Source of the DNA: Nitrococcus mobilis | GTDB taxonomy: Bacteria > Pseudomonadota > Gammaproteobacteria > Nitrococcales > Nitrococcaceae | Direction: 5' to 3' | Assembly: GCA_024102725.1 (NCBI GenBank) | Contig: JAGFJL010000047.1 | Location: forward strand, 1 to 40,000 | Length of the DNA stretch: 40,000 nucleotides | Made by a program: the position numbers and the translations under genes | The notes under the pieces: model-generated | What the model saw: the letters and a program-made list of their open reading frames with translations, nothing else | Databases searched by the model: none | Told to the model about the DNA's origin: nothing | Shown here: one piece after another, positions 1 through 40,000 of the stretch | How positions within the stretch are numbered: the stretch's first letter is position 1 | Layout of the letters: every line of letters starts with the position of its first letter

Positions 1-1899
1 GGAGAAATGGGTAAAGCGCACCAGGAAGAATTGTTGCTGGCATTCAACCGTGGCGAGATACCCTTGTTATTCATTTCGCCGGAACTAGCCCTCGGGAAGG
101 CAAGGACGTTCCTGCTGGATGCGGCGAGACCCCCAGAGGAGAAGCCGAGTGCCGCACGCGGCCGGTTGATGGCTGTGTTTATCGACGAAGCACATATCGT
201 CGATAGTTGGGGACGCAGTTTCCGGCCCGATTTCCAACGCATCCCGGCGCTAGTGGCGAAGTTGCGAGAGAGTAACTCGCAGCTTAGGGTGCTGGTGCTC
301 TCCGCCACACTGGGAGATCAGGCCCACAAGGAACTACGACGCGGCTATGCGCAAGGTGCATTATTTCTGGCCATAGATGCCCAGGCTGCACGTTACGAAC
401 TCGACATGGTCTCTTTGGTCGAGTCCTCCGCGGCCGCTCGGGACAACACTGTCCTTAGGTTGATGGACCGGATACCGCGCCCTTGCGTCCTATACACCAC
501 CAAGGTGGATCACGCTCGCATCTTGTTCGATCGGCTTCGGCAGGAGCAAGGTTATCGGCGTCTGGCACTTTTCACCGGCGAGATCGAAGACGCGGCGGAA
601 CGTCGGCGCATTGTCCATGCTTGGAGCGAGGACCATATCGATGTAGTGGTCGCTACCTCGGCGTTTGGTCTCGGCATCGACAAGCAGGACGTGCGTGCCG
701 TCGTCCATGCCTGTGTTCCCGAGAGCGCCGCACGTTACTACCAGGAAATCGGTCGTGCCGCCCGCGATGGCCACCAGGCACTCGCACTTTGTGTTTGGCA
801 CAAGGAACCAGGTGCGCAATGGAGTGCAAAGGATGATCGCACCCTAGCATACGGTCAGGCAACCCGCCAATGGCTTACGGTCAATAAGGCGGTTGCTCGA
901 TGGAAAGCAATTCTGCGGGAAACGAATCGGCCAGGTGGGTACGAAACCCAAGACGGGAAGCAGTTTATGAATGTCCCTCTGGATGCCTTGCGTACTGGCC
1001 TTGGGAGCGAGTCATCCGAATACAACAGAAACTGGAACCAGACTCTGCTGAACTTGTTGCAGCGTGCCGGAGTTATCGCCATTCACACAGTCGAGGAAGA
1101 TGACTATGAAGGACCGGTATGGCGAATCGAAGTAAAGGATTCAAGGATAATGGACGTATCGCCCGAGGGCCAGGGTGTTCTCGAAGACATCTTCTCACTG
1201 CGTGATGAGGAAAAGCAGGCGGCACGAGAGGACGTTGATCGCCTAGTGGCAGTGCTTTCCGGCGATACCGACGGTTGTCAGTTGGCTACTTTGTTTGAGG
1301 CAGTGGAGGCAGGACATCCCACTGTAGATGAGTGCGGCCGTTGCGACTGGTGCCGGAGTTACGACATACCGCCGCCGACACATGTCACGTTCAAGGGTTT
1401 GGCCGACACCTGGCCAGAGCCCATATCCCTGCGAGAAACGCGTCTGCCGGCGGGAATTACCGTCCTCCACCCAAGAGGGCCCATCGATAGCAGCGGATTT
1501 GGAAGGCTACTAGCCAATCTGGCTGCTGCCGGTGTAGAGCAGTTCGTTGTGCCTGCAGGGTTCGGTGGAGATGCGGCCAAACGGTTGCGCGCCTTGCCCG
1601 TGGTCGCCGGGTGCGTGCTTGAAGACCGTCAGTTGCTCGACCGCTCGGGCTGGGCCATGGCGGGCATGCCGACGGCGATTCTACTCTCCGAGGAGACGCG
1701 TCAAGTTGATTCATTGTATCGCCGGTGCGAAGACTGGTTTGCTGCTCATTCGGATCAGCCACTGTTGTTGGTCGCCCCGCGTGGGCTCCACTTGCGCGGT
1801 AGACCACTAGAGCAGATAGCCTCGCGCACGGCAGCTTACAGTGAAGAGATATTGAGTAGCTGGGCGTTGCCAGAAGCGGTCAGGCATATCTCTCAGTAG
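1..1899 (+). CDS. RecQ-family SF2 DNA helicase, N-terminus outside the window (possible DpdF-type helicase, unverified)
   Basis: The frame is open from nt 1 (GE precedes the first M at nt 7). Motifs: FIDEAHIVDSWGRSFRPDF (DEAH box with the RecQ-type WGxxFRPxF tail), LSATL (motif III), ATSAFGLGIDKQDVRAVVH (motif V), YYQEIGRAARDG (motif VI) and CGRCDWC (RecQ-Ct style zinc motif). Walker A and roughly 90-100 N-terminal residues must lie upstream. The C-terminal ~170 aa carry no motif I recognise. Confidence 0.85.
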   Translation, partial: GEMGKAHQEELLLAFNRGEIPLLFISPELALGKARTFLLDAARPPEEKPSAARGRLMAVFIDEAHIVDSWGRSFRPDFQRIPALVAKLRESNSQLRVLVLSATLGDQAHKELRRGYAQGALFLAIDAQAARYELDMVSLVESSAAARDNTVLRLMDRIPRPCVLYTTKVDHARILFDRLRQEQGYRRLALFTGEIEDAAERRRIVHAWSEDHIDVVVATSAFGLGIDKQDVRAVVHACVPESAARYYQEIGRAARDGHQALALCVWHKEPGAQWSAKDDRTLAYGQATRQWLTVNKAVARWKAILRETNRPGGYETQDGKQFMNVPLDALRTGLGSESSEYNRNWNQTLLNLLQRAGVIAIHTVEEDDYEGPVWRIEVKDSRIMDVSPEGQGVLEDIFSLRDEEKQAAREDVDRLVAVLSGDTDGCQLATLFEAVEAGHPTVDECGRCDWCRSYDIPPPTHVTFKGLADTWPEPISLRETRLPAGITVLHPRGPIDSSGFGRLLANLAAAGVEQFVVPAGFGGDAAKRLRALPVVAGCVLEDRQLLDRSGWAMAGMPTAILLSEETRQVDSLYRRCEDWFAAHSDQPLLLVAPRGLHLRGRPLEQIASRTAAYSEEILSSWALPEAVRHISQ

Positions 1900-2002
1900 A
1901 GAGCAAATTCCAGCCACGAAAGAAGCGCTCGATCGCTGGAATGCTTTGAACGCACTGACGATAAAAGAGACGTAGGAAAAAGGCCGTGGAGATCCATCTG
2001 TA

Positions 2003-2896
2003 ATGAGCTTAATGACCGATATCCAGGGGACGCCAGCGCGGGTTTGGTCCCTGGTCAGTCTACTCCGGGCCCACGGCGGCGAGTTGAGCCGCGAGGGCGT
2101 AAAGGGCTGGCTCGATCCCTTCGACACGGACACCAAGGGCACAGCCATCTCGAACACCATCCGCGCGGCAGCTAGTCTGGAATTGATTCAATCCGACTCC
2201 ACTTCATACTCACTGCAATTGAGGTCGGACAAAATGCCCGAAACCCTGATGGGTTTCGCGGACCGTGTCCACACGAAACTCGTGGAGACCCCAGCAGACC
2301 AGGGCAACAGCGTGATCCTGGAAGTTTATGCTTGGTTCGTTGCGAACTGCGCCCGGGAGAAGGGGACGACCTGGGTCGAGCGGGAGAGTGCAGATAGCTT
2401 GACCGAGAAGATTCGTGTCGCGATCACTCCAGAGGGTCAACCGGGACGCTTCAATTCGACCCGGTACACACGTTGGCGCGATTGGATCGCCTTCACTGGG
2501 CTCGGCGTGGATCTACCCATCCCCCGCGGCCAGTCATTCTACCCTTCCGCTACCGTTAGGCTGGACCGTGAACTGGAAGCCTTGCGCCACCGTTTCGGCA
2601 TCGGGGAACAGGTTCCGGCAGACATGTTCCTGGACGCCTTGGTTCAGCGGATGCCATACCTGGATGGCGGACATCTGTTTCTGGAGGCCGCCGGGCGCAT
2701 TGGTTGGTCTCCGCCCGCGCGGCAGCTCTCCATTGTTTTCAGTTCCGCGCTTAGGGAGTTGGACGATGAAGGCGTCTTGGAACTCAAGATGCTCGGCGAC
2801 GCGCCCAACGCCTTTGCGCTCCACCATGACCCGACACACAGGAAACAAGCCTTCGTATCAGTTGTGCTGAATCCGGGCGAGGCGAAAAATGGCTGA
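2003..2896 (+). CDS. hypothetical protein, second gene of the helicase operon (size and position compatible with DpdG, unverified)
   Basis: 297-aa ORF. Its stop overlaps the next start by 8 nt (ATGGCTGA). No catalytic motif recognised. It is the dominant ORF in this stretch; the antisense ORFs are shorter and Arg/Pro-rich. Confidence 0.6.
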   Translation: MSLMTDIQGTPARVWSLVSLLRAHGGELSREGVKGWLDPFDTDTKGTAISNTIRAAASLELIQSDSTSYSLQLRSDKMPETLMGFADRVHTKLVETPADQGNSVILEVYAWFVANCAREKGTTWVERESADSLTEKIRVAITPEGQPGRFNSTRYTRWRDWIAFTGLGVDLPIPRGQSFYPSATVRLDRELEALRHRFGIGEQVPADMFLDALVQRMPYLDGGHLFLEAAGRIGWSPPARQLSIVFSSALRELDDEGVLELKMLGDAPNAFALHHDPTHRKQAFVSVVLNPGEAKNG

Positions 2897-5800
2897 ACTC
2901 CCAACTAAAGCCTGCTGGGAGGCGGAAGATGCACGAATCATTCTGGCGAACGAAGCGCTGGAGCGAAATGATCCTGTATTTCTGGCTACCCACTCTCCGG
3001 TCGAAGGCTACCAAGTCGGCGGGAGTCACTCCAGTGACATTACCGAGCACACCGAGCAAGGTTTGCTCGATGCCCTCTCGGCGTCCTCCAACCACCATGC
3101 ATTCTGCGTAGTGGAAGGAGAGCCCGGATCGGGCAAGTCCCACCTCATCCGCTGGCTTGCGGTTCGCTGGCCCAAGGATGAGTCCCTGCAACCACTCCTC
3201 ATCCAACGCCTGGACGGTAGCCTTCAGGGGACGCTCCAGCAACTGCAAAGGGCCTTGCCGGAGGAACACCAGCACCTGTTCGAGCAGATCGGTCGTCCAC
3301 AAGACCGGACCCTGGCTGGGCGCGCGGGCCTGTTTCTCAAGACGCTGGCCCAGTCCTTGCGCCCAAACTTTTTCGTGAATCCACCTGAAGACGCCGAATG
3401 GTGTGAGCGATTCGGGCTTGCCGAAATACTGGACGACACAGCCCTCGTCGATCAATGGAAAGCGCCAGAGCGCATCATCGAACTCCTGTCCGGCAAGAAG
3501 GGTAAGCGCGACCAGGAACTGGCACGCTTCAATCTCCAGGACATGGCGGAACTCGAGCAGTTGATTCGACCGCTGGGGGCACCGACACCAAGGGCCGTAC
3601 GATTCAAGAACGAACTGAAAAAAGAGGCTCAGGCGATCCGGCAGTTGGCGCAGCAGGAGTTGGTCAATCCCGCCGCCCAAGAAGACTTGCGGCGCCGCTT
3701 CGACTACAGCTACAAACTGGTGGATGCCCTAAACGAGCGCCACAATAGTGCGGTGCAGAACGTCCTGGGCATCTCCACCGACGGCTTGAAGGAGTTGTTC
3801 CTGCGTCTACGGCGTGAGTTGCGTGACCGACGCCTAGTGCTGTTGCTGGAGGACATCACCGCCTGGGAGGGTGTGGACCGGCAGTTGATCGACGTGCTGG
3901 TCACCAACGTGGAGACACGCCAGGACCAGGACTTGTGTCCCATGATCTCGGTGGTAGGCGTAACGCCGGCCTATTTTCAGAACCGCAGTTTCAAGGCCAA
4001 CTACACCCAGCGCATCACCCACCACATCAGGCTGGGCGATCCCAGCGACACGCAGAATTACCAAGACGTGTCCGCCCTCCGCGCACCAGAATCGCAGATC
4101 GCGTTCGCAGCAAAGTATTTGCGGGCTACCCGGGCCGGCGTGCAACAACTGACCGAATGGGACGGTGGTCCTGACCCTGTGCCGAATCGATGTAACACTT
4201 GCCGCCACAAGGATCCGTGTCATCGCGAATTTGGCAATCACGAAGGGGTGGGGCTTTTTCCCTTTACCGAACAGGCCATCATCCGGCTGTACGGACTCTT
4301 GCGGGATCCCCAGCATATGGCCACCTACCAGACACCGCGCGGGATGTTACAGGGTGTGCTCTCTCCGACGATGCAGCACCCGCTGGACCTGGAGGCCGGT
4401 GAGTATCCCGGCCCTGAGATCGAGACTGACCTGATTCCCGAGGACGAGCGCAAATTGTTCGATCACGGACAGTTGGCGGATGTGCTCGAAGTCCGCATCG
4501 ACGATAGTAGAATCCGGGAGCGCGTGCGGCGCCTGGTGGCGTATTGGGGCGTGAAGGGTACTACGGCCACGAGCACCTTGGCGGACGGCGAAGGGGCGTT
4601 GGTCTACGGAGGCGTTCGGCAGGGAATTTACCAAGCACTCGATCTGCCATGGCTTGGTGATGAAACACCGGGCGGAGTTGTTGCCCCAACACAGCCAGAC
4701 CCCAATCAGCCAGTGGTGAATTCTCCGACTTCCCCCAATACTGGCGATGGGGGATCCGGCGGAAGTGCAAGGCCCGGACGACAGGATCAAGGGGAAACGG
4801 CAAGGCGGCGAATGCCTGACGGACCCCGCCGCATGACCGCCACACAGTTGGTGCGTGTGAAACAGGATATTGGCCGTTGGGTCGAAAGCAAATCGCCCGA
4901 ACGCCCTACTGAACTGAATCGACTCGCCTACGAAATCTTGGATAGATTGAACTGGACCCATCTGGAAGTGACACCGTGGATTCGGTCACGCGTGTTCACG
5001 GAGGATACGGTCATTCTTAGGGATACGAAGCCGGCAAGAGGTCCATACCTGATCCTTGACCGGGAGCCTTGGGTCGCGAAGGGTATCGGGGCGTATCAGG
5101 CGTTGCGCGCCGGTACCGACGACATGCCTGACCAGGAGATCGAAAGCTATCGGCGCAACTACGCCACCATACAACGCAAGCTGGGGTCGTTGGTATGTGA
5201 CAAGGTGAGGGAACGGCTTCCCAGTCTGAAAGGAGGGATAACTTGGGAAATTCTCGGCACCGCTGCTCAGATCCTGCTTGCCAGAGCGTGGTTGCGGGGC
5301 AATGTACCCCCCTTAGCCGACAGTTGGGAACAATGGCGGGCTGTGATTCGTGATGAAGGCGAAGCCGTCAGCAATCCGCAGGATCGCGTGGACAGTTGGA
5401 GCGCCTTGGTAGATGCCACGGGAGGAAGTCATGGAGTTCTGCGTAAACTTCTACGTCGATCTCTGAATCTTCCGGAGTACCAGCCTGACCCAGAGCAGGA
5501 TAAGGACACGTCGTTGGCCCACGTGGATTACCAACTCGTTGCTGCATTGGCCAACTCGCCGCAGACCTTCCAAACGCTGCCTCAACCCTCATCGCTTCAG
5601 GGGTTGGGTGAAAAGCTCTCAGAACTAAAGCGGTTGGCGGAAATCGCCGGAGAGGTAAACAAGCAACTCAAGAATATCCCGCGCTACGAGACTGAGAGAT
5701 TGGCTGGTCGCGCAAAGTTCGTGGAGCGTGTGTCGAGAGGTTCTTCCATTCGCCAGCACATTCTGCGGGTAGACAAAGTGGTGGAAGAGATCGCCAGACA

Positions 5801-6197
5801 TTTTCCCAACAACGTTGCAGAACCGGTTCAGGCGTGGCGCAAGGTCAGGCAGGACCTTGAGAACCAAGGTTTTCTCGCGGATGGTGTCGATTGCGCCGGT
5901 GCCACTGTCGAACAATTCATGGACCGAGTGTCAGATGGTGATGTTCCAAAACCAGAGGATCGTGCGCAAGCGCTTTCGTGGACCTTGGAGGCACCTGCGA
6001 ATGCCCTAAGAGTCGCCAATAAGGGATTTGAGGTTGCCGAAGATACCGTCGGTCGTTTGCTTGCGTACGTTGAGGAGTACCTAGAAGGAGCCTCAGGTGG
6101 AGGTGGAACGATAGAACAGGTCCGCGAAACGGGGGTGCGTATCCAGCAGGCGGCAGATAAGGCCATTAACGGTCTGGAGGAAGCATCCAATGGCTGA
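2889..6197 (+). CDS. large P-loop NTPase (1102 aa) with widely spaced Walker A/B and a long helical C-terminus
   Basis: Walker A GEPGSGKS at aa 77-84. Walker-B-like RLVLLLEDIT at aa 315-324, about 230 aa later, with a helical insertion between. Cys/His knuckle CNTCRHKDPCH. Pro/Gly/Ser-rich linker PTQPDPNQPVVNSPTSPNTGDGGSGGS. Long helical tail. Both termini are translationally coupled to the neighbouring genes. Confidence 0.8.
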   Translation: MAELPTKACWEAEDARIILANEALERNDPVFLATHSPVEGYQVGGSHSSDITEHTEQGLLDALSASSNHHAFCVVEGEPGSGKSHLIRWLAVRWPKDESLQPLLIQRLDGSLQGTLQQLQRALPEEHQHLFEQIGRPQDRTLAGRAGLFLKTLAQSLRPNFFVNPPEDAEWCERFGLAEILDDTALVDQWKAPERIIELLSGKKGKRDQELARFNLQDMAELEQLIRPLGAPTPRAVRFKNELKKEAQAIRQLAQQELVNPAAQEDLRRRFDYSYKLVDALNERHNSAVQNVLGISTDGLKELFLRLRRELRDRRLVLLLEDITAWEGVDRQLIDVLVTNVETRQDQDLCPMISVVGVTPAYFQNRSFKANYTQRITHHIRLGDPSDTQNYQDVSALRAPESQIAFAAKYLRATRAGVQQLTEWDGGPDPVPNRCNTCRHKDPCHREFGNHEGVGLFPFTEQAIIRLYGLLRDPQHMATYQTPRGMLQGVLSPTMQHPLDLEAGEYPGPEIETDLIPEDERKLFDHGQLADVLEVRIDDSRIRERVRRLVAYWGVKGTTATSTLADGEGALVYGGVRQGIYQALDLPWLGDETPGGVVAPTQPDPNQPVVNSPTSPNTGDGGSGGSARPGRQDQGETARRRMPDGPRRMTATQLVRVKQDIGRWVESKSPERPTELNRLAYEILDRLNWTHLEVTPWIRSRVFTEDTVILRDTKPARGPYLILDREPWVAKGIGAYQALRAGTDDMPDQEIESYRRNYATIQRKLGSLVCDKVRERLPSLKGGITWEILGTAAQILLARAWLRGNVPPLADSWEQWRAVIRDEGEAVSNPQDRVDSWSALVDATGGSHGVLRKLLRRSLNLPEYQPDPEQDKDTSLAHVDYQLVAALANSPQTFQTLPQPSSLQGLGEKLSELKRLAEIAGEVNKQLKNIPRYETERLAGRAKFVERVSRGSSIRQHILRVDKVVEEIARHFPNNVAEPVQAWRKVRQDLENQGFLADGVDCAGATVEQFMDRVSDGDVPKPEDRAQALSWTLEAPANALRVANKGFEVAEDTVGRLLAYVEEYLEGASGGGGTIEQVRETGVRIQQAADKAINGLEEASNG

Positions 6198-6900
6198 AGC
6201 ACCCGATCCAGATTCGCTGGAGCGCCTGGAATTGTTGTCCGGGCAAATACAGCGTGCCAAGGACCAGCACCGATTCGGCGACGCGCTAGATGCGGCGGTG
6301 CGCGCCGTCGATGATGCCGAGAGTGTAATCTCGCAATTTGAAAAACTCGCCGGATTTTCGGGGTTGGTTAACGGCTTTCTCGATCCATCGGACCGGCAGC
6401 ATTGCCTTGTCCTTCTGACGCGAGTGCGAACCCTGGGGCAGCAGCTTCCCCAGGTGTCCGACACTGCGACGTTGCAGGATGGGACAACCAAGGTTTCGCA
6501 ATTGCCGAGTCAGGTCGAGCAGGCCGATGCGATCATAAACCGCGGCTGGAAGGCAAAGATCGACCAGGCATTCGCTGCAACCGGTGAACTCGGCGGTGTC
6601 TTGCGGGAGATTCCCGAAACCCGGCAACTGGGCTCGGAAATGGAGGCGATCGCACTCCAGGCAGGGCAGCTCAAGACAGATTTGGAGGACGCTGAAAGAA
6701 GCATAGCCCGATTTAAGGCCCTGGTCGCCGAACGGGAAGGCACCACGGACAGCTTGACAAATTTGGGGGCGGGGAAAGAGGTGGTGGACTTCCTGTTCGC
6801 CGTGGCGAACCAGTCGGCCACGCTTGAAACCGTAACCGCAGAGGTCCGGAGTTGGCTTGATGAGCGGAATGCGCTTGCACGCTTCAAGGTGGGGTTATAG
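6190..6900 (+). CDS. hypothetical helical/coiled-coil protein, last gene of the + strand operon
   Basis: 236-aa ORF. Its start overlaps the upstream stop by 8 nt, with the same ATGGCTGA junction as at 2889. Ala/Leu/Glu/Gln-rich helical composition. No enzymatic motif. Confidence 0.6.
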   Translation: MAEAPDPDSLERLELLSGQIQRAKDQHRFGDALDAAVRAVDDAESVISQFEKLAGFSGLVNGFLDPSDRQHCLVLLTRVRTLGQQLPQVSDTATLQDGTTKVSQLPSQVEQADAIINRGWKAKIDQAFAATGELGGVLREIPETRQLGSEMEAIALQAGQLKTDLEDAERSIARFKALVAEREGTTDSLTNLGAGKEVVDFLFAVANQSATLETVTAEVRSWLDERNALARFKVGL

Positions 6901-7008
6901 CCGACCTGGCCGTCTGCTTTTCGAAGTATACCTGGATATTTCCGTCAATCCTATTCGGTGTCTATAGGACATGGCGCACTCGCTGATATTATTGGCCTTG
7001 GAGACAAG

Positions 7009-10000
7009 TCAGGCTGTCAGTCGCTCCAATAATCGCAGACTGACGACTGCCTCTGCCAACGCTGCCGGCATCAGGTCACTACCAGTGTGAAGACACCCTT
7101 GACACCCGTCCACACACAGTCGTGCGCTCAACCGATAAACCTGATCCGCCAACCGGGCTTCGGCTCCAAGCGACTCTTCCTGGCTTGCCTCATCCAACCC
7201 TTGATAGGCGCTAATAAGCTCAGAAAGCCTGGGAGTTGCAGGGGCGCTGTCTGCCGCAGCGCGGACGACAGCGCTCACCAGTTCCCACTGGGATGCTTCC
7301 CTGGCCATGGTATCTCGGAGGCGGGCATCGATTGCGGTTATTTCTCCGTGCAGGCTGTAAAGGTCGAAACGTTGCGTCCCGACAGATTCAGTTCCGTAAA
7401 GGAGGCGTAGCACGCTTTGCATCGAACCTTCCTCGACAGCAGATCCGAGCCCCAGTTCCGCCGCTAGTCCGGCCATTTGCTCGGGATTGCGTGGGTCGAG
7501 ACTGCGCCACTCCTCATGCCGGTGGATTTTCTGGAACGCCTGTTCGATGATGGCGTCTTCCCTTGCGTTCGGGCAGTCGGCGAGTCCACCGCTGGACCAG
7601 TCTGCAAGAACTGCTTCGAGATTGTCCACGAACATCCTGGTGGTACCGTCACCATGTGCCCCGTTCTCAGCCACGGTGATGACATCCTCGGCGTCGGCTC
7701 CGAACTGTATCGGCAATTTCGCGTGGATTAGTACCTGGCGATCGTCGCCACGACCGTGCAGGACGAATGCTTGCTTGAGCCGGATGCTGAAGCTGTGTAC
7801 GAGGACGCTGCGCAGGTAGGCCGCGAACTGGTCTTCGGAGCTTACAGCCTCTAGGGCTTGCGCAAAGACATGTTGAAACTTGCGGTTACCCAGGCTGTCG
7901 GCAAGGCGGTCCACCCGTCGCTCGGAAAGCAAGGGATGGTAGGCCAGCATATCGGTGAAGGTCTGTTGCAGTAGGTTGCGCAGCGTCTGGCTGTCCCAGC
8001 GGCGGACCAAGCCGCGTAGTCTGTCGCGCAGTTCAGGGTGGCCGGCGGCGCTGAATAGCAGGTCGGCGGCGCGGTTTGCTTCGTAGGCGTTGATGCCTGC
8101 CGCACGGGCCTGACTGCCGATTAGGTAGCGGAACATCTGACCCCGGTGCCATCGGCCGTCCGGGTGTTCCCGTTGGCGCTCGACTTCCGTCTGGATGAAG
8201 TCGGTCAGGTAGGCACTGTTTAAGCGCAGACGTACACCTTCGGTCTGCACCCGATAGCCGTGCAACAACGTCTTGCTGGAGCGGGGATGGATGAAGGTCT
8301 GGGTGATGGGAATATCCGGCTGGTCCGGATCCATTAGGCGCAGTTCAACGTCAGCGCCCCAGGTGAGGGACGTCAATGCCAGCCCGGTTTGGTTACCCTC
8401 CATGCGGCCGCCGATGTATGCCTCGAAGCGCTCGCCGAAACGTTCGATCCCACGGATTGAGATGGCGTGGCCGCTGTCAGGTTGGGCTTCCACGTACGTG
8501 AAAGCGCGTAGGTTCCCTCGGCTCTTGGGATGGACCTTGAGGCCATTGTCGGGCTCGCTGGTGTCAATGCGCTGGACAGCCCTCTTCTCGGCGTCGTAGT
8601 ACCAATGGGCTGTCCAGCCGGCGCCCAGCATTCTGCCTGCCGTTTCCAGGACCACGCCGTTGGGGTGGCAAACGTTGGGATGGATGTCGGGGCCAACCTC
8701 TTCACGTGCCTCTACAGGGAGTTCCCGGAGCAGGGCATCCGGTCCCTTCTTCAACGGGGGTATCTCGAATCCATTGGAGACTTTGTACACCTCGTCGCTA
8801 AGCCAGGGCATCCGGCCTGCTCTTGGCGGCAGCCAGTGCAACAGGCTGAAGCCATAACGGCGTGTCATGTTGCCGGGGGTGGCGGCCTCGAAGGCCAGGT
8901 TTATTGCTTCGTCCTGCGAGCGGGCTTCGCCCCGTTCGCTCTCAAAGTGCACCGCCAGGGCTGGCAGGTTAGCGGTGGCGAACAGAGTCTTAGCTATCCA
9001 GGGAAGGGATTCGCGCAAGTCTCTTAGGGACATGTGCGAACTAAATGATATTGAAACTTCGTCTGTCGCTTGACGCCACAGGTTGTCCAGGCTCTCTGCC
9101 TCCAGTTGCCGATAGATCTCGGCACCAAAAATCGTGTGGACAAGGTGTTCGGCGAACTGCTGGGTTTGTTTGTTCAACCTGCTTCGCCCGTCCACGATCG
9201 TCAAACCGGTCCTGCCGTGCACGGTCGTGTGGCGGGCGAGGGCATCCAGCAAGGTTGCCAGCACCTGTCCCCGGCGCACGAAGTAGTTGGCCGCGTTGAG
9301 GGGGACGTCGAAATGGGCGCTGTCCAGCATCCGTTGGGGGCGGCGGAAGTACCAGGAATCCCGTGGGGAGTAGGGGGAGAGGGTGACGCCGGTGACGGGT
9401 CGGTCGTCCACGCCACGGCCGCCTCTGCCCTTGCGCTGGATAAAACTTGCCAGGTTGTTGGGGGCATAGTGCTGGTAGACCAGAGCCATATCCGGATCGT
9501 CGTAGCCAACTTCCAGCGAGGAGGTGGTGAAGACGATATCCGAGCTGCGGATCATTTCCTCGACCTTGCCTTTTTCTCCTGCAAAAACTGGGCGTTGGGA
9601 GACGATCAGGGCGTTGCCGGGACGGTAACGGCCGCGCGCCGTTACCTGGGCGTTGTCGGTGGCCGCAAAATACCAGCACTCCCCTTCGCGGAAACGGTCG
9701 CAGGTGGCGGGCTGGCCGCAGCACTCCCGGCGAGGCTGGCTGTTGCCGAGGTCGTCATCGAACAGACGGGTGCGTAGTGCGGCTAGATGGCGAGCTTCCT
9801 CGGCGTCCTGATAGTCACCGTGCAGGCGCTTGAGTTTATCGATGGAGTCAAGGAACACAATGGCACGGTAGCCGCCGTCACGTCCGGTGCGCCGACGCAT
9901 GCCGTGGGCCAGGCACATCAGACTCTGGATACTGGTTGAGGCGCCGGCGATGTCCTGTCCCCGGGACTCGACCTCCGGCTGGACGAAATAGAAGTATTCG

Positions 10001-13000
10001 CGGCCGCGCGGGTTCCGCCGACGCTCGCCGGGTTCGGGGCGGAGTTCGACGACTGGGTCGCGGCCGATCAGTTCGCCCCACACCCGAGCGGGATCACCGA
10101 GGGTGGCGCTCATGCCGATGGCTAGTGGCCTCGGTTGTTCGGGTCCGTTGATGGCCGATCGTGCCAGCAGGCGACGCAGGGTGTAGCCGACCTGAGCGCC
10201 GTGGATATGGGTATAGAGGTGGATCTCGTCGGCCAGGATCGCCCGCGGCGGCGGATGGGGGGCGATGTCGCCGAACAGGGCCCCATAGGCCGGGTTCTGC
10301 TGCCACTGGTGCAGGGACTCAGTGACCGGAAGGAAGAAGTCCGGCGGCTGCTGCTGCAAGGCGAGCTTGGAGCCTACCCAGCCGTCGAATGCCCAGGTGC
10401 ACCGGGTGCAGGCAAGTTGGTCGGCGCCCGCATGTCCCTTGCCCGGATGCAGGTGCAGGTCGCCGTCGCAATCCGGGCAGGCGAAGAAAGGAAAGCGCAA
10501 TGCGCCGCCAGGGGCGGTGGTCCAGATTCCGCTCAAGTACTCGGGGATGGTCTCGAATTGACCCGGAACCTGCCAGTTCTGCAGCCCCAAGGTAAGGGCG
10601 GGCAAGCCGCCGACGTTGGCGAGAGAGGCGAGATAGCCCGTGATGCGCTGGGCCTGATTCGCCGCAAGCCGCACCCGTGGGTAGACGAGTACGGCACGAG
10701 TTCCTTGGATGCCTTGCAGGCGGTCGTAGGCGGCACCGGCGATCAGCGGCAGACAGGCCGCCTCGGTCTTCCCGGCCCCTGTATCGGCGGTGATGACGAA
10801 GGTGTTGTCATCGCTACGGCCCAGCCAGGCGGGGAAGATGGTGCTCAGGGCGCGCACCTGGAAGCCGGCGAGGGGCGGATCGTCGTGGTTCCAGTGCTTG
10901 CGCAGCATGGCCTCCAGGCCATGCAGGACGTGGCGGGCCGTCATGTTTTCGCCGACGCCGTCTTGGATCTCCTGCATGACGGTAGACAGCGAGCGGTCCC
11001 GCACCGGCTTGTCGCGGTCCCGCACCTCGACCTTGAGTGAGCGGACCAGGTAGGGACGCCGGTCGGCGTCGCCGACGGCAAAACGCTGTTTAACGTAGCG
11101 TACCTCGCGGGCGAGTTCCGCCATGCGGCTACGGATTCTGCCTTCCTCGTCCATCGCTAGGTGGCCGTGGGACTGGAGTCGGCGCAGAGCGTCCGATACC
11201 TGGCCCCTGGACGTTTGCAGGCTGGTAGCCAAGTCGGGCAGAGAGGTCCAGCCCTCGTAGATGCCAAAGTTGATGCGCTGGACCTCCTTATCCTCCAGGT
11301 GGTTGAGGACCTCGAAGTCCTTGTCGGACAGGGGCTCCTTGGGGGATTCCTCCACATCCTCGGGAGTGGGCGCCTGTTCCAACCACTCCACGGTGGCGGA
11401 ACCGTTCACTTCCTTGATCTCGACCAGTCCCTCCCGGGCCATGGCTTCGATAACGGGCCAGACGCGGTCGTCGCCCGCGGTGTCCATCCAGACGAAGCGG
11501 TGACGGATGACGTTTTCGTAGAAGGAGGCATAGCGCCCGCGGCGTACATGGGTGGTGACCTCCTCCAGGCGGTCCCGCACGGTCTGGGCATCGCCGGGGA
11601 AAGGTGGACGGGGCGGGTCCAGGGGCTTGGCGGTCCAGAATGGGCCGAATCGGCCGTGCTTCTGGTTCAGTTGGATGTGGCCCAGGCGTACCAGGTCGCG
11701 CAGTTGGCCGAAGGGAACCGGGGACGACAGGTACAGCTTCTTCTTGATCTCGTAGTCGGCTGCGGTGCCATACGGATTCTTGATGGCGATCTCCCGGATG
11801 GCGGCCAGCAGTTCTTCCAGTTCTCTGGTGAATTCGGGCAGGGCCTCGGCCGGTTCCTCATCCGGGGCGTCGATGAGGGGCGGCAGTTCGCCGTCCTCGG
11901 TGAATCCTCGGACCCGGACGTTGACTGGGACCTTGCGGCCCGTGTTGTCGGTGATGTGAACGGTTCCCACCTCCGCGCTGTCGAACACCAATTCACGCAG
12001 GATCTGGGCCGCATCCAGCGTATTTTCATCCGGTGGCACCACGTCCAGGAGGCGGCGGCTGACGATCAGGATCAGCTTGGTCCGGGCGCGGGTGATGGCG
12101 ACATTTAGCCGTTCCACGCTGAATATAAAGTCCGCCTCGGCCAGGGCGAACTCCGGGTCGGATACTGTGTAGCTGGCGATGATGGCGTCGCGCTCCTTGC
12201 CCTGGATCTTGTCCACGGTCTCCACTACGGCGCCGTTCCCGGCCGGGTCGTTGGCAAGGGCGGCGCGGATGGCGGCATTCTGGGCCCGGTGGGGACTGAC
12301 CATAGCGAGTCGCTCCTGCCACACGGTCGCGGACGGCGTGGCATCTTGAGGCTCTCCGGTTGTCATCGCGGCATGCAGCCGGCGCGTCAGTCGGGCGGCA
12401 ACCGCGACCTCGAAGGGATTGGATGTACCCGCCGGGGGGCCGTCGTGTAGCAGAACGCAGAGGGGGTACTCGGGATCCAGAGCCAAGCGCTCCCAGTCCG
12501 CCAACCCATCGGCCCAGTCCCCGGCGAGTTGCAGGCGCTGGTGTTCAGATGCGTCGGTTGGGCGGTAGCGACCGGGGTAGAACTTGGACTCTGGGAAGCA
12601 GGTCAGCGGGGCATTGAGCCGGAAGGTCTCATCCAGCGGGTACTCTGCCACCTCGGCGGACTTGAGAAAGTCGTAGAGGGAGCCGCCGAGACGGCGCCCC
12701 TCAATCTCCTGAGTGTGGACGGTCCGCACCGGGGGCAGTTGCTTGTCGTCGCCGGCCACCAGGACGCGGCCGCCGGGGGCAAGCCCGGCTAGCGCCATGA
12801 GGCCGTTGCTGACCACCATCTGGGAAGCTTCGTCGATACAGACCAAGTGGAACAGGGGCGAGGTGGGCCCGTCGGTGACGGCCGGTTGCCCGGCATTCAG
12901 CAGTTTGTTCAGCGCCCACACCGAGCAGCCGACGATGAGGTGCTCGGTCTGCAGGGCATCCCACGCCTCGGCGGCGGCTTCGCGTTGCCGGAAGGAGATG

Positions 13001-13443
13001 TGCCGGATGGCAGGGCTGAGCCCGCTGCCCCGCTGGCTGCCCAGGTAGAGCACGTCCGGCGGGGAGGGCACATAGCGCGCCGATTTGGACTGGATGGCAT
13101 CGAGCAGATTGCCGATGGCGTTCAGCGTAAAGGCGTTGACCAGAATTCGGCAGGGCAGTCCAGCCGCCCGGCGGGCCTGCAGGTAGCCCAGCGCCATCCA
13201 AGCCAGCACGTAGGTCTTGCCGGTGCCAGGCGGCCCCTGGATAAGGCCGACGCGTTGCTCGGCCAGCCTGTTCCAGGCGGTGATTTGGGCCTGGCGCAAG
13301 GGGAAATCACCTTTCTCGTCGATCTGCGGTTGCGCGAAGTTCTCCAGTCCCTGGCGCCAGAGTCGGTGGTCGTCCTCGGGCAGGGTGCGGGCAAAGACCT
13401 GGGGCGCCCTCAGAAACTGGAGTATGTCCGCTCGCACGCTCAT
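7009..13443 (-). CDS. 2144-aa double helicase: N-terminal SF1 (Upf1/Dna2-like) helicase, winged-helix-like middle, SF2 DEAD/DEAH helicase, C-terminal DUF1998/MrfA-type Cys cluster
   Basis: - SF1 part: GPPGTGKT (aa 70-77), CIDEASQM (aa 202-209), VAGDDKQLPPV, SPHRAQ, VDKIQGKERD, NVAITRARTKLILI.
- SF2 part: ADTGAGKT (aa 885-892), ADEIH (aa 1071-1075), MSATLG (aa 1111-1116), QRKGRGGR (aa 1336-1343). A CPDCDG...CTRC zinc-ribbon insert sits at aa 989-1015.
- C-terminus: CVDGCQGC, about aa 2110-2117.
- The 6.4-kb ORF is uninterrupted. Its start overlaps the upstream nuclease stop (ATGA). Confidence 0.9.
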   Translation of the reverse strand: MSVRADILQFLRAPQVFARTLPEDDHRLWRQGLENFAQPQIDEKGDFPLRQAQITAWNRLAEQRVGLIQGPPGTGKTYVLAWMALGYLQARRAAGLPCRILVNAFTLNAIGNLLDAIQSKSARYVPSPPDVLYLGSQRGSGLSPAIRHISFRQREAAAEAWDALQTEHLIVGCSVWALNKLLNAGQPAVTDGPTSPLFHLVCIDEASQMVVSNGLMALAGLAPGGRVLVAGDDKQLPPVRTVHTQEIEGRRLGGSLYDFLKSAEVAEYPLDETFRLNAPLTCFPESKFYPGRYRPTDASEHQRLQLAGDWADGLADWERLALDPEYPLCVLLHDGPPAGTSNPFEVAVAARLTRRLHAAMTTGEPQDATPSATVWQERLAMVSPHRAQNAAIRAALANDPAGNGAVVETVDKIQGKERDAIIASYTVSDPEFALAEADFIFSVERLNVAITRARTKLILIVSRRLLDVVPPDENTLDAAQILRELVFDSAEVGTVHITDNTGRKVPVNVRVRGFTEDGELPPLIDAPDEEPAEALPEFTRELEELLAAIREIAIKNPYGTAADYEIKKKLYLSSPVPFGQLRDLVRLGHIQLNQKHGRFGPFWTAKPLDPPRPPFPGDAQTVRDRLEEVTTHVRRGRYASFYENVIRHRFVWMDTAGDDRVWPVIEAMAREGLVEIKEVNGSATVEWLEQAPTPEDVEESPKEPLSDKDFEVLNHLEDKEVQRINFGIYEGWTSLPDLATSLQTSRGQVSDALRRLQSHGHLAMDEEGRIRSRMAELAREVRYVKQRFAVGDADRRPYLVRSLKVEVRDRDKPVRDRSLSTVMQEIQDGVGENMTARHVLHGLEAMLRKHWNHDDPPLAGFQVRALSTIFPAWLGRSDDNTFVITADTGAGKTEAACLPLIAGAAYDRLQGIQGTRAVLVYPRVRLAANQAQRITGYLASLANVGGLPALTLGLQNWQVPGQFETIPEYLSGIWTTAPGGALRFPFFACPDCDGDLHLHPGKGHAGADQLACTRCTWAFDGWVGSKLALQQQPPDFFLPVTESLHQWQQNPAYGALFGDIAPHPPPRAILADEIHLYTHIHGAQVGYTLRRLLARSAINGPEQPRPLAIGMSATLGDPARVWGELIGRDPVVELRPEPGERRRNPRGREYFYFVQPEVESRGQDIAGASTSIQSLMCLAHGMRRRTGRDGGYRAIVFLDSIDKLKRLHGDYQDAEEARHLAALRTRLFDDDLGNSQPRRECCGQPATCDRFREGECWYFAATDNAQVTARGRYRPGNALIVSQRPVFAGEKGKVEEMIRSSDIVFTTSSLEVGYDDPDMALVYQHYAPNNLASFIQRKGRGGRGVDDRPVTGVTLSPYSPRDSWYFRRPQRMLDSAHFDVPLNAANYFVRRGQVLATLLDALARHTTVHGRTGLTIVDGRSRLNKQTQQFAEHLVHTIFGAEIYRQLEAESLDNLWRQATDEVSISFSSHMSLRDLRESLPWIAKTLFATANLPALAVHFESERGEARSQDEAINLAFEAATPGNMTRRYGFSLLHWLPPRAGRMPWLSDEVYKVSNGFEIPPLKKGPDALLRELPVEAREEVGPDIHPNVCHPNGVVLETAGRMLGAGWTAHWYYDAEKRAVQRIDTSEPDNGLKVHPKSRGNLRAFTYVEAQPDSGHAISIRGIERFGERFEAYIGGRMEGNQTGLALTSLTWGADVELRLMDPDQPDIPITQTFIHPRSSKTLLHGYRVQTEGVRLRLNSAYLTDFIQTEVERQREHPDGRWHRGQMFRYLIGSQARAAGINAYEANRAADLLFSAAGHPELRDRLRGLVRRWDSQTLRNLLQQTFTDMLAYHPLLSERRVDRLADSLGNRKFQHVFAQALEAVSSEDQFAAYLRSVLVHSFSIRLKQAFVLHGRGDDRQVLIHAKLPIQFGADAEDVITVAENGAHGDGTTRMFVDNLEAVLADWSSGGLADCPNAREDAIIEQAFQKIHRHEEWRSLDPRNPEQMAGLAAELGLGSAVEEGSMQSVLRLLYGTESVGTQRFDLYSLHGEITAIDARLRDTMAREASQWELVSAVVRAAADSAPATPRLSELISAYQGLDEASQEESLGAEARLADQVYRLSARLCVDGCQGCLHTGSDLMPAALAEAVVSLRLLERLTA

Positions 13444-15737
13444 TCGGGTGCCTCACCGAGGAACGCCATGAAGTTCGCCGCCCTCCCGGTGGTGAAGTCC
13501 TTAAAGGTGCGGTCAAGGAACCAGCCGGCTTCTCCGGTTTCCCGGAGCAGGCGCTGAAAGTCATCGCCCTCGTAAAGCGTGGCAGGGACGTTGACCAGCA
13601 GGGTGCCACTATTGGCGAAGTCGGGCCGCTCGGGGGCGATTCGTGCCTCGAAGTTGGGCCAAAACTGGGGGTTGAGCCGGATGTCCGGATTGTCGTCGGT
13701 GAGGATGAGGTCGAAATTATTGGATGACAACTCGCTCTCCCGGCTTTCCGGCGGCACGGAAAACAGCATGCCGTATTGGCCCCAATTGGCCTTCCAATGC
13801 CTCAAAAGGGTCATCTGGGCGATGCAGCGGGCCCGATCGCGCCGCTGGCTGAAGGGCTGGGCCAGGGAGACCAGGGCCTCCAGCATGCCGGTGCGGTTCT
13901 CCAGGAGTTCGAAGGCGTGAAGCAGGTCCAGGTCCACGGCGTTGAGCGGGTCCAGGGTCTGCTGAAAGCGGAAGGGCCGCTTGTTCAGGCGCAGGAAGGC
14001 ATAGTCACCGCCCTGTTTAAGGGCAGTGGCGTTCTTGTGCATCAGCCACTCGGCCAGCGCGCGCATGGCATCCAGGCGGGCGATGACATCCTGGCGTACC
14101 GACTCGGGCTCGATGCGCCCGTCCCGCAGATCGCGACATACGTCGATGGACAGGCGGGACGAGAAGGGGCGGCGGAACGGAGGGTCAGGGGCGTAGGCAG
14201 GCGAAAGGGCTGGTTCGGTGTTCGCCAAGGCGCCGGTCACCTGGCGCAGGTCGTAGGCCACCATGACCGGCAATGCATAGACCTGCTCAACTACGCTGCG
14301 CAGGGCGGTGGCCGGAAGATGATGGATTCCGCGGAATTCCGGCTCGGGGACCACGTCATCGGGAGGAAACATGCGGATCAGGTGGAGCAGGCCAGTTCGT
14401 ACCAGCGGATTTTCCAGGTGGCGCGCCACTGCGTACTGCAAGCCGGCGGCCTCCGAAGGCTCATATAAAAAAATGTGGGCCTGGATCTGCTCCGCGGGTG
14501 AATCCTCGTGGGCGGTGTTGTGGCGGTCGATGGCCGCCAGGTCCGTGACCAGTTGGCCCAGGACCTTGCACAGCGCTTCGCTCTCCCGTTCCGGGCTTCC
14601 AGCGGGCAAGACCTCGACCAGGTATTCGTTGTTCCCACCCTCACTACGCAGGTACCCGAGCGTGATGAGGTTGTCCTCCACCGGATCGACATCGACGACG
14701 AGGTAGAGGCCCACGTCCACTCGCGGCGGCATCAGGTAACTGGCGACACCCGGTATGCGCTGGACTTCGCCGGCGACCAGTGCCTGGGCACGCCGCGTCA
14801 GCAGTTCAGCCCGTCGGCGCAGCGCCCAACTGCCGGCGCTAGAGGCCCGCAGCCCTCGGGCTTCAGCGAGCTTGCCAACTTTGTCAGTGCCCAGCCGATC
14901 TAATGCCCGTTTGGCCTCGTGAGAGACCCCGGCAACCGCCGACACATCCCGTTCCGCAGGCAGAATCCTTTCGTCAATGGACTGGCTGCAATGGCGCAGA
15001 TACTCACATTGTTCGCACTTGAAATATATATGGAAGAAGGTGTTGTCCCAGGTGGACGACACGATACTCTCCGCAATTACGGGTATCTCGTTGGACAAAA
15101 AGTCCGCAACCAGGCGTTGGTAGGGCTCTAGCCGGAATTCCTCGGCGCGGTAGAGGCCATCCTCGCCCTTGCTGCCTGGTGGCAAGCACCAGATCTGGCC
15201 GGTTCGATCCAAGACGCCCGGTGCCCTGAGGGCGGCGAGGGTTGATTGAAGCACCAGGCTGTAAAAAGCCACTTGTGCTTTGTGGAAGGTTGTAGCGCGT
15301 TGGGTGGCTTTGATGTCGATGATCTGAAAGCGGGGTTCGGAGTCGCCCCGCTCAATCCGAACCAGGTCCGGTAGAGCTCGTCTGACCGTGACGTCTTTGG
15401 AGAGTCCGAGTTGTTCTCGCAGTTGACTGTGGGACTCGAGGACCAGCTGGTGTGCATAGGTTTCTGATCGGCGGCCCTTAAGGAACGCCGTGGAGAGATC
15501 TTGCGAGAGATAGTCCTCTCCAACGGCTGGGCCCAAAACGCCGACTTCCGCGGCCAAGCGTGATACCACCTTCCGTTCGAACTTGTTGCCCAGTTGGGCC
15601 CAGGCCGGAATCACTAGATCCCGCAGGATCGGGATTTCATCGCGCTCTTTCCCGGTGAAGGTATCGTACCGGGTCTTTCGTGGGCAGCGATACTGAAACC
15701 AGGATTTGACCGTAGAAGCGCTGAAGGCGAGGGGCAT
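13440..15737 (-). CDS. RecB/Cas4-like PD-(D/E)xK nuclease with Fe-S cysteine signature and a C-terminal RNase-H-like region (TM0106-type architecture, inferred)
   Basis: C18 (YRCPRK), D124 (PDLV), D141-I-K143 (IIDIKAT), Q155xxxY159 (KAQVAFY), then C241-x2-C244-x5-C250 (CEQCEYLRHC). This is the Cas4/AddB pattern of one N-terminal Cys plus CX2CX5C. Downstream are an HhH-like VAGVSHEAKRALDRLG and a block LYLVVDVDPVEDNLITLGYL ... HIFLYEPSEAAGL, which resembles the RNase-H-fold domain of TM0106-type RecB-like nucleases. Confidence 0.75.
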   Translation of the reverse strand: MPLAFSASTVKSWFQYRCPRKTRYDTFTGKERDEIPILRDLVIPAWAQLGNKFERKVVSRLAAEVGVLGPAVGEDYLSQDLSTAFLKGRRSETYAHQLVLESHSQLREQLGLSKDVTVRRALPDLVRIERGDSEPRFQIIDIKATQRATTFHKAQVAFYSLVLQSTLAALRAPGVLDRTGQIWCLPPGSKGEDGLYRAEEFRLEPYQRLVADFLSNEIPVIAESIVSSTWDNTFFHIYFKCEQCEYLRHCSQSIDERILPAERDVSAVAGVSHEAKRALDRLGTDKVGKLAEARGLRASSAGSWALRRRAELLTRRAQALVAGEVQRIPGVASYLMPPRVDVGLYLVVDVDPVEDNLITLGYLRSEGGNNEYLVEVLPAGSPERESEALCKVLGQLVTDLAAIDRHNTAHEDSPAEQIQAHIFLYEPSEAAGLQYAVARHLENPLVRTGLLHLIRMFPPDDVVPEPEFRGIHHLPATALRSVVEQVYALPVMVAYDLRQVTGALANTEPALSPAYAPDPPFRRPFSSRLSIDVCRDLRDGRIEPESVRQDVIARLDAMRALAEWLMHKNATALKQGGDYAFLRLNKRPFRFQQTLDPLNAVDLDLLHAFELLENRTGMLEALVSLAQPFSQRRDRARCIAQMTLLRHWKANWGQYGMLFSVPPESRESELSSNNFDLILTDDNPDIRLNPQFWPNFEARIAPERPDFANSGTLLVNVPATLYEGDDFQRLLRETGEAGWFLDRTFKDFTTGRAANFMAFLGEAPE

Positions 15738-15839
15738 GGGTTACCGCTGAATAAATTCTTATTCCCTTGTCATGGGACACTATACATTAAGGTGACCGGC
15801 CGATGACGTATCGTTTTGGGGAAGTTCGCTCGGTACAGT

Positions 15840-16745
15840 TGACCTGCCCCCGCAATTAGGACCGCGTTCCAGTTAGCTCAGTCCGCTCAGTCAACTACCT
15901 CCCAGGGGCAAGATCCCAGGGAGAATTCCTGCCGCCAGTAGGCGGCAAATTCGGCCGGCACCAAATAACCCAGCGCCGAATGCGGTCGCTTTTCATTGTA
16001 ATCACGTCGCTAGGCCGCGATCTCGGCTCGCGCATGGGCGAGACTCGTAAACCAGTGCTCGTTCAAGCACTCATCCCGTATAAGTTGCACTCCCCGCTCA
16101 TAGGCCCATTGGTCGAGTGCCTTACCCGTGAACTCCGGCCCCTGGTCGGTTCGGATCGCTTTGGGCACACCCCGGAACCGTACCGCCCGTTCCAGAGAGC
16201 GCACCACGTAGGCGCCCGGGATGCTGCAATCGACCACAATGTCGAGTGCCTCCTTGGTGAAGTCATCGGGGCGCTCGGCAGCTCCAGAGGTTCACGATTC
16301 ACCGCCACACCCTGGCGCCGCCGACGCTTGCGCACCGCCAAGCCTTGCTGCTGATAGTGGCGCAGCACCTTCTTATGGTTGACCACCACGCCTTCGCGCC
16401 GTAGCAGCGCGTGAATCCGCCGATACCCGAATCGCCGCCGCTGTTGCGCCAGATCCATGATCCGGCCCCGTAGCGCTTCGTCTGAGGCGCTGGACATGGC
16501 CTAATAGCGCAACACTGACCTCGAGATCCCCACAAGCCCGCATGCACTTCGCTCCGAGACGCCGGTGCGCTCGCACATCTCCGCCACCGCCTCACGCTTT
16601 GGCTTGTGGAGTCAGTACTTTCCCGACAGCGCTGCCTTCAGTGCCTCGTTATCGAGCATCGACTCGGCCAGCAACTTCTTCAGCCGGGCGTTCTCCGCCT
16701 CCAACGATTTGAGCCGCCGGCGCAGATTGCGCGGCGGGCCGGTAT
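15840..16745 (-). mobile_element. IS3-family (IS407-group-like) element, 3' two-thirds: orfA C-terminus, decayed orfB, outer inverted repeat
   Basis: The outer end reads TGACCTGCCCCCGCAATTAGG from 15840 inward; IS407-group ends as I recall them start TGACCTGCCCCC. The orfA tail is RRLKSLEAENARLKKLLAESMLDNEALKAALSGKY (16612-16745). Its 5' portion is found separately at 19500-19592. Confidence 0.75.
15891..16611 (-). pseudogene. IS3-family orfB (DDE/rve transposase) pseudogene
   Basis: Reads KREAVAEMCERTGVSERSACGLVGISRSVLRY*AMSSASDEALRGRIMDLAQQRRRFGYRRIHALLRREG, with an in-frame TAG. A frame change and loss of the NQxWxxD...DDFT segment follow near 16260-16290. Then DCSIPGAYVVRSLERAVRFRGVPKAIRTDQGPEFTG and AEIAA*RRDYNEKRPHSALGYLVPAEF, where TAG sits where W is expected. 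Confidence 0.8.
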
Positions 16746-16978
16746 ATCGGAGCAGACGCTGTACCGCTGGCCGGATGGGTTTCTCAGCGCGGGCAAGCAG
16801 GCGATGAACGGCCGTGCCATGCGCAACGAGCAAGCCAAGGCGATCGAACGTCTGCTGGGCGAGCTTGCTGAGCGCAACCAGGTCATCGGCGAGCTCACGG
16901 TCGCTAATCGCATTTTAAAAAACCCCCGAAGGCCGGCGGCCTGCCCGGAGAAAGAGAAACTCGGGCCTGCGCTAGACT
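16735..16978 (+). pseudogene. 5'-truncated HTH transposase orfA fragment of a second element (element X)
   Basis: The + strand reads AQIARRAGISEQTLYRWPDGFLSAGKQAMNG...AIERLLGELAERNQVIGELTVANRILKN. This is an HTH followed by a leucine-zipper-like segment, typical of IS3-like orfA proteins. There is no start codon and no upstream IR. It abuts the antisense IS407-like orfA at about 16740. Confidence 0.55.
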
Positions 16979-17155
16979 GAGCGCACTCCGAGGGGAGCGG
17001 CCGTTGACTTTTTGGTGGACCACCCCGTTTAAAAACGTGGCCCAGGGACTGTAGCGGACCCGATAGTGGTGACGCGCCTGTGCGATCCCGGTTAGGAAAA
17101 TGATCCATTCCGCCATCCCGCCCTTCGGAGGATTTTTGCTCGAAGGAGGACAGTG

Positions 17156-17940
17156 ATGGCCAAGACGAAGCGAGGGCGAGGGGCGGTTCGCACGACGAAC
17201 CTGGCGGTGGTGCATCCGCATGCGGCAGGGCTCGATGTCGGTGCCCGATTCCATGTCGCGGCGGTCGCGCCGGAGCGGGCCGAAGAGCCGGTGAAGAGCT
17301 TTGGGAGTTTCACCGACGATCTGCATGCGCTCGTCTCTTGGCTGCAGGGGGCCGGCGTCACGAGCGTGGCGATGGAATCGACCGGAGTGTACTGGATCCC
17401 GGTCTACGAGATTCTCGAAGCGAAGGGATTCGAAGTGTTCTTGGCCAACGCGCGGGGACGCAAAGGCGGTGCCTGGGCGGAAGAGCGACGTGAACGACGC
17501 GCAGTGGCTCCAGCGGCTGCATCAGTACGGACTGCTGCGCCCGAGCTTCCGGCCGAGCCAGGAGATTGTCGCCCTGCGGGCGTACCTGCGCCATCGCGAG
17601 CGGCTGCTCGATTATGCGGGCGCGCACATCCAGCATATTCAGAAAGCGCTCACGCAGATGAACCTCCAACTTCACCACGTCGTGACCGACATCACCGGTG
17701 CAACGGGCATACGCATCATTCGTGACATCGTGGCCGGAGAGCGTGACCCGCAGCGCCTCGCCCGGCATCGAGATACCCGCTGCAAGGCTTCGCTCGAGAC
17801 CATCACCAAGGCGCTGGTGGGGAACTATCAGCCCGAGCATGTCTTTGCGCTGACCCAGTCTTTGGAGCTCTACGACTTCTACCAGCGGCAGGTCGCAAGC
17901 TGTGATGTGGCCATCGGGCGGGTGATGGCGGGATTGGTGT
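17156..17940 (+). pseudogene. IS110-family (DEDD) transposase, frameshifted and 3'-truncated by IS insertion
   Basis: RBS GAAGGAGGA lies 5 nt before the ATG at 17156. Motifs: AAGLDVGARFHVA, MESTGVYWIPVYEILEAKGFEVFLANAR, then in the next frame DAKAVPGRKSDVNDAQWLQRLHQYGLLRPSF. One extra G in the run at 17454-17457 explains the frame shift. The reading frame ends at the IRL of the IS3 element at 17941. Confidence 0.8.
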
Positions 17941-17990
17941 TGCCCCGATTTGGTGGAGCCTTCAAAGTGCTCAAATGGAGGGCATCCACT

Positions 17991-18332
17991 ATGACGCAAT
18001 CCAAATTTGCTATGCGCTATGCGCTATGCGCTATGCGCTATGCGCCGGAGTTTCGCCAGCAGATGGTCGAGCTGGCGCGCGCCGGTCGCAAGCCCCCGGA
18101 GCTGGCCAAGGAATTCGGCTGTACCGTTTGGTCGATCAAGCGTTGGCTCAAGCAGGCCGAGCGGGATGCTGGCCGCGGCGATGGCGGGCTGACGAGGGCG
18201 GAACGCGAGGAGCTCAGCCGGTTGCGCCGCGAGAATCGCCAGCTGCGCCTTGAGCGGGAAATCCTCTCAAAAGCCGCGGCCTGGTTCGCTCAGGAGACCG
18301 CGCCGAATTCGAAGCGCTCTTCGGGTTCGTGA
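17991..18332 (+). CDS. IS3-family transposase orfA (HTH plus leucine zipper)
   Basis: MTQSKF...YAPEFRQQMVELARAGRKPPELAKEFGCTVWSIKRWLKQAERDAG...REELSRLRRENRQLRLEREILSKAAAWFAQE. A heptamer repeat lies in codons 7-19. Confidence 0.8.
   Translation: MTQSKFAMRYALCAMRYAPEFRQQMVELARAGRKPPELAKEFGCTVWSIKRWLKQAERDAGRGDGGLTRAEREELSRLRRENRQLRLEREILSKAAAWFAQETAPNSKRSSGS
18011..18045 (+). repeat. perfect heptanucleotide tandem repeat (TATGCGC) x5 inside the 5' end of IS3 orfA
   Basis: Direct reading: TATGCGC at 18011, 18018, 18025, 18032 and 18039, preceded by a partial GC. The unit length is not a multiple of 3. Confidence 0.95.
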
Positions 18333-19191
18333 GAGCGAACCGGGCCTGTTATCCGGTGGCGGTGATGTGCCGGGTGCTGAAGGTCTCCGTGAGCGGTTAC
18401 TACGCTTGGCGAAAGCGCCCGCACTCCAGGCAAGCCGCGCAGGACAGGGCGCTGAGCGCCAGGATCGTGGCCATTTACCGCCACTCCGATGGCACCTATG
18501 GGTGTCCACGGATCTACCAGCAGCTGCGCGCCGAGGGCGTGCAGGTGGGACACAACCGCGTCGCACGTCTGATGCGCGTGGCGGGACTGCGCGGGGTGAG
18601 TCGCCGGCGGCGTTTTGTCACGACGACGCAGCGCGCCTCCATGGCGGCGCGTCCGGCACCGGATCTGGTACGACGCGACTTCCGTGCCGAAGCGCCCAAC
18701 CGGCTGTGGGTCGCCGATGTAAGCCATATCCCGACGTGGGAGGGGTTCTTGTATCTGGCGGTCGTTCTCGATGTGTTTAGTCGCCGTATCGTCGGCTGGG
18801 CGATGGCGGGGCACCTGCGCACCGAGCTCGTGCTCGCGGCCTTGGAGATGGCCTTTGCACAGCGTCGTCCCGAGGCCGTCATCCATCATTCGGATCAGGG
18901 TGCGCAATACACCTCGATTGCTTTCGGCCACCGCTGCAAGGCGCTCGGGGTGCGTCCCTCCATGGGTCGGTCGGAGACTGTTTCGACAACGCCATGGCCG
19001 AGAGCTTCTTTGCCAGTCTCGAATGCGAGCTATTGGAAAGGCACCATTTCCGCACCCGCGAGCAAGCGCGCTCGGCCGTGTTCGAATACATCGAAGGTTG
19101 GTACAACCGCCGTCGCTTGCATTCTGGGCTTGGCTATCTGTCACCTTCCACCTTCGAGCGGAGGTACTGTACACAGACAACACCACCTTAG
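18329..19191 (+). pseudogene. IS3-family transposase orfB (rve/DDE), frameshifted
   Basis: The frame is -1 relative to orfA. Motifs: NRLWVADVSHIPTWEGFLYLAVVLDVFSRRIVGWAM and HHSDQGAQYTS. After VRPSMGRS the frame is lost; it should read GDCFDNAMAESFF. The sequence MAESFFASLECELLERHHF...WYNRRRLHSGLGYLSPSTFE continues in another frame. One missing G at about 18973-18975 would restore the frame. Confidence 0.8.
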
Positions 19192-19220
19192 AACTTCCAA
19201 CTCTCCACGAAATCGGGGTA

Positions 19221-19449
19221 AGTCTACATGTTCCGCTCTCGTTACAACGAGATCAGGCCGCACTGGGCGCTCGTGCCGGTTGACGGCGCCGATCCGGTGA
19301 CACCGCAGGCCGTCTACGTTCATGGCCACGCCGTACAACTCCCGAAGTGGCAAGGTTGGGCGAAGGCCGCAAGGGCGAAACTACGCGAGATGATCGACGG
19401 TGCGCACCTGCCGCTGAGTGCTGTTGAGGAAATCGCCGGAGCGTCATGA
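19221..19449 (+). pseudogene. C-terminal fragment of an rve-type (DDE) transposase, probably the 3' end of element X
   Basis: FRSRYNEIRPHWALVPVDGADPVTPQAVYVHG... is the YNxxRPHxAL signature of integrase-core transposases. It begins directly at the IRR of the IS3 element and has no catalytic core upstream. Confidence 0.6.
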
Positions 19450-19499
19450 GCACTCACACAAACCCAGAACGGTCGTGTCCGGTTGATTTCGGAGCCAAG

Positions 19500-19592
19500 A
19501 CATCTTCGGAAAAACGCTTCTTCTTCATGTCCGTCTCCTCGATCAGACGGACTGTACTAACTTTCCGCTGGTCTAGAAATCGGGGGCAGGTA
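19500..19592 (-). mobile_element. detached 5' end of the IS407-like element: terminal IR, RBS hairpin, first ~9 codons of orfA
   Basis: - The reverse complement of 19581-19592 is TACCTGCCCCCG. This matches the TGACCTGCCCCCG end at 15840 apart from one missing base.
- Minus strand: GTCCGTCT-gatcgagg-AGACGGAC, then ATG (19528) AAG AAG AAG CGT TTT TCC GAA GAT, giving MKKKRFSED. This is the usual IS407-group orfA start (MKK(K)RFxEE).
- Homology stops near 19500. Confidence 0.6.
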
Positions 19593-19606
19593 TTTGCTGA
19601 TATAAA

Positions 19607-20668
19607 TCACACGGAGCATAGGCAATTCTCCCGTAGTTGTGCAAGCAACAGTTGTGTTAACTGCATGTAGTCCTTCGGGATGTTCTGAATATCATTCCAT
19701 GGTCGAGTGAGCCCACTACCAAATTCCCAGACCCCTCTGGTCCAGGCCGTATGCGGCTCCAAGCATTTCAGGTAAGGGGTGAATTCCTCTTCGTTAAATG
19801 CGCCAATACGTGCGTGGAGGTACTCCATGACATAGCCCATACTAATTATCCCAGCGCCATGAACAAGCCGGGAGGTTTTAGGCTTGTGGCCTTTCCATGC
19901 ATAATCGTAGACGTTTTGCACAGCAGCAAAGAAATTGCTGATCAACCGCAACCCCTTTTCGAAACCGTCTTCGTCGCGAGAGAACTCTCGTAGAGCCCCG
20001 TCGGAAGCAGAGTTCATGATTACTCTTTGGATTACAGTGTCCTGAATAATACCTTGTGGGTTGGTGTGTTGCTTAATTTGACCGCGCAGCGATGACGCAT
20101 CGCTATAATTCAAGTATTCAACCATTGCGGCCGCCGCCGCGCGAGATCCCAGACGGTCTGGTAGGTCAGTGACCCCCGGAAGGAGCTCATAAATAAGTTG
20201 CTTCGGTAAAGGTCGTGTGTTGTTAATCAAGATGAACTGCTTCCGAAGTTCATCTTGATCTCTGCACAGCAAAGCGGAAACCACCAGTTGAAATTTTGTT
20301 TCGATGTCCATTAACGCGGACAAACGCTGCTGTCCGTCAACGACAAATCCAGCCGCGTCGTCCAGGTCGACTGTCAGGGTCGCAACATCGATGGCTCCTT
20401 GCTTTATCAGCTTCGCGCCACGTGTGAAAGCCACAACCACAGAATTTGGCAAGAGAGCCTCGCGCCTCGACAGGTACTCGCGAATTTCCTTAATGTGACT
20501 TGCGACCTGCGGGCGCTGGAAGCCACTAAGATGACCTTTCTCATCGCGGCCAACCCGATCTATTTTTGCAAAGCGCAGTATCTCGCCCGCAGTAGCGCAA
20601 AAGCAGCAGACTTGTACGGAGTCACCCTGGTTAGGAACCAGTGCTGTATAGCGCAGGATATTGGCCAT
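19607..20668 (-). CDS. DGQHR-domain (DndB/DpdB-like) protein, copy downstream of dpdA
   Basis: Motif blocks: RDEKGHLSGFQRPQVASHIKEIREYL, LLPNSVVVAF, VVDGQQRLSAL (the DGQHR signature with Q in place of H), FILINNTRPLPKQLIYELLPGV, SRLVHGAGIISMGYVM, GVWEF and WNDIQNIPK. It is collinear with the protein at 21947-23140. Confidence 0.8.
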   Translation of the reverse strand: MANILRYTALVPNQGDSVQVCCFCATAGEILRFAKIDRVGRDEKGHLSGFQRPQVASHIKEIREYLSRREALLPNSVVVAFTRGAKLIKQGAIDVATLTVDLDDAAGFVVDGQQRLSALMDIETKFQLVVSALLCRDQDELRKQFILINNTRPLPKQLIYELLPGVTDLPDRLGSRAAAAAMVEYLNYSDASSLRGQIKQHTNPQGIIQDTVIQRVIMNSASDGALREFSRDEDGFEKGLRLISNFFAAVQNVYDYAWKGHKPKTSRLVHGAGIISMGYVMEYLHARIGAFNEEEFTPYLKCLEPHTAWTRGVWEFGSGLTRPWNDIQNIPKDYMQLTQLLLAQLRENCLCSV

Positions 20669-21950
20669 TAGCGAGGACCTGCTTGAGGTATTTGTGAAAA
20701 ACGTAGAGATTATGAATTCCGCGGCGCTTGTTCCGGTTGCTTGAACGGAACAGTATCGTCTCGACGCCTGCCTGACGGCAGACGTTGCATTCGCACCTCT
20801 CCCACTGTCGTGCCTCCAAAGTCCTCTGGTACTGCACTCGTGCTTTTGTCAGCTTCGCGTCAACAGTGGCGCGACTGGAATTGCTGCCGTCAAGCAGTGG
20901 CTCTATGTAGCGCAAAACCGCCTCCAGGGTTGGACTGAGACTCATTTCCCTTGAGGCATAGGCTCTAACTGAGGTGAGAGCGTCGGTTTCCAGTTCGAGC
21001 AAGTGCTCCAACCGTCTGCGACCTGACCTAACCTGCCGTTGAAGAACAAGATTCTCGTGCACCTGCGGCACCCGCACCGCGCTGTAATACTCCATCTCCC
21101 CGTGCGCATTTAGAAAATAGTAGTTTCTTGAACCATCCTTAAAGGCCCGGATGAGAGGAGAACTGGTGTCGAAGCTATCGATTCGATATGGGGCAAACTC
21201 GCTGAGTTGGTCCGCCTTCGCAAACCCAAGCAGGTGCAGGGACACATTCGGGTATCGCCCCACCACGTTCATCACAGCGCCTAGCGCCAGGTGGATGCTC
21301 TTGGTATTAAGAGGAGCCAATCCGCCGACTGCGATGTAGCGATATCCCATATGCACAAGGCGGCGCGCTGCTTCCGCCATACTGCCCGGCGACCAACCTT
21401 GAACAACGCCGATTGGCTGGAACGTCGCATGGTGCCTGCGGTGCTCAAGCAAAAATGACTCAGCCAATTCGAGGGTCAAATCAAACCGTCGGTGAGCTTC
21501 CGGTGTGCCGCCGGCAAGGCCGGCTACGCTATGGCGTTCGAAATCGAAAACTATGTGGTCAACGGAGAAACCGTGAGTGAATCCTGCCTCTTCGTAGAAT
21601 GCAACCGTATCTTCGGGCGTGTATGGTGGATGTTCGAGGCTAGCGTATGAGAAGGCACCACAGTCTCCAAAAATTGGTATGTCTTGGAACCGAGGGTCCT
21701 CAAGACGTAGAAAACGGCGTGCTCCAACCCGGCGAAAACGCATCGCTTGGGATTCAGTATACTTACCCTTTATCACATGGTCGCCAACCGTTGTTCTTGA
21801 AACTAGGACTCCGTCGTAAGGCAAGCGGTTATGTAATTCGTGGGGGTAAACATCGTCCCAATACGGTTTGCGACCAGGTGCGTTCTCATCGTTGATGAAG
21901 TCGTAGTTTGGGTCGACGTAGTCTAAACTATCCGCGAAAATAAATTTCAC
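20631..21950 (-). CDS. dpdA: DpdA, DNA-targeting tRNA-guanine-transglycosylase-like enzyme (7-deazaguanine DNA modification)
   Basis: - N-terminus MKFIFADSLDYVDPNYDF.
- FGDCGAFSY aligns with the TGT DSGGFQ active-site motif.
- TGT-type zinc site CECNVC...(23 aa)...H, near the C-terminus.
- GTG start overlaps the upstream DGQHR stop (GTGA).
- Flanked by DGQHR genes, with queC/E/D nearby. Confidence 0.85.
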   Translation of the reverse strand: MKFIFADSLDYVDPNYDFINDENAPGRKPYWDDVYPHELHNRLPYDGVLVSRTTVGDHVIKGKYTESQAMRFRRVGARRFLRLEDPRFQDIPIFGDCGAFSYASLEHPPYTPEDTVAFYEEAGFTHGFSVDHIVFDFERHSVAGLAGGTPEAHRRFDLTLELAESFLLEHRRHHATFQPIGVVQGWSPGSMAEAARRLVHMGYRYIAVGGLAPLNTKSIHLALGAVMNVVGRYPNVSLHLLGFAKADQLSEFAPYRIDSFDTSSPLIRAFKDGSRNYYFLNAHGEMEYYSAVRVPQVHENLVLQRQVRSGRRRLEHLLELETDALTSVRAYASREMSLSPTLEAVLRYIEPLLDGSNSSRATVDAKLTKARVQYQRTLEARQWERCECNVCRQAGVETILFRSSNRNKRRGIHNLYVFHKYLKQVLANGQYPALYSTGS

Positions 21951-23140
21951 GCACGCTCCCGTTTTGACGCTTCGTAGTCTAGCTTAATAAGTTGTTCTGA
22001 TAGTGCTTTCACATGTTTGCTAACGTTTTGTATTTGGTTCCATTCCATTCCCAAGTCTTCCCACACGCCGCTGATCCAGCAGCATTTCGGCTCGATACGC
22101 TTGAGCGCGAATCGTATCTCCCTTTCCTGATCGTCGCTTCCTTGAGTTCGCACGATAATGCGGTCCATTAGGGTGCCCATTGCCTTGATGCCAGCCGAGT
22201 GAGTTAAGCGACTGTGGGACGGGGGCAGAGCCCACGCCTCTAGAAACGTATCTCGCACGGCAGACCAGTACGTGAGCAGTGTGTTATACATAGCCGTTGT
22301 ATCGGTGCGCCCCTCACCAACTCCTTTGAATTGAGCGAGTGCGCCTAACGGGCTACCGATGCTGCGCCGGATAACATCGATTAAGGCCGTGTCGACGATG
22401 AAATGATCAGTCGTACCGTGGCCGTCGGTCGATGCACGGCGAATACGCTCGTAGAACGGTGAACGGGGGTCGCGATTCAGTATGTTGCACAACTCGCTAG
22501 GGAGTCGGCGAACTGCCAAGTCCCTAGGCAGATGGGTATCCACCTCAGGCAGGAGTTCGTTAATCAGTCGCGTTGGCAGCGGTTTGGCCTTGTTGACAAG
22601 AATGAACTGCTCACGCTGAGTCTCAAGATCGCCAGCAATAAATGCTACGACCGGCACCGGGAGACCGGTAGATTTACTCTTTGATAGCGCGAGCGAGCGC
22701 TGCTGCCCGTCTACGATCCAAGCAACACGGGTACCCTCCTCTCGAAGTGGAATCATCAAGGTACCGGCATGAGCGATGGGGTTAAGTCCATCCGGTTCCC
22801 GCCCCCGTGTCTGTTTAAATTCCACTTCCGGCGAGAGCGCCAAGATGATGGCGTTCGGGAACAAGACGTCGCCCGCGTCGAGATATTCAACTATGTTGTT
22901 GACGTGATTACGTATCTCTTTGCGCTGGAAGCCCTGTAACGAGGTTTTCTCGTCCCGATGGATGCGGCTGATATCTGCAATACGGACGATGTCCTCACCG
23001 GGCATGAAGAAGGCGAAGACTTCTATGCCCCTACCTTGACTCGTCCGAAGGGCACGAACGATGAGCGTGTCTTCGCCGTTTACCACGAGCGTGCCTTCTT
23101 CACTTCCCGAAACAACCGGGCAAAGCGCCCTTGTTCGCAA
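21947..23140 (-). CDS. dpdB: DGQHR-domain protein, DpdB-like, copy upstream of and translationally coupled to dpdA
   Basis: Motif blocks: RDEKTSLQGFQRKEIRNHVNNIVEYL, LFPNAIILAL, IVDGQQRSLAL, FILVNKAKPLPTRLINELLPEV, SRLTHSAGIKAMGTLM, GVWED and WNQIQNVSK. The start is ambiguous: ATG at 23140, or GTG at 23086, which overlaps the upstream TAA. I cannot decide which of the two DGQHR genes is the DpdB orthologue. Confidence 0.8.
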   Translation of the reverse strand: MRTRALCPVVSGSEEGTLVVNGEDTLIVRALRTSQGRGIEVFAFFMPGEDIVRIADISRIHRDEKTSLQGFQRKEIRNHVNNIVEYLDAGDVLFPNAIILALSPEVEFKQTRGREPDGLNPIAHAGTLMIPLREEGTRVAWIVDGQQRSLALSKSKSTGLPVPVVAFIAGDLETQREQFILVNKAKPLPTRLINELLPEVDTHLPRDLAVRRLPSELCNILNRDPRSPFYERIRRASTDGHGTTDHFIVDTALIDVIRRSIGSPLGALAQFKGVGEGRTDTTAMYNTLLTYWSAVRDTFLEAWALPPSHSRLTHSAGIKAMGTLMDRIIVRTQGSDDQEREIRFALKRIEPKCCWISGVWEDLGMEWNQIQNVSKHVKALSEQLIKLDYEASKRERA

Positions 23141-24063
23141 GCAACGCCCTCGCGATCCCGCAATAGACGCAGCATCTGAGAACTCGCACCGCCCGCATCA
23201 TGCCAGAATTTTTGAATTAGCCTGCGGACGTCTTCATCCCTAACTCGGTTTCGCCTGATCGCGTCCGGTGGGCGCATCTCCTCAAGCACTGCTGCAACCG
23301 AACTTGCGTGCACTGAAGCCGGGGCGTCGGGATCCCGAGACCAGATTTCCTCTACGAAATGCCGCGCCGCCCTTGGTGCGAAGTCCGTGCGGGTACCTGG
23401 TAATGGACTATCTGGACCATCAAACCGGCCGTCGTATGGCATAGTTACATTAATAAGCTCGGCAGGAATTAACCGACTTCCACTAATAACTCGCAGACGT
23501 TGCACGCACCAGCCCGGTAATGTTGCCAACTCCTCGTGGACTAACCCCAGGTATCTGCCAGACAACGCCACTACGACGGTCGCGGCGCTGTGGTCATGAA
23601 GCAGTCGCCGCAAGGGTTTAGGCCGTCCACGAACTTGGTTGATTTCATGCCACCAAAGACCAAGTTGCCAGCAGCCGGATCCCGACTGGGATCGATACTC
23701 AGCCAAATCGGCAAGTGTAAAGTCATAGGGCGGTACGCGGTCATCCGGTTCGATTAGCCCGAGGCCGGCAGATACCACATAGCAAGGGGCCTCGAATTTT
23801 TCTGCCGTTGATTGCGCCTCTTTGAATCCGCGGCCGCAATAAAGCTCCTTCGCTATTACATGCTGTAAGTGGCCCTGCGCCGCGGACCACCATTCCATCG
23901 CAAAGCGCCGCATCGAACCATTTACCCTATCCGGCGCGCTGAGACATGTACCCACGCCTCGCCGCTTGCGGTTTGTGCAGTTCGTAACCAGCACCAGCCT
24001 GAAGGACCTATCTAGAGAGTTATTGACCACAAACCTGTTGCTTCGCGTGAATAAACGTAGCAC
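23080..24063 (-). CDS. uncharacterised 327-aa protein, first gene of the dpd operon; DpdC candidate by position only
   Basis: GTG start at 24063. Conserved-looking N-terminal pattern: LVLVTNCTNRKR ... ELYCGRGFKEA ... YVVSAGLGLIEPDDRVPPYDFT. Co-directional with and overlapping the DGQHR gene. I do not recognise the family with certainty. Confidence 0.5.
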   Translation of the reverse strand: MLRLFTRSNRFVVNNSLDRSFRLVLVTNCTNRKRRGVGTCLSAPDRVNGSMRRFAMEWWSAAQGHLQHVIAKELYCGRGFKEAQSTAEKFEAPCYVVSAGLGLIEPDDRVPPYDFTLADLAEYRSQSGSGCWQLGLWWHEINQVRGRPKPLRRLLHDHSAATVVVALSGRYLGLVHEELATLPGWCVQRLRVISGSRLIPAELINVTMPYDGRFDGPDSPLPGTRTDFAPRAARHFVEEIWSRDPDAPASVHASSVAAVLEEMRPPDAIRRNRVRDEDVRRLIQKFWHDAGGASSQMLRLLRDREGVACEQGRFARLFREVKKARSW

Positions 24064-24168
24064 AACATACTATGCATGGTCCGCATTAATTGCACGCTCT
24101 TAGTAGTCTACTCTTATACATTATTGTAGGCTGATGGTATGAGACCTGCTGTCAAAGGAGGTCGACTA
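24064..24168. promoter_or_regulatory. AT-rich divergent intergenic region between the dpd operon and queC-queE-queD
   Basis: A 105-bp gap between divergent starts, locally AT-rich (ATACTATGCATGG, TTAATTGCA, TATACATTATTGTAGG). A strong RBS AAAGGAGG lies 7 nt before the queC ATG at 24169. No specific -35/-10 pair could be assigned with confidence. Confidence 0.35.
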
Positions 24169-24435
24169 ATGAGCCATGCTGAAGGCGGGGCCTTGGTCCT
24201 ATTTTCGGGTGGGCAGGACTCGACCACCTGCCTCGCTTGGGCGCTTGATCGGTTTCAGCATATCGAAACCGTGGGTTACACGTACGGTCAGCGCCATGAG
24301 GTAGAGATGCATGCCGTACCTGTTACCTGGGCGAGCGCTGCTATCGCCATGATTGGGGCTACGGCTGTGAGGAGTGCCCAGCGTGCCAACTGCGGGCCAA
24401 GGGCTGGCGGGGCGCTACCAGGCGGCAAAACATGA
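24169..24435 (+). pseudogene. queC: queC (7-cyano-7-deazaguanine synthase) remnant with a large internal deletion
   Basis: - The N-terminus [39 protein letters not shown] carries the SGGxDS PP-loop and the YGQRH motif.
- About 50 codons later, and in a different frame (from 24321), comes the QueC C-terminal zinc motif [29 protein letters not shown].
- Only about 270 nt are present where about 690 nt are expected. Confidence 0.85.
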
Positions 24436-25065
24436 CCTACAGCGTCAAGCATATCTTCTACACGTTGCAAGCCGAGGGTGCGCAGACAGGCCGGCCAGTG
24501 GTGTTCTGCCGATTCGCGGGGTGCAATCTCTGGTCGGGGCTGGAACGGGGTCGCGCGAATGCGCGGTGCCGGTTCTGCGATACCGATTTCGTCGGCACCG
24601 ATGGTGCCGGTGGCGGCAAATTCGATACAGCCGAATCGTTGGCCGCTGCGGTCGCGCCATGCTGGTCGCCGGGCAATGGGCCCGCGCTATGCAGTTTGCA
24701 GCGCTGGCGAACCGCTGCTGCAACTCGACCGCCCGCTGATCGATGCGCTGCACGCCGAAGGATTAGATGTGGCGATTGAAACCAATGGCATTCTGCCCGT
24801 ACCACCGAGTATGGACTGGGTGTGCGTCAGCCCCAAGGCACCCAATGCCCTTATGGTTGAATCCGGCGACGAACTCAAGGTGGTTTATCCGCAGCCAGGC
24901 CCCGAAATGGACCGCCTCGCACACCTCCCATTCCGTTACCGCTTTGTGCAGACGATGGATGGTCAACACATCGTCGAGAATACGAGAGCGGCGCTTGAGT
25001 TCTGTCTCGCAAACCCTGTTTCGCGGCTGGGCCTCCAAACTCACAAGCAACTCGGAATCGAATGA
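24432..25065 (+). pseudogene. queE: queE (7-carboxy-7-deazaguanine synthase, radical SAM), frameshifted
   Basis: - N-terminal frame: [58 protein letters not shown]. This is the Burkholderia-type CX14CX2C cluster motif.
- After ...WSPGNGP the homology continues in another frame: [35 protein letters not shown]...LGLQTHKQLGIE.
- A single-base indel at about 24681-24687 explains the shift. Confidence 0.85.
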
Positions 25066-25607
25066 GCGCCTTCAGCATCTCCCGCCGACTCGAGATCGAC
25101 GCCGCTCATCGGATTGCGGGTCACGGTTCCAAGTGCCGATACCTGCACGGCCACCGGTATGTCATCGAGGCTTGCTGTATCAGCGCCTCGCTGCACACAA
25201 ACGGCGCTAAGCGGGGGATGGTGTTGGACTTTGGGTTTCTCAAAGAAGAGATGGCACGCACGATTGATGAGCCCTGCGATCACGGCTTGCTGGTGAGCGT
25301 GGACGATCAGGAACTTCTGGCGATGCTTGCTCCGGTCGGGCGAGCTGATGCGTGGGTTACTGAGCTCGAGCGGGAGGTTCGGCGAGCGGGGCACTGCTCC
25401 GCCATCGATGGGCGTCTCGGCGGGCTGATCTATGTGCTGGATGCACCGCCGACCGCCGAGGTACTCGCACAGCACTGGTTCCAACAGCTAAAGCCCCGAG
25501 TAAATGAGCGCAGTAGCGGTCAAGCACATTTAACGGCGGTTACCGTTTGGGAAACGCCGAATTGCTGGGCTCGGTACGAAGGGCCGGAGGTGGTCCGACA
25601 CAAGTAA
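25062..25607 (+). CDS. queD: QueD, 6-carboxy-5,6,7,8-tetrahydropterin synthase (PTPS family)
   Basis: The start overlaps the queE stop (ATGA). Motifs: FSISRRLEIDAAHRI, KCRYLHGHRY (the CxxxHGH zinc/catalytic motif) and GMVLDFGFLK. The 181-aa ORF is intact. Confidence 0.85.
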   Translation: MSAFSISRRLEIDAAHRIAGHGSKCRYLHGHRYVIEACCISASLHTNGAKRGMVLDFGFLKEEMARTIDEPCDHGLLVSVDDQELLAMLAPVGRADAWVTELEREVRRAGHCSAIDGRLGGLIYVLDAPPTAEVLAQHWFQQLKPRVNERSSGQAHLTAVTVWETPNCWARYEGPEVVRHK

Positions 25608-26028
25608 GGTTAAGCGGATCGCCGTCGCAGTGGACCCCTTTTCTTTATGGGGCTGTCTCTAGCCGGTATTTGTCAACGTAGCCGTGAATCGACCCACCAT
25701 AGCTCGTTCGGATTCAGCACGTGGCTGGCAATTTCCAGCTGATAGGCATCCCGCTCAATGACGATGGCCGGCCACTTCTCGACGGGGCAGGGAGTACGGC
25801 CAGCGCCCCGGTGAGCCGGGCAATCCCTGAAGTTATCCTGTGATGGTTGCCCTCCTTGATCTGATAGCCTGCTCTCTATGCCTTTCCGTCATTCCGGCGT
25901 AAGCGGGACCAAATTCCGTAGGGAACGGATTTGAACTGCCAGAGCTGGACCCCAGCGACTGGACAGGGATCGAAGCCTGCTAAGTGGAATCTTCTGGCTT
26001 AAAGTTCTCGAAAGAGAAGGAGCGGAAG

Positions 26029-26319
26029 ATGACCCGGCGAAAGCGACGTAATCACTCCTCGGCATTCAAGGCGAAGGTGGCACTGGCGGCGTTGAAGGGC
26101 GAGCGCACGCTGGCAGAACTGGCCGAGCAGTTCGACGTTCACCCCAATCAGATCCAGGACTGGAAGCGGCGCCTGGTGGAAGGTGCCGAGGACGTGTTCG
26201 GTGGCAACGCGGTCAAGGCGCAGCACAACGAGAAGGAGGTAGAGAAGCTCCACGCCAAGATCGGGCAGCTGGCGATGGAGAACGATTTTTTGTCCAACGT
26301 GCTCGGGCGCGACCGATGA
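26029..26319 (+). CDS. IS3-family transposase orfA
   Basis: RBS AAGGAG precedes the start. MTRRKRRNHSSAFKAKVALAALKGERTLAELAEQFDVHPNQIQDWKRRL...KLHAKIGQLAMENDFL, an HTH plus leucine zipper. Confidence 0.8.
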   Translation: MTRRKRRNHSSAFKAKVALAALKGERTLAELAEQFDVHPNQIQDWKRRLVEGAEDVFGGNAVKAQHNEKEVEKLHAKIGQLAMENDFLSNVLGRDR

Positions 26320-26703
26320 GCGAGCGCCGAGCCCGAATTCACACCGAGCACGCGTTGGTGAAGACGCGTCGCTGCGCGTTGCTCAATGTGCCACGCTCGA
26401 GCGCCTACTACCGGCCCGCGCCGGCCTCGGCACGGGATTTGGCCCTGATGCGGGCCATCGACGAGATCCATCTGCGCTGGCCGTTCTATGGTAGCCGCCG
26501 ACTGCGCGACGAGATCCAGGGGCAAGGCCACGGGGTCAACCGCAAGCGTGTGCAGCGGCTGATGCGTCAGATGGGGTTGAGAGCGCTGTATCCGCGGCGT
26601 CGAACGAGCCGGCCGGGGAAAGCTCACAAGATTTATCCTTACTGCTGCGGGAGCTATCCATCGAGCGGGCGAACCAGGTCTGGGCGAGCGACGTCTGCTA
26701 TAG
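26316..26703 (+). pseudogene. IS3-family transposase orfB, frameshifted and truncated
   Basis: LALMRAIDEIHLRWPFYGSRRLRDEIQGQGHGVNRKRVQRLMRQMGLRALYPRRRTS...KIYPY is followed by a frame change at about 26635-26645. The next frame reads LLRELSIERANQVWASDVCY. The sequence ends before the DDE core. Confidence 0.8.
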
Positions 26704-28230
26704 CGCGCCCAGCCTCCGGAGGCAGTTGGAGACTGCTGCCGGGGCCTGAGCATGTCTGGAATGCATCTGGAGGATCAAGGAGAGAAATCTGAAGGATGCC
26801 TGCTCTTCGCTACGGGAGGGCGTGAGCCGAAGCGGCGGTGACCTGCTGCACGCTGGCAGGGTGACGTAGCCCGTGGGAAACGGGGCGTGAGGCGAAGCCG
26901 TTACGCCAAGATGCGCCCCTAGCTAAGCATTGGAAGGTTGAGGAACACGAACCGATTCATCCGCGTCTGTGGGCTGAAATGTCGCCTCCACCTACACGGC
27001 TTATCAGGTGGAGTACGCAAGAGGACGTGCAGAGGTAGCGTTCCGTCCTCCCGAACCCGGCGTACATGTAGGTCGTCGGGTGAGTGGCCACGGGGAGTGC
27101 GTAGCTAGGCCGTGGCGAGTGCGTACCGACTTGCGGCAAGCAAGGATAAAGACTGCGATCGGCAGCCTCACCAATGCGCTGGAGTCCGGCATGTGGACTG
27201 GGGAAGGTCTGTTCGGGATGCAAAGGGAGTGTGGCCCCGATGCCCGGCAGGCTGGCGGAGCCTCCGTAGTAGTCCGAGCTGGGAAGAGCCCGGCACATGG
27301 CGCAGGGAGGCAATTCGAGTGGCTTGTGCGGCTGATTAGCTGACCGTAGAGAGGTGAAGACCTTTGATAATCGGTGAAATGCAGCGCAAGTTGGCAACGT
27401 GGTCAGCAGCCGAGCCGGAGCGTCGGTTCCACCGGCTGCTACGAGTGATTGCACAGCGGAGCTGGCTGCAAGAGGCGGCGCGTATCACGCTGGCCTCAGG
27501 TGGCGCGAATACCGCGGGCATCGACGGAGTAGACAAGCGGACAATGGAGCGTGATCCCCTTCAGCACCTGGAGGCGATCCGCGCCGAGTTGCTCGCGGGG
27601 GAGTATCAACCTCTGCCGGCGAGGCGCGTCTATATCCCGAAGGCCAACGGCAAACAGCGACCGCTGGGATTCCGATTTTGCGCGACCGGATCGTGCAGCG
27701 CGCGATGCTGATGGCTATGGAGCCGATCTGGGAGAGCGACTTTCATCGTCTCTCTTATGGGTTTCGCCCTGAGCGCAGCGTGCATCACGCGATTCGGACC
27801 GTGAAACTTCAGTTGCAGGACGGCAACACGACGGTGGGTCGTTGGGTCATCGAAGGTGATCTGGCGAGCTGCTTCTCAAGGCAGGTCATATCGACAGGGA
27901 TCTGTTTCAGGCGGCCAGTGCGGGCGTTCCGCAAGGAGGCGTGCTCTCACCACTGCTCTCGAACATCATGCTCCATGAATTCGACCAGTGGGTCGAGCGG
28001 CGCTACCTGAGTGGCAAGGCACGCAAGGACCGCTGGGCCTGGAACTTCGGTATCCAGAAACAGCGCCCCATCGCGCTGCGCGAGGGCCGGCAGTGGAAGC
28101 CGGCGGTGGCCTACTGCCGTTATGCCGATGACTTCGTCGTCATCGTCAAAGGCACGAAGTCACATGCCGAGGCCATCCGCGAGGAATGCCGCAAGGCCGA
28201 GCGCAATGAACTGTCCAAGCTGGTGCAGGT
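26704..28230 (+). mobile_element. group II intron remnant (5' ribozyme region plus decayed RT ORF; 3' domains missing)
   Basis: The IS3 orfB homology stops at ...TGCTATA, and GCGCGCCCAGCC follows; this differs by one base from the GUGCG intron 5' consensus. About 670 nt of structured-looking non-coding sequence precede the RT ORF. The RT is cut off after the YADD block, and no domain V/VI-like sequence follows. Boundaries are approximate. Confidence 0.65.
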
Positions 28231-28258
28231 GCTGGTACGGGCTTGGATCAAGAGGTGA
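27379..28258 (+). pseudogene. group II intron reverse transcriptase/maturase, frameshifted, internally deleted, 3'-truncated
   Basis: MQRKLATWSAAEPERRFHRLLRVI, GGANTAGIDGV and YIPKANGKQRPLG are followed by a frame loss at about 27667-27672; GIPILRDRIVQRAM is restored by adding one A. Then SYGFRPERSVHHAI and EGDLASCF, a deletion at about 27870-27876, then AGVPQGGVLSPLLSNIMLHEFD and YCRYADDFVVIV (the YADD motif). There is no thumb/X or En domain. Confidence 0.85.
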
Positions 28259-28265
28259 TTCTGTC

Positions 28266-28550
28266 ATGGGTAGCGGATTCGATAGCATCAAGACCGGCCT
28301 GGAAGAGGCCATCGACCACGCCAAGGGTGGCAAAACGCACGCCCGCATCTACCGGCCGGAACCCGTGGACGTGATGGCGCTGCGCCGGCGCCTCGGTATG
28401 ACACAGGAGCAGTTTGCGGCGCGCTTCGGCGTCTCCGTAGCGACGCTACGTCACTGGGAACGTGGAGATCGTGTTCCCCACGGGCCAGCCTTGGTGCTGC
28501 TCAATCTGATTGACCGCGAACCGCAGGCTGTGATGCGGGCGCTCGGTTGA
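28266..28550 (+). CDS. XRE-family HTH antitoxin-like protein (HigA-type), no cognate toxin present
   Basis: MGSGFDSIKTGLEEAIDHAKGGK...DVMALRRRLGMTQEQFAARFGVSVATLRHWERGDRVPHGPALVLLNLIDREPQAVMRAL is the common antitoxin pattern LGxxQxxFAxxFGxSxxTLRxWExG. The upstream sequence is the intron RT remnant, not a toxin gene. Confidence 0.7.
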   Translation: MGSGFDSIKTGLEEAIDHAKGGKTHARIYRPEPVDVMALRRRLGMTQEQFAARFGVSVATLRHWERGDRVPHGPALVLLNLIDREPQAVMRALG

Positions 28551-28699
28551 AAATAACGCTGTAGCTGTCGCCATCCCAGCCACCCGCTCGCCATGCTCGG
28601 ACGTGACGGTCGCAACCGACCCAAAGGCGCCATTCCCCATCATCAGACCTGCGCCTCAGAGCCGCTCGCAGTTGCGCTCGGTCCACGTGTCAGGAGCCA

Positions 28700-28950
28700 C
28701 CCGCAAAAGGCCATCGATTCATTCTCGGATGGCGGCACGCGTAGCTTCCGTGACCCCGAATAGCCCAGGCCGTTAGGTCTTAGATTGGATCACTGTTGCC
28801 CGAGGCAGAGGATCGTCATTGTGCATGACGTCGCGGACGCGTAGACGGACCAAGTCGCAGCTTCGAAGCTTGCTGTCGATACGGTCTCTTGGGACGCGGC
28901 CCGTCAGCGGCTGGACCAGCGTCGGCGCTCTGTCGATCGGTGGAATGGGC
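28700..28950 (-). pseudogene. tyrosine recombinase/integrase remnant with in-frame stops
   Basis: The minus strand reads ...GRVPRDRIDSKLRSCDLVRLRVRDVMHNDDPLPRATVIQSKT*RPGLFGVTEATRAAIRE*. This resembles the N-terminal LRxxDLvxLrvxDv...Q.KTgrPv.fE.T..Tr block of a small integrase family. It has two stops and an apparent small deletion. The catalytic C-terminus was not found. Confidence 0.45.
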
Positions 28951-29188
28951 GCCGTTCACGCAACAGGCTGGATCCTTGGTCCCGACCCGGCAACGGTCGC
29001 GGGAAACGAGCACACTGATCCCCACCATCGCGCTGGTTGAGCTCGTCAGGGAGCCGCACAGCGGTTGTTTGCCCGTTGTCCTCATGTAAGCTCTCCACCC
29101 CGGTAACGGTATACACGTCAGTGATGACGGCGGGCAGAAAGCAAGCACCGGGGCCGCTCGAGGATTAGTGCTGTTCGCCACCACGGTG

Positions 29189-29985
29189 CTACTCGGCCGT
29201 GACCTGCGCACGCAACGCGGTGCGCGCCTGCTCGGGCGACATCGAGTTGAACTCCTTGGCCACCAGCTGGACGCCCGTGATACCCGCGGAACCGTCAGAG
29301 GCGAGCCACACCGCGGCCGGAGCGATGACCTCGGGAGCCGACCACGGAGCATGCGCCTTGATGTAGTCCGGCATCTTGTTCGGCCCGAACAGGTGGGTGT
29401 CGACCATGCCTCCGGGCGTGAGGCAGTTCACCCGTACCTGCCGCTTGGCAGTCTCTGCGGCGGCGATTCTGACCAGCACGTCCACGCAGGCCTTGCTCAC
29501 CGCGTAGAAGCCCGAACCCGTCCCGGCGCTGCGCCCGAGCTTCGAGCCGATGGCGATGAAGCTCGCACCTGCCTGCATGACCGGCAGCGCGGCCTTCATA
29601 CACAGCCATACGCCGATTGCGTTGACGCGGAACAGCTGCTCGACGACGTCGAGGTCGTAGGTCTCCAGCGTGGTCATGGGCTTGTCCGTCAGCCCGGGGA
29701 GCGCAGTGCCCGCATTGGCCACAAAGACATCCAGGTGTCCGAGCCGGTCGACGGTGGTGCGCACCAGCCTGTCGACCTGGGCCTCGTCAGTGACATCGGT
29801 CGGCACGACTTCGGCCCGTGCGGACCTGCCTGCCGGCACGCGGTGGCCACGCGGTCCAGGTCATCGCGCGTGCGGGCGGCGAGCACGACTGCGGCCCCTT
29901 CGGCGGCGAATCCGGCAACAATAGCCTCGCCGAGACCTCGACTCGCGCCGGTGACGACCGCGACTTTACCATCCAGCTTGCCCAT
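29189..29985 (-). pseudogene. short-chain dehydrogenase/reductase (SDR), frameshifted
   Basis: RBS AAGGGA, then MGKLDGKVAVVTGASRGLGEAIVAGFAAEGAAVVLAAR (the TGxxxGxG motif). The frame is lost after ACRQAG at about 29830-29836. It continues as SARAEVVPTDVTDEAQVDRLV...VFVANAG...YAVSKA (the YxxxK motif). One missing base explains the shift. Confidence 0.8.
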
Positions 29986-30441
29986 AAGGTATCCCTTCGC
30001 ACGATGAACGACCTGCACCCCGGCTCAGTTTGTCTTGCGATTCCGGGGCTCCACCGGTTTTTGGCCCAAGAGGCGTGCTGCCCCCCTGTGAGGGGGGTCA
30101 AACGAGAGCCGATCAACCGCAACCACAGTTAGGAGAAGGCCAAAAGTCCTGAAAAGGTCAAGTGCCTATCACTCACCACTTCCATCTGCAACGAATCGAG
30201 TCCAGCGTGAACCAGTTGCCTTTGGTGCGGCCCCTCTCTCGGTCAGCACATTGAGCAGCAGATGACGCCGGACTGAGCCTGGTGCTCAGCCCGCCGCGCC
30301 TTCTAACCCCGCCCTAGGGCACGGCGACTTCCGGCGCACCCCAGTAATCGAGTGCCCGCGCAAGGTATGAATCAGAGCCTCATCCGCAATGCGGAGGGCA
30401 TCGCTTTTCGGCCCGCTTTGAATGCATCGAGGAGTCCGGCC

Positions 30442-30726
30442 TCATGTGACCGCGAGATCGGCCTTGTATAGCCCGCGAGTCTTGGTGTTGCAAAGAGGAC
30501 ATTTCTTCACGCCCTGAGCAAAATAGGGGTCAACCGTACTTTTGATCCAGTCGATGGGGTTCAACACAGACAGTAATGTCCCCCAGAAGCTCTTCGTCGA
30601 GCATTTGTAGCATAGGTAATGGTCTGAGGCGCACATCAAGCCGGACGCCCGGCCCTCCTTGATGTGATGATCCTTGCCGCAGCGGTCGCATCGACGCATG
30701 ATTTCGGCCATATCGTCTGGCCTCAC
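30442..30726 (-). CDS. small Cys-rich zinc-ribbon protein (hypothetical)
   Basis: 94 aa with CDRCG, CYKCS and CPLCN pairs. It starts 31 nt downstream of the PH-domain gene on the same strand, in locally lower-GC DNA. The start could instead be the MAEIM at 30711. Confidence 0.55.
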   Translation of the reverse strand: MRPDDMAEIMRRCDRCGKDHHIKEGRASGLMCASDHYLCYKCSTKSFWGTLLSVLNPIDWIKSTVDPYFAQGVKKCPLCNTKTRGLYKADLAVT

Positions 30727-30757
30727 TTTGTCTTGCTATGTGGGGGTTTGCGCTGGC

Positions 30758-31258
30758 TCACACGGGCTGCTGCGGCGATGCAGACGCTCCGACAGCCGAT
30801 TGTCCGCTCGCCTCAACGGCACCGTTCTGGGCGCGCCGGAACTCCAGCGGTGCGCGTATTCGTGGGATGGGAGTGCTCACAGAACCCGTGCCACGCACCA
30901 CAAGAGTGCCATAGTTTAATAGGCGTCCGAGCATGCCCTGACTGATGTTGAGGCTCTCGACCTTACTGTGATTGAGCTCTACGGTGTGACGCCCGATAAA
31001 GCCGAACTTCGCGATCACGCGCTGATTGTTCACTGCCAGTTCGTTGGAGCTGTAGCTGAGCACTGCTCGCAAGACCAGCAAACCTCCGATGATTAGGACA
31101 GATATCCCAAAGTCACTCAATTTGCTACCGCCGCCGGAGACGATGAAATAGAGGCCGAATACACAGACGATTGTCGACACCGCAAAAACAATAGGGTGTT
31201 GGTGCCCCCGATGTATCAACCGCTCACCGTCCATAAGATTATTACCGATATACGCCAT
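30758..31258 (-). CDS. membrane protein with bacterial PH domain (bPH_2/YdbT-like)
   Basis: I take the start at MAYIGNNLMDGERLIHRGH (ATG at 31258), not the longer ORF. Two hydrophobic helices (PIVFAVSTIVCVFGLYFIV, FGISVLIIGGLLVLRAVL) are followed by ELAVNNQRVIAKFGFIGRHTVELNHSKVESLNISQGMLGRLLNYGTLVVRGTG, which is typical of bPH_2. Confidence 0.7.
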   Translation of the reverse strand: MAYIGNNLMDGERLIHRGHQHPIVFAVSTIVCVFGLYFIVSGGGSKLSDFGISVLIIGGLLVLRAVLSYSSNELAVNNQRVIAKFGFIGRHTVELNHSKVESLNISQGMLGRLLNYGTLVVRGTGSVSTPIPRIRAPLEFRRAQNGAVEASGQSAVGASASPQQPV

Positions 31259-31593
31259 TGCCGCAGCCACTTTCTTGTTGTTTGGTAAATCACTTTGCTT
31301 TAAGCCTGTGTTTAGCACAGATTTTATCTCACGTAACTTAGTAAAGGGTGCTGCAGAGTCAGGGGTACCGCCGGTAGGGTCATGGGTGCGGCCGCTCCTG
31401 GCCGTATGCCGCCATATCCGCGGGTGCGGCTGGGGCACGCGCTCAGTTGCTAGGCAACCCTGGAGGCGCGTGAATTACCACGCTCGTCGTAGGATTCCAC
31501 AGCTTCATCCGCCGTCATTGTGAACAAGCCAGTACATCGCTACGTGGCGCTGCGTTTCCGGCCTATCCGGGCTTCAATGCTAGGTGACAACGG

Positions 31594-32100
31594 TCACTTA
31601 CGATACACGCAGGTGTCAGCTATGGCTTCCGGAACCGCGGCGATGCCGCCGTGCGACTTGATGTATGCCCAGTCCTTTGCCGACATAGGTGCTCCGGCGT
31701 CGCAGTAGGTCAGCCATGCTGAGGCAATGGGCGCATCCTCAACCCCACCCTGATCTGATCCGTCTATGGCCTGTTCAGGCTGTGCACCCTCGTTCTGACT
31801 GCTGTGTACTGGCGACACGCCAGCCGTTTGCGGTCGGCGCACCCGCGCCGACGGTCCGAGTTCACGCCGCCGCCCACTAAGCGCATGGCGGTAATTACCC
31901 ACCCGGGCGACGACTGTGTGGGGGTCGAGGTCTATCCACTCGACTCGCGCATACAGGTCGCGTCGGCCACTCTCCAGCGCTCGCATCGGCTTGACAACAA
32001 CCTCTTCCGGTACCTCGGGCTGCGCCGCGCAGCCGGTGAGAACGGACAGCGCGTTTGCGGCGATAGCGAGTGCGGCGAGGTAGCGGGTATGGCAAGTCAT
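31594..32100 (-). CDS. lipoprotein (hypothetical), divergent from traI
   Basis: Signal peptide plus lipobox: MTCHTRYLAALAIAANALSVLTGC. 168 aa. Confidence 0.65.
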   Translation of the reverse strand: MTCHTRYLAALAIAANALSVLTGCAAQPEVPEEVVVKPMRALESGRRDLYARVEWIDLDPHTVVARVGNYRHALSGRRRELGPSARVRRPQTAGVSPVHSSQNEGAQPEQAIDGSDQGGVEDAPIASAWLTYCDAGAPMSAKDWAYIKSHGGIAAVPEAIADTCVYRK

Positions 32101-32233
32101 GATCCTGGCTCCAGCGATGCAAGGTGATCAGGCCATGCTAGCCAAGCCAACGGATCACTTGGCCAGGAAACACCCCTTCGTATGGTCACGGTTTGCACGC
32201 CCGTGCCGACGCTCGCCGGGGCACCATGGGTGC

Positions 32234-34675
32234 ATGCTGAGGCAGCTTCTCTCCCTCCGGCTCCGCCGCCCCGTCCTGATTGACGAGGAGGACACGCCGC
32301 GTTATCCGCCGTTTATGCGCGGACTGCCGGCCAGCTCGGTGGACAAGCTGCTCACCAGTCAGGACGAGCTCATTGGCCGATTGCGGCAGGCCGTCGGCGT
32401 CTCCGACAGGCTCTTCAATGGCGTGTACCAACCGCTGATTCGGCGCTACGCGGCTTACGTCCACCTCCTGCCGGCAAGTGAGGCGCATCATCATCGCGGT
32501 GCCGGCGGGCTGTTGCGTCACGGCTTGGAGGTAGCGCTGTGGGCGGTGCAGGGCGCCGATCGGGTGATGTTCGCAATGGGCGAGACGCCGGCCCGGCGCC
32601 GCGAGCTGGAGCCGCGCTGGCGTTGCGGGGTGTTTCTTGCCGCGCTAGCGCATGATCTCGGCAAGCCGCTCTCCGATGTGCGGATTATAGATGAGAGCGG
32701 TCGCCACGAGTGGGGCGGGCAGGGTGAGGATCTGGCCGAGTGGCTCGGTCGCATCGGCGCCCGACGCTACTTCCTCCAATGGCGCACCCGGCGCCACCAG
32801 CGCCACGAATCGCTCACGCCGCTCGTACTGCCGCACATCATCCCGCGAGCCACCTTGGACTACCTCCAGACCGCCGGCCCCGAACTCTATGAGCAGATTC
32901 TGTTCTCGATCAGCTCGCGCGACTTCCAGGCTCGCGACCAGGAGCACAACCTAATCTTTAAGCTGGTGCGCGAGGCCGATCAGCACAGCACGCGCAAGGA
33001 CATCGGCGATCCGGTGGCGGCGGGGCTGCCGGGTGCGCTCGGCGTGCCGCTGGAGCGCTACCTGATGGATGCCATGCGCCGGCTCGTGCGCGAGCGGCGG
33101 TGGCTGTGCAATCAGCCGGGTGCACGGCTGTGGGTAATCGCCGACAGTCTGTTCGTAGTCTGGCCCGCCGGCGCCGACGACATCGTGCGCGCGCTCGCCA
33201 GGGACAAGGCGCCCGGCATCCCGCGCCACCCCGACAGCCTTGCCGATGTGCTGCTCGACCGGGGACTCGCGGTCGCCTTCGAGGAGACCGGCCAGCGTGC
33301 ACGGATGTGGCCGATCCAGCCTGCACCCCTGCGTGAACGCAATCCCGGCGTAGTGCTGCATGCCTTGCGGCTCGATGCCAATGCCGGCGTATTCGACGAG
33401 CGACCGGCGTCGGTCGAGGGCCGCCTGGGCATTGATCTGCTGGACGACGTATCACCGGCGGCCACCGAGTCCCGGACCGACGCCCAGGAGGCGCCAACCA
33501 GCGAGCAGGACAATGTGTCGCACCCGTACGCTGGCGCGGGTGACCTGGAGGAACCAAACCCGGCGGAAGCCGAGACCGCCGGTGCCGCGTCGGGGTCGGG
33601 CGAACGGCATAACGACGAGCAATCGCCGACGAACGAGCTAGGCAGCTTGCAGCGCGTAGCACACATGCCATCCACGCGAGAGTCCGAGTCGGGCATCGAC
33701 AGGCCGAGCCCGACCAACCGCCGGAGACGGCCCGGCAGCACGGGCCCCGCGCAAACTTCCGACTGGGCACCCGAGCCTGGCCACAGCCCGCCAACAGGGA
33801 GCAACGCCAATGAAGCAACTCGATCGAGCACCGCAGCCCGGCGGCCCGAAGCGCCCACTAAAGCGCCGTCAGAAGTGGCCGCCGGATCGCAATCGGCACG
33901 CCAGAGCCCCGCGGAGCAAGCCCGAGACGCCGCGGACGCCCGGGACTGGTTCGCCCGCCGCGGGCACGCCGGAGCGATAATCGGAGCGCTTGCCGAGGAC
34001 TTCGCCGACGGCGCCAAACGTTGGGGCGAGCATGGCGTGTACATGCGCGATGGCGCCGTCGCCATCCGCCACCCGGAGGGATGGGCCGGCGCGGGCGTGG
34101 CTGGAAAAGAGATACTGCCGCTGCTCGTCGAAGCCGGCTGGGTGGCGATCGATCCGTTTCAGCCGATGAAGAAGGTCCGCGAGGTCGAAGGCTTTACCGG
34201 GCTAAAGGGCGCGAGCCGGCAATCAGCGCTGGTGCTTATCGACGAAGTGAGCGCCAGGGTTATTGAGATTGCCGGGGCCACCGCTGCTCCGTCTGCCACA
34301 GCCGCGCGAACACGGCCGACAGGCCCGGCGCCGACCAAGGCCCGGACGTTTCCCGCGACTTCCGCGAGCAAGGGGAGGGCGCCGCGTGCGGCAAGCAGCC
34401 GTCCGGCGCGTGTTGAGCCGCTCACCAGTGATGCCGTGTTGGCGGCACTTCATGACCTGATAGAGGCGGACGTCCCGAGCCTGGCACATCGGCGTGACGG
34501 CGAGCGTCTGCGCATTCCTTATGCCGAGGCCGTTACGGCGATAGCCTTGCGGCTCGGCCTCTCGCGCTCCAAGGCGATGCAGGCGCTAAGCGGTCTGCGC
34601 GCCGGCGAGGGTGAGCGTGAGATTGTCATCCCGGCTCGCCGAGCACGGCGAGCGCGCCCGCCTACGGACGGGTGA
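32234..34675 (+). CDS. traI: MobH-family relaxase TraI (HD-domain relaxase of SXT/R391-type ICEs)
   Basis: LLPASEAHHHRGAGGLLRHGLEVALWAV and LAALAHDLGKPLSDV are the MobH HD-type metal site. A long Pro/Ser/Ala-rich disordered linker occupies about aa 430-620 of the ORF. I take the start at MLRQLLSL (ATG at 32234), not at 32099, which would overlap the divergent lipoprotein gene. Confidence 0.8.
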   Translation: MLRQLLSLRLRRPVLIDEEDTPRYPPFMRGLPASSVDKLLTSQDELIGRLRQAVGVSDRLFNGVYQPLIRRYAAYVHLLPASEAHHHRGAGGLLRHGLEVALWAVQGADRVMFAMGETPARRRELEPRWRCGVFLAALAHDLGKPLSDVRIIDESGRHEWGGQGEDLAEWLGRIGARRYFLQWRTRRHQRHESLTPLVLPHIIPRATLDYLQTAGPELYEQILFSISSRDFQARDQEHNLIFKLVREADQHSTRKDIGDPVAAGLPGALGVPLERYLMDAMRRLVRERRWLCNQPGARLWVIADSLFVVWPAGADDIVRALARDKAPGIPRHPDSLADVLLDRGLAVAFEETGQRARMWPIQPAPLRERNPGVVLHALRLDANAGVFDERPASVEGRLGIDLLDDVSPAATESRTDAQEAPTSEQDNVSHPYAGAGDLEEPNPAEAETAGAASGSGERHNDEQSPTNELGSLQRVAHMPSTRESESGIDRPSPTNRRRRPGSTGPAQTSDWAPEPGHSPPTGSNANEATRSSTAARRPEAPTKAPSEVAAGSQSARQSPAEQARDAADARDWFARRGHAGAIIGALAEDFADGAKRWGEHGVYMRDGAVAIRHPEGWAGAGVAGKEILPLLVEAGWVAIDPFQPMKKVREVEGFTGLKGASRQSALVLIDEVSARVIEIAGATAAPSATAARTRPTGPAPTKARTFPATSASKGRAPRAASSRPARVEPLTSDAVLAALHDLIEADVPSLAHRRDGERLRIPYAEAVTAIALRLGLSRSKAMQALSGLRAGEGEREIVIPARRARRARPPTDG

Positions 34676-34786
34676 TGCCGGACTCGCTCGGGAACACTCC
34701 GTCTGGCGTCGGCCGTTTCGCCCCTTGCACGTATGTGGCATTCCCTAGACTGGTGCCTCAAGTGAGAAAACACCACTGGAGCACCC

Positions 34787-36652
34787 GTGAGCACCGCGAC
34801 CCAACGCTACGAGTTTCCCTGGCGTCCCAACTACGAACGCATCAGCGCGCTTGGCTGGGCGGCGGGCACGGTCGCCAGCGCCGCCATCTGGGCGCACGCA
34901 ACGCTGCCGACAGCGCCGTTCGCGTTGATGACCAGTCTCGGCGCGGTGATGTGCATCCTGCGCGCCGGGCAGGCGCTGCGTCAGAGCCACCGCTTCGCCC
35001 AGCTGCGGAACACTAAAGCTTTGACGATCACTCGTGCCAAGCTGCAACGCATTCTGGCTCGCCGTCTTGAACGGCTCCGGCCAGGGCGCGGTCTCGCTCG
35101 CCACCGCGATATTGTCTGGTTAGGACGCGGCTTTAACTGGCGCGCCGAGCACGCCCAGCTCGCCCACGAGGTCCGCCAGGCGGGCCTTGAATCAAATCTC
35201 AAGTCGGTGCGTGACGAGAACGATCCGTACAAGGTGGGCGCCCACTGGATACACGGGCTGGCCCGCGAGAAGCCGGTCGAGGCGCCGCTTGGTATCCTCT
35301 CCGGTCAAACGCTGATCGTCGGCACCACTGGCGCCGGCAAAACGCGCGCGTTCGAGACGTTGATCACTCAGGCGGTGCTGCGCGGCGAGCCCGTAATCGT
35401 GCTCGACCCCAAGGGTGATAAGGATCTCTGCGAGACGATGCGCCGTGCCTACGAGCACGTGGGTCAGGCCGGAAAGTTCGTTTACTTCCACCCCGCGCAT
35501 CCGGAAACCAGCGCGCGCATCGACCCGCTGCACAACTGGAACCGACCCACCGAGCTGGCTTCGCGGATCGCCGCAATCATCGCCTCCGAGGGCAGCATGG
35601 ACCCGTTCGTGGCGTTCTCCTGGAAGGCACTGAACGATGTGGTCCAGGGGCTGCTGGCGATCGACTCGCGCCCGAACCTCGTCTCGCTGCGCCAGTACAT
35701 CGAAGGCGGGGTGGAGACGCTAGTTGCCGAGGCGCTGCGACGCTTTCTGGACGAGCACGACGAGGGCTGGGCGGAGGGCATTCGCTCGCGTTTGGGCAAG
35801 GTGCGACAGCGCGGTGGCGAGACGAGTGTGATCGTTGACTACTACAAGGAGCGCACCCACGGCTCGCGCCCGGCCATTACGCCCTCGCAGGCGCTCAACG
35901 GTCTGGTGGGCTCCTACGAGCATAACCGCGAGCACTTCCAGAAGATGATCGCCACCTTGGTGCCCACGATGTCGATGCTCACCAGCGGCGATCTCACCGG
36001 CCTTCTCTCGCCGGCACCGGACCCGGACGATCCGCGTCCGATCACGAACATGACCAAGATCATCAATGCGGGGCAGGGCGCCTACGTCGGCCTCGACTCG
36101 CTGGCCGACTCGACGGTGGCGAGCGCCATCGGCTCGATTCTGATGGCTGATCTCACCGCGGTCGCCGCCGACCGCTACAACTACGGTGTCTCCGATGTCG
36201 GCATCAACGTCTACCTGGACGAGGCCGCCGAGGTCATCAACCAGCCGACCATCATGCTGTTGAACAAGGGTCGCGGCGGCAAGTTTTGCCTGACCATCGC
36301 CACGCAGACTTTCGCCGACTTCGCGGCCCGCCTCGGCAACGAAGCCAAGGCGCGTCAGGTGCTGGGCAACACCAACAACCTGATCGCGTTGCGCACTATT
36401 GATGCGGAGACACAGAAATACGTGGAAGAACAGCTCGACGAGGTGGCTCTGACCACCCTCTCGCGCGACTACCGCACCTCCGCGGGCGTCGACGAGCCGA
36501 CCGCCTTCGACGGCGCCTACTCGGAGTCCATCAAGTCGGAGACCGGTGCGCTGTTCGCCGCGAGCATGCTGGGCAAGCTGCCCAACATGCACTACCTGGC
36601 ACGGCTGACCGGCGGGCGCATCGTCAAGGGGCGCTTCCCGATACTGCAATAG
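34787..36652 (+). CDS. traD: type IV coupling protein TraD (SXT/TOL-type)
   Basis: GTG start with GGAG 5 nt upstream. N-terminus YEFPWRPNYE, followed by two TM segments. Walker A LIVGTTGAGKTRAFE. Walker B VYLDEAAEV. Confidence 0.85.
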   Translation: MSTATQRYEFPWRPNYERISALGWAAGTVASAAIWAHATLPTAPFALMTSLGAVMCILRAGQALRQSHRFAQLRNTKALTITRAKLQRILARRLERLRPGRGLARHRDIVWLGRGFNWRAEHAQLAHEVRQAGLESNLKSVRDENDPYKVGAHWIHGLAREKPVEAPLGILSGQTLIVGTTGAGKTRAFETLITQAVLRGEPVIVLDPKGDKDLCETMRRAYEHVGQAGKFVYFHPAHPETSARIDPLHNWNRPTELASRIAAIIASEGSMDPFVAFSWKALNDVVQGLLAIDSRPNLVSLRQYIEGGVETLVAEALRRFLDEHDEGWAEGIRSRLGKVRQRGGETSVIVDYYKERTHGSRPAITPSQALNGLVGSYEHNREHFQKMIATLVPTMSMLTSGDLTGLLSPAPDPDDPRPITNMTKIINAGQGAYVGLDSLADSTVASAIGSILMADLTAVAADRYNYGVSDVGINVYLDEAAEVINQPTIMLLNKGRGGKFCLTIATQTFADFAARLGNEAKARQVLGNTNNLIALRTIDAETQKYVEEQLDEVALTTLSRDYRTSAGVDEPTAFDGAYSESIKSETGALFAASMLGKLPNMHYLARLTGGRIVKGRFPILQ

Positions 36653-36662
36653 AGATGCTCCC

Positions 36663-37208
36663 ATGAGGCGACAGACCAATTCCGAGCTCACCCTGTCCGC
36701 GGCCGCTCGCCACGCCGCCCGTCGCGCTCGCGTGCTCACGCGCCACCATCATCTGCTCACGACCTGCCCGCCGGCCGCCGCGGTCATCAACCGGGTGGCC
36801 GGTTGCCTGGGCGAGGAGCTGTGCCCGCCGGGTGAAGGCGAACCGCTGCTGGTGCGCTGCTGGAGGCTTGGCGCCCGGCGTCTGCGCGCCGCTGAGCGCA
36901 GGCCCGGCACCAACGACCCCGGCTACCTTGTTATCGCACTTCAAACTGTGCTGACTCCGCTCGATGCGGCGCTGAGGCTTCGCGTCGCCGCGCCCGATGG
37001 CGCTATCTGGGTGCCTGAGGACGAGCGGTGCTGGGAGTACTGGCGAGAACGTCACCCCGGAGCGCTTCAGTTTACTGCCTGCGAGCCGGTCGATCCGGAT
37101 GCCCACAACGAGCGCCTCGTGCGGCTCGAACGCTGGGCGCTCGGCCCGCGGTTCACGCACAGCATCAAGGCAACGGCGGGATGGCCCAACGTCACGGCCA
37201 CGGAATAG
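36663..37208 (+). CDS. hypothetical protein between traD and the traJ-like gene
   Basis: 181-aa ORF starting 10 nt after the traD stop and overlapping the next gene by 28 nt. The C-terminal half (GYLVIALQTVLTPLDAALRLRV...WVPEDERCWEYWRERHPGALQF) looks protein-like. The N-terminal third is Arg/Ala-rich and could be a high-GC artefact. Confidence 0.45.
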   Translation: MRRQTNSELTLSAAARHAARRARVLTRHHHLLTTCPPAAAVINRVAGCLGEELCPPGEGEPLLVRCWRLGARRLRAAERRPGTNDPGYLVIALQTVLTPLDAALRLRVAAPDGAIWVPEDERCWEYWRERHPGALQFTACEPVDPDAHNERLVRLERWALGPRFTHSIKATAGWPNVTATE

Positions 37209-37813
37209 CGGTTGGTCTCTTTATCACCGGCGCGATCGTTATCGAGCTGGCGGTGCTTCTGCTGTTCGTGCCCAGTGCGCGGGTTGCTCAATACAATGCC
37301 AACGAGCGCGCGGCCGTGGCCGCCGATCTGGGGCTGAGTGCCGAAGCCCGCGTGCGAGCAAACGCGAAAACCTGGTACCGGGTGACACTGATCGAGCCTG
37401 GGTTTGTCGCCGCGCTAAATGAATATCTGTTCCAGGCCGGATCGCCGAAGTCAGTGACCGACTACAGCGCGACGAACTATGTGCGCGACCGCCTCGCTAC
37501 GTTCTGGCGCTCGATCTATGCGGTCTACTACCGCCTCGCGCTCATCTGGCTGTGGGTCCCCTATCTGCTCCCCCTCATCCTCCCGACGCTGATCGATGCC
37601 GTCCAGGCGCGGCGCGTGCGCCAGTGGCGCTTCAGCTATGTCTCACCGCTCATACGCGCGCTGGCCACGAAGACGAAGTGGCTGATCGCCACTACGCTCG
37701 GCGCGGCGCTGTTGCTCCCGCTGCACGTGCCGGCGCTAGCCTACCCTTTTCTGTTCGGTGTGCTGATGCTGGCGAACTGGGTGTGGGTGGCGAACTTGCA
37801 GAAGAGGATTTAG
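37181..37813 (+). CDS. ICE membrane protein, DUF4400 / TraJ(s043)-like
   Basis: I take the start at MAQRHGHGIAVGLFITGAIVIELAVLLLFVP. Four predicted TM segments. Its position between traD and traL matches s043/traJ of SXT. Confidence 0.65.
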   Translation: MAQRHGHGIAVGLFITGAIVIELAVLLLFVPSARVAQYNANERAAVAADLGLSAEARVRANAKTWYRVTLIEPGFVAALNEYLFQAGSPKSVTDYSATNYVRDRLATFWRSIYAVYYRLALIWLWVPYLLPLILPTLIDAVQARRVRQWRFSYVSPLIRALATKTKWLIATTLGAALLLPLHVPALAYPFLFGVLMLANWVWVANLQKRI

Positions 37814-38253
37814 GAACTAGGGCGCCGTCGAACGCGCCATAATAGCCGTTCCGCTACGCCGGGCCTTGAGCCAGCGAAGAGAGGGCAGTGCCGACTTCGC
37901 CCAGAGTTTCCCGTCACGCAAGCAGGCGCTGATTGCCGCTGTCTGTCAGAGCCCTGCCGAGCTCGAATATGTGAGCTGGGTGGGACGCATCATGATTATC
38001 TACGAGTTGCCGCTCCCCGATGCGGCCGATGCGCGCGATCAATCAGGCCGCGCTGCGCTGCCCGGCTAGCGTGCGCTCGGTGCGCGATCCGTGTTCAGCA
38101 TGACGCCGGCCTGCATAGCATACGGCCCTCGAGTCCCAAAACCCCGCACCAGCACCGCCGTGTTTCGGCCCTTATACCGGGTGGGCACGCGTGATACTGG
38201 CTCGCACCGCCTATTCGACCGCCACCGGAGGCAGGCCCGTGAGCCAGCAGGAC

Positions 38254-38526
38254 ATGCCATTGCCCAGAACCCTCGATGATCCGCCTCAGCTCATTCTCTG
38301 GAGCGCCGACGAGCTGATACCGCTCATGAGCTGTATCGGCATCGGCATTCTCACCGCGCATTTCTTCCTCATGCTTGCGGTAGGCATCGTGCTCTGGCGG
38401 TTGTTGCGCCGCTACAAGGATAGCCGCCCGGACGGCTATCTGCTGCACATGGTCTACTGGACCGGCCTGCCTATCGGAAAGTCGCGGGTGTTCCCGAACC
38501 CGTTTCGCCGCCACTGGCACGGGTGA
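38254..38526 (+). CDS. traL: TraL, F-type T4SS protein
   Basis: MPLPRTLDDPPQLILWSADELIPLMSCIGIGILTAHFF, i.e. the TraL LDDPP..l.w..dE motif plus a TM segment. An alternative GTG start at 38239 has GGAGG 7 nt upstream. Confidence 0.8.
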   Translation: MPLPRTLDDPPQLILWSADELIPLMSCIGIGILTAHFFLMLAVGIVLWRLLRRYKDSRPDGYLLHMVYWTGLPIGKSRVFPNPFRRHWHG

Positions 38527-38536
38527 GGGGGTAGCC

Positions 38537-39112
38537 ATGGACTTTGGCAAGTTCAAGATCCGCCTCAGTAGCTCTCAGACCGAAAACCGTTGGCTGCGTT
38601 GGGTAGCGCTGGGGCTGCTGGTGGCCAACGTCGTGTTGGCCGTGGCCGTATTCTCCGTGCGCACCGTGGTGACGATCCAGCCGCCCGGGCTCAACGAGGC
38701 CGTTCGTATCACACAGAACGAGGCCAACGCTGCCTATAAGAAGGCGTGGGGCCTATTCGTCGCCAACCTGCTCGGCAACGTCAAGCCCGGCAGCGCGGAC
38801 TTCATCGTCGCCGCACTCACACCGCTTCTCGCCTCCGATCTCTATCGCCCGGTGGTCGACGCCATCCGCAACCAGGCGGCGAAGATCGACCGGGCACGGG
38901 TGGCGACGACGTTCACCGCCCACAAGGTGCTCTACGACCCCAAGACCGACACGGTCTACGTCAGAGGTCGCCAGACCAGCGCCGGCCCCGGCTCCGATTC
39001 GGTCACCGACGATCGCACCTATGAGCTGGTCGTCTCGATCCGCGGCTACAAGCCCGTGATCTCCGAATTCAAGGTCTACTCTGAGGCGCCGCGTCTGGAG
39101 GAAAATTCATAA
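38537..39112 (+). CDS. traE: TraE, F-type T4SS protein
   Basis: RBS GAGGGGG. An N-terminal TM segment (WLRWVALGLLVANVVLAVAVF) is followed by TVVTIQPPGL...AYKKAWGLFVANLLGNV. Gene order is traL-traE-traK. Confidence 0.8.
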   Translation: MDFGKFKIRLSSSQTENRWLRWVALGLLVANVVLAVAVFSVRTVVTIQPPGLNEAVRITQNEANAAYKKAWGLFVANLLGNVKPGSADFIVAALTPLLASDLYRPVVDAIRNQAAKIDRARVATTFTAHKVLYDPKTDTVYVRGRQTSAGPGSDSVTDDRTYELVVSIRGYKPVISEFKVYSEAPRLEENS

Positions 39113-40000
39113 TGGTGCGATCCCGTCCGAATCGCTCCCGCGCGATTGCCTTCGCCGCGTTGCTCGCTATCCCCGGTGCCGCCACGGCGGGCGGTGCCAC
39201 GCCCGCCGTCGGGAGCGGAACCGTGGAGAGCCCGGAGTTGCCCGACGTCACGCTTCCCGCGGTCGAAACGCGAGAGCCGCCGACATCCACGTCCGCCCCC
39301 GACACGGGCGAGGATCACGCGCAGCCAATGACGCAGACGCGCCAGACGCTCGTGCTCGTTCCAGGTGCCAATCAGATCATCCCCATCGCCAGGGGGCATC
39401 TCAATCGGATCATCACGCCTTTCGCCCACCCGGTAGTGCACACGACCTCGCGGGCGAAGATCAGCGCCGTGGCTAACGTGCTCTACGTCGCCACCCAGGC
39501 CGAGGCTCCAACCGCGCTGTATGTCAGCCCGCGGGGCCACCAGGACGTGGCGCTCTCACTGACTCTTCTGCCGCGCTCAATCCCGCCGCGCGTGCTCCGA
39601 CTGCGCCTTGCCGATAGGGCGGCCGCCGCGACGGGGCAGGCGTACCAAAGCGCACCCCGTGCCGGTGACTGGGAGCGTGCCAGCCCCTATGTGGAGACCA
39701 TCGAGTCGGCGCTGCGCCGGCTTGCCCTTGGCAAGGTACCGCCGGGCTATGGGATGCGGTCCTGGCGAGCGGGCGACCCCGCGATGGCCTGCGTGGAGCC
39801 CGGCATCGATGTGGAGGCCGGCCAGACGCTGCCGGGCTCAAGTCTCATCCTGCTGGTGGGCGTGGCCACGAATAGAACCGATGAGCGCCTAGAAATTGAC
39901 GAGGCAAGCTGCCGCTACCCGGGGCTGCTGGCGGTGGCGGCCTGGCCGCGGGCGAGTCTGGCGCCCGGCGAGCACACCGAGCTCTATATGGTGGTGCGCC
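39112..40000 (+). CDS. traK: TraK, F-type T4SS secretin-like protein, 3' end outside the window
   Basis: This ORF is absent from the ORF track because no stop falls inside the window. The ATG at 39112 overlaps the traE stop (TAATG). I translated it by hand to nt 40000 without a stop. Signal peptide MVRSRPNRSRAIAFAALLAIPGAATA. Motif LVLVPGANQIIPIARGHLNRIITPF. Confidence 0.75.
   Translation, partial: MVRSRPNRSRAIAFAALLAIPGAATAGGATPAVGSGTVESPELPDVTLPAVETREPPTSTSAPDTGEDHAQPMTQTRQTLVLVPGANQIIPIARGHLNRIITPFAHPVVHTTSRAKISAVANVLYVATQAEAPTALYVSPRGHQDVALSLTLLPRSIPPRVLRLRLADRAAAATGQAYQSAPRAGDWERASPYVETIESALRRLALGKVPPGYGMRSWRAGDPAMACVEPGIDVEAGQTLPGSSLILLVGVATNRTDERLEIDEASCRYPGLLAVAAWPRASLAPGEHTELYMVVR

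Follow-up and report, generated by a model that had tools for sequence, protein, structure and literature searches.

The first 6,900 nucleotides of the analyzed window, a 40,000-nucleotide stretch of Nitrococcus mobilis contig JAGFJL010000047.1, very probably encode dpdF-dpdG-dpdH-dpdI, one half of a Dpd restriction module that is carried as ICE cargo and whose other half is the dpdJ-nuclease operon at 7009–15737. Dpd is a known defence system in which host DNA is marked by 7-deazaguanine. In Dpd systems, modification is carried out by DpdA/B/C and restriction is caused by DpdD-K (PMC10164549). The locus is a divergent subtype of this known system with a different nuclease, which is widespread and is left unnamed by standard annotation: PGAP names the modification genes only, and the restriction genes of the variant are not called Dpd. 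An earlier note on this DNA had suggested the order dpdF-dpdG-dpdH-dpdI and proposed a search with the NCBIfam models, which bears out the suggestion for DpdF (E 2.5e-108, 363.8 bits, cut-off 550, with the protein truncated by the window edge), DpdG (1.3e-16, 60.8 bits, cut-off 80) and DpdH (2.5e-84, 284 bits, cut-off 450), all strongly matched, and at the family level for DpdI (0.008 for the protein alone, far below the curated 150-bit cut-off). As the scores of all restriction genes lie below the NCBI curated equivalog cut-offs, their products are considered divergent members of the Dpd families.

The four genes lie on the forward strand, as noted earlier: dpdF, cut at its 5' end (1–1899, with the frame open from base 1; 7(1)..1899 in the ORF listing), dpdG (2003–2896, 297 aa), dpdH (2889–6197, a P-loop NTPase of 1102 aa) and a dpdI-like gene for a helical protein of 236 aa (6190–6900). 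The dpdG/dpdH and dpdH/dpdI junctions are the two 8-nt overlaps already reported, with the identical string ATGGCTGA, and a 103-nt gap without overlap separates dpdF from dpdG. On the reverse strand, a dpdJ variant (7009–13443, 2144 aa) and the gene for a predicted Cas4/RecB-type nuclease (13440–15737, 765 aa) overlap by 4 nt and converge on the first operon, leaving between the stop codons the 108-bp spacer (6901–7008) that had been described; no convincing terminator was found within it. Further along, IS3 and IS110 transposase fragments (16063–19300) lie between the nuclease gene and a reverse-strand series of dpdB copy 1 (19607–20668), dpdA (20631–21950), dpdB copy 2 (21947–23140) and a gene for a 327-aa DUF6884 protein (23080–24063), followed by preQ0-synthesis genes on the forward strand (24190–25607). 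ICE transfer genes adjoin the Dpd genes, and a MobH relaxase and TraD are found near the locus.

Profile matches identify the product of 1–1899 as the RecQ-like SF2 helicase DpdF. It aligns to positions 229–789 of the 813 in the NCBIfam model, and because the alignment starts at position 229, approximately 230 residues have been lost at the window edge. The PADLOC DpdF profile matches aa 11–619 (9.5e-134, 445 bits), the recQ_fam model in the NCBIfam search reaches 3e-33, and the helicase motifs are intact, with DEAH at aa 62 and CxxCxxC at aa 445. The C-terminal extension of about 170 residues, previously described as unrecognised, is covered by the DpdF profiles and is a feature of the DpdF family. 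The 297-aa protein matches the DpdG model over its full length (aa 1–277 against positions 1–281 of 290), and the products of its relatives bear Pfam PF28110 (DpdG). Its gene sits between dpdF and dpdH here and in all 58 surveyed loci with an ordered F-G-H series. A profile search for a PDB relative of DpdG found none.

The 1102-aa protein aligns to the NCBIfam DpdH model in a single collinear stretch (aa 8–1059 against positions 2–989 of 1014) and to PADLOC PDLC02884 over its full length (6.1e-188, 625 bits). The features that had been read from its sequence are all present, namely Walker A GEPGSGKS (aa 77–84), Walker B LVLLLED (aa 316–322), a Cys3His knuckle after Walker B (C435-x2-C438-x5-C444-H445) and a disordered linker (residues 597–646, pLDDT <50). 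Across 21 homologues of 35–86% identity, neither the two Walker motifs nor the three cysteines vary. In the AlphaFold model (m371f358d254a, mean pLDDT 79.7), the helical insertion proposed between the Walker motifs is likewise predicted, with about 200 all-helical residues (112–310, between a strand at 103–105 and the Walker B strand at 316–323), and the C-terminal domain (651–1101) is helical. A Foldseek search with DpdH returned no PDB relative.

On sequence criteria, the 236-aa protein is a fast-evolving, divergent homologue of DpdI, assigned at the family level only and not as an equivalog. DpdI is the top NCBIfam family for 29 of its 35 relatives (best E 3.7e-9), and an hhalign comparison of its family profile with the protein that occupies the DpdI position in a canonical dpd operon of Nostoc gave 95% probability (E 4e-8). 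A C-terminal motif, EVxxFLxAxAxxxATLxxVTxxVxxWL, is conserved. In all 59 loci compared, the open reading frame after DpdH starts at the dpdH stop codon or within a few bases of it, usually overlapping it by 4 or 8 nt, and encodes 225–258 aa, save one of 209 aa and a truncated one of 169 aa. The dpdI-like gene is translationally coupled to dpdH.

The protein encoded by dpdJ combines an SF1 (Upf1/IGHMBP2-like) helicase (approximately aa 40–470) with a complete SF2 helicase of the DpdJ/YprA type (from aa 713 on). PADLOC PDLC02895 matches at 2036 bits, aligning aa 1–2143, the SF1 part included, to its 2112 positions; the NCBIfam model matches aa 713–1436 (2.7e-99, below its 800-bit cut-off), and Pfam recognizes AAA_11, AAA_12 and DEAD domains. 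Walker A motifs at aa 70 and 886, DEIH at 1072 and CxxC pairs at 989 and 1012 are found. The N-terminal domain of the 765-aa protein is predicted to adopt a PD-(D/E)XK fold of the Cas4/RecB/Dna2 type, with four cysteines in an arrangement of the Fe-S-binding kind, based on matches to Pfam PDDEXK_1 (2.3e-5) and TIGR03491 (8.5e-10) and on a model (pLDDT 83.6) for which Foldseek lists Cas4, MGME1, Dna2 and AddB at marginal E-values (1e-3 to 1e-1). Alignment A5 shows no variation at D123, D140-x-K142, Q154xxxY158 and C240-x2-C243-x5-C249, while C17 is almost invariant (at least 90%). The D...D-x-K, QxxxY, N-terminal Cys and C-x2-C-x5-C elements are common to this protein and Cas4, AddB, Dna2 and MGME1, but unlike them it carries about 500 additional conserved residues after the nuclease domain, for which a search gave no family assignment.

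The TGT-family DNA transglycosylase encoded by dpdA scores 505 bits against NCBIfam DpdA (cut-off 200), and the DGQHR/ParB-like products of the two dpdB genes that flank it score 369.6 (copy 1) and 455.5 bits (copy 2) against DpdB (cut-off 300). DpdC (DUF328/DUF6884) converts preQ0-DNA to ADG-DNA. The 327-aa protein, which matches Pfam PF21818 (DUF6884; 40.9 bits, cut-off 30), is likely the counterpart of DpdC. Together with 13 relatives, it misses the NCBIfam DpdC model, and YaaA/DUF328 is matched weakly by 4–5 of the 14; DUF6884 has been equated with DpdC (PMC12235509).

In comparison with canonical Dpd (dpdA-K of Salmonella enterica serovar Montevideo), the F-G-H-I order is shared, the lengths of the canonical models (813, 290, 1014 and 239 aa for F, G, H and I) agree with the sizes here, G and H are homologous over their full length and collinear, J is of the DpdJ/YprA type, and dpdA, dpdB and preQ0 genes are present in the island. 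However, the variant is without DpdD and the PLD nuclease DpdK, and instead has the 765-aa Cas4/RecB-type protein with its four-cysteine pattern, operonic with dpdJ. In its DpdJ, about 700 aa at the N-terminus form an additional SF1 helicase, and dpdJ is transcribed toward dpdI, whereas J follows I in canonical Dpd. The variant also differs in having two dpdB genes around dpdA and a DUF6884 protein that misses the DpdC model. Neither NCBIfam nor PADLOC gives a DpdK match for any of the six proteins that the converging operons encode, and tblastn with DpdK from the canonical comparator, the operon on a plasmid of Nostoc sp. C057 (L071), finds nothing in the window, matching only canonical-type loci (L064, L067, L071). 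DpdD is nearly always linked to dpdA according to reviews; tblastn finds none in the window or the variant loci. The 765-aa protein is unrelated to Nostoc DpdD (BLASTP E 1.6). DpdE, an SNF2/BrxHII-like helicase, is encoded just upstream of dpdF in the closest relatives (L001, L004), a position that falls outside the window; it occurs only in non-alphaproteobacterial members, the alphaproteobacterial ones being without it.

Other systems share parts of this arrangement. DpdJ is a YprA-family helicase, a type common to DISARM and Druantia (bioRxiv 10.1101/2025.09.15.676423). The Dpd-like BRIGADE systems contain deazaguanine genes, DpdG, DpdH/I and a YprA helicase, as here, and in some a PD-(D/E)xK nuclease, operonic with a DpdJ-like gene, stands in place of the PLD nuclease (bioRxiv 10.1101/2025.09.15.676423). 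Yet BRIGADE has been reported only from halophilic archaea, usually with two ARMADA-like YprA helicases (bioRxiv 10.1101/2025.09.15.676423), whereas the hosts here are bacteria, in which the one DpdJ-type helicase is joined to an SF1 helicase. BrxC/PglY of BREX, a defence that depends on modification, resembles DpdH in being a large P-loop ATPase, and DpdH and DpdI have been equated with BrxC (bioRxiv 10.1101/2025.09.15.676423). This published homology was not reproduced with hhalign against pEFER BrxC (3% probability for the DpdH profile, 0.7% for DpdI); NCBIfam and PADLOC searches gave no BrxC profile match, and DpdG compared with BrxB reached 0.2% probability.

A survey with a DpdH profile across representative genomes of 185,579 species yielded 67 loci. 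The F-G-H order is kept in 58 of the 67. A converging J is present in 52, and J together with the nuclease lies within the fetched flank in 44. The proposed cooperation of the two operons gains support, as the second consists of dpdJ and the nuclease gene and the six genes travel together. Hosts of these loci belong to the Alpha- and Gammaproteobacteria, Myxococcota, Acidobacteriota and other phyla; strains with the variant include Methylobacterium sp. XJLW and Caulobacter sp. SL161. The restriction genes are intact and under purifying selection: against a relative 58–76% identical, dN/dS is 0.08–0.21 for F, G, H, I and J, at a dS near saturation, and in the same comparison dS is fully saturated for the nuclease gene.

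It is quite improbable that the six genes are a helicase/NTPase/nuclease defence in their own right, of the BREX/DISARM/Druantia kind, that does not read 7-deazaguanine and has dpdA and dpdB nearby only sometimes. This explanation draws on the lack of Dpd labels from PGAP, on the occurrence of DpdJ-type helicases in modification-independent systems and on the visibility of dpdA and dpdB in just 24 of the 67 loci within the fetched 10-kb flanks. However, these flanks end just past the nuclease gene, and the modification genes are upstream of dpdF in some loci and upstream of the nuclease gene in others. When viewed from the nuclease side, 3 of 3 loci have DUF6884-dpdB-dpdA-dpdB-queE-queD-queC directly upstream, including one (L031, seen again as L074) that had seemed to be without modification genes. 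Furthermore, F, G, H, I and J are homologous to canonical Dpd proteins and stand in canonical order. A role in DNA repair or ICE DNA processing, with the RecQ-like helicase and an MrfA/MrfB- or AddAB-like helicase-nuclease pair, would accord with the RecQ-like, YprA-like (MrfA family) and AddB/Dna2-like folds and with the neighboring relaxase and TraD; it is hardly credible, as the block moves with dpdA and dpdB among chromosomes, plasmids and ICEs, not with conjugation genes, and its best matches are defence-system profiles.

A third explanation accepts the Dpd identification but regards the system here as a decaying remnant, no longer an active restriction-modification pair. The queC gene is a remnant in two fragments (24190–24410), queE is split over two frames (24432–25065), next to an intact queD (25062–25607), and the IS3/IS110 debris occupies the place where relatives have queE-queD-queC, the que genes being inverted here in comparison; in addition, dpdJ is disrupted in one relative (L075). 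Because of the queC remnant, the frameshifted queE and the IS fragments separating the two modules, activity in this MAG is not assured. Nonetheless, the restriction genes, dpdA, both dpdB genes and the DUF6884 gene all have their full length and intact motifs (dpdF being cut by the window), preQ0 could come from housekeeping queuosine genes located elsewhere in the genome, and the frameshift, being in a MAG, may reflect faulty assembly. Active restriction without modification would be toxic, so the preservation of the restriction genes speaks for modification that still works, and decay is considered unlikely, if less so than the other two explanations.

Under the preferred reading, a divergent Dpd restriction-modification system, DpdA and the ATPase DpdB would replace guanine with preQ0 at specific sites in host DNA, and the DUF6884/DpdC-like protein may turn preQ0 into its amido form. 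These modification-side roles are known from experimental work with homologues in Salmonella; the present analysis identified the genes alone. Since none of the DpdD-K proteins has, to our knowledge, been given a specific biochemical role, we infer the division of labour on the restriction side. DpdH, a putative ATPase whose Walker motifs are intact and which has a Zn knuckle, is probably part of a stoichiometric complex that includes DpdI and perhaps DpdG, a proposal made because the gene overlaps of 4 and 8 nt are conserved. This complex could act as an ATP-driven sensor or scaffold that judges the presence of the mark on DNA. The RecQ-like DpdF and DpdJ, with its SF1 and YprA-type helicases, would then be loaded onto unmarked DNA and move along it, and the Cas4/RecB-like nuclease would degrade this DNA in place of DpdK.

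The chances are about even that these loci represent a distinct, so far undescribed Dpd subtype, with a fixed six-gene block in which the nuclease and an extra helicase replace DpdD and DpdK and which has been spread by ICEs and plasmids. If so, the Dpd field would gain a second, independently evolved effector arrangement, and comparison of the two arrangements would tell the base-sensing parts from the cutting ones.

The locus is a member of the known 7-deazaguanine restriction-modification (Dpd) system. ORF calling placed four plus-strand genes where the earlier note had them: dpdF (1-1899, open from base 1), dpdG (2003-2896), dpdH (2889-6197, 1102 amino acids) and a dpdI-like gene (6190-6900, 236 amino acids). 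The order dpdF-dpdG-dpdH-dpdI, proposed in the earlier note, is borne out by NCBIfam and PADLOC profiles for the first three proteins and by a family-level match for the fourth. DpdF scores E 2.5e-108 in NCBIfam and 9.5e-134 in PADLOC, DpdH 2.5e-84 (collinear over 1050 residues) and 6.1e-188 (full length), and DpdG 1.3e-16 (full length) and a weak 5.7e-6. As the first ORF matches positions 229-789 out of the 813 in the DpdF model, about 230 DpdF residues have been removed by the window edge; the DpdF profiles extend over the C-terminal part of this helicase, earlier described as unrecognised. The 1102- and 236-residue proteins carry only the NCBI product label hypothetical protein.

The predicted architecture of DpdH was upheld. 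Walker A (aa 77-84), LVLLLED (316-322) and C435-x2-C438-x5-C444-H (435-445) are all in place, and these motif residues do not vary among 21 homologues (35-86% identity). In the AlphaFold model (pLDDT 79.7), the Walker-B strand is separated from the second strand by an all-helical insertion (aa 112-310), and residues 597-646 form the disordered linker. PDB sequence searches with DpdH and with the DpdH, DpdG and nuclease profiles gave no meaningful match, and neither did a Foldseek search of DpdH against the PDB.

Translational coupling within the operon holds at two of its three junctions. The 8-nt overlaps claimed earlier are present at dpdG/dpdH (2889-2896) and dpdH/dpdI (6190-6197), while dpdF and dpdG are separated by a 103-nt gap. 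Both overlaps are one identical string, ATGGCTGA; in each case the upstream protein ends in NG and the downstream protein begins with MAE. Among more distant relatives, 4 nt is the usual length. Promoter, terminator and repeat scans returned nothing above shuffled background. Against a relative of 58-76% identity, dN/dS is 0.08-0.21 for dpdF, dpdG, dpdH, dpdI and dpdJ, values that are rough because dS approaches saturation and, for the nuclease gene, reaches it fully.

The assignment of DpdI depends on its family, as the 236-residue protein itself matches the NCBIfam DpdI model with an E-value of only 0.008, at its last 40 residues. An ORF directly follows dpdH in 59 of 59 related loci, usually overlapping the dpdH stop by 4 or 8 nt, and it is 225-258 amino acids long apart from one of 209 and one truncated at 169. 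DpdI is the best NCBIfam family for 29 of 35 aligned members (best E 3.7e-9), and the family profile matches, with 95% probability, the protein that takes the DpdI position in a canonical dpd operon annotated by PGAP on a Nostoc plasmid. DpdI is therefore a helical, fast-evolving protein whose C-terminal motif is conserved. In a published survey, dpdI and dpdD were the dpd genes least often detected (PMC12235509). No DpdH-DpdI fusion occurs among the best 150 of 294 DpdI-like representatives, and across these and the 59 loci DpdI was never seen fused to, or apart from, DpdH.

Converging on this operon are dpdJ (7009-13443, minus strand) and a nuclease gene (13440-15737, minus strand), which overlap by 4 nt. 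The 2144-residue dpdJ product matches the 2112-position PADLOC model of DpdJ along its entire length (2036 bits). It has two parts: an SF1 helicase with Walker A at aa 70 (Pfam AAA_11 and AAA_12) and, fused to it, a full YprA-type DpdJ that carries a second Walker A at aa 886, DEIH at 1072 and, within RecA1, an inserted CxxC pair. In the 765-residue nuclease, D123, D140-x-K142, Q154xxxY158 and C240-x2-C243-x5-C249 are invariant in 26 aligned sequences, and at least 90% of these also have C17; together these residues make up the Cas4/AddB/Dna2 signature. The structural model (pLDDT 83.6) finds its best Foldseek matches in Cas4, MGME1, Dna2 and AddB, with E-values of 1e-3 to 1e-1 and probabilities of 0.69-1.0. 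Identity of this nuclease with DpdD was rejected, as comparison revealed no relation, and the PLD nuclease DpdK is likewise unrelated. The ~500 residues after the nuclease domain (window 13440-14700; aa 340-765) are also strongly conserved, including D348-x-D350, E384, H420, E425 and E428 among others, and match no Pfam family. Within them, the strand-helix order of the modelled middle domain (aa 341-437) suggests an RNase H/DnaQ-like fold, and this domain has weak DnaQ and YeaZ Foldseek matches.

Conserved linkage of the operon genes was found in other genomes. A DpdH profile scan of representative genomes of 185,579 species yielded 67 loci, with hosts that include Alpha- and Gammaproteobacteria, Myxococcota, Acidobacteriota, Lentisphaeria and Vulcanimicrobiota. 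The order dpdF-dpdG-dpdH is kept in 58 of the 67, a converging dpdJ lies directly downstream in 52, and dpdJ with the nuclease gene falls within the fetched flank in 44; most of the other loci are cut by contig ends. Cultured carriers include Methylobacterium sp. XJLW, Caulobacter sp. SL161 and Rhodomicrobium vannielii ATCC 17100. A genome contig scan with the single DpdH sequence gave no match, and megablast of window positions 1-16000 against plasmids gave only a 262-bp match of 74% identity. The modification genes lie upstream of dpdF in some loci and upstream of the nuclease gene in others. Viewed from the nuclease side, three of three loci carry them there, including one in Rhizobium sp. 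AC27/96 (L031, the same locus as L074) that had seemed to lack them, which argues for a tight link of the variant to dpdA and dpdB. DpdE occurs only in non-alphaproteobacterial members of the variant, and DpdD and DpdK in none of its members. The Rhizobium locus also has a third DndB/DpdB-like gene (L074:8392-9597), encoded on the other strand immediately upstream of the nuclease gene, with HAD-like hydrolase and Vut (YhhQ) preQ0 transporter genes nearby. An example of block decay in a relative is seen in Sphingomonas sp. IC-56 (L075:12250-18582), where dpdJ is interrupted, a 1679-residue helicase ORF is all that remains of it, and a 316-residue opposite-strand gene follows the nuclease gene.

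On the minus strand beyond the nuclease gene, the window carries IS3/IS110 fragments, then dpdB-dpdA-dpdB (19607-23140), all three above curated NCBI cut-offs, and then a DUF6884 gene (23080-24063). The flanking of dpdA by two dpdB paralogues is conserved throughout the variant; extra dpdB copies have been reported as frequent, with no explanation given (PMC12235509). Next, on the plus strand, come the remains of queC, a queE with a frameshift and an intact queD (25062-25607). Of queC (within 24190-25065) only two fragments are left, which correspond to aa 5-48 and 191-226 in a 247-residue QueC, and the queE coding sequence changes frame near 24694-24698. This damage reflects either decay of the preQ0 genes of the island or an assembly error, the source genome being a Nitrococcus mobilis MAG; the restriction genes and the transglycosylase gene of the same copy are intact, and housekeeping genes elsewhere in the genome could supply preQ0. 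The transposase fragments (16063-19300) occupy the site that queE-queD-queC hold in relatives, directly upstream of the nuclease gene, and the que genes of the window are found on the far side of the DUF6884 gene in inverted orientation, a layout suggestive of rearrangement by IS elements. Most of an IS3-like ORF (18329-19300) lies between the two arms of an imperfect 39-nt inverted repeat (17940-17978 and 19183-19221). GC content is 0.52-0.55 for dpdB-dpdA-dpdB, 0.61-0.68 for dpdJ and the nuclease gene, and 0.56-0.60 for dpdF-dpdI, differences that hint at a mosaic origin of the modules. Further downstream, 28011-28550 and 32099-36652 encode a NadS/MqsA-like HTH antitoxin-type protein, a MobH relaxase and an SXT-type TraD coupling protein; the relaxase and TraD genes mark the Dpd island as cargo of an integrative conjugative element. 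Several ORFs at 26-32 kb match no family.

In the Dpd system, DpdA and DpdB place preQ0 in DNA, where DpdC turns it into ADG, and DpdD-K as a set give the restriction phenotype (PMC10164549). The window establishes gene presence, intact catalytic motifs and linkage. Given the conserved translational coupling, and that DpdI is never fused to or away from DpdH, the two may form a complex; together, perhaps with DpdG, they would act as an ATP-dependent sensing or scaffold complex, with translocation and unwinding supplied by DpdF and DpdJ, and cutting by the Cas4/RecB-like nuclease.

Compared with canonical Dpd, the variant has a different, Cas4/RecB-type nuclease, a double-helicase DpdJ with an added SF1 part, no DpdD, a doubled dpdB and a divergent DpdC-like protein. 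Among published systems archaeal BRIGADE comes closest, with PD-(D/E)xK nucleases that sometimes replace PLD (bioRxiv 10.1101/2025.09.15.676423). In the same work DpdH/I are said to correspond to BREX BrxC; hhalign against one BrxC sequence did not reproduce this likeness, nor did it support a link between DpdG and BrxB. As PADLOC profiles fit DpdF, DpdH and DpdJ of the variant, it has evidently been catalogued computationally already; a literature search outside the founding Dpd papers found no published description.

The variant thus keeps DpdF, DpdG, DpdH, DpdI and DpdJ, has a Cas4/RecB-type nuclease in place of DpdD and DpdK, and gains an SF1 helicase, which suggests that DpdF-J form a conserved core and the nuclease an exchangeable effector. 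This bears on the identity of the Dpd restriction nuclease and on the specific roles of DpdD-K. The nuclease also has a clear predicted active site (D140, K142). In the PGAP annotation of a complete conjugative plasmid from Methylobacterium, the modification and que genes are named, and the six restriction genes are called 'DEAD/DEAH box helicase', 'AAA domain-containing protein' or 'hypothetical protein'. Such generic PGAP labels are the only ones given to the Dpd restriction module in at least dozens of bacterial genomes.

What the first reader, a model, noticed from the sequence alone, without database searches (positions are those of the whole stretch)
7009..15737. Cas4-like Fe-S nuclease coupled to a 2144-aa SF1 + SF2(DUF1998) double helicase: candidate undescribed defence effector pair
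Two intact, translationally coupled genes (ATGA overlap at 13440-13443) fill 8.7 kb.

Gene 1 (765 aa):
- Complete PD-(D/E)xK set: D124, D141-x-K143, QxxxY.
- Cas4/AddB cysteine arrangement: C18 plus CX2CX5C at 241-250.
- A second, RNase-H-like looking domain.

Gene 2 (2144 aa):
- Fuses a full SF1 Upf1/Dna2-type helicase (aa ~60-470) to a full SF2 DEAD/DEAH helicase (aa ~880-1350, with a CxxC...CxxC insert).
- Ends in a CxxxCxxC cluster like the DUF1998/MrfA zinc module of DrmA and DruE-type defence helicases.

I do not know a described defence system with this two-gene architecture, that is, two different helicase superfamilies in one chain plus a Cas4-like nuclease. Its setting among other defence-type genes in ICE cargo fits an anti-phage or anti-plasmid role.

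Alternatives:
- A fused, divergent version of Dpd restriction components (DpdD/E/J-like).
- A Druantia DruE-like protein with an added SF1 module.
Basis: partly seen in the sequence, partly recalled or inferred. Interest (0 to 1): 0.85.

Follow-up and report, generated by a model that had tools for sequence, protein, structure and literature searches.

The report
Dpd restriction helicase-nuclease pair, variant form
The two genes are real and work together, but they are not a new defence system: they are the helicase-nuclease part of a known 7-deazaguanine DNA modification/restriction system (Dpd), in a widespread, little-described variant where a split Dna2-like nuclease-helicase replaces the usual PLD nuclease.

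Summary
The "undescribed pair" reading fails. Gene 2 (2144 aa) matches a PADLOC DpdJ model end to end (2036 bits). The window also holds DpdF/G/H, DpdA, two DpdB, DpdC and Que genes, all on an ICE. Gene 1 (765 aa) matches no named Dpd, defence or NCBIfam family. It sits where canonical Dpd has its PLD nuclease DpdK.

In 46 of 48 informative genomes, a gene 1 homologue is followed directly by a long DpdJ. The 4-bp (A/G)TGA overlap is kept in 46 of 55 junctions. One metagenome Dpd cluster fuses both genes into a single 3312-aa protein.

Single-chain "Dna2-like" proteins of about 1270 aa are colinear with gene 1 and then with DpdJ residues 49-500. So the pair is a split Dna2-like Fe-S nuclease/SF1B helicase grafted onto the YprA-type DpdJ helicase.

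Likely function (inferred): an ATP-driven, two-motor helicase-nuclease that degrades DNA lacking dPreQ0/dADG. This is a new variant of a known kind and of moderate interest. It points to a concrete candidate for the restriction nuclease of Dpd, whose restriction mechanism is still unknown.

The parts
13440..15737 (-). Gene 1, 765 aa. Dna2/Cas4-type Fe-S PD-(D/E)xK nuclease, RNase-H-like fold, and helical stalk plus beta-barrel. Positional replacement of the PLD nuclease DpdK.
   Evidence: ORF. PDDEXK_1 above cut-off. AF2 pLDDT 86. Foldseek hits to MGME1, Dna2 and AddB. More than 440 homologues of about 760 aa.
14973..15737 (-). Gene 1 aa 1-255: PD-(D/E)xK nuclease domain with four cysteines (C18, C241, C244, C250) and catalytic D124, D141, K143, Q155, Y159.
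   Evidence: invariance. (MGME1 E=4e-4, Dna2 E=9e-4).
14223..14723 (-). Gene 1 aa about 339-505: RNase-H-like fold. D349, D351, E385 and D496 are invariant within the Dpd-linked family.
   Evidence: Secondary structure. Foldseek hits to DnaQ domain, YeaZ, integrase, RuvC and EndoV, all weak. Invariants. Not invariant in distant fused relatives.
13443..14150 (-). Gene 1 aa about 530-765: helical stalk plus beta-barrel, resembling the 1B barrel region of Upf1-like SF1B helicases.
   Evidence: Foldseek hits to Sen1 and Ighmbp2 (prob 0.7-0.99, 135-173 columns) that persist in the 330-765 sub-model, plus FAD-type barrels.
13440..13443 (-). ATGA stop/start overlap coupling gene 1 to gene 2.
   Evidence: An (A/G)TGA overlap is kept in 46 of 55 homologous junctions.
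7009..13443 (-). Gene 2, 2144 aa: long-form DpdJ.
   Evidence: PADLOC PDLC02895 DpdJ, 2036 bits, residues 1-2143 against 1-2108 of 2112. NCBIfam DpdJ reaches only 333 bits against a cut-off of 800, over aa 713-1436. More than 550 homologues of about 2100-2170 aa.
12034..13299 (-). DpdJ aa 49-470: SF1B (Dna2/Upf1-type) helicase module. Walker A at G70-T77 (K76), DEASQ at 204-208.
   Evidence: 37% identity to the helicase half of the single-chain Dna2-like protein P0314.
10864..11946 (-). DpdJ aa 500-860: linker with a weak wHTH signal near aa 730-770. Homology to canonical DpdJ starts at aa 713.
9244..10863 (-). DpdJ aa 861-1400: YprA-type SF2 helicase core (TGAGKT 888-893, DEIH 1072-1075, SAT 1112-1114, QRKGRGGR 1336-1343) with two invariant four-Cys inserts.
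7012..9243 (-). DpdJ aa 1401-2144: C-terminal region ending in invariant C1957, C2110, C2114 and C2117 (DUF1998-like position).
   Evidence: No profile match to DUF1998 or MrfA.
7..1899 (+). DpdF helicase (5' end cut by the window edge).
   Evidence: PADLOC DpdF 445 bits, NCBIfam DpdF 363 bits.
2003..2896 (+). DpdG-like protein.
   Evidence: NCBIfam DpdG 60.8 bits (cut-off 80) over its full length. Homologues hit Pfam DpdG.
2889..6197 (+). DpdH.
   Evidence: PADLOC DpdH 625 bits.
6190..6900 (+). orf236: conserved small gene after dpdH, in the DpdI position. No family match.
   Evidence: Conserved next to dpdH in most loci.
16063..19300 (.). IS debris (IS3 and IS110 transposase fragments) between gene 1 and dpdB.
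19607..24063 (-). Modification genes: dpdB (19607-20668), dpdA (20631-21950), a second dpdB (21947-23140) and dpdC (23080-24063).
   Evidence: NCBIfam DpdA 505 bits (cut-off 200). DpdB 370 and 456 bits (cut-off 300). PADLOC DpdC 280 bits.
24190..25607 (+). preQ0 genes: queC remnant (24190-24413), queE split over two reading frames (24432-25059), queD intact (25062-25607).
32099..39112 (+). ICE transfer genes: TraI_2 relaxase, T4 coupling protein, DUF4400, TraE.

Best explanation
The pair is the helicase-nuclease effector of the restriction half of a Dpd (7-deazaguanine) modification/restriction system, in a variant form.

Shown by homology: DpdA, two DpdB paralogues and DpdC mark host DNA with dPreQ0/dADG. 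DpdF/G/H, orf236 and this pair form the restriction side.

Shown by sequence comparison: gene 1 plus the first ~500 residues of gene 2 together correspond to one bacterial Dna2-like protein (an Fe-S PD-(D/E)xK nuclease, an RNase-H-like fold, a stalk/barrel and an SF1B helicase). Its helicase half has been fused to the YprA-type SF2 helicase DpdJ. This module takes the place of the PLD nuclease DpdK of canonical Dpd.

Inferred mechanism: the two proteins are co-translated and form one complex. On DNA lacking the 7-deazaguanine mark, the SF1B motor (5'->3', as in Dna2 and Upf1) and the YprA-type motor (3'->5', as in MrfA) travel on opposite strands in the same direction, as in RecBCD or AddAB. 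They feed single strands to the Fe-S nuclease of gene 1, and possibly to its RNase-H-like domain, which degrades the foreign DNA.
For: Dpd membership:
- Full-length PADLOC DpdJ match.
- DpdF/G/H and DpdA/B/B/C in the window.
- Que genes alongside.

Linkage:
- 46 of 48 genomes with enough sequence have a complete long DpdJ directly after the gene 1 homologue. 43 of 48 have DpdH.
- An (A/G)TGA overlap in 46 of 55 junctions.
- DpdJ-centred look-ups in Pseudomonas and Hyalangium give the same picture.
- Rosetta-stone fusion: a 3312-aa protein carrying gene 1, SF1 and SF2, in an identical Dpd context.

Split Dna2-like origin:
- P0314 (1274 aa, named Dna2 by JGI) is colinear with gene 1 (E=1e-37) and then with DpdJ 49-500 (37% identity, E=5e-67).
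- Several more fused relatives exist.
- The PDB sequence search puts DpdJ 62-477 closest to the Dna2 helicase.
- The gene 1 model hits MGME1, Dna2 and AddB.

Activity:
- All nuclease, Fe-S-cysteine, SF1 and SF2 motifs are invariant.

Nuclease replacement:
- No PLD or DpdK match was seen in any window protein scanned or in the fully annotated Methylobacterium island.
- The literature names the PLD protein DpdK as the canonical nuclease (PMC5567051; bioRxiv 10.1101/2025.09.15.676423).
Against: - No experiment exists on this variant. The roles of DpdD-K are unknown even in Salmonella (PMC10164549).
- Motor polarities and complex formation are inferred from relatives, not tested.
- NCBIfam's DpdJ, DpdF, DpdG and DpdH equivalog cut-offs are not reached, so these are divergent Dpd proteins.
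- In compact loci the pair is co-directional with the modification and que genes, not with dpdF-H. This would also fit a role on the modification side.
- One locus (L007) has the pair in a defence island with no Dpd gene within 10 kb.
- The acidic residues of the RNase-H-like domain are not invariant in distant relatives.
- In this window queC and queE are decayed, so the local system may depend on host preQ0 or be degenerating.
Confidence: 0.7

Rival explanations
1. The pair is an autonomous two-gene defence system that merely tends to sit beside Dpd genes in defence islands.
For: L007 (Vulcanimicrobiota) carries the pair among NERD/UvrD and TIR-like genes with no Dpd gene within 10 kb. Gene 1 has no hit in PADLOC. 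A fused relative (P0330) is Tn7-like transposon cargo near an Mrr-type nuclease.
Against: 43 of 48 informative loci have DpdH next to the pair, and L048 has DpdE. The gene order with dpdC-B-A-B-queEDC, or with orf236-dpdH-G-F, is conserved across phyla. Gene 2 is itself DpdJ. The fused 3312-aa version lies in the same Dpd cluster.
Confidence: 0.1
2. The pair is a DNA repair or processing module serving the modification branch. It would, for example, unwind or resect DNA to give DpdA/B access, or repair damage from base exchange. It would not be the restriction nuclease.
For: In compact loci the pair follows dpdC-dpdB-dpdA-dpdB-queE-queD-queC on the same strand. Its two ancestors, Dna2-like and YprA/MrfA-like proteins, are repair enzymes (own knowledge; the YprA preprint). 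The fused relatives P0314 and P0355 lie among housekeeping genes.
Against: In Salmonella, DpdA/B/C suffice for modification in vitro and in vivo, and dpdD-K give the restriction phenotype (PMC10164549). DpdJ falls in the defensive branch of the YprA family (bioRxiv 10.1101/2025.09.15.676423). Gene 1 is the only recognisable nuclease left in a variant that lacks DpdK.
Confidence: 0.12
3. The pair acts as a sensor or translocase that only recognises unmodified DNA. Cleavage would be done by another component (DpdH, DpdG, orf236, or a host nuclease), and the gene 1 nuclease would have a minor trimming role.
For: DpdH, DpdG and orf236 have no assigned function. BREX-like systems with related parts restrict without an obvious nuclease (PMC12839542).
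Against: The catalytic residues D124, K143, Q155 and Y159 and all four cysteines are invariant down to about 20% identity, and D141 nearly so. This argues for a catalytically active nuclease under strong selection.
Confidence: 0.08

Closest known systems
Canonical Dpd system of Salmonella Montevideo (DpdA-K): DpdJ helicase plus DpdK PLD nuclease
   Same: The same system logic and most of the same parts: DpdA, DpdB, DpdC, DpdF, DpdG, DpdH, a small gene after dpdH, and a YprA-type DpdJ with a Cys insert in RecA1 (bioRxiv 10.1101/2025.09.15.676423).
   Different: - DpdJ here carries an extra ~500-aa N-terminal SF1B helicase and keeps a C-terminal four-Cys cluster that canonical DpdJ has lost.
- The nuclease is a 765-aa PD-(D/E)xK/Fe-S protein encoded upstream of dpdJ, instead of the PLD protein DpdK downstream.
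- There are two DpdB paralogues.
- No DpdD or DpdK was seen, and DpdE is present only in some loci.
- NCBIfam equivalog cut-offs for DpdJ/F/G/H are not reached.
Dna2 and bacterial single-chain Dna2-like nuclease-helicases ('bifunctional RecB family nuclease/DEAD/DEAH box helicase')
   Same: An N-terminal Fe-S PD-(D/E)xK nuclease, then a barrel/stalk, then an SF1B helicase. There is colinear sequence homology to P0314 over both genes. PDB hits to the Dna2 nuclease and helicase.
   Different: Here the chain is split between the barrel and the helicase core, and the helicase half is fused to DpdJ. An RNase-H-like fold is inserted after the nuclease, which eukaryotic Dna2 lacks.
RecBCD / AddAB / AdnAB dual-motor helicase-nucleases
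   Same: Two helicase motors of expected opposite polarity combined with RecB/Cas4-type nuclease domains. AddB has the same kind of Fe-S nuclease (weak Foldseek hit). This is a working analogy for processive DNA destruction.
   Different: One motor here is SF2 (YprA-type), not SF1A. No homology beyond the shared domains. No Chi-like regulation is known. The analogy is an inference and was not tested.
MrfA/MrfB (YprA/YprB) repair pair
   Same: A YprA-family SF2 helicase encoded next to a nuclease with an RNase-H-like/DnaQ-like fold. The DpdJ SF2 core hits YprA 6znp.
   Different: Gene 1 gives no sequence match to PF13482 or YprB. Its main nuclease is PD-(D/E)xK. The context is defence, not repair.
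[quoted passage not shown]
   Same: A 7-deazaguanine cluster plus YprA-type helicase(s) plus a Dna2-like nuclease-helicase (bioRxiv 10.1101/2025.09.15.676423).
   Different: BRIGADE is reported only in halophilic archaea, has ARMADA-like YprA homologues, and usually has a PLD nuclease. Here the system is bacterial, has a single DpdJ-clade helicase, and has the Dna2-like unit split and fused.
DISARM DrmA/DrmB and Druantia DruE
   Same: Helicases of the same YprA superfamily used in defence.
   Different: Only local motif-level matches (43 bits or less to DrmA, 37 bits or less to DruE). The partner genes are different.

Membership tests
Dpd system (7-deazaguanine DNA modification/restriction) | DpdA, a TGT-like DNA transglycosylase | tested here: met
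   window 20631-21950(-): NCBIfam DpdA 505 bits (cut-off 200); PADLOC DpdA 496 bits.
Dpd system (7-deazaguanine DNA modification/restriction) | DpdB (DGQHR/ParB-like ATPase) and DpdC next to dpdA | tested here: met
   Two DpdB at 370 and 456 bits (cut-off 300). PADLOC DpdC 280 bits, with no NCBIfam hit for DpdC.
Dpd system (7-deazaguanine DNA modification/restriction) | Restriction-side genes dpdD-K | tested here: inconclusive
   DpdF, DpdG, DpdH and DpdJ are present (PADLOC) but below the NCBIfam equivalog cut-offs. orf236 is in the DpdI position with no match. DpdD, DpdE and DpdK were not found in the window, although DpdF is cut by the window edge, so D and E could lie outside it.
Dpd system (7-deazaguanine DNA modification/restriction) | dPreQ0/dADG present in DNA, and restriction of unmodified DNA | not testable with these tools
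   Needs LC-MS of genomic DNA and transformation or phage assays.
DpdJ | Full-length match to a DpdJ profile | tested here: met
   PADLOC PDLC02895: 2036 bits, residues 1-2143 against 1-2108 of 2112.
DpdJ | NCBIfam equivalog NF041067 (canonical ~1480-aa DpdJ), score of at least 800 | tested here: not met
   333.5 bits, covering aa 713-1436 only. So this is a divergent long form, not the canonical equivalog.
DpdK (PLD-family nuclease of canonical Dpd) | PLD domain, or a DpdK profile match, for gene 1 | tested here: not met
   No PLD or DpdK hit in Pfam, NCBIfam or PADLOC, even at E up to 10. Gene 1 is a PD-(D/E)xK protein.
Cas4 / RecB-type PD-(D/E)xK nuclease with an Fe-S cluster | D...D/ExK and QxxxY motifs plus one N-terminal and three C-terminal cysteines | tested here: met
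   D124, D141, K143, Q155, Y159, C18, C241, C244 and C250 are invariant or nearly so. PDDEXK_1 is above its cut-off. Fold hits to MGME1, Dna2 and AddB. Metal-cluster binding itself was not tested.
Cas4 / RecB-type PD-(D/E)xK nuclease with an Fe-S cluster | Membership of Cas4 proper (PF01930 / TIGR00372) | tested here: not met
   Cas_Cas4 16.7 bits against a cut-off of 22.7. PADLOC Cas4 E of 0.03 or weaker. No CRISPR context.
TM0106 family RecB-like nuclease (TIGR03491) | Score of at least 97.45 bits | tested here: not met
   38.2 bits over aa 121-371. The layout is related (nuclease plus the start of an RNase-H-like fold) but gene 1 is not a member.
Dna2-like nuclease-helicase | Fe-S PD-(D/E)xK nuclease followed by an SF1B helicase, colinear with single-chain members | tested here: met
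   P0314 is colinear with gene 1 (E=1e-37) and with DpdJ 49-500 (E=5e-67). Pfam architecture of the fused relatives. The Dna2 helicase is the best PDB match. Here the unit is split over two genes.
YprA/MrfA family (DUF1998 helicases) | SF2 core related to YprA | tested here: met
   PDB 6znp YprA E=2e-5. JGI names some homologues YprA. The literature places DpdJ in the YprA family.
YprA/MrfA family (DUF1998 helicases) | C-terminal DUF1998/MZB four-Cys zinc domain | tested here: inconclusive
   Four invariant Cys (1957, 2110, 2114, 2117) at the C-terminus. But there is no Pfam DUF1998 hit at E up to 10, and no MrfA hit with a C-terminal profile.
Druantia DruE | Full-length DruE profile match | tested here: not met
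   Only local hits of 37 bits or less at the helicase motifs.

The most novel reading that the evidence does not exclude
The pair forms a previously unrecognised kind of dual-motor helicase-nuclease. An SF1B (5'->3') motor and a YprA-type SF2 (3'->5') motor sit in one chain, bound to a Dna2-type Fe-S nuclease that also carries a possibly active RNase-H-like exonuclease. It would be functionally analogous to RecBCD or AddAB but assembled from different parts. It would serve as the modification-sensitive executioner of a widespread Dpd subtype, and it may be able to work outside Dpd (locus L007).
Probability: 0.3. Interest if true: 0.6.

Novelty: new variant of a known kind. Interest (0 to 1): 0.4.

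Why it matters
How Dpd restricts DNA is unknown. Even in Salmonella the roles of DpdD-K are undefined. This variant is found in hundreds of genomes and metagenome contigs, across Alpha- and Gammaproteobacteria, Myxococcota, Planctomycetota and other phyla. It has swapped the PLD nuclease for a recognisable Dna2-like nuclease-helicase that is physically tied to DpdJ by a conserved overlap and, in one case, a full gene fusion.

Three consequences follow:
- It gives a concrete, testable candidate for the catalytic core of Dpd restriction.
- It shows that the nuclease module of Dpd is exchangeable.
- Public annotation (PGAP: 'hypothetical protein', 'AAA domain-containing protein') and PADLOC both miss gene 1, so a named family could be added.

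It is not a new defence system.

Tried and rejected
- PADLOC, NCBIfam and Pfam searches for gene 1 as DpdK, PLD, Cas4 proper or TM0106: none reach threshold.
- DruE/Druantia and DrmA/DISARM readings for gene 2: only motif-level hits.
- DUF1998 at the DpdJ C-terminus: no Pfam hit on the last 263 or 745 residues at E up to 1-10, and no MrfA hit with a C-terminal profile against the PDB.
- Sequence profile of gene 1 against the PDB: no hit at E up to 1.
- A link between gene 1's RNase-H-like domain and MrfB/YprB (PF13482): an idea from memory, with no sequence support. Fold hits are generic RNase-H-like only.
- Promoter and terminator scan of 6700-16300: nothing above the shuffle expectation.
- Conserved upstream genes in loci lacking DpdABC within 10 kb: none. 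The Methylobacterium plasmid shows that the modification genes then lie beyond dpdF.
- Thiaville et al. 2016 (PMC4801273) is not held in the library, so its cluster figures could not be checked for this variant.
Full report
OBSERVATION. They share an ATGA stop/start overlap at 13440-13443.

In gene 1, D124, D141-I-K143, Q155...Y159, C18 and C241-x2-C244-x5-C250 are all present. Apart from C18, which is nearly invariant, they are invariant in an alignment of 26 homologues down to 48% identity. D124, K143, Q155, Y159 and all four cysteines stay invariant in a set that reaches about 20% identity.

In gene 2 the following are invariant in 21 homologues:
- the SF1 motifs (GPPGTGKT at 70-77, DEASQ at 204-208, motif VI);
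- the SF2 motifs (TGAGKT at 888-893, DEIH at 1072-1075, SAT at 1112-1114, QRKGRGGR at 1336-1343);
- three four-cysteine clusters (989/992/1012/1015; 1241/1242/1248/1256; 1957/2110/2114/2117).

There are small corrections. The SF2 Walker lysine is K892, not K891. The 'DUF1998' label could not be confirmed by any profile.

WHAT IT IS. Gene 2 matches PADLOC's DpdJ model PDLC02895 from end to end (2036 bits, residues 1-2143 against 1-2108 of 2112). NCBIfam's canonical DpdJ equivalog aligns only to residues 713-1436 and stays below its cut-off (333 bits against 800). So this is a long, divergent DpdJ that carries about 700 extra N-terminal residues.

The neighbours make the assignment clear:
- DpdF (7-1899, cut by the window edge), DpdG (2003-2896), DpdH (2889-6197) and a conserved 236-aa gene in the DpdI position (6190-6900). 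These converge on the pair.
- On the other side of some IS debris lie dpdB, dpdA, a second dpdB and dpdC (19607-24063).
- These are followed by queC, queE and queD.
- TraI_2 relaxase, a coupling protein, DUF4400 and TraE further on support an ICE.

Gene 1 is a different matter. It passes Pfam PDDEXK_1. It fails Cas4 proper and TM0106 (38 bits against 97). It has no hit to DpdK, to PLD, or to any PADLOC model. Its family is large (more than 440 clusters of about 760 aa) and is annotated 'hypothetical' or 'PD-(D/E)XK nuclease family protein'. The long DpdJ family is annotated 'AAA domain-containing protein'. PGAP names neither gene on the Methylobacterium XJLW plasmid.

LINKAGE. A scan of one genome per species found 66 loci. 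Of these, 56 have a full-length gene 1 homologue, and 48 of those have at least 6.3 kb of downstream sequence.
- 46 of the 48 have a complete long DpdJ directly downstream on the same strand.
- 43 of the 48 have DpdH.
- 22 of the 48 have DpdA within 10 kb.
- The (A/G)TGA overlap is kept in 46 of 55 junctions, and 54 of 55 lie within -14 to +3 bp.

Two layouts recur:
- dpdC-dpdB-dpdA-dpdB-queE-queD-queC-gene1-dpdJ, then convergent orf236-dpdH-G-F.
- gene1-dpdJ at the island edge, with the modification genes beyond dpdF.

DpdJ-centred look-ups in Pseudomonas fluorescens and Hyalangium gracile give the same pairing, and they also show a DpdE-like SNF2 helicase. The fully annotated Methylobacterium island has no DpdD, DpdE or DpdK.

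The exceptions are two degenerate loci (L023, L054) and one locus (L007) where the pair lies in a generic defence island with no Dpd gene within 10 kb. L048, first scored as lacking Dpd neighbours, has a DpdE-like gene right after dpdJ.

ORIGIN OF THE PAIR. An exhaustive profile search with the gene 1 alignment found the ~760-aa family plus many proteins of 1240-1410 aa whose N-terminal part matches gene 1. Pfam shows that these end in an AAA_11/AAA_12 SF1B helicase. Sources call them 'Dna2' or 'bifunctional RecB family nuclease/DEAD/DEAH box helicase'.

One of them, P0314, is colinear with gene 1 (28% identity, residues 121-683 against 135-660, E=1e-37). It then continues colinear with DpdJ residues 49-500 (37% identity, against 788-1247, E=5e-67). 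So gene 1 plus the SF1B head of DpdJ is a split Dna2-like nuclease-helicase.

Independent support:
- The best solved relative of DpdJ 62-477 is the Dna2 helicase domain.
- The gene 1 model (pLDDT 86) hits MGME1, Dna2 and AddB.
- About 135-173 residues of its C-terminal part resemble the barrel region of Sen1 and Ighmbp2, also in a sub-model lacking the nuclease domain.

A 3312-aa protein (P0301) joins gene 1, SF1 and SF2 in one chain. It sits in an identical Dpd cluster: QueD, QueC, GCHY-1, a 324-aa gene, DndB-like, TGT, DndB-like, the fusion, then a convergent small gene and a long gene.

The fused Dna2-like relatives occur among housekeeping genes and as Tn7-like transposon cargo next to an Mrr-type nuclease. 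No named NCBIfam family claims them.

HOW IT PROBABLY WORKS. Shown: the identity of the parts, their strict coupling, and the conservation of every catalytic motif.

From the literature:
- DpdA/B insert preQ0 into DNA, and DpdC converts it to ADG.
- dpdD-K give restriction, but the individual roles are unknown (PMC10164549).
- Canonical DpdJ is a YprA-family helicase partnered with the PLD nuclease DpdK. [quoted passage not shown]

Inferred: in this variant the Dna2-like unit replaces DpdK. Because Dna2/Upf1-type SF1B motors move 5'->3' and MrfA/YprA moves 3'->5' (own knowledge of those families), the long DpdJ would drive both strands of a duplex in one direction, as RecBCD and AddAB do. It would feed them to the Fe-S nuclease of gene 1.

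The RNase-H-like fold (aa ~339-505) has four acidic residues that are invariant within the Dpd-linked family: D349, D351, E385 and D496. It might therefore be a second, 3'-5' exonuclease. But these residues are not invariant in distant relatives, and the fold matches are weak. I leave this open. How the 7-deazaguanine mark is read is also unknown.

RIVALS.
- An autonomous system: supported only by L007.
- A repair or processing role on the modification side: suggested by the co-orientation with dpdCBAB-queEDC and by the repair ancestry of both modules.
- A sensor-only role.

All three are less likely, for the reasons given in their entries.

COMPARISON AND NOVELTY. This is a member of the Dpd kind of system, but a distinct variant. 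It has a long DpdJ with an SF1B head and retained C-terminal cysteines, a PD-(D/E)xK/Fe-S nuclease encoded upstream in place of PLD DpdK, and two DpdB.

PADLOC already holds a model for the long DpdJ, so the locus would be called Dpd automatically. In the searchable literature I found only two traces of this variant:
- a passing 'data not shown' remark that a helicase and a Cas4-like PD-D/ExK nuclease lie next to tgt genes (PMC5567051);
- the statement that 'uncharacterized Dpd-like classes' exist (the YprA preprint, where the terms SF1 and Cas4 do not occur).

No paper combined dpdA, Cas4, helicase and deazaguanine. The Thiaville 2016 paper could not be read, so prior depiction of this variant there cannot be excluded.

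VERDICT. This is a new variant of a known kind, of moderate interest (0.4). It offers a clear candidate for the catalytic core of Dpd restriction and an example of nuclease-module exchange, but it is not a new system.

Noticed in passing
window 24190-25607: The preQ0 biosynthesis genes next to dpdC are decayed. queC survives only as two short fragments (aa 7-48 and 193-229). queE is split over two reading frames near 24668-24685. queD looks intact. The island may rely on the host's own preQ0 pathway, or it may be degenerating.
   Followed up: partly
window 16063-19300 and 26316-26792: IS3 and IS110 transposase fragments separate gene 1 from dpdB, where compact relatives have queE-queD-queC. 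Another IS3 fragment follows queD. The cluster has been rearranged by IS activity.
   Followed up: partly
window 19607-20668 and 21947-23140; also L067, L069/L070, L071: This Dpd variant always has two DpdB paralogues flanking dpdA, whereas the Salmonella system is described with one. L071 even has a third DndB-like gene.
   Followed up: no
L067 7686-17624: A metagenome contig encodes gene 1 and long DpdJ as one 3312-aa protein within an otherwise identical Dpd cluster. This is a natural fusion of the pair.
   Followed up: yes
L007 (Vulcanimicrobiota MAG) 10001-18603: The pair sits among NERD/UvrD-helicase, TIR-like and SAVED-like genes, with no Dpd gene within 10 kb. It could be an orphan or an autonomously acting copy.
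   Followed up: partly
L073/L074 (Clostridium butyricum) 8001-11771: A single-chain relative (gene 1-like nuclease plus SF1B helicase, 1256 aa) is carried as cargo of a Tn7-like transposon (TnsB, TniB, TniQ/TnsD, TnsE) near an Mrr-type nuclease. This suggests a defence role for the unsplit form too.
   Followed up: no
window 6190-6900: A 236-aa gene overlapping the end of dpdH is conserved in most related loci at 22-35% identity. It matches no Pfam, NCBIfam or PADLOC family. It is the positional equivalent of DpdI.
   Followed up: partly
L069 33835-34419 (Methylobacterium XJLW plasmid): A VUT-family (queuosine-precursor salvage transporter) gene is embedded between dpdF and queC in that island. 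This hints that some Dpd islands import preQ0-type precursors.
   Followed up: no
window 28011-28550: A NadS/MqsA-like HTH protein lies between the Dpd region and the ICE transfer genes. It could be an antitoxin or a regulator.
   Followed up: no

What the first reader, a model, noticed from the sequence alone, without database searches (positions are those of the whole stretch)
15738..19606. The helicase/nuclease block and the dpd module are joined only through an IS pile without target duplications
- The IS407-like ends at 15840 and 19592 face outward. Removing everything between them would leave about 116 bp between the nuclease start (15737) and the DGQHR stop (19607).
- The 4 nt flanking the two ends differ (CAGT on the left, TTTG on the right), so I see no target-site duplication.
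- The two sides differ strongly in GC.
- This fits an IS-mediated recombination that brought two unrelated blocks together, rather than a simple insertion into a pre-existing dpd island.
- It bears directly on whether 1-15.7 kb is the cognate restriction half of Dpd or an independent system.
- The IS end also lies only 102 bp upstream of the nuclease ATG. The only -10-like element I see (TATAGT, minus strand, 15779-15784) has no good -35. The native promoter may therefore have been removed or replaced.
Basis: partly seen in the sequence, partly recalled or inferred. Interest (0 to 1): 0.6.

Follow-up and report, generated by a model that had tools for sequence, protein, structure and literature searches.

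The report
Decayed IS pile inside mosaic Dpd island
A heap of dead insertion sequences sits in the short gap between the DNA-marking half and the DNA-cutting half of one known anti-phage system (Dpd); the halves belong together by design but have different ancestry, and similar mixing is seen in relatives that carry no insertion sequence.

Summary
An IS407-group right end starts at 15840 and a left end stops at 19592. Both face outward, 102 + 14 = 116 bp of spacer remain, the 4-nt flanks differ (CAGT / TTTG), and GC steps from about 0.62-0.64 to 0.51-0.55.

- **Not unrelated blocks.** The left block carries DpdF, G, H and J homologues plus a PD-(D/E)XK nuclease. The order dpdC-B-A-B, nuclease, DpdJ' recurs on one strand in 38 other loci. 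In L002-L004, L050, L098 and L100, dpdB abuts the nuclease with no IS.
- **GC step.** It also occurs in IS-free relatives.
- **One IS element.** Both ends map colinearly onto a single full-length IS407-group copy.
- **Uninformative duplication.** The left IR tip has lost at least one base, so one small terminal deletion could explain both the tip defect and the missing duplication.
- **Different ancestry is real.** The nearest relatives are 86-91% identical in DNA up to about 10 nt before the nuclease ATG. Their modification genes are only about 64% identical. The same decoupling holds among the IS-free relatives L004 and C174.

An IS-made junction remains possible but is not needed. Ordinary; modest interest. 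Other notes of this scan had already described this IS pile and the Dpd halves.

The parts
7..6900 (+). DpdF (5' part cut by the contig start), DpdG, DpdH and a 236-aa protein at the DpdI position: the restriction-half operon, convergent with DpdJ'
   Evidence: NCBIfam best hits are DpdF 363 bits, DpdG 60.8 bits and DpdH 284 bits, all below the equivalog cut-offs. The same order is seen in L002, L005, L009 and C174.
7009..13443 (-). 2144-aa helicase: an SF1 helicase N-terminal part fused to a DpdJ-like SF2 part (DpdJ')
   Evidence: NF041067 DpdJ 333 bits over residues 713-1436, plus SF1 hits over residues 60-468. It is 91% identical to L002/L004.
13440..15737 (-). 765-aa PD-(D/E)XK (RecB/Cas4-like) nuclease, translationally coupled to DpdJ'
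   Evidence: Weak TIGR03491 hit. There are 441 homologues, the best 92% identical. It is always followed by the 2144-aa helicase.
15738..15839 (-). 102-bp spacer upstream of the nuclease. Only about the 10-17 nt next to the ATG are shared with relatives. 15748-15839 is an orphan sequence.
   Evidence: BLAST homology to L002-L006 stops at 15747 and to L159 at 15737. Local alignments give no significant match to any relative's upstream region, to the loci, or to the rest of the genome. No promoter was found.
15840..16720 (-). IS407-group element, right part: intact terminal IR, broken orfB (rve, rve_3, HTH_21) and the orfA C-terminus. It carries internal deletions of about 76 and 60 bp.
   Evidence: Maps to L150 IS positions 224-1234. 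Pfam hits on minus-strand pieces. Similar to IS3-family elements of Ralstonia and Mycetohabitans.
16721..16915 (+). HTH (orfA) fragment of another IS3-family element ('X'); its own left end is missing
   Evidence: Pfam HTH_28 and HTH_Tnp_1. tblastn hits IS3-family transposases. An 87% identical relic lies on contig C147.
16917..17937 (+). IS110-family fragment: DEDD domain, frameshift near 17460, 3' part missing
   Evidence: Pfam DEDD_Tnp_IS110 split over two frames. About 68% DNA identity to annotated IS110 transposase genes over window 16917-17895.
17938..19223 (+). IS3-family element with imperfect 39-nt terminal repeats, orfA (holding a 7-nt tandem repeat at 18009-18046) and a frameshifted orfB
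   Evidence: Inverted repeat I1 at 17940-17978 / 19183-19221, 74% complementary. HTH_Tnp_1, HTH_21, rve and rve_2. 70% identical to Ralstonia IS3-family DNA.
19224..19502 (+). C-terminal integrase-core fragment and right end, probably of element X
   Evidence: YNEIRPHWAL motif. Relics 82-86% identical on contigs C165 and C161 both stop at window base 19502. No Pfam or plasmid hit.
19503..19592 (-). IS407-group element, left part: terminal IR lacking its second base, and the first ~9 codons of orfA
   Evidence: Maps to L150 IS positions 3-91. Hits ISPa32-family and Ralstonia IS3 elements, including the same Ralstonia record as the right part.
19593..19606 (-). 14-bp spacer between the dpdB2 stop codon and the IS end
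   Evidence: Sequence.
19607..24063 (-). Modification operon: DUF6884 protein at the dpdC position (23080-24063), dpdB1 (21947-23140), dpdA (20631-21950) and dpdB2 (19607-20668)
   Evidence: NF041059 DpdA 505 bits; NF041060 DpdB 455 and 370 bits, all above cut-off. PF21818 for the 327-aa protein. The same four-gene module is in L004 and L011-L013.

Best explanation
Window 1-24 kb is one Dpd (7-deazaguanine) restriction-modification island. It belongs to a widespread variant in which a PD-(D/E)XK nuclease and an SF1-DpdJ fusion helicase follow the dpdC-B-A-B modification operon on the same strand.

An IS407-group element landed in the short dpdB2-nuclease spacer. It was then invaded by another IS3-family element, which in turn received an IS110 element and a further IS3 element. 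Deletions and frameshifts eroded the whole pile.

The two halves are functional partners in kind but not co-inherited. The restriction block (nuclease, DpdJ', I, H, G, F) reassorts as a unit in this Chromatiaceae-like clade, with its boundary at the nuclease start codon, and it does so in relatives without any IS.

On this reading the pile is a passenger at a pre-existing module junction. One small deletion at the left IR tip removed the target duplication.

Shown: the anatomy, the synteny, the mosaic ancestry and the eroded IR tip. Inferred: the order of events, and that the IS did not make the join.
For: - Dpd identity of both sides.
- Synteny in 38 loci, with only que genes or nothing between dpdB2 and the nuclease.
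- IS-free adjacency in three independent assemblies, L002, L003 and L004.
- One IS element: the two pieces are colinear, in the same orientation and complementary on L150, and both hit the same Ralstonia record.
- Mosaic ancestry: DNA identity to L002-L006 is 86-91% from 3483 to 15747, against about 64% for the modification genes.
- Modification-gene tree: the window groups with L011 and L013 to the exclusion of L004, with SH-aLRT 100.
- Calibration: the window, L004 and C174 are discordant in all three pairs (nuclease 80-92%, DpdA 55-60%). Other pairs with nuclease identity of 80% or more typically have DpdA identity of 82-100%.
- At least seven different upstream contexts occur among relatives at 75% identity or more. 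Homology always ends within 0-17 nt of the ATG.
- A GC step at the nuclease start occurs without an IS.
- The IR tip lacks a base. A single 6-nt deletion instead of a 1-nt deletion would also remove the duplication.
Against: - None of the 4 flank positions match. No empty site or IS-free copy of this particular hybrid junction was found.
- The 92-nt orphan spacer has no homologue, so its origin is open.
- The pile sits in the interval that holds the ancestry break.
- The nearest relatives of the modification module (only 61-75% identical) carry a different, convergent restriction set with DpdD and a PLD nuclease. A replacement of the restriction half downstream of dpdB2 therefore did happen in this lineage or a near one.
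Confidence: 0.5

Rival explanations
1. A refined form of the first reader's idea: the IS407-group element made the present junction. This could be recombination between two IS copies, one downstream of dpdB2 in an L011-like island and one 102 bp upstream of the nuclease in a donor. It could also be an IS-mediated adjacent deletion that removed an older restriction set. Either route fuses a modification module and a restriction block of different ancestry and leaves no target duplication.
For: - No duplication at the IR-defined ends, whereas the Ralstonia copy has GGGT.
- Ancestry breaks across this interval.
- In L011-L013, the nearest relatives of the modification module, dpdB2 is followed after 24-133 bp by a convergent DpdD, PLD and DpdJ set. 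An IS 14 bp after dpdB2 fits an insertion into such a spacer.
- The 92-nt spacer is foreign to every sampled relative.
Against: - Homology to the nearest restriction-block relatives ends at the nuclease start, 92 bp from the IS end.
- The same module decoupling exists between IS-free L004 and C174.
- The result reproduces the native order, strand and close spacing of dpdB2 and the nuclease, which an arbitrary IS event would rarely give without selection.
- No remnant of DpdD or a PLD nuclease was found in the spacers or the genome.
- The eroded IR tip explains the missing duplication equally well.
Confidence: 0.33
2. Assembly artefact: the contig is a chimera joined inside repeated IS sequence, and the two Dpd halves come from different molecules or organisms in the sample.
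For: - The genome is a fragmented draft of 185 contigs.
- GC and ancestry change across the pile.
- No independent assembly covers the left junction.
Against: - Two independent Logan contigs from two runs are 100% identical to the window across the right junction and 600 bp into the pile (18987-21872).
- None of the pile's elements has another long copy in the genome that could mislead an assembler.
- The two IS407 pieces are complementary parts of one element.
- The join recreates the native dpdB2-to-nuclease order seen in L004.
Confidence: 0.05
3. One reading: 1-15.7 kb is an independent helicase/nuclease defence system that an IS placed next to a dpd modification module by chance.
For: - The DpdF/G/H/J hits are below NCBIfam equivalog cut-offs.
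- Some close relatives show no dpdA/B within 10 kb upstream of the nuclease (L007, L015, L159).
Against: - Best family hits are to DpdF, G, H and J in the canonical order.
- 38 loci link the nuclease-DpdJ' pair to dpdC-B-A-B and que genes.
- In the genome of L014, the modification genes lie on the same contig at the other end of the same cluster.
- Where que genes alone precede the nuclease (L009, L160), the link to 7-deazaguanine remains.
Confidence: 0.03

Closest known systems
Dpd restriction-modification island (dpdA-K) of Salmonella enterica serovar Montevideo (Thiaville et al. 2016, PMC4801273, cited from the reference list of PMC10164549; Gedara et al. 2023, PMC10164549)
   Same: - DpdA and DpdB score above the curated cut-offs.
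- A dpdC-position gene and adjacent preQ0 synthesis genes are present.
- DpdF/G/H/J homologues stand in the same relative order.
- The split into a modification half (A-C) and a restriction half (D-K) is as described in PMC10164549.
   Different: - Two DpdB paralogues bracket DpdA.
- No DpdD, DpdE or PLD-type DpdK was found in the window or the genome.
- A 765-aa PD-(D/E)XK nuclease and an SF1-DpdJ fusion stand in their place.
- The restriction homologues score below equivalog cut-offs.
- Island queC carries an internal deletion and queE a frameshift.
- An IS pile splits the dpdB2-nuclease junction.
IS407 group of the IS3 family. The 1.2-kb size, TGACCTGCCCCC termini and 4-bp target duplication are stated from my own knowledge of ISfinder descriptions. 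Here they are illustrated by the Ralstonia copy L150.
   Same: - The terminal repeat sequence matches.
- OrfA (HTH) and OrfB (HTH_21 + rve) lie on one strand.
- The pieces are colinear with a 1234-bp copy that has a 4-bp duplication.
   Different: - Only about 970 of 1234 positions remain.
- orfA and orfB are broken.
- 2.8 kb of other IS debris replaces positions 92-223.
- The left IR tip lacks a base.
- There is no target duplication.
Module shuffling in restriction-modification and defence islands, and IS-mediated adjacent deletion or inter-IS recombination (general knowledge)
   Same: - Cognate halves show unequal divergence.
- There is a sharp homology break at a gene boundary.
- An IS without a target duplication sits at the break.
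   Different: The break coincides with the nuclease start rather than the IS end. The same break occurs in IS-free relatives, so IS involvement is not demonstrated.

Membership tests
Dpd system | DpdA, a TGT-like DNA transglycosylase | tested here: met
   NF041059 scores 505 bits against a cut-off of 200 for 20631-21950.
Dpd system | DpdB, a DGQHR/ParB-like ATPase partner | tested here: met
   NF041060 scores 455 and 370 bits against a cut-off of 300 for the two paralogues.
Dpd system | DpdC, which converts preQ0-DNA to ADG-DNA | tested here: inconclusive
   The 327-aa protein at the dpdC position has only PF21818 DUF6884 (40.9 bits) and no NCBIfam hit. The gene position is conserved in L004 and L011-L013.
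Dpd system | Restriction genes dpdD-K | tested here: inconclusive
   DpdF, G, H and J are the best hits but fall below equivalog cut-offs. DpdD, DpdE and the PLD-type DpdK were not found. A PD-(D/E)XK nuclease stands in their place.
Dpd system | Physical linkage of the modification and restriction halves in one island | tested here: met
   38 loci carry dpdC-B-A-B upstream of the nuclease and DpdJ' on one strand. Six show direct adjacency.
Dpd system | 7-deazaguanine in the DNA and a modification-dependent restriction phenotype | not testable with these tools
   This needs LC-MS of the DNA and plasmid or phage restriction assays.
IS407 group (IS3 family) | Terminal inverted repeats beginning TGACCTGCCCCC | tested here: met
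   12/12 match at 15840 and 11/12 at 19592, where one base is deleted.
IS407 group (IS3 family) | orfA (HTH) followed by orfB (DDE/rve) on one strand | tested here: met
   HTH_21, rve and rve_3 on minus-strand pieces; the orfA start lies at 19566 and its C-terminus at 16612-16720. All are broken.
IS407 group (IS3 family) | 4-bp target-site duplication | tested here: not met
   Flanks are CAGT and TTTG, and no IR-consistent repeat appears within 6 nt either way. The control copy L150 has GGGT.

The most novel reading that the evidence does not exclude
The restriction block (nuclease, DpdJ', I, H, G, F) is a self-contained, exchangeable cassette. It works with any 7-deazaguanine modification module, even one only 55-60% identical, and it reassorts at a fixed boundary immediately 5' of the nuclease start codon. 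That would make Dpd immunity modular in the way specificity and effector parts are swapped in other defence systems.
Probability: 0.25. Interest if true: 0.55.

Novelty: new member of a known kind. Interest (0 to 1): 0.3.

Why it matters
- IS ends without a target duplication and a GC step are weak grounds for inferring an IS-made fusion. IS-free relatives show the same GC step, and the IR tip here is eroded.
- The more useful result is that the two halves of Dpd islands reassort. Restriction blocks that are 80-92% identical are paired with modification modules that are only 55-60% identical, in three different islands. This suggests the restriction half reads the modification generically.
- This island also looks to be in decay: the IS pile, a queC deletion, a queE frameshift, and no DpdE or DpdF N-terminus assembled. 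Its activity cannot be assumed.

Tried and rejected
- **Close kin:** the nuclease was not found in 40 related genomes, so there is no empty site there.
- **Other copies of the pile's IS elements in the genome:** only short relics of 82-87% identity were found. Precise ends therefore had to come from a Ralstonia copy.
- **Origin of the 92-nt spacer:** no match in 150 related loci, in the genome, in upstream regions of relatives (local alignment against shuffles), or downstream of dpdB2 in L011-L013.
- **Remnants of a DpdD/PLD set:** none in the spacers or the genome.
- **Alignment of the spacer with the conserved promoter-like region of L014, L074, L077 and L108:** not significant.
- **Target duplication at shifted boundaries:** only a chance-level GGTA that lies inside the IR.
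- **Read support and transcription:** An exact-protein look-up of the nuclease found no other contig.
- **Family of the 19222-19446 fragment:** no Pfam or plasmid hit.
- **Two metagenome loci (L075, L077):** they could not be searched beyond the fetched flank.


Full report
**What is there**

The window is G000:C46:1-40000, from a 185-contig draft of 3.25 Mb with GC 0.607.

NCBIfam names both sides of the finding as Dpd genes.
- On the + strand: 7-1899 DpdF-like (cut by the contig start), 2003-2896 DpdG, 2889-6197 DpdH, then a 236-aa gene.
- On the - strand: 7009-13443, a 2144-aa protein with an SF1 helicase N-terminal part and a DpdJ-like SF2 part, followed by 13440-15737, a 765-aa PD-(D/E)XK nuclease.
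- Right of the pile, on the - strand: dpdB2 (19607-20668), dpdA (20631-21950), dpdB1 (21947-23140) and a DUF6884 protein at the dpdC position (23080-24063).
- Beyond these lie divergent queC/E/D genes and, from 32 kb, conjugation genes of an integrative element: TraI_2 relaxase, coupling protein, TraE and TraK.

PMC10164549 states that DpdA/B/C make the modification and DpdD-K give restriction.

**The observation**

It is correct in every measurable respect.
- The + strand reads TGACCTGCCCCC from 15840. It reads ...GGGGGCAGGTA up to 19592.
- A 1234-bp IS407-group copy from a Ralstonia replicon (L150 229-1462) served as a ruler. It has a clean 4-bp duplication, GGGT.
- Window 19591-19503 equals IS positions 3-91, and window 16720-15840 equals positions 224-1234. 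Both are on the minus strand.
- The same Ralstonia record was hit by both pieces in separate searches.
- The ends are therefore the left and right ends of one element, or of two copies of one kind in the same orientation. They are not ends of unrelated elements.
- The spacer is 102 + 14 = 116 bp. The flanks are CAGT and TTTG. No IR-consistent direct repeat appears when either boundary is moved by up to 6 nt.
- Per-gene GC is 0.617-0.638 on the left and 0.510-0.545 on the right.
- No sigma-70-like promoter is found in 15500-20000.

**Anatomy of the pile**

Pfam on stop-free pieces, repeats and DNA searches give a nested structure.
- 15840-16720 (-): IS407-group right part.
- 16721-16915 (+): IS3-family orfA fragment.
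- About 16917-17937 (+): frameshifted IS110 fragment lacking its 3' part.
- 17938-19223 (+): IS3-family element with 39-nt imperfect terminal repeats and a frameshifted orfB.
- 19224-19502 (+): integrase-core C-terminal fragment. Its right end is shared, to the base, by relics on contigs C165 and C161.
- 19503-19592 (-): IS407-group left part.

IS407 positions 92-223 are missing, as are two further stretches of about 76 and 60 bp. No intact copy of any of these elements is assembled elsewhere in the genome. The pile is old debris.

**Are the two blocks unrelated? No.**

Homologues of the nuclease are abundant (441 proteins). Scans of genome and metagenome contigs with an alignment of them gave 136 loci.
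- tblastn with the window's proteins shows the order dpdC-B1-A-B2, then nuclease-DpdJ' on one strand, with DpdI and DpdH convergent. This holds in 38 loci from Rhizobiales, Sphingomonadales, Caulobacterales, Myxococcota, Bryobacteraceae and others.
- Where a gap of 1.3-6 kb separates dpdB2 from the nuclease, the two gaps examined (L035, L016) hold preQ0 synthesis genes.
- In L002, L003 and L004, whose nuclease is 92% identical, dpdB2 ends 26 bp before the nuclease start and there is no IS. These are three assemblies from different samples.
- L050, L098 and L100 show the same adjacency with about 60 bp.
- The GC step is not tied to the IS either. L004 has 0.49 against 0.63. L159 and L007 step from 0.45-0.49 to 0.58-0.60 at the nuclease start.

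**Yet the halves have different ancestry**

- Against L002-L006 the window is 86-91% identical in DNA, in one continuous alignment from 3483 to 15747. The modification genes of L002-L004 are only about 64% identical in DNA and 38-62% in protein.
- The best match to dpdB2 in 5.8 billion proteins is 64% identical.
- In a tree of concatenated DpdB1+A+B2, the window groups with L011 and L013 (SH-aLRT 100) to the exclusion of L004.
- L011-L013 carry a different, convergent restriction set: DpdD, a PLD nuclease and a 1.5-kaa DpdJ.
- As calibration, other locus pairs with nuclease identity of 80% or more typically have DpdA identity of 82-100%. The exceptions are L050-L095 (57%) and all three pairs among the window, L004 and C174, the Chromatiaceae genome contig of L014. 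In those three pairs the nuclease is 80-92% identical and DpdA 55-60%.
- Module exchange is therefore real and recurrent in this clade. Two of the three islands involved have no IS at the junction.
- In C174 the modification operon sits at the other end of the cluster, in the order dpdC-B-A-B, a 1124-aa ORF at the DpdE position (not scanned against any family), F, G, H, I, then convergent DpdJ' and nuclease.

**Where the break lies**

- Homology to every close relative ends at the nuclease start: at 15747 for L002-L006, 15737 for L159, and 15739-15741 for L160 and L007.
- The alignment shows shared bases only to about -13 to -17.
- Among relatives at 75% identity or more I saw at least seven different upstream contexts:
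  - two modification-module lineages;
  - que genes;
  - a UvrD and PD-(D/E)XK pair;
  - a NERD protein;
  - two small genes;
  - an island end with a conserved promoter-like motif.
- The break is thus 92 bp away from the IS end. The 92 nt at 15748-15839 match nothing sampled.

**Did the IS make the join?**

This cannot be settled.

Points in favour:
- There is no duplication.
- The pile lies in the interval that holds the break.
- An IS 14 bp after dpdB2 fits insertion into the short dpdB2-DpdD spacer of an L011-like ancestor, followed by replacement of what lay beyond it.

Points against:
- The break at the nuclease start is general and occurs without an IS.
- The outcome reproduces the native order, strand and spacing.
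- No remnant of an older restriction set is left.
- The left IR tip has lost at least its second base. A single deletion of six bases instead of one would give the present sequence from a normal insertion that had a CAGT duplication. This is my inference.

I therefore rate the passenger reading at about 0.5 and the IS-made junction at about 0.33.

**Assembly**

Two Logan contigs from two runs are identical to the window over 18987-21872 and 19224-20726. They confirm the right junction and two inner junctions. The left junction has no independent support. A chimera is unlikely for three reasons: the pile has no long repeats elsewhere in the genome, the IS407 pieces are complementary, and the join recreates the native gene order.

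**State of the system**

All large dpd reading frames are open. However:
- Island queC has lost residues of about 50-197, and queE is frameshifted.
- Housekeeping queC and queE lie on C15 and folE2 on C38.
- DpdF lacks about 340 N-terminal residues at the contig start. No DpdE or DpdF N-terminus is assembled anywhere.
- The nuclease operon is separated from the dpdC-B-A-B promoter by 3.75 kb of debris and has no recognisable promoter of its own.

Whether restriction is active is open.

**Earlier notes of this scan**

They describe the same IS graveyard, the broken que genes and the Dpd nature of 1-6.9 kb. My tests agree with them. A note that treats the nuclease-helicase pair as a candidate undescribed effector pair is qualified here: the pair is the restriction core of a widespread Dpd variant.

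**Verdict**

This is an ordinary IS graveyard at a module junction of a known defence system. The noteworthy by-product is clear evidence that Dpd modification and restriction halves reassort.

Noticed in passing
window 24139-25065: Island queC is a remnant: residues about 1-49 and 198-229 are joined at about 24315. queE is split over two frames near 24668-24698. queD (25062-25607) is intact. Housekeeping queC and queE are on contig C15 and folE2 on C38.
   Followed up: partly
window 1-1899 and the whole genome: The contig starts inside DpdF, at about residue 340 of a 959-aa relative. No DpdF N-terminus or DpdE homologue is assembled anywhere in the 96%-complete genome, so the restriction half may be truncated.
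   Followed up: partly
window 18009-18046: A 7-nt unit, GCTATGC, is repeated about five times in tandem inside the N-terminal coding part of the inner IS3-family orfA.
   Followed up: no
window 26316-26792: Further IS3-family debris (an HTH_21 orfB N-terminus) lies between the que genes and the conjugation genes. The cargo region holds more than one IS graveyard.
   Followed up: no
L014:850-996, L074, L077, L108, L078, L015 (upstream of the nuclease): In relatives where the nuclease-DpdJ' unit stands at an island end, the upstream 110 nt share a motif, GTAGCGAACGCC, followed 17 nt on by TAACTT-like bases. This looks like a -35/-10 pair. The window has no counterpart.
   Followed up: partly
L050, L095, L098: A second case of decoupling: nuclease 75-84% identical but DpdA only 57% between L095 and L050 or L098. 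In L095 the modification module is on the opposite strand.
   Followed up: no
L060:9035-9607 and L062:8800-9390: Two distant relatives carry IS3-family transposase genes directly upstream of a truncated nuclease gene. IS hits next to this gene are not unique to the window.
   Followed up: no
window 32099-40000: TraI_2 relaxase, a TraD/TrwB-type coupling protein, DUF4400, TraE and TraK: the Dpd island is cargo of an integrative conjugative element.
   Followed up: no

Follow-up and report, generated by a model that had tools for sequence, protein, structure and literature searches.

Dpd is a bacterial defence system that swaps some guanines of the DNA for 7-deazaguanine bases. The system of Salmonella Montevideo was reportedly described originally in 2016. 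In Salmonella enterica serovar Montevideo (Sm) it comprises the genes dpdA to dpdK, whose role in DNA modification has been studied (PMC10164549). In the transglycosylase DpdA of this strain, D95 is the general acid/base, D256 the nucleophile and D130 a base-binding residue, and Salmonella DpdC is active in vitro without DpdA or DpdB (PMC10164549). In addition to this system, the Enterobacter cloacae plasmid pPOL9A (L007) was compared as an enterobacterial example, and the Methylobacterium sp. XJLW plasmid NZ_CP017427 (L017) and the Sinorhizobium americanum CCGM7 plasmid B (L006) served for the comparison of clusters with two dpdB genes.

The DNA analyzed here, a stretch of 40,000 nucleotides referred to as the window, belongs to one contig of a metagenome-assembled genome (MAG) labelled Nitrococcus mobilis. 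Its part from 19607 to 25607, which runs exactly from the stop codon of dpdB-2 to that of queD, very probably belongs to a Dpd (7-deazaguanine) restriction-modification island, of which it forms the modification half. The four DNA-modifying genes dpdC, dpdB-1, dpdA and dpdB-2 are intact and two of the three genes for synthesis of the precursor are broken; the cautious wording of the earlier note, that the window "encodes, or once encoded" such a modification, was apt. The island is of an already described kind and, apart from a little decay, an ordinary member of it.

The gene dpdA (20631 to 21950, minus strand) encodes a predicted DNA-guanine transglycosylase of 439 aa. A TGT-like protein with a CxCxxC...H zinc site and the motif FGDCGAF, sharing an operon with DGQHR proteins, had been noticed before; we read both motifs in DpdA (the zinc site as CECNVC...GIH), and the proposed search with DpdA, DpdB and DpdC models detected all three proteins (NCBIfam for DpdA and DpdB, PADLOC for DpdC). 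DpdA scored 505 bits on NCBIfam NF041059 (cut-off 200), aligning to positions 1-405 of the 406 model positions, and 496 bits on the PADLOC DpdA model. The sole PDB entry matched by sequence was the S. Montevideo DpdA 7UI4 (E 9.7e-87, 294 bits). The protein keeps D96 (GDCGAF), F100, D131 (SVDHIV), the GG loop, the nucleophilic Asp (SFDTSS) and the Zn ligands, and equivalents of Sm D95, F99, D130, G206/G207, L236 and D256 are all present. In place of Sm His181 the protein has Gln, a residue shared by 11 of 12 further DpdAs in the alignment.

The modification operon extends from 19607 to 24063 on the minus strand in the order dpdC, dpdB-1, dpdA, dpdB-2. Transcription as a single unit fits the arrangement, because adjacent genes overlap (dpdC and dpdB-1; dpdB-1 and dpdA by 4 nt; dpdA and dpdB-2 by 38 nt). 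The same order is kept in the loci L001 to L006, L010, L014 and L017, and the NCBI annotation calls both genes flanking dpdA DpdB. In the window, dpdB-2 (19607 to 20668, minus strand, 353 aa) and dpdB-1 (21947 to 23140, minus strand, its true start probably lying near 23086) both code for DGQHR/ParB-like proteins with the motif DGQQR. DpdB-2 reached 369.6 bits and DpdB-1 455.5 bits on NF041060 (cut-off 300), DpdB-2 scoring in addition 390 bits on the PADLOC DpdB model. They are 34% identical to each other. In neighbor-joining trees, 84 of 100 bootstraps joined DpdB-2 with the one DpdB of enterobacteria, by which dpdB-2 is likely orthologous to the characterised ATPase DpdB, while all 100 recovered the DpdB-1 clade. 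The two copies are ancient paralogues. In other lineages, orthologues of DpdB-1 occur as fusions with DpdC, which make up at least 25 protein clusters. An AlphaFold model of a natural DpdB-1/DpdC fusion (pTM 0.44) gave no confident arrangement of the domains relative to each other. The dpdC gene itself, unnamed in the earlier note, is present at 23080 to 24063 on the minus strand, with a true start probably near 24027. Its product, a DUF6884 protein, matched PADLOC PDLC02815 with 279.5 bits (positions 6-308 of 312) and Pfam PF21818 with 40.9 bits (cut-off 30), and shares 46% identity with the DpdC encoded at L002; an NCBIfam scan of the protein returned no family.

Between dpdC and queC lies a divergent intergenic region (24064 to 24168) of 41.9% GC, in which AGGAGG precedes the queC ATG at 24169 and a consensus scan revealed no sigma-70 site. 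The claim that queC, queE and queD are transcribed divergently from the operon held for their direction, all three residing on the plus strand, but not for their intactness, since only queD is whole. The queC remnant (24169 to 24431) is a pseudogene in which 49 N-terminal codons are joined out of frame to approximately 32 C-terminal codons. Tblastn with L002 QueC, a relative of 236 aa, placed residues 1-49 at 24169-24315 and residues 198-229 at 24315-24410, which amounts to an internal loss of about 148 codons (~444 bp), and only positions 1-41 of TIGR00364 and 187-211 of PRK11106 were covered. In queE (24432 to 25065, Cx14CxxC type) a +1 frameshift near 24680 distributes the gene over two frames, the halves of which matched TIGR04508 at positions 1-79 (128 bits) and 83-208 (160 bits; cut-off 240). 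Deletion of one base within 24655-24704 restores an ORF of 210 aa, whose SAM-binding motif TGGEP reads SAGEP. The intact queD (25062 to 25607, 181 aa) belongs to the 6-carboxytetrahydropterin synthase family (PF01242, 107 bits), and residues 1-171 of the 173 in L002 QueD align with its product at 58.7% identity.

The statement that folE is missing from the window was confirmed, as tblastn with L003 FolE2 and an E. coli FolE probe gave nothing better than E ~1; neither folE or folE2 nor a VUT transporter was found in the window. Among the genes for a preQ0 source (FolE, QueD, QueE, QueC), the window thus holds queD alone in intact form. This does not exclude membership of the Dpd family, because canonical Dpd islands also do without these genes, and in L005, L018 and L019 the dpd genes have no adjoining que genes. 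With two of three que genes being pseudogenes, the island cannot make preQ0 itself; queC is deleted, queE frameshifted and folE absent, and modification would therefore depend on preQ0 of the host.

The region from 15748 to 19606, between dpdB-2 and the nuclease gene, contains 3.9 kb of IS debris composed of IS3-family orfA/orfB fragments, a terminal fragment of an rve domain and a frameshifted gene for an IS110-family transposase, into which a further IS3 element has inserted (Pfam matches DEDD_Tnp_IS110, HTH_Tnp_1, rve and HTH_21, together with ORF translations). In L014 the two genes are contiguous and only 27 bp apart. As a consequence of the IS insertion, the nuclease gene and dpdJ may now be uncoupled or silent. 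On the other side of the modification genes, HTH_Tnp_1 and HTH_21 matches and translations disclosed an IS3-family orfA, a truncated orfB and group II intron reverse-transcriptase fragments (25984 to 28258, plus strand), where an Rfam scan gave no match. An SDR-like gene at 29189-30018, recognised by translation only, is split over two frames. Further downstream (32099 to 39112, plus strand) conjugation genes were identified for a TraI_2 relaxase (PF07514, 266 bits), a type IV coupling protein (TrwB_AAD_bind and TraG-D_C), a DUF4400 protein (PF14348) and TraE (PF05309), and the Dpd island is carried on a conjugative element.

In the restriction half, the left edge of the window cuts dpdF (1 to 1899, plus strand). 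Its frame is open from base 1, bases 1-120 translating without a stop, and the product matched PADLOC DpdF with 445 bits and NF041063 at positions 232-789 of 813, below the equivalog cut-off. It is followed on the same strand by dpdG (2003 to 2896, 297 aa; NF041064 60.8 bits, under the cut-off of 80, positions 1-281 of 290), dpdH (2889 to 6197, 1102 aa; PADLOC DpdH 625 bits, NF041065 284 bits and here under the cut-off of 450) and a DpdI-like gene (6190 to 6900, 236 aa). The latter assignment is a weak one drawn from position and size: NF041066 matched only the C-terminus (E 0.008), and both L012 and L015 have a 236-aa gene in the corresponding place. On the minus strand, a long DpdJ of 2144 aa (7009 to 13443) combines an N-terminal SF1 helicase (AAA_11/AAA_12, residues 51-462) with a YprA-like DpdJ helicase; it matched PADLOC PDLC02895 over the full length (2036 bits) and NF041067 with 333 bits (cut-off 800, residues 713-1436). 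DpdF, DpdG, DpdH, the DpdI-like protein and DpdJ appear to be divergent subtype versions, of which DpdF, DpdH and DpdJ gave strong PADLOC matches. The adjacent gene (13440 to 15737, minus strand) encodes a RecB-like PD-(D/E)XK protein of 765 aa (PF12705, TIGR03491), which probably serves this Dpd subtype as its restriction nuclease. PADLOC has no model for this protein, and its homologues adjoin dpd genes in L012 to L015 and L017. A comparison with DpdD showed the two proteins to be unrelated. Tblastn of the window with DpdD and DpdK (L002 and L007 queries) and the SNF2 helicase DpdE (L003 query) yielded nothing at E <= 1e-3, but DpdE could lie beyond the left edge. The general statement that dpdD-K provide restriction does not literally apply here, the restriction set being a non-canonical one in which a PD-(D/E)XK nuclease stands beside a long DpdJ and DpdD, DpdE and DpdK are missing.

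A separate origin of the modification block had been suggested from a GC content of 48-50% against 65-68% in the neighbouring helicase genes. The step is real but smaller than stated, being about 10 points and not 17 (51-56% versus 62-64%); in the sliding-window calculation, 49.9% or 67.5% were reached in single 1-kb windows only. We determined 51.0% for dpdB-2, 53.3% for dpdA, 54.5% for dpdB-1 and 56.3% for dpdC, 60-62% for the que remnants and 55.3% for the whole block, as opposed to 63.8% for the dpdJ and 61.7% for the nuclease gene. Since the contrast also exists in L014, whose modification and restriction genes are contiguous, it does not by itself demonstrate a recent separate origin. 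Better evidence is the sharp break in identity at 15747, where homology to the relatives ends: four metagenomic contigs share 85-91% DNA identity with the restriction genes and only about 64% with the modification genes. These values support separate origins of the two halves.

By homology with Salmonella Montevideo, DpdA would act on double-stranded DNA and replace a target guanine with preQ0 by way of a covalent Asp-DNA intermediate. The exchange would need ATP hydrolysis by DpdB, the most likely partner being DpdB-2 as the orthologue of the characterised protein. DpdC would then hydrate dPreQ0 at its nitrile, which yields the amide dADG. DpdB-1, fused to DpdC elsewhere, possibly assists in this hydration, a putative partnership that would divide the labour between the two DpdBs. 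PreQ0 would come from the housekeeping queuosine genes of the host, as in Dpd islands without any que genes, and the restriction genes were presumably once co-transcribed downstream of dpdB-2, where the IS debris now intervenes.

Could the cluster instead serve tRNA queuosine metabolism, its TGT-like protein being a tRNA-guanine or archaeosine transglycosylase? The que genes nearby and a weak hit to the TGT family of Pfam (35 bits, residues 149-269) point in this direction, but the general TGT model TIGR00449 gave 25.2 bits, below its cut-off of 47.6, against the 505 bits for DpdA, the PDB search yielded a DNA-guanine transglycosylase alone, and the protein sits between DpdB and DpdC beside dpdF-J. 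Clustering with canonical or archaeosine TGTs had been named as an observation that would speak against DpdA; the scores favour DpdA, and we regard the tRNA reading as effectively refuted.

The que lesions of the island could be artefacts of MAG assembly, in which case the real island would have intact queC, queE and queD and make preQ0 with the product of a host folE. The sequence is a single metagenomic contig, and the queE shift, one base in the G/C homopolymer context GGGCCC, could indeed be an assembly error. A deletion of ~444 bp inside queC is atypical of consensus errors, however, conserved QueE residues are changed as well, and long ORFs elsewhere, one of them 6.4 kb, are free of frameshifts. 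As the frameshifts are concentrated in 15.7-19.6 kb and 24.1-30.1 kb while long dpd and tra ORFs adding up to ~25 kb stay unbroken, we attribute the lesions to genuine decay and not to random errors of sequencing, and consider intact que genes improbable. Decay could also have gone further, the whole island being an inactive relic that neither modifies nor restricts and whose dpd ORFs have merely escaped lesions so far. The damage to queC and queE including the change to SAGEP, the splitting of the former operon by IS debris, and the broken cargo nearby (the SDR-like gene and the group II intron reverse transcriptase) would agree with this. On the other hand, all ten dpd ORFs (~19 kb) are full length with catalytic motifs, and the lengths of the nuclease, DpdJ and the DpdI-like protein (765, 2144 and 236 aa) equal those in relatives with 89-92% identity. 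Many functional-looking Dpd islands have no que genes, and selection would oppose a loss of modification as long as the restriction genes remain intact. An inactive relic is therefore a serious but rather unlikely explanation, and we favour a Dpd island that modifies DNA with preQ0 supplied by the host.

Compared with the Salmonella Montevideo system, the window has in common a DpdA of the TGT-like TIM barrel family with the catalytic Asp pair and the Zn site, a DGQHR/ParB-like DpdB, a DUF6884 DpdC and divergent versions of dpdF, dpdG, dpdH and dpdJ nearby, and probably also preQ0 from the queuosine pathway. It differs by two DpdB paralogues flanking dpdA, where Salmonella has a single one downstream, by the missing DpdD, PLD-type DpdK and DpdE, and by the 765-aa nuclease and the extra N-terminal SF1 helicase on DpdJ. 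Its DpdA is only ~38% identical to enterobacterial DpdA, with Gln in place of Sm His181. DndB and SspE of phosphorothioation systems share a domain family with DpdB (Pfam DndB PF14072 and TIGR03187 DGQHR), but the DpdBs of the window scored 370-455 bits on the DpdB model versus 36-57 bits on the dnd-associated DGQHR model, and no dnd or ssp genes were found in the window.

In the proteobacterial plasmid clusters L017 and L006, DpdA is 49-55% identical to that of the window. They exhibit the same core order of a dpdC-like gene, dpdB, dpdA and dpdB, with que genes adjoining dpd, and L017 also has the same restriction set, in which a helicase is followed by genes of 300, 1127 and 233 aa and then, convergently, by genes for an AAA protein of 2173 aa and a nuclease homologue of 774 aa. 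In both plasmids, though, queE, queD and queC are intact and follow dpdB-2 in the same direction together with a VUT/YhhQ transporter, whereas in the window the que genes are divergent, lie upstream of dpdC, include two dead genes and lack the transporter. The closest relatives of the restriction half are the metagenomic contigs L012 to L016, which are 85-91% identical to the window at the DNA level over 3483-15747 and encode nuclease, DpdJ and DpdI-like proteins of identical lengths. At the protein level, however, identity between their modification genes and those of the window amounts to only 41-65%, and no IS debris separates dpdB-2 from the nuclease gene in these contigs. In L014, dpdC, dpdB, dpdA, dpdB, the nuclease gene and dpdJ form a single uninterrupted array.

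The block at 19607-25607 has every testable defining feature of a Dpd (7-deazaguanine DNA modification) module, and only the preQ0 supply within the window is missing. The TGT-like protein at 20631-21950, for which the earlier note had proposed the identity DpdA, reached 505 bits with the NCBIfam equivalog model NF041059, whose cut-off is 200, but no more than 25 bits with the general model for tRNA-guanine transglycosylases, whose cut-off is 47.6; this comparison favors DpdA over the clustering with tRNA transglycosylases which the note had weighed against it. Among all PDB sequences, a single match was obtained, the S. Montevideo DNA-guanine transglycosylase 7UI4 (E 9.7e-87). Residues were checked by alignment to 7UI4 using the roles assigned to the Salmonella Montevideo (Sm) enzyme in PMC10164549. 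The general acid/base Asp (Sm D95, D96 here) is kept in GDCGAF and the nucleophile Asp within SFDTSS, as are the stacking Phe, the base-binding Asp (D131), the Gly-Gly loop, Leu236 and the zinc ligands CxCxxC...H. Sm His181 is replaced by Gln, which is also present in 11 of the 12 other aligned DpdA proteins. Both ORFs flanking dpdA, previously read as DGQHR proteins in one operon with it, contain DGQQR and exceeded the DpdB equivalog cut-off of 300 (455.5 and 369.6 bits). The ORF at 23080-24063 upstream of them matched DpdC with 279.5 bits over nearly the whole PADLOC model and contained Pfam DUF6884. Thus, the models of DpdA, DpdB and DpdC all bore out the original reading. The genes dpdC, dpdB-1, dpdA and dpdB-2 (19607-24063, minus strand) overlap or abut, which fits a single operon. 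Neither DpdC nor either of the DpdB copies had a meaningful match among the PDB sequences.

Divergently from this operon, a queC remnant, a frameshifted queE and queD are located at 24169-25607 (plus strand). Out of the divergent set of preQ0 synthesis genes described in the earlier note, queD proved to be intact (PTPS, 107 bits), but queC is internally deleted and queE frameshifted. Compared to the 236-aa QueC of L002, the locus with the closest DpdA, residues 1-49 are retained at 24169-24315 and residues 198-229 at 24315-24410 in a different frame. According to this alignment, approximately 148 codons including the catalytic core are gone, and the HMM coverage agrees (TIGR00364 positions 1-41, PRK11106 positions 187-211). 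The match of QueE to TIGR04508 is spread over two frames (positions 1-79 with 128 bits and 83-208 with 160 bits), whose summed scores exceed the cut-off of 240, and removal of one base near 24680 restored an ORF of 210 aa. The QueE motifs TGGEPLLQ and QPMDG are SAGEPLLQ and QTMDG here (24679-24700), changes that are consistent with relaxed selection on queE. As had been remarked before, the window lacks folE; folE2 and a VUT/YhhQ transporter are likewise absent from it. The island is unable to make preQ0 itself, so that it must depend on the housekeeping queuosine genes. Such a dependence is normal, since there are no que genes at the dpd loci of L005, L007 (enterobacterial), L018 and L019. 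The window illustrates that preQ0 genes borne on islands are dispensable and decay.

The layout of the window (61.4% GC) was determined by an ORF map read against NCBIfam, Pfam and PADLOC. At 1-6900 (plus strand) dpdF, which is cut by the window edge with its frame open from base 1, dpdG, dpdH and a 236-aa DpdI-like gene are located, followed on the minus strand by the genes for DpdJ (2144 aa, 7009-13443) and a PD-(D/E)XK nuclease (765 aa, 13440-15737). IS debris lies at 15748-19606 and further IS and group II intron debris at 25984-28258 (plus strand). The region 32099-39112 (plus strand) encodes a TraI_2 (MOBH-type) relaxase, a type IV coupling protein, a DUF4400 protein and TraE, because of which we conclude that a conjugative element carries the Dpd island as cargo. 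An integrase was not seen in the window, and a tRNA scan of it yielded no tRNA and hence no clue to the integration site. At gathering thresholds, Rfam disclosed nothing, neither a preQ1 riboswitch nor a group II intron RNA. Scans of 15.5-25.8 kb for promoters and terminators were uninformative, as no sigma-70-like site was detected and terminators were fewer than in shuffled sequences.

The restriction half appears to be a divergent subtype without DpdD, DpdE and DpdK. A 765-aa PD-(D/E)XK nuclease and the 2144-aa DpdJ, which joins an SF1 helicase to a YprA-like one, are found as stand-ins for DpdD/DpdK. The possibility that the 765-aa protein is a divergent DpdD was rejected, as BLASTP gave no better match than E 0.16. 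The same restriction set, with homologues of both the nuclease and the long DpdJ, occurs on the Methylobacterium sp. XJLW plasmid (L017), which is likewise devoid of DpdD, DpdE and DpdK; the set of the window is therefore a recurrent non-canonical subtype. PADLOC models exist for the DpdF, DpdH and DpdJ of the window and none for the nuclease, which would thus be missed by automated defence finders. An exact look-up of the DpdG product gave no record.

The nearest DpdA among 5.8 billion proteins was only 62% identical (L002). In this locus, a divergent queD-queE-queC set is followed by dpdC, dpdB, dpdA and dpdB, and after these genes by a canonical set of DpdD, a PLD nuclease, DpdJ and DpdI. 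The order dpdC, dpdB, dpdA, dpdB was present in every proteobacterial or campylobacterial locus examined (L001, L003-L006, L010, L014, L017), where both genes flanking dpdA are named DpdB in the NCBI annotation, whereas the enterobacterial type (L007) has only one dpdB downstream of dpdA. Megablast of 19607-25607 against plasmids gave no match, and the DpdA scan of species-representative genome contigs revealed one distant locus only (Aliarcobacter, 42% identity), so that this set of genomes contains no close relatives. On the cyanobacterial plasmids L009 (753-2849) and L011 (1074-3149), DpdA has a long extension at the N-terminus and comprises approximately 690 aa; these clusters have a different architecture, and L011 also contains a second short TGT gene.

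The nuclease has much closer relatives than DpdA (92, 90 and 85% identity). Four metagenomic contigs (L012 and L014-L016) are 85-91% identical to the window at the DNA level from 3483 up to exactly position 15747, 10 bp before the nuclease gene starts. Beyond this position, in the modification genes, the DNA identity is only about 64%, and the drop coincides with the IS debris. Similarly, the nuclease and DpdJ are each 92% identical to the L014 proteins, while the values for DpdB-2, DpdA, DpdB-1 and DpdC are 58, 56, 65 and 41%, respectively. Because of the identity break and these protein identities, the modification block has another history than the restriction block and the island is a mosaic. 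The separate origin of the block claimed earlier is therefore supported, on better grounds than GC. The GC contrast itself is real, but amounts to about ten points instead of the seventeen previously estimated: the modification genes have 51.0-56.3%, the que remnants 60-62%, the DpdJ gene 63.8% and the nuclease gene 61.7%. As proof of a recent foreign origin it was rejected, since an equal step (49-56% versus 60-65%) is found within the operon of L014, which is uninterrupted; because L014 shares it, the step is itself a property of the Dpd subtype of the window and L014. The L014 genes for DpdB-2 and the nuclease belong to one array with a spacing of 27 bp; therefore, the IS debris at 15748-19606 occupies a former operon junction. 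All elements of this debris are degenerate. On the minus strand it contains orfA/orfB pieces of the IS3 family, and a frameshifted IS110-family transposase is broken up by another IS3-family element. A composite transposon between identical IS copies was also considered for the block and rejected, since 15.5-29 kb contained no repeat of ≥25 bp, whether direct or inverted, and none common to the debris at 15748-19606 and 25984-27300. It is conceivable, if rather doubtful, that islands exchange their modification modules while their restriction modules stay 92% identical. If this is true, the restriction half would read the 7-deazaguanine mark generically. The window illustrates that the modification and restriction halves of Dpd islands evolved separately.

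In a published survey, dpdB was the dpd gene most often found in extra copies (n=801; PMC11888242). The two copies of the window, DpdB-1 (21947-23140) and DpdB-2 (19607-20668), share 34% identity. In a neighbor-joining tree with 100 bootstraps, the DpdB-1 clade was recovered in all replicates, and DpdB-2 formed a clade with the single enterobacterial DpdB in 84 of them. The two proteins are ancient paralogues, and because of its grouping DpdB-2 is likely the orthologue of the characterised ATPase DpdB. The gene dpdB-1 adjoins dpdC, and DpdC-DpdB-1 fusions (658-698 aa, DUF6884 and DndB) occur in at least 25 protein clusters with 43-72% identity, one of them from Candidatus Accumulibacter. In the three fused loci examined (L005 1063-2991, L018 10001-12082, L019 939-3011), dpdA and then a separate dpdB-2 always come after the fusion gene. 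Adjacency and fusions together suggest the hypothesis that DpdB-1 works with DpdC. This argument is weakened if all fusions stem from one single event, as may be the case, and the fact that Salmonella DpdC acts in vitro without DpdB (PMC10164549) counts against the partnership. The AlphaFold2 model of one natural fusion showed confident domains (mean pLDDT 81) in an undefined arrangement (pTM 0.44), and Foldseek against the PDB gave nothing at E ≤ 0.001, only weak echoes of SspE and ParB. Taking the partnership further, it is conceivable, if rather doubtful, that in most non-enterobacterial Dpd systems DpdB-2 powers the base exchange by DpdA while DpdB-1 is a dedicated partner of DpdC. If so, the step from dPreQ0 to dADG would be motor-assisted too, or DpdC, DpdB-1, DpdA and DpdB-2 would act in one complex. 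The widespread second DpdB has been counted but left unexplained in the literature, and its natural fusion partner DpdC points to a role.

The present activity of the Dpd system is uncertain. All ten dpd ORFs are full length and as long as those of close relatives, which counts for activity, but the nuclease and dpdJ genes may have lost their coupling to the operon through the IS insertion, and the decay of the neighboring cargo, with a split SDR-like gene and a fragmented reverse transcriptase, also counts against it. The SDR-like gene (29189-30018, minus strand) consists of two overlapping frames (ORFs 29689-30018 and 29189-29839) and was assigned by eye from its translation only, on account of an N-terminal TGASRGLG-type motif; it is probably another pseudogene of the cargo region. 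Group II intron-type reverse-transcriptase fragments are distributed over three frames at 27364-28258 (plus strand). Next to them, at 28260-28550 (plus strand), ORF 28011-28550 ends in an HTH_3/MqsA-like antitoxin domain, for which a toxin partner was not identified. Frameshifts are concentrated in the cargo regions, while long ORFs totalling about 25 kb are free of them, which argues against random assembly error.

By homology with the reconstituted Salmonella system (PMC10164549), DpdA would swap the target guanine in DNA for preQ0 via a covalent aspartyl intermediate, a step that would require ATP hydrolysis by DpdB; DpdC would turn dPreQ0 into dADG, and the restriction proteins would attack unmarked DNA. 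The exact DpdA protein is recorded as 'hypothetical protein' J5I81_03850 on a 41,993-bp contig of a MAG labelled Nitrococcus mobilis, a gammaproteobacterium of the Ectothiorhodospiraceae. With the annotation, this record becomes part of a Dpd island that is nearly complete and lies on a conjugative element; the contig that thereby gains a Dpd island is assigned to a gammaproteobacterium that oxidises nitrite. Module mosaicism, que decay, nuclease substitution and the DpdC-DpdB-1 fusion are side points of modest interest that can be tested. Dpd is an already known system, by which specialists would not be surprised, and its current understanding is unchanged by the window; canonical Dpd islands, too, are without an in-island preQ0 supply.

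Follow-up and report, generated by a model that had tools for sequence, protein, structure and literature searches.

The only Dpd (7-deazaguanine DNA-modification) system studied biochemically is that of Salmonella, in which DpdA swaps guanine in DNA for preQ0 and DpdC turns the resulting preQ0-DNA into ADG-DNA (PMC10164549). Insertion of preQ0 depends on the hydrolysis of ATP by the single DpdB of this system, which is ParB-like, carries a DGQQR motif, and forms a homodimer (PMC10164549). Salmonella DpdC is active in vitro without DpdA or DpdB, and a stable DpdA-DpdB complex was not observed (PMC10164549).

The window, the 40,000-nt stretch of DNA analyzed here, holds a modification operon with the order dpdC-dpdB1-dpdA-dpdB2 and is a member of a widespread Dpd subtype with two DpdB genes. 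The features of the locus are as follows.

7..6900, plus strand: dpdF, dpdG, dpdH and a weak dpdI-like ORF (PADLOC); the dpdF 5' end is cut at the window edge
7009..15737, minus strand: putative restriction-side genes, 3' of the IS block (PADLOC, Pfam, TIGR03491)
15900..19588, no strand assigned: nested, fragmented IS block of IS3-family and IS110-family pieces; left edge approximate
19607..20668, minus strand: dpdB2 (B2), DpdB paralogue 3' of dpdA, 353 aa (NCBIfam, PADLOC)
20631..21950, minus strand: dpdA, DNA-guanine transglycosylase, 439 aa (NCBIfam, PDB 7UI4 match)
21947..23140, minus strand: dpdB1 (B1), DpdB paralogue 5' of dpdA, longest ORF 397 aa
23080..24063, minus strand: dpdC equivalent that opens the modification operon, DUF6884 protein of 327 aa
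24139..25607, plus strand: divergent preQ0-synthesis genes, namely a queC remnant, queE and queD (tblastn, partial NCBIfam matches)

The four minus-strand modification genes overlap one another, and all four are intact. An initial annotation had placed the two DpdB ORFs at these coordinates, which are confirmed, and had described both of their junctions with dpdA, which are visible in the sequence: the B1 stop and the dpdA start overlap in GTGA (21950-21947), and the dpdA 3' end overlaps the B2 start by 38 nt (20668-20631). DpdA scores 505 bits with the NCBIfam model NF041059 (cutoff of 200 bits), and over residues 1-426 it matches PDB 7UI4, the solved structure of DpdA from S. Montevideo (E = 1e-86). 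Which gene is the true dpdC had been left as a question, and it now has an answer. Judged by its profile matches, the DUF6884 gene at 24063-23080, 5' of B1, is the one that corresponds to dpdC. Its product scores 40.9 bits with Pfam DUF6884 (cutoff of 30) and 279.5 bits with the PADLOC DpdC model PDLC02815 (residues 22-324 on positions 6-308 of the 312 in the model). Its residues 69-325 align collinearly with residues 20-282 of DpdC from Enterobacter, which is of the Salmonella type (E = 7e-9).

Both genes that flank dpdA encode members of the DpdB family. B1 (397 aa) and B2 (353 aa) are 34% identical over 350 columns (BLASTP, E = 6e-49), which agrees with the collinearity and rough one-third identity first estimated by eye, and the shared blocks listed at that time (GFQR..H, PN, VDGQQR, QFIL(V/I)N..PLP..LI.ELLP, SRL.H.AGI, GVWE and WN.IQN) are correct. 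Profile-profile comparison of the two orthologue sets is collinear over 341 columns (probability of 100%, E = 1e-65). With the NCBIfam DpdB model NF041060, whose equivalog cutoff is 300 bits, B1 scores 455.5 bits (residues 27-384, model positions 2-352) and B2 scores 369.6 bits (residues 5-341, model positions 1-352); the PADLOC DpdB model PDLC02811 gives 449.9 and 390.2 bits, respectively. The DGQQR motif lies at residue 126 of B1 (379-aa numbering, nt 22697-22711) and at residue 111 of B2 (nt 20324-20338), and it is invariant across 46 B1 and 49 B2 orthologues. More than 120 orthologues were found for each protein, at 59 to 76% identity for B1 and 54 to 64% for B2. Each gene lies directly beside dpdA and overlaps it.

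The GTG codon at 23086 is more likely to be the B1 start than the TTG codon at 23140, because it is preceded by a Shine-Dalgarno-like run (AAGAAGG), overlaps the dpdC stop codon, and yields a protein of 379 aa, a length like that of the orthologues (370 to 380 aa). B2 is full length against its orthologues. AlphaFold2 models of B1 (pLDDT of 78) and B2 (pLDDT of 87) are collinear in secondary structure. In Foldseek searches of the PDB, the top matches of the B1 model were CDP-bound dimers of ParB, together with PadC, sulfiredoxin, and SspE, at nonsignificant E values (0.03 to 1); Salmonella DpdB has been reported to match these proteins as well. The B2 model returned only noise. Neither protein had a sequence match to a solved structure.

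B1 and B2 are ancient, separately conserved DpdB clades and true paralogues. Identity is 55% within B1, 52% within B2, and 32% between them, and the single DpdB of Enterobacter is equidistant, at 37% identity to both. The B2 group has an NJ bootstrap of 90%; alternatives for the branching order of B1, B2, and single-type DpdB receive 40, 33, and 26 of 100 bootstraps. At least 90% conservation is seen in 107 of 365 columns in B1 and 89 in B2, and both clades retain DGQQR, GFQR, PN, QF..N, and SRL.H.G. Single-type DpdBs have 69 conserved positions, of which 47 remain in B1 and 51 in B2, and the losses are partly different. The dN/dS ratio is about 0.09 for B1, 0.08 for B2, and 0.08 for DpdA. With DGQQR and the family motifs kept and constraint as strong as that on DpdA, both proteins look functional and neither is decaying. 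Decay of one copy, named in the initial annotation as a finding that would undercut its idea, was not seen.

The distribution of the arrangement was surveyed in 80 metagenome loci, with DpdA at 46 to 57% identity. A B1-type gene lies 5' of dpdA in 63/63 loci and a B2-type gene lies 3' in 63/63 loci, with both flanks occupied in all 52 assessable loci. Relatives always have a dpdC-like gene directly 5' of B1, and in 44 loci B1 and dpdA overlap by 4 nt. Other phyla have the B1-dpdA-B2 order too; it was seen in MAGs of Aliarcobacter and Pseudomonadales, in Accumulibacter, and on nine alphaproteobacterial plasmids for which RefSeq calls both genes DpdB; RefSeq plasmids with two DpdBs come from Skermanella, Bradyrhizobium, Sinorhizobium, and Agrobacterium and have the order dpdC-dpdB-dpdA-dpdB. 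This order is the standard layout in the DpdA clade of the window and no oddity of this genome. One exception (L060) has dpdC-dpdA-B2 without B1, and given this locus, B1 may be dispensable. Islands with two DpdBs account for a large part of Dpd diversity: a 2025 GATOR-GC census of 2335 dpd islands found 801 additional dpdB copies and left them uninterpreted (PMC12235509), and among 105 full-length representatives of DpdB clusters, 22 belong to the B1 type.

These results contradict the premise of the initial annotation, which took a single dpdB as the rule for the cluster and the pair as a departure from it. A single dpdB is instead a trait of the Salmonella/Enterobacter type, with the order dpdC-dpdA-dpdB (L006). 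It had also been stated that the idea would fall if two such genes around dpdA proved to be a common, documented arrangement. The arrangement is common (52/52) and is documented as an annotation and as a census number, but not as a mechanism: the RefSeq plasmid annotation, the PADLOC models, and the GATOR-GC census draw no distinction between B1 and B2 clades and assign no role to each.

The IS block between B2 and the nuclease gene 3' of it was recognized from ORF fragments that match the NCBIfam IS3 and IS110 models. Its end next to B2 has the terminal sequence ...GAAATCGGGGGCA and a terminal-repeat-like sequence at 19559-19585; on the minus strand, 19528 is the start of a truncated IS3 orfA (MKKKRFSEDVL). 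The terminal sequence and the orfA place the IS end at about 19588, which is 18 nt from the B2 stop rather than the 14 nt first noted. Loss of a gene at this point, suggested at the same time, need not be assumed, since relatives have queE/queD/queC after B2 and the window has these genes beyond the other end of the operon, at 24139-25607. In tblastn searches with QueC of relatives, the queC remnant (24139-24435) has an internal deletion of about residues 45-191, and the segments for residues 5-44 and 192-226 meet at 24306-24309 with a change of reading frame. The queE gene (24432-25065) has a frameshift near 24665-24685 that splits it between frames +3 and +1 (tblastn), and queD (25062-25607) is intact (tblastn with QueD of relatives). 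Because the local queC and queE are damaged, preQ0 would need genes elsewhere in the genome. The island in the window sits on a conjugative element and is partly degraded.

On the putative restriction side, a gene for a 765-aa PD-(D/E)XK/RecB-like nuclease (15737-13440) matches Pfam PDDEXK_1 and TIGR03491, and none of the PADLOC Dpd models matches it. It is followed by a long-form DpdJ helicase of 2144 aa (13443-7009; PADLOC PDLC02895, 2036 bits, full length). The same nuclease and DpdJ pair lies 3' of B2 and the que genes in five other loci (L027, L030, L045, L047, and L088). PADLOC matches are strong for DpdF (444.7 bits) and DpdH (625.1 bits), as for DpdJ, but weak for DpdG (24 bits), and NCBIfam matches to DpdF, DpdG, DpdH, and DpdJ are below the equivalog cutoffs. 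The DpdI match is also weak (E = 0.008 only), and no DpdD, DpdE, or DpdK was found in the 40,000-nt window.

We propose that B1 and B2 may be subfunctionalized DpdB subunits that work jointly, the likeliest form being a heteromeric B1:B2 ParB-like clamp, and we give this proposal about an even chance. After an old duplication, the two copies would have split the work of the single DpdB. B2 would be the DpdA-facing subunit: it has the canonical dpdB position, 3' of dpdA as in the single-copy type, and covaries with DpdA. B1 would be the DpdC-facing subunit, being translationally coupled to DpdC and fused to it in some lineages (L002/L003, L014, L015, and P0121). DpdA-DpdB fusions (P0136, P0151, P0154, P0164, and P0178) all fall outside the B1 clade, and a B-A-B arrangement in a single ORF occurs once (P0254). 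Over the 52 loci, partial correlations of distance matrices are 0.56 for B2 with DpdA and 0.52 for B1 with B2 (Mantel P = 0.001 for both, values that are optimistic because such covariation is confounded by shared history and by rate shifts that paralogues of one fold may have in common), compared to 0.01 for B1 with DpdA and 0.18 for B1 with DpdC, the last being less than the fusions would suggest. Linkage alone does not explain this pattern, because B1 and B2 are not adjacent while B1 and dpdA are adjacent and yet uncorrelated. The B1-B2 covariation lends some support to the heteromeric pair raised in the initial annotation, without its premise of a variation on the usual cluster. A stricter form, which we hold tentatively and consider somewhat short of an even chance, is an obligate B1:B2 heterodimeric ATPase clamp in which B2 would engage DpdA for preQ0 insertion and B1 would tether DpdC, so that insertion and conversion to ADG would be coupled in a single complex loaded on DNA. 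The Salmonella system, with a single homodimeric DpdB and a free-standing DpdC, has no such organization in one complex. The independence of Salmonella DpdC, the lack of a stable DpdA-DpdB complex there, the locus without B1, the low B1-DpdC correlation, and the divided bootstraps for the deep branching of the DpdB types count against the proposal.

Several of the same observations would fit two independent homodimeric machines without B1-B2 contact, in which B2 would serve DpdA as in Salmonella and B1 homodimers would bring DpdC to DNA or move it along DNA for conversion of preQ0 to ADG. We consider this possible but rather unlikely. DpdC-B1 fusions are present in at least three diverged lineages, short DUF6884-DpdB fusions occur elsewhere (P0148, P0183, and P0227), and no DpdA-DpdB fusion involves the B1 clade; in addition, L060 retains DpdA and B2 as a natural B1-less locus, Salmonella DpdB is a homodimer (PMC10164549), and Variovorax plasmids carry a DpdB gene and a DUF6884 gene without dpdA. 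However, the DpdB paired with DUF6884 in Variovorax is B2-type rather than B1-type, Salmonella DpdC requires no DpdB in vitro, and what covariation B1 retains is with B2 (0.52) rather than DpdC (0.18).

The B1-B2 correlation also bears on whether one copy is a DndB-like DNA-binding regulator of operon expression or modification level that stands outside the enzyme, since a promoter-binding protein is not expected to covary with another DpdB. Both proteins match the Pfam DndB domain in their N-terminal part only, DndB of phosphorothioation systems is a regulator and not a core enzyme (cited in PMC5699537), and B1 is the more basic of the two (mean pI of 9.1, versus 8.2 for B2). Residues conserved in catalytic single-type DpdB are nevertheless kept in both copies under constraint equal to that on DpdA, the dnd-associated DGQHR model TIGR04172 gives only 56.7 and 36.4 bits against a cutoff of 450, and there are no dnd genes among the window ORFs, so that we regard a regulator as improbable. 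Least probable by far is a redundant or decaying duplicate without a distinct role. The island does decay elsewhere, by the queC deletion, the queE frameshift, and IS insertions, but the conservation data contradict this reading: the clades are only 32% identical and each is conserved across phyla, 52/52 loci have both, dN/dS is below 0.1, and both window ORFs are full length.

If DpdA-facing and DpdC-facing roles are split as proposed for the B1:B2 clamp, the subtype would be a natural dissection of DpdB function. In annotation, the two clades could be given separate names rather than the shared name DpdB. Compared to the Salmonella system, the locus has homologous DpdA, DpdB, and DpdC, DGQQR and no EHxxP nuclease motif in its DpdBs, and an operon that lies close to candidate dpdF-J helicase/ATPase genes and to genes of preQ0 synthesis. 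It differs from the Salmonella/Enterobacter type in the extra dpdB between dpdC and dpdA, in DpdBs that are 32 to 37% identical to that DpdB and to each other, in a DpdC that is only 23% identical, in the 2144-aa long form of DpdJ, and in the 765-aa PD-(D/E)XK nuclease found where other loci place dpdD and dpdK. B1 and B2 resemble ParB CTPase clamps and SspE/DndB in the GxxR-type motif (DGQQR) of an N-terminal NTPase domain; however, the DpdB partners are a transglycosylase and DpdC rather than parS sites or phosphorothioate DNA, and the EHxxP nicking motif of SspE was absent from both proteins in a motif scan. Membership in the dnd-associated DGQHR/DndB family was rejected on the TIGR04172 scores and the absence of dnd genes from the window. 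The parallel with QTRT1/QTRT2, the eukaryotic tRNA-guanine transglycosylase, is one of analogy only: it too inserts 7-deazaguanine and pairs two paralogues of a duplicated subunit as a heterodimer, but there the transglycosylase itself is duplicated, whereas here it is the ParB-like ATPase and the heterodimer is only proposed. With the two-DpdB islands already in databases, the window shares the gene order, the annotation of both genes as DpdB, and full-length fits to the PADLOC models, and it shows no essential difference from them; it is an ordinary, further member of the two-DpdB subtype.

Four mutually overlapping ORFs, running from 24063 to 19607 on the minus strand, make up the modification operon:

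24063-23080, minus strand: DUF6884 protein (predicted dpdC equivalent), 327 aa; Pfam DUF6884
23140-21947, minus strand: B1 (dpdB1, the DpdB paralogue upstream of dpdA), DGQHR protein, 397 aa as longest ORF; NCBIfam DpdB, 455.5 bits (cut-off 300)
21950-20631, minus strand: DpdA, 439 aa; NCBIfam DpdA, 505 bits (cut-off 200); S. Montevideo DpdA structure 7UI4, E = 1e-86
20668-19607, minus strand: B2 (dpdB2, the DpdB paralogue downstream of dpdA), DGQHR protein, 353 aa; NCBIfam DpdB, 369.6 bits (cut-off 300)

The initial annotation described two collinear DGQHR paralogues of about one-third identity around dpdA, and this was borne out: the B1-B2 alignment runs end to end (34% identity, E = 6e-49), and both exceed the DpdB cut-off. 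The sequence itself shows both junctions: B1 and dpdA share GTGA, and dpdA overlaps B2 by 38 nt. The true start of B1 is probably the GTG at 23086, since it is preceded by an AAGAAGG run, shares bases with the upstream stop codon, and yields a protein of 379 aa, the usual orthologue length. Which gene is the dpdC equivalent had been left as a question. Profile and pairwise comparisons identify it as the DUF6884 gene, whose product fits a PADLOC DpdC model along its whole length (279.5 bits) and aligns through residues 69-325 with Enterobacter DpdC (E = 7e-9).

The operon is surrounded by preQ0 synthesis genes, restriction-side genes, and mobile elements:

7-6900: dpdF, dpdG, dpdH, and a weak dpdI-like ORF
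7009-13443, minus strand: long-form DpdJ, 2144 aa; PADLOC PDLC02895 (2112 positions), 2036 bits
13440-15737, minus strand: PD-(D/E)XK/RecB-like nuclease, 765 aa
about 15900-19588 (ends approximate): nested broken insertion sequence (IS) fragments between dpdB2 and the nuclease gene
24139-25607, divergent from the modification operon: queC, queE, and queD
25984-26319 and 26316-26792: orfA and partial orfB of an IS3-family element
27364-28258: group II intron reverse-transcriptase fragments in three different frames, after the IS3-family element
32099-39112: conjugation genes (TraI_2 relaxase/helicase, TraD/TraG-type coupling protein, DUF4400, TraE)

Only queD (25062-25607) is intact among the que genes. 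queC has lost approximately residues 45 to 191 through an internal deletion; its residues 5-44 are joined to residues 192-226 at 24306-24309 with a change of frame, and queE has a frameshift near 24665-24685, where the sequence is G/C-rich. A sequencing error could account for this single queE frameshift; a generally error-ridden assembly is unlikely given the intact ORFs of 2144, 1102, and 765 aa. In the IS block, IS3-family pieces lie in both orientations, and an IS3 element interrupts an IS110-family transposase. The IS110 ORF is broken, as are the group II intron reverse-transcriptase ORFs, and repeats and plasmid matches gave no fixed IS boundaries. The suggestion that a gene had been lost at the IS end after B2 did not hold up. 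In five relatives with the 765-aa nuclease and long DpdJ (L027, L030, L045, L047, and L088), B2 and the nuclease gene are 1.5 to 2.4 kb apart, and this gap is where one or more of queE, queD, and queC are found, on the same strand as dpdB2 and downstream of it. The window has them beyond the opposite end of the operon, ahead of dpdC and divergent from it, so the region at the IS lacks no expected gene; B2 is full length relative to its orthologues. Transcription of the nuclease and helicase genes may be affected by the IS block that lies between them and B2.

Ahead of its DEAD/Helicase_C part, the 2144-aa DpdJ has an additional SF1 helicase module at the N terminus (AAA_11/AAA_12, residues ∼50 to 470). 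The conserved 765-aa nuclease always precedes long-form DpdJ in the two-DpdB subtype (the window and loci L027, L030, L045, L047, L088, and L005), and neither NCBIfam nor PADLOC has a Dpd model that it matches. In this subtype it may serve as the nuclease, replacing DpdK or DpdD. Because conjugative-transfer genes are present, we conclude that the dpd island sits on an integrative conjugative element or plasmid. The G+C content of the modification operon (54%, versus 63 to 65% in neighboring DNA) fits horizontal acquisition.

The arrangement of B1 and B2 had been taken as a departure from the usual dpd cluster. The loci compared here indicate instead that it is the usual layout of a widespread Dpd subtype (dpdC-dpdB1-dpdA-dpdB2), one already annotated and counted. 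A scan of genome contigs with one DpdA sequence as query gave a single locus rather than a survey, and this locus, from an Aliarcobacter metagenome-assembled genome (MAG), has the same order (DUF6884, B1-type, dpdA, B2-type); the order recurs on Accumulibacter and Pseudomonadales MAG contigs bearing close B2 homologues. Metagenomes were scanned with a DpdA alignment, and synteny was counted on tblastn coordinates in the best 80 loci, whose DpdA is 46 to 57% identical to that of the window and which, as best matches, are biased to its DpdA clade. Within these 80, a B1-type gene lies directly upstream of dpdA in 63/63 loci with enough flank and a B2-type gene directly downstream in 63/63, and both are present in all 52 loci with both flanks. 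On one short contig inside the two-DpdB DpdA clade (L060, 1-3000), the dpdC end abuts dpdA, followed by a B2-type gene and no B1; by gene order this looks like B1 loss. Third DGQHR genes occur as an additional B2-type copy that lies upstream of dpdC in inverted orientation (L088, 2723-3772, and L046, 2079-2846, both minus strand), or as a distant protein, ∼20% identical and a few kilobases off (L001, the Aliarcobacter locus, 11168-12058, minus strand; L041, L068, and L069).

A DpdB-like gene is found on 16 plasmids in PLSDB, and nine of these, all alphaproteobacterial, have two DpdB-like places. RefSeq annotates dbpB-dpdA-dbpB on Skermanella and Bradyrhizobium plasmids, with both flanks named "DGQHR domain-containing protein DpdB"; the symbol dbpB (NZ_CP086112.1, NZ_CP083722.1, and NZ_CP086409.1) is apparently a transposed dpdB. 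Cultured hosts of the operon include Skermanella rosea (pSR-1), Bradyrhizobium sp. 41S5 (pB41S5), and Geomonas paludis. The Salmonella-type order appears on one Enterobacter plasmid: hypothetical (DpdC)-dpdA-dpdB and then divergent dpdD-dpdK-dpdJ. On the remaining six plasmids, no dpdA is annotated close to the DpdB-like gene (inspected: Euzebya, Nonomuraea, and one of four Variovorax records). On the Variovorax plasmids (L009, 8929-10496), a B2-type DpdB adjoins a full DUF6884 protein of 157 aa; a type I-E CRISPR-Cas locus lies alongside, and no dpdA is annotated nearby. The GATOR-GC census (PMC12235509) counted 801 extra dpdB copies among 2335 dpd islands and gives no interpretation of them, and a search of the literature other than the founding papers (Thiaville 2016, Yuan 2018) found none that names or discusses second copies.

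Among 149 full-length sequences from the loci, mean identity is 55% within the B1 type and 52% within the B2 type, versus 32% (maximum, 38%) between them; the single Enterobacter DpdB is 37% identical to both alike. When 1.84 billion cluster representatives were searched with a profile, 235 DpdB-like clusters were returned at E ≤ 1e-30. In a neighbor-joining tree of 105 full-length representatives plus references (100 bootstraps), 22 representatives group with B1 and 8 with B2. Support is 90% for the B2 group and 58% for B1 together with four near relatives; the bootstraps are split (40, 33, and 26 of 100) over how B1, B2, and Salmonella-type DpdB branch, and fix no order. Since B2 lies downstream of dpdA, it is the counterpart of the canonical dpdB, and B1 is the inserted extra gene.

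Both clades are strongly constrained. At least 90% conservation is seen at 107 of 365 columns in B1 and 89 of 365 in B2, with 53 common to both that include GFQR..H, PN, VDGQQR, QF.L.N, ELLP, SRL.H..G, W..G.W, and WN. dN/dS values for closer pairs, rough because dS is largely saturated, are ∼0.09 for B1, 0.08 for B2, 0.08 for DpdA, and 0.19 for DpdC. B1 keeps 47 and B2 keeps 51 of the 69 positions conserved in single-type DpdBs, and their losses are partly different: the hairpin around Enterobacter residues 85 to 95 is shortened in B2, while F79, F131, and G278 are changed in B1. Net charge and pI differ little. Judged by this conservation, neither B1 nor B2 appears to be a pseudo-enzyme or a decaying gene. 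The interpretation in the initial annotation holds in part: B1 and B2 are real paralogues and look functional, but their layout is not novel. The SspE EHxxP motif is absent from both, and an SspE-like nuclease was rejected. No sequence relatives of DpdB were found in the PDB, Foldseek matches to the B1 and B2 models were nonsignificant, and structural searches added nothing decisive.

DpdC and B1 occur as single proteins of ∼690 aa (L002/L003, L014, L015, and representative P0121), and short DUF6884-DpdB fusions are also found (P0148, P0183, and P0227). DpdA-DpdB fusions (P0136, P0151, P0154, P0164, P0178, and P0207) all fall outside the B1 clade; the DpdA part of P0207 is of the phage (PF23859) type. 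In P0254, one frame reads through B-A-B. Covariation was assessed by partial correlation of pairwise distances in the 52 loci carrying all four genes:

B2 and DpdA: 0.56 (Mantel p = 0.001)
B1 and B2: 0.52 (Mantel p = 0.001)
B2 and DpdC: 0.26
B1 and DpdC: 0.18
B1 and DpdA: 0.01 (not significant)

The test is an indirect one: rate shifts may be common to paralogues, and the Mantel significance is inflated by shared ancestry. Linkage or recombination alone does not explain the pattern, because B1 and dpdA are adjacent genes and B1 and B2 are not. It would be expected if B2 contacts DpdA and B1 contacts B2.

dADG has been measured in Sphingopyxis, Comamonas, and Kineococcus. In Salmonella, preQ0 insertion by DpdA takes place only when DpdB hydrolyzes ATP; this DpdB, which carries a DGQQR motif, forms a homodimer modeled as a ParB-like clamp around DNA, and DpdC alone converts preQ0-DNA to ADG-DNA (PMC10164549). 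For the two-DpdB subtype we infer, giving it about an even chance, that B1 and B2 would be joined in one heteromeric ATPase, with the B2 half facing DpdA and the B1 half facing DpdC. Separate homodimers of B2 and B1, the former serving DpdA and the latter DpdC, are possible but more doubtful; this reading has to be set beside the covariation of B1 with B2. A DndB-like regulator is unlikely, and a dnd-type DndB identity was considered for B1 and B2 and rejected. That one copy is a redundant duplicate is highly improbable; a decaying duplicate was rejected on the strong constraint in both clades.

The window is thus one more member of a two-DpdB subtype already in annotation. Why the subtype keeps two DpdB ATPases is a general question, not specific to this locus, to which the fusion and covariation data offer a testable answer, the proposed B1:B2 heteromer.

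Follow-up and report, generated by a model that had tools for sequence, protein, structure and literature searches.

Decayed queC and queE genes in a Dpd island of Nitrococcus mobilis, whose DNA modification probably relies on preQ0 made by the host

The stretch of Nitrococcus mobilis DNA analysed here (40,000 nt, hereafter the window) carries a Dpd island, i.e., an island for 7-deazaguanine DNA modification and restriction, which encloses the remains of its own queC, queE and queD genes. The queC gene has lost most of its coding sequence and queE is split between two reading frames, whereas queD is intact. It seems probable that these island-borne queC and queE were spare copies that decayed under relaxed selection, and that Dpd modification now uses preQ0 produced by the host.

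The Dpd island and its surroundings

The window covers the initial 40 kb of contig C46 (41,993 nt), which belongs to a draft genome (3.25 Mb, 185 contigs, 96% completeness, 60.7% G+C). The gene series dpdC-dpdB-dpdA-dpdB, on the minus strand, is divergent from queC-queE-queD on the plus strand (Table 1). Upstream, the island also includes dpdF, truncated by the beginning of the contig, as well as dpdG, dpdH and genes for a DpdJ-like helicase of 2144 aa and a RecB-like nuclease. Insertion-sequence debris is found at 15.8-19.6 kb. The other flank (25.9-28.3 kb) likewise contains pseudogene and insertion-sequence debris, including IS3-family remains downstream of the que genes; the one ORF downstream of these genes that was scanned for protein families matched none. 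The region 32099-40000 encodes a TraI_2 relaxase/helicase, a TraD coupling protein, a DUF4400 protein, TraE and TraK. The presence of these conjugation genes beside the Dpd genes indicates that the island is cargo of a conjugative element.

Table 1. Positions in the window of the que features and of the adjacent dpd genes
Feature	Position	Strand	Evidence and remarks
second dpdB paralogue	19607..20668	-	NF041060 369.6 bits; equivalent position in L088, L089, G003
dpdA, DNA transglycosylase inserting preQ0	20631..21950	-	NF041059 505 bits, cut-off 200
dpdB	21947..23140	-	NF041060 455.5 bits, cut-off 300
dpdC-like gene (DUF6884)	23080..24063	-	DUF6884 40.9 bits (cut-off 30); divergent from queC
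queC remnant ORF, 88 aa	24169..24435	+	profile matches; exact product also called on Logan contig L058
native queC N-terminus, 47 codons, frame 1	24169..24309	+	SGGQDS ATP-binding loop, YGQRH; alignment with 7 intact relatives
queC deletion junction, 8 nt (CATGCCGT)	24310..24317	+	relatives have 453 nt here
native queC C-terminus, zinc-binding tail, frame 3	24318..24431	+	TCYLGER...GCEECPAC...KGW; PF06508 positions 182-208
queE 5' half, 82 codons, frame 3	24432..24677	+	Cx14CxxC cluster motif; TIGR04508 positions 1-80 (24438-24677)
queE frameshift site GGGCCCG	24678..24684	+	frame 3 to frame 1; both Logan runs identical here
queE 3' half, 128 codons + stop, frame 1	24679..25065	+	TIGR04508 positions 81-208 (24679-25062)
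queD, intact, 181 aa, long-form 6-carboxytetrahydropterin synthase	25062..25607	+	PF01242; exact product on two Logan contigs

In Salmonella enterica serovar Montevideo, DpdA and DpdB insert preQ0 into DNA, which DpdC then converts to ADG (PMC10164549, PMC5699537). The same modification module is recognizable in the window, where DpdA and both DpdB copies score above the equivalog cut-offs of their NCBIfam models, the DpdB copies matching NF041060 over the full model length, and where a dpdC-like gene of the DUF6884 family is adjacent. Unlike the Montevideo system, however, the island encodes two paralogous DpdB proteins as well as a variant helicase-nuclease pair and retains queC-queE-queD remnants, and it is located on a conjugative element. 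No GTP cyclohydrolase gene was found on the island within the window, so that the first step of preQ0 synthesis would depend on the host. The search for a riboswitch or another RNA around the que operon gave nothing credible.

Lesions of queC and queE

The queC gene is preceded by a ribosome-binding site (AAGGAGG, 24155-24161) and begins as a normal queC. Its N-terminal part matches positions 1-42 of TIGR00364 (2.7e-14) and positions 2-46 of PF06508 (3.2e-14), but the match to the full-length QueC model stops there, with a score of 53.2 bits for a curated cut-off of 150.3. As proposed by the first-pass annotation, the sequence retains both the SGGQDS loop with YGQRH and the Cys zinc motif of the C-terminus (C..C..CPAC), but these ends lie in different frames. 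Seven intact relatives, aligned with the window, have a segment between ..VEM and TCY.. that is entirely absent from it. The distance between these two points is 453 nt in five intact relatives versus 8 nt in the window, corresponding to a net deficit of 445 nt, or some 148 codons and one further nucleotide. An identical 445-nt gap appears in the split DNA matches with three genomes. Thus, 267 nt are left of about 712, close to the earlier estimate of some 270 out of 690. A search of metagenome contigs for an exact 30-nt pattern adjoining the junction returned no match.

This deletion is not the only lesion of queC. Among 23 relatives, 19 have an overlap, ATGA or GTGA, between the stop of queC and the start of queE. 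The window retains an ATGA at 24432-24435 but its TGA is in frame 1, whereas the conserved queC tail is in frame 3. Furthermore, the spacer between GGCTGG and ATGA has 24 nt in the window versus 20 or 23 nt in relatives. Together, the out-of-register stop and the longer spacer indicate a second shift, of 1 nt, within the queC tail. The lesions sum to a multiple of three, which leaves the 88-aa remnant ORF ending at the native stop. A junction within 24305-24320 had been announced, and this location holds; the single lesion that it implied does not, since at least two frame-changing lesions are needed. On the alignments, queC is therefore to be considered as a true pseudogene with at least two such lesions.

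The queE gene has undergone a different type of damage. TIGR04508 would be expected to match a single ORF of some 210 aa with more than 240 bits; it recovers instead two pieces in two frames, split at model position 80|81 and scoring 127.9 and 159.6 bits. These halves correspond to residues 17-98 and 99-226 of the QueE of a related island (L088, see below), without loss of any residue. They are also collinear with chain residues 21-101 and 105-229 of the QueE of Burkholderia multivorans (PDB 4NJG, Cx14CxxC type, TIGR04508), as the first-pass annotation had suggested. Both proteins have the Cx14CxxC motif, but the reading frame is broken in the window. The frame switch, initially placed at 24681-24687, overlaps the mapped site: both frames read Gly-Pro over GGGCCCG, so that the shift consists of one extra base (or two missing ones) within this run. 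Beyond this run, frame 3 is out of register and stays open until the stop codon at 24777-24779.

Besides the frameshift, the queE sequence carries substitutions where relatives do not vary. Of the 67 positions at which 27 relatives are all identical, seven are changed in the window, while leave-one-out comparisons among the relatives give 0-3 changes, mostly 0. The changes are TLQGEG to TLQAEG, TGGEP to SAGEP (two positions), GF to GL, NGT to NGI, QPMDG to QTMDG and WRL to SRL, and six of the seven fall in the 3' half. The native residue is found at all seven sites in the Dpd-island copy of another genome of the genus (G003) as well as in the L088 QueE. Compared with 4NJG, the window has TLQAEG, SAGEP, QTMDG and SRLG in place of TLQGEG, TGGEP, QPMDG and WRLS. 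These changes at invariant sites suggest that the decay is old, and point to a long-running process rather than to one recent event. With a value of 0.87, the overall divergence of QueE relative to QueD is high, yet it lies within the range of relatives (0.68-0.99) and is no outlier; the reading of an old decay is thus drawn from the invariant sites only. From its sequence, queE also is a true pseudogene.

One could suspect that errors of assembly or sequencing created the lesions in genes that are really intact, as the queE frameshift lies within a short G/C run and the genome is a fragmented draft. This is extremely improbable. Two run-specific Logan assemblies, made by an assembler other than that of the window, reproduce the sequence exactly: contig L058 (SRR13799155) is 100% identical to window 23147-24978 and spans both lesions, and contig L056 (SRR13799154) is 100% identical to window 24337-25746 and spans the queE frameshift. 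Moreover, a 445-nt loss, a separate shift in the tail and seven changes of invariant residues do not form an error pattern. As a side remark, L056 begins at 24337, some 20 nt downstream of the queC junction, while L058 passes straight through it; the break of L056 could be due to low coverage or to a graph branch (second allele).

Nor is it likely that the broken genes work in a non-standard way, through a programmed queE frameshift, a QueE made of two pieces or an ancestral QueC-QueE fusion; we regard this as highly improbable too. Some features would fit such a possibility. An in-frame ATG (24676) opens the queE 3' half exactly at the shift. The queC tail and queE share a reading frame that, as noticed earlier, stays open up to the queE ATG at 24432. 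In addition, a database protein (P0122) covers a QueC tail joined to a QueE head. However, a functional protein is difficult to reconcile with seven substitutions within motifs that do not vary among relatives, such as TGGEP, which has become SAGEP, or with a queC deprived of about 148 core codons. The open frame between queC and queE results from the extra 1-nt shift in the tail and gives no evidence of a fusion. The ancestral fusion was rejected since the contig that encodes P0122 has numerous chopped genes and looks error-prone, and since the 19 relatives mentioned above have an overlap, not a fusion.

In contrast to its two neighbours, queD is preserved, in agreement with the first-pass annotation. 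Its start overlaps the queE stop (ATGA, 25062-25065) and its product, a single ORF, scores 107.4 bits with PF01242 (cut-off 22.4). The score with TIGR03367 (69.5 bits) is under the cut-off of 89.25 owing to some 50 inserted residues that are common to all long-form relatives. AAH, CRYLHGH, CDH and WET, which we take to be the zinc/catalytic motifs, are all legible. The best match among 5.8 billion proteins has 66% identity. None of 36 invariant positions is changed in QueD versus 10 of 105 in QueE and the QueC fragments, a difference that is suggestive only (one-sided Fisher p ~0.05). Hence queD may remain under selection, even though its translational coupling with queE would be broken, ribosomes in the shifted frame being expected to stop at 24777-24779.

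Related islands and the preQ0 supply of the host

No homologue of DpdA was detected in 400 sampled genomes of the same class, and the relatives of this protein were therefore taken from a protein database. None of the collections searched contains a near-identical intact copy of the island (best DNA match of 70% identity, 40 related genomes). The first 31 relatives of the que genes (Ectothiorhodospiraceae, Rhodospirillales and others) have no dpd gene near queC-queE-queD within flanks of up to 8 kb and served as sequence yardsticks only. Side inspection of a 275-kb metagenome contig (L086, ENA contig_39911) showed nadB, queC and queE among many genes split into pieces; this contig looks like an error-prone long-read assembly, which yields false fusion proteins in databases.

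The comparison with relatives proposed at the outset shows intact queC, queE and queD in three related Dpd islands. The Logan contig L088 (SRR25400229_33416) encodes the closest DpdA (62% identity) and has the same gene order as the window, queD-queE-queC being divergent from dpdC-dpdB-dpdA-dpdB. Identities with the window reach 71% for DpdB, 64% for the second DpdB, 59% for QueD and 46% for the dpdC-like protein. All que genes of L088 are intact (queD, 173 aa; queE, 226 aa; queC, 236 aa), whereas queC and queE are broken in the window. After its second dpdB, the island L089 has intact queE, queD and queC and a second queD. The third island, on contig C100 of G003, carries dpdC-dpdB-dpdA-dpdB followed by dpdF, dpdG, dpdH and dpdJ. 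It has its own queC (199.9 bits), queD and Cx14CxxC-type queE (353 bits), in addition to a separate housekeeping queC. Its que genes are all intact but, unlike those of the window, are ordered queC-queD-queE, and its proteins are merely 39-62% identical to those of the window. Judging from these comparisons, island-borne que genes recur in related islands with two DpdB, among which the window is a decayed exception.

The form of QueD itself varies between these islands. Two differing QueD-type genes (125 aa and 179 aa) flank queC in L089 (12395-14655), and the QueD of G003 is a 389-aa tandem form; QueD dosage and form thus differ widely across related Dpd islands.

The restriction part of the island raises the question of DpdD, which is present in about 90% of genomes with dpdA (PMC5699537). 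The gene for DpdD lies after the second dpdB or after the que genes in L088 (6845-9085) and L089 (14779-17031). L088 goes on with DpdD, a PLD nuclease and DpdJ, whereas a pile of insertion sequences (15738-19606) occupies in the window the place where L088 and L089 have DpdD. No match to NF041061 was obtained in the 96%-complete draft, in a search whose control had no positive genome and with an island truncated in dpdF where the contig begins. The gene for DpdD may have disappeared through insertion-sequence-mediated rearrangement or may be on an unassembled piece.

Looking for intact queC, queE and folE elsewhere in the genome, as the first-pass annotation had advised, led to intact housekeeping genes, on contigs that are linked to that of the island by binning only in this 185-contig draft. 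Contig C15 carries a ybgF-like gene (named by sequence), then a queE (222 aa) and a queC (244 aa). The housekeeping QueE is of the TIGR04349 type (363.8 bits, cut-off 300), and the housekeeping QueC scores 192.7 bits (cut-off 150.3). Contig C38 carries a housekeeping queD (102 bits), folE2 (330 bits) and tgt (519.6 bits), and contig C143 the housekeeping queF. The genome search revealed folE2 but no type I folE. Orthologues of the housekeeping QueC sharing 79-89% identity are present in all four other genomes of the genus, which indicates that this gene is native. On gene content, the host would be able to supply preQ0.

Fate of the modification and significance

The state of DpdA is quite distinct from that of QueE. 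Compared with 119 relatives, none of 79 invariant positions is changed in DpdA, and only one of 123 near-invariant positions, which equals the median among the relatives themselves. That DpdA and DpdB are intact in contrast to QueE speaks for continued selection on the modification module, and a module under selection requires a source of preQ0. We infer that the host pool would be feeding DpdA and that the DNA would still be modified. Two consequences of the que lesions had been envisaged, i.e., a dependence on housekeeping genes or a loss of modification; the former is better supported, by the intact host que genes and the undecayed DpdA.

The most probable sequence of events would be as follows. 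The Dpd island, carried as cargo by a conjugative element, would have brought its own queC-queE-queD operon into a host making preQ0 for queuosine-tRNA through its own folE2, queD, queE and queC. As the host pathway is present, queC and queE of the island would be redundant and hence would have decayed, queC by the net 445-nt loss and the 1-nt shift in its tail, queE by the 1-nt frameshift and the substitutions at seven invariant sites. DpdA, DpdB and DpdC would most likely still insert preQ0 into DNA and convert it to its amide form (ADG). In this view, queC and queE represent an ordinary case of gene loss, in an insertion-sequence-rich cargo region of a conjugative element.

It could also be considered that the whole Dpd system is dead or dying, the que lesions being part of a general decay of the cargo that leaves the DNA unmodified and the restriction half inactive or incomplete. 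The dense pseudogenes and insertion-sequence debris on both sides, the absence from the assembly of a detected DpdD, which the related islands L088 and L089 have, and the truncation of dpdF by the contig start are consistent with such a decay. However, it would hardly account for a DpdA unchanged at its invariant positions, for two full-length DpdB above the cut-off, or for ORFs of 2144, 1102 and 765 aa that are still open while adjoining neutral sequence gained indels; the preQ0 genes of the host also argue against it. We consider this general decay unlikely, and reliance of a living modification module on host preQ0 as the probable situation. The preserved queD leads to a further proposal, that it was selectively kept after the death of queC and queE because it pulls H2NTP from the folate branch into the host 7-deazaguanine pathway and thereby raises preQ0. 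This proposal is doubtful. If it were true, a Dpd island in a queuosine-proficient host would need queD alone.

Previous work on dpd clusters is in line with a supply by the host. The preQ0 genes are found in only some dpd clusters, of which they are an optional component (PMC5699537), and salvage of host precursors is expected in some cases (PMC5699537, PMC10164549). In the same way, phages that carry dpdA only, e.g., mycobacteriophage Orion, were proposed to salvage host precursors for a DpdA-type modification (PMC5699537), as would the island of the window. Unlike in these phages, the dependence would be secondary here, through the decay of genes that were once carried, and the element is conjugative.

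The decay of queC and queE in this island fits the published view that preQ0 genes are optional in dpd clusters. An annotation of the island should record these two genes as pseudogenes and should not rate the island as self-sufficient for preQ0. More generally, the window would provide a natural example of a mobile Dpd island that sheds its precursor genes after entry into a host that makes preQ0. It is also a natural pointer that host preQ0 may suffice for Dpd, and offers a simple test of the supply of DpdA-type modification by the host.
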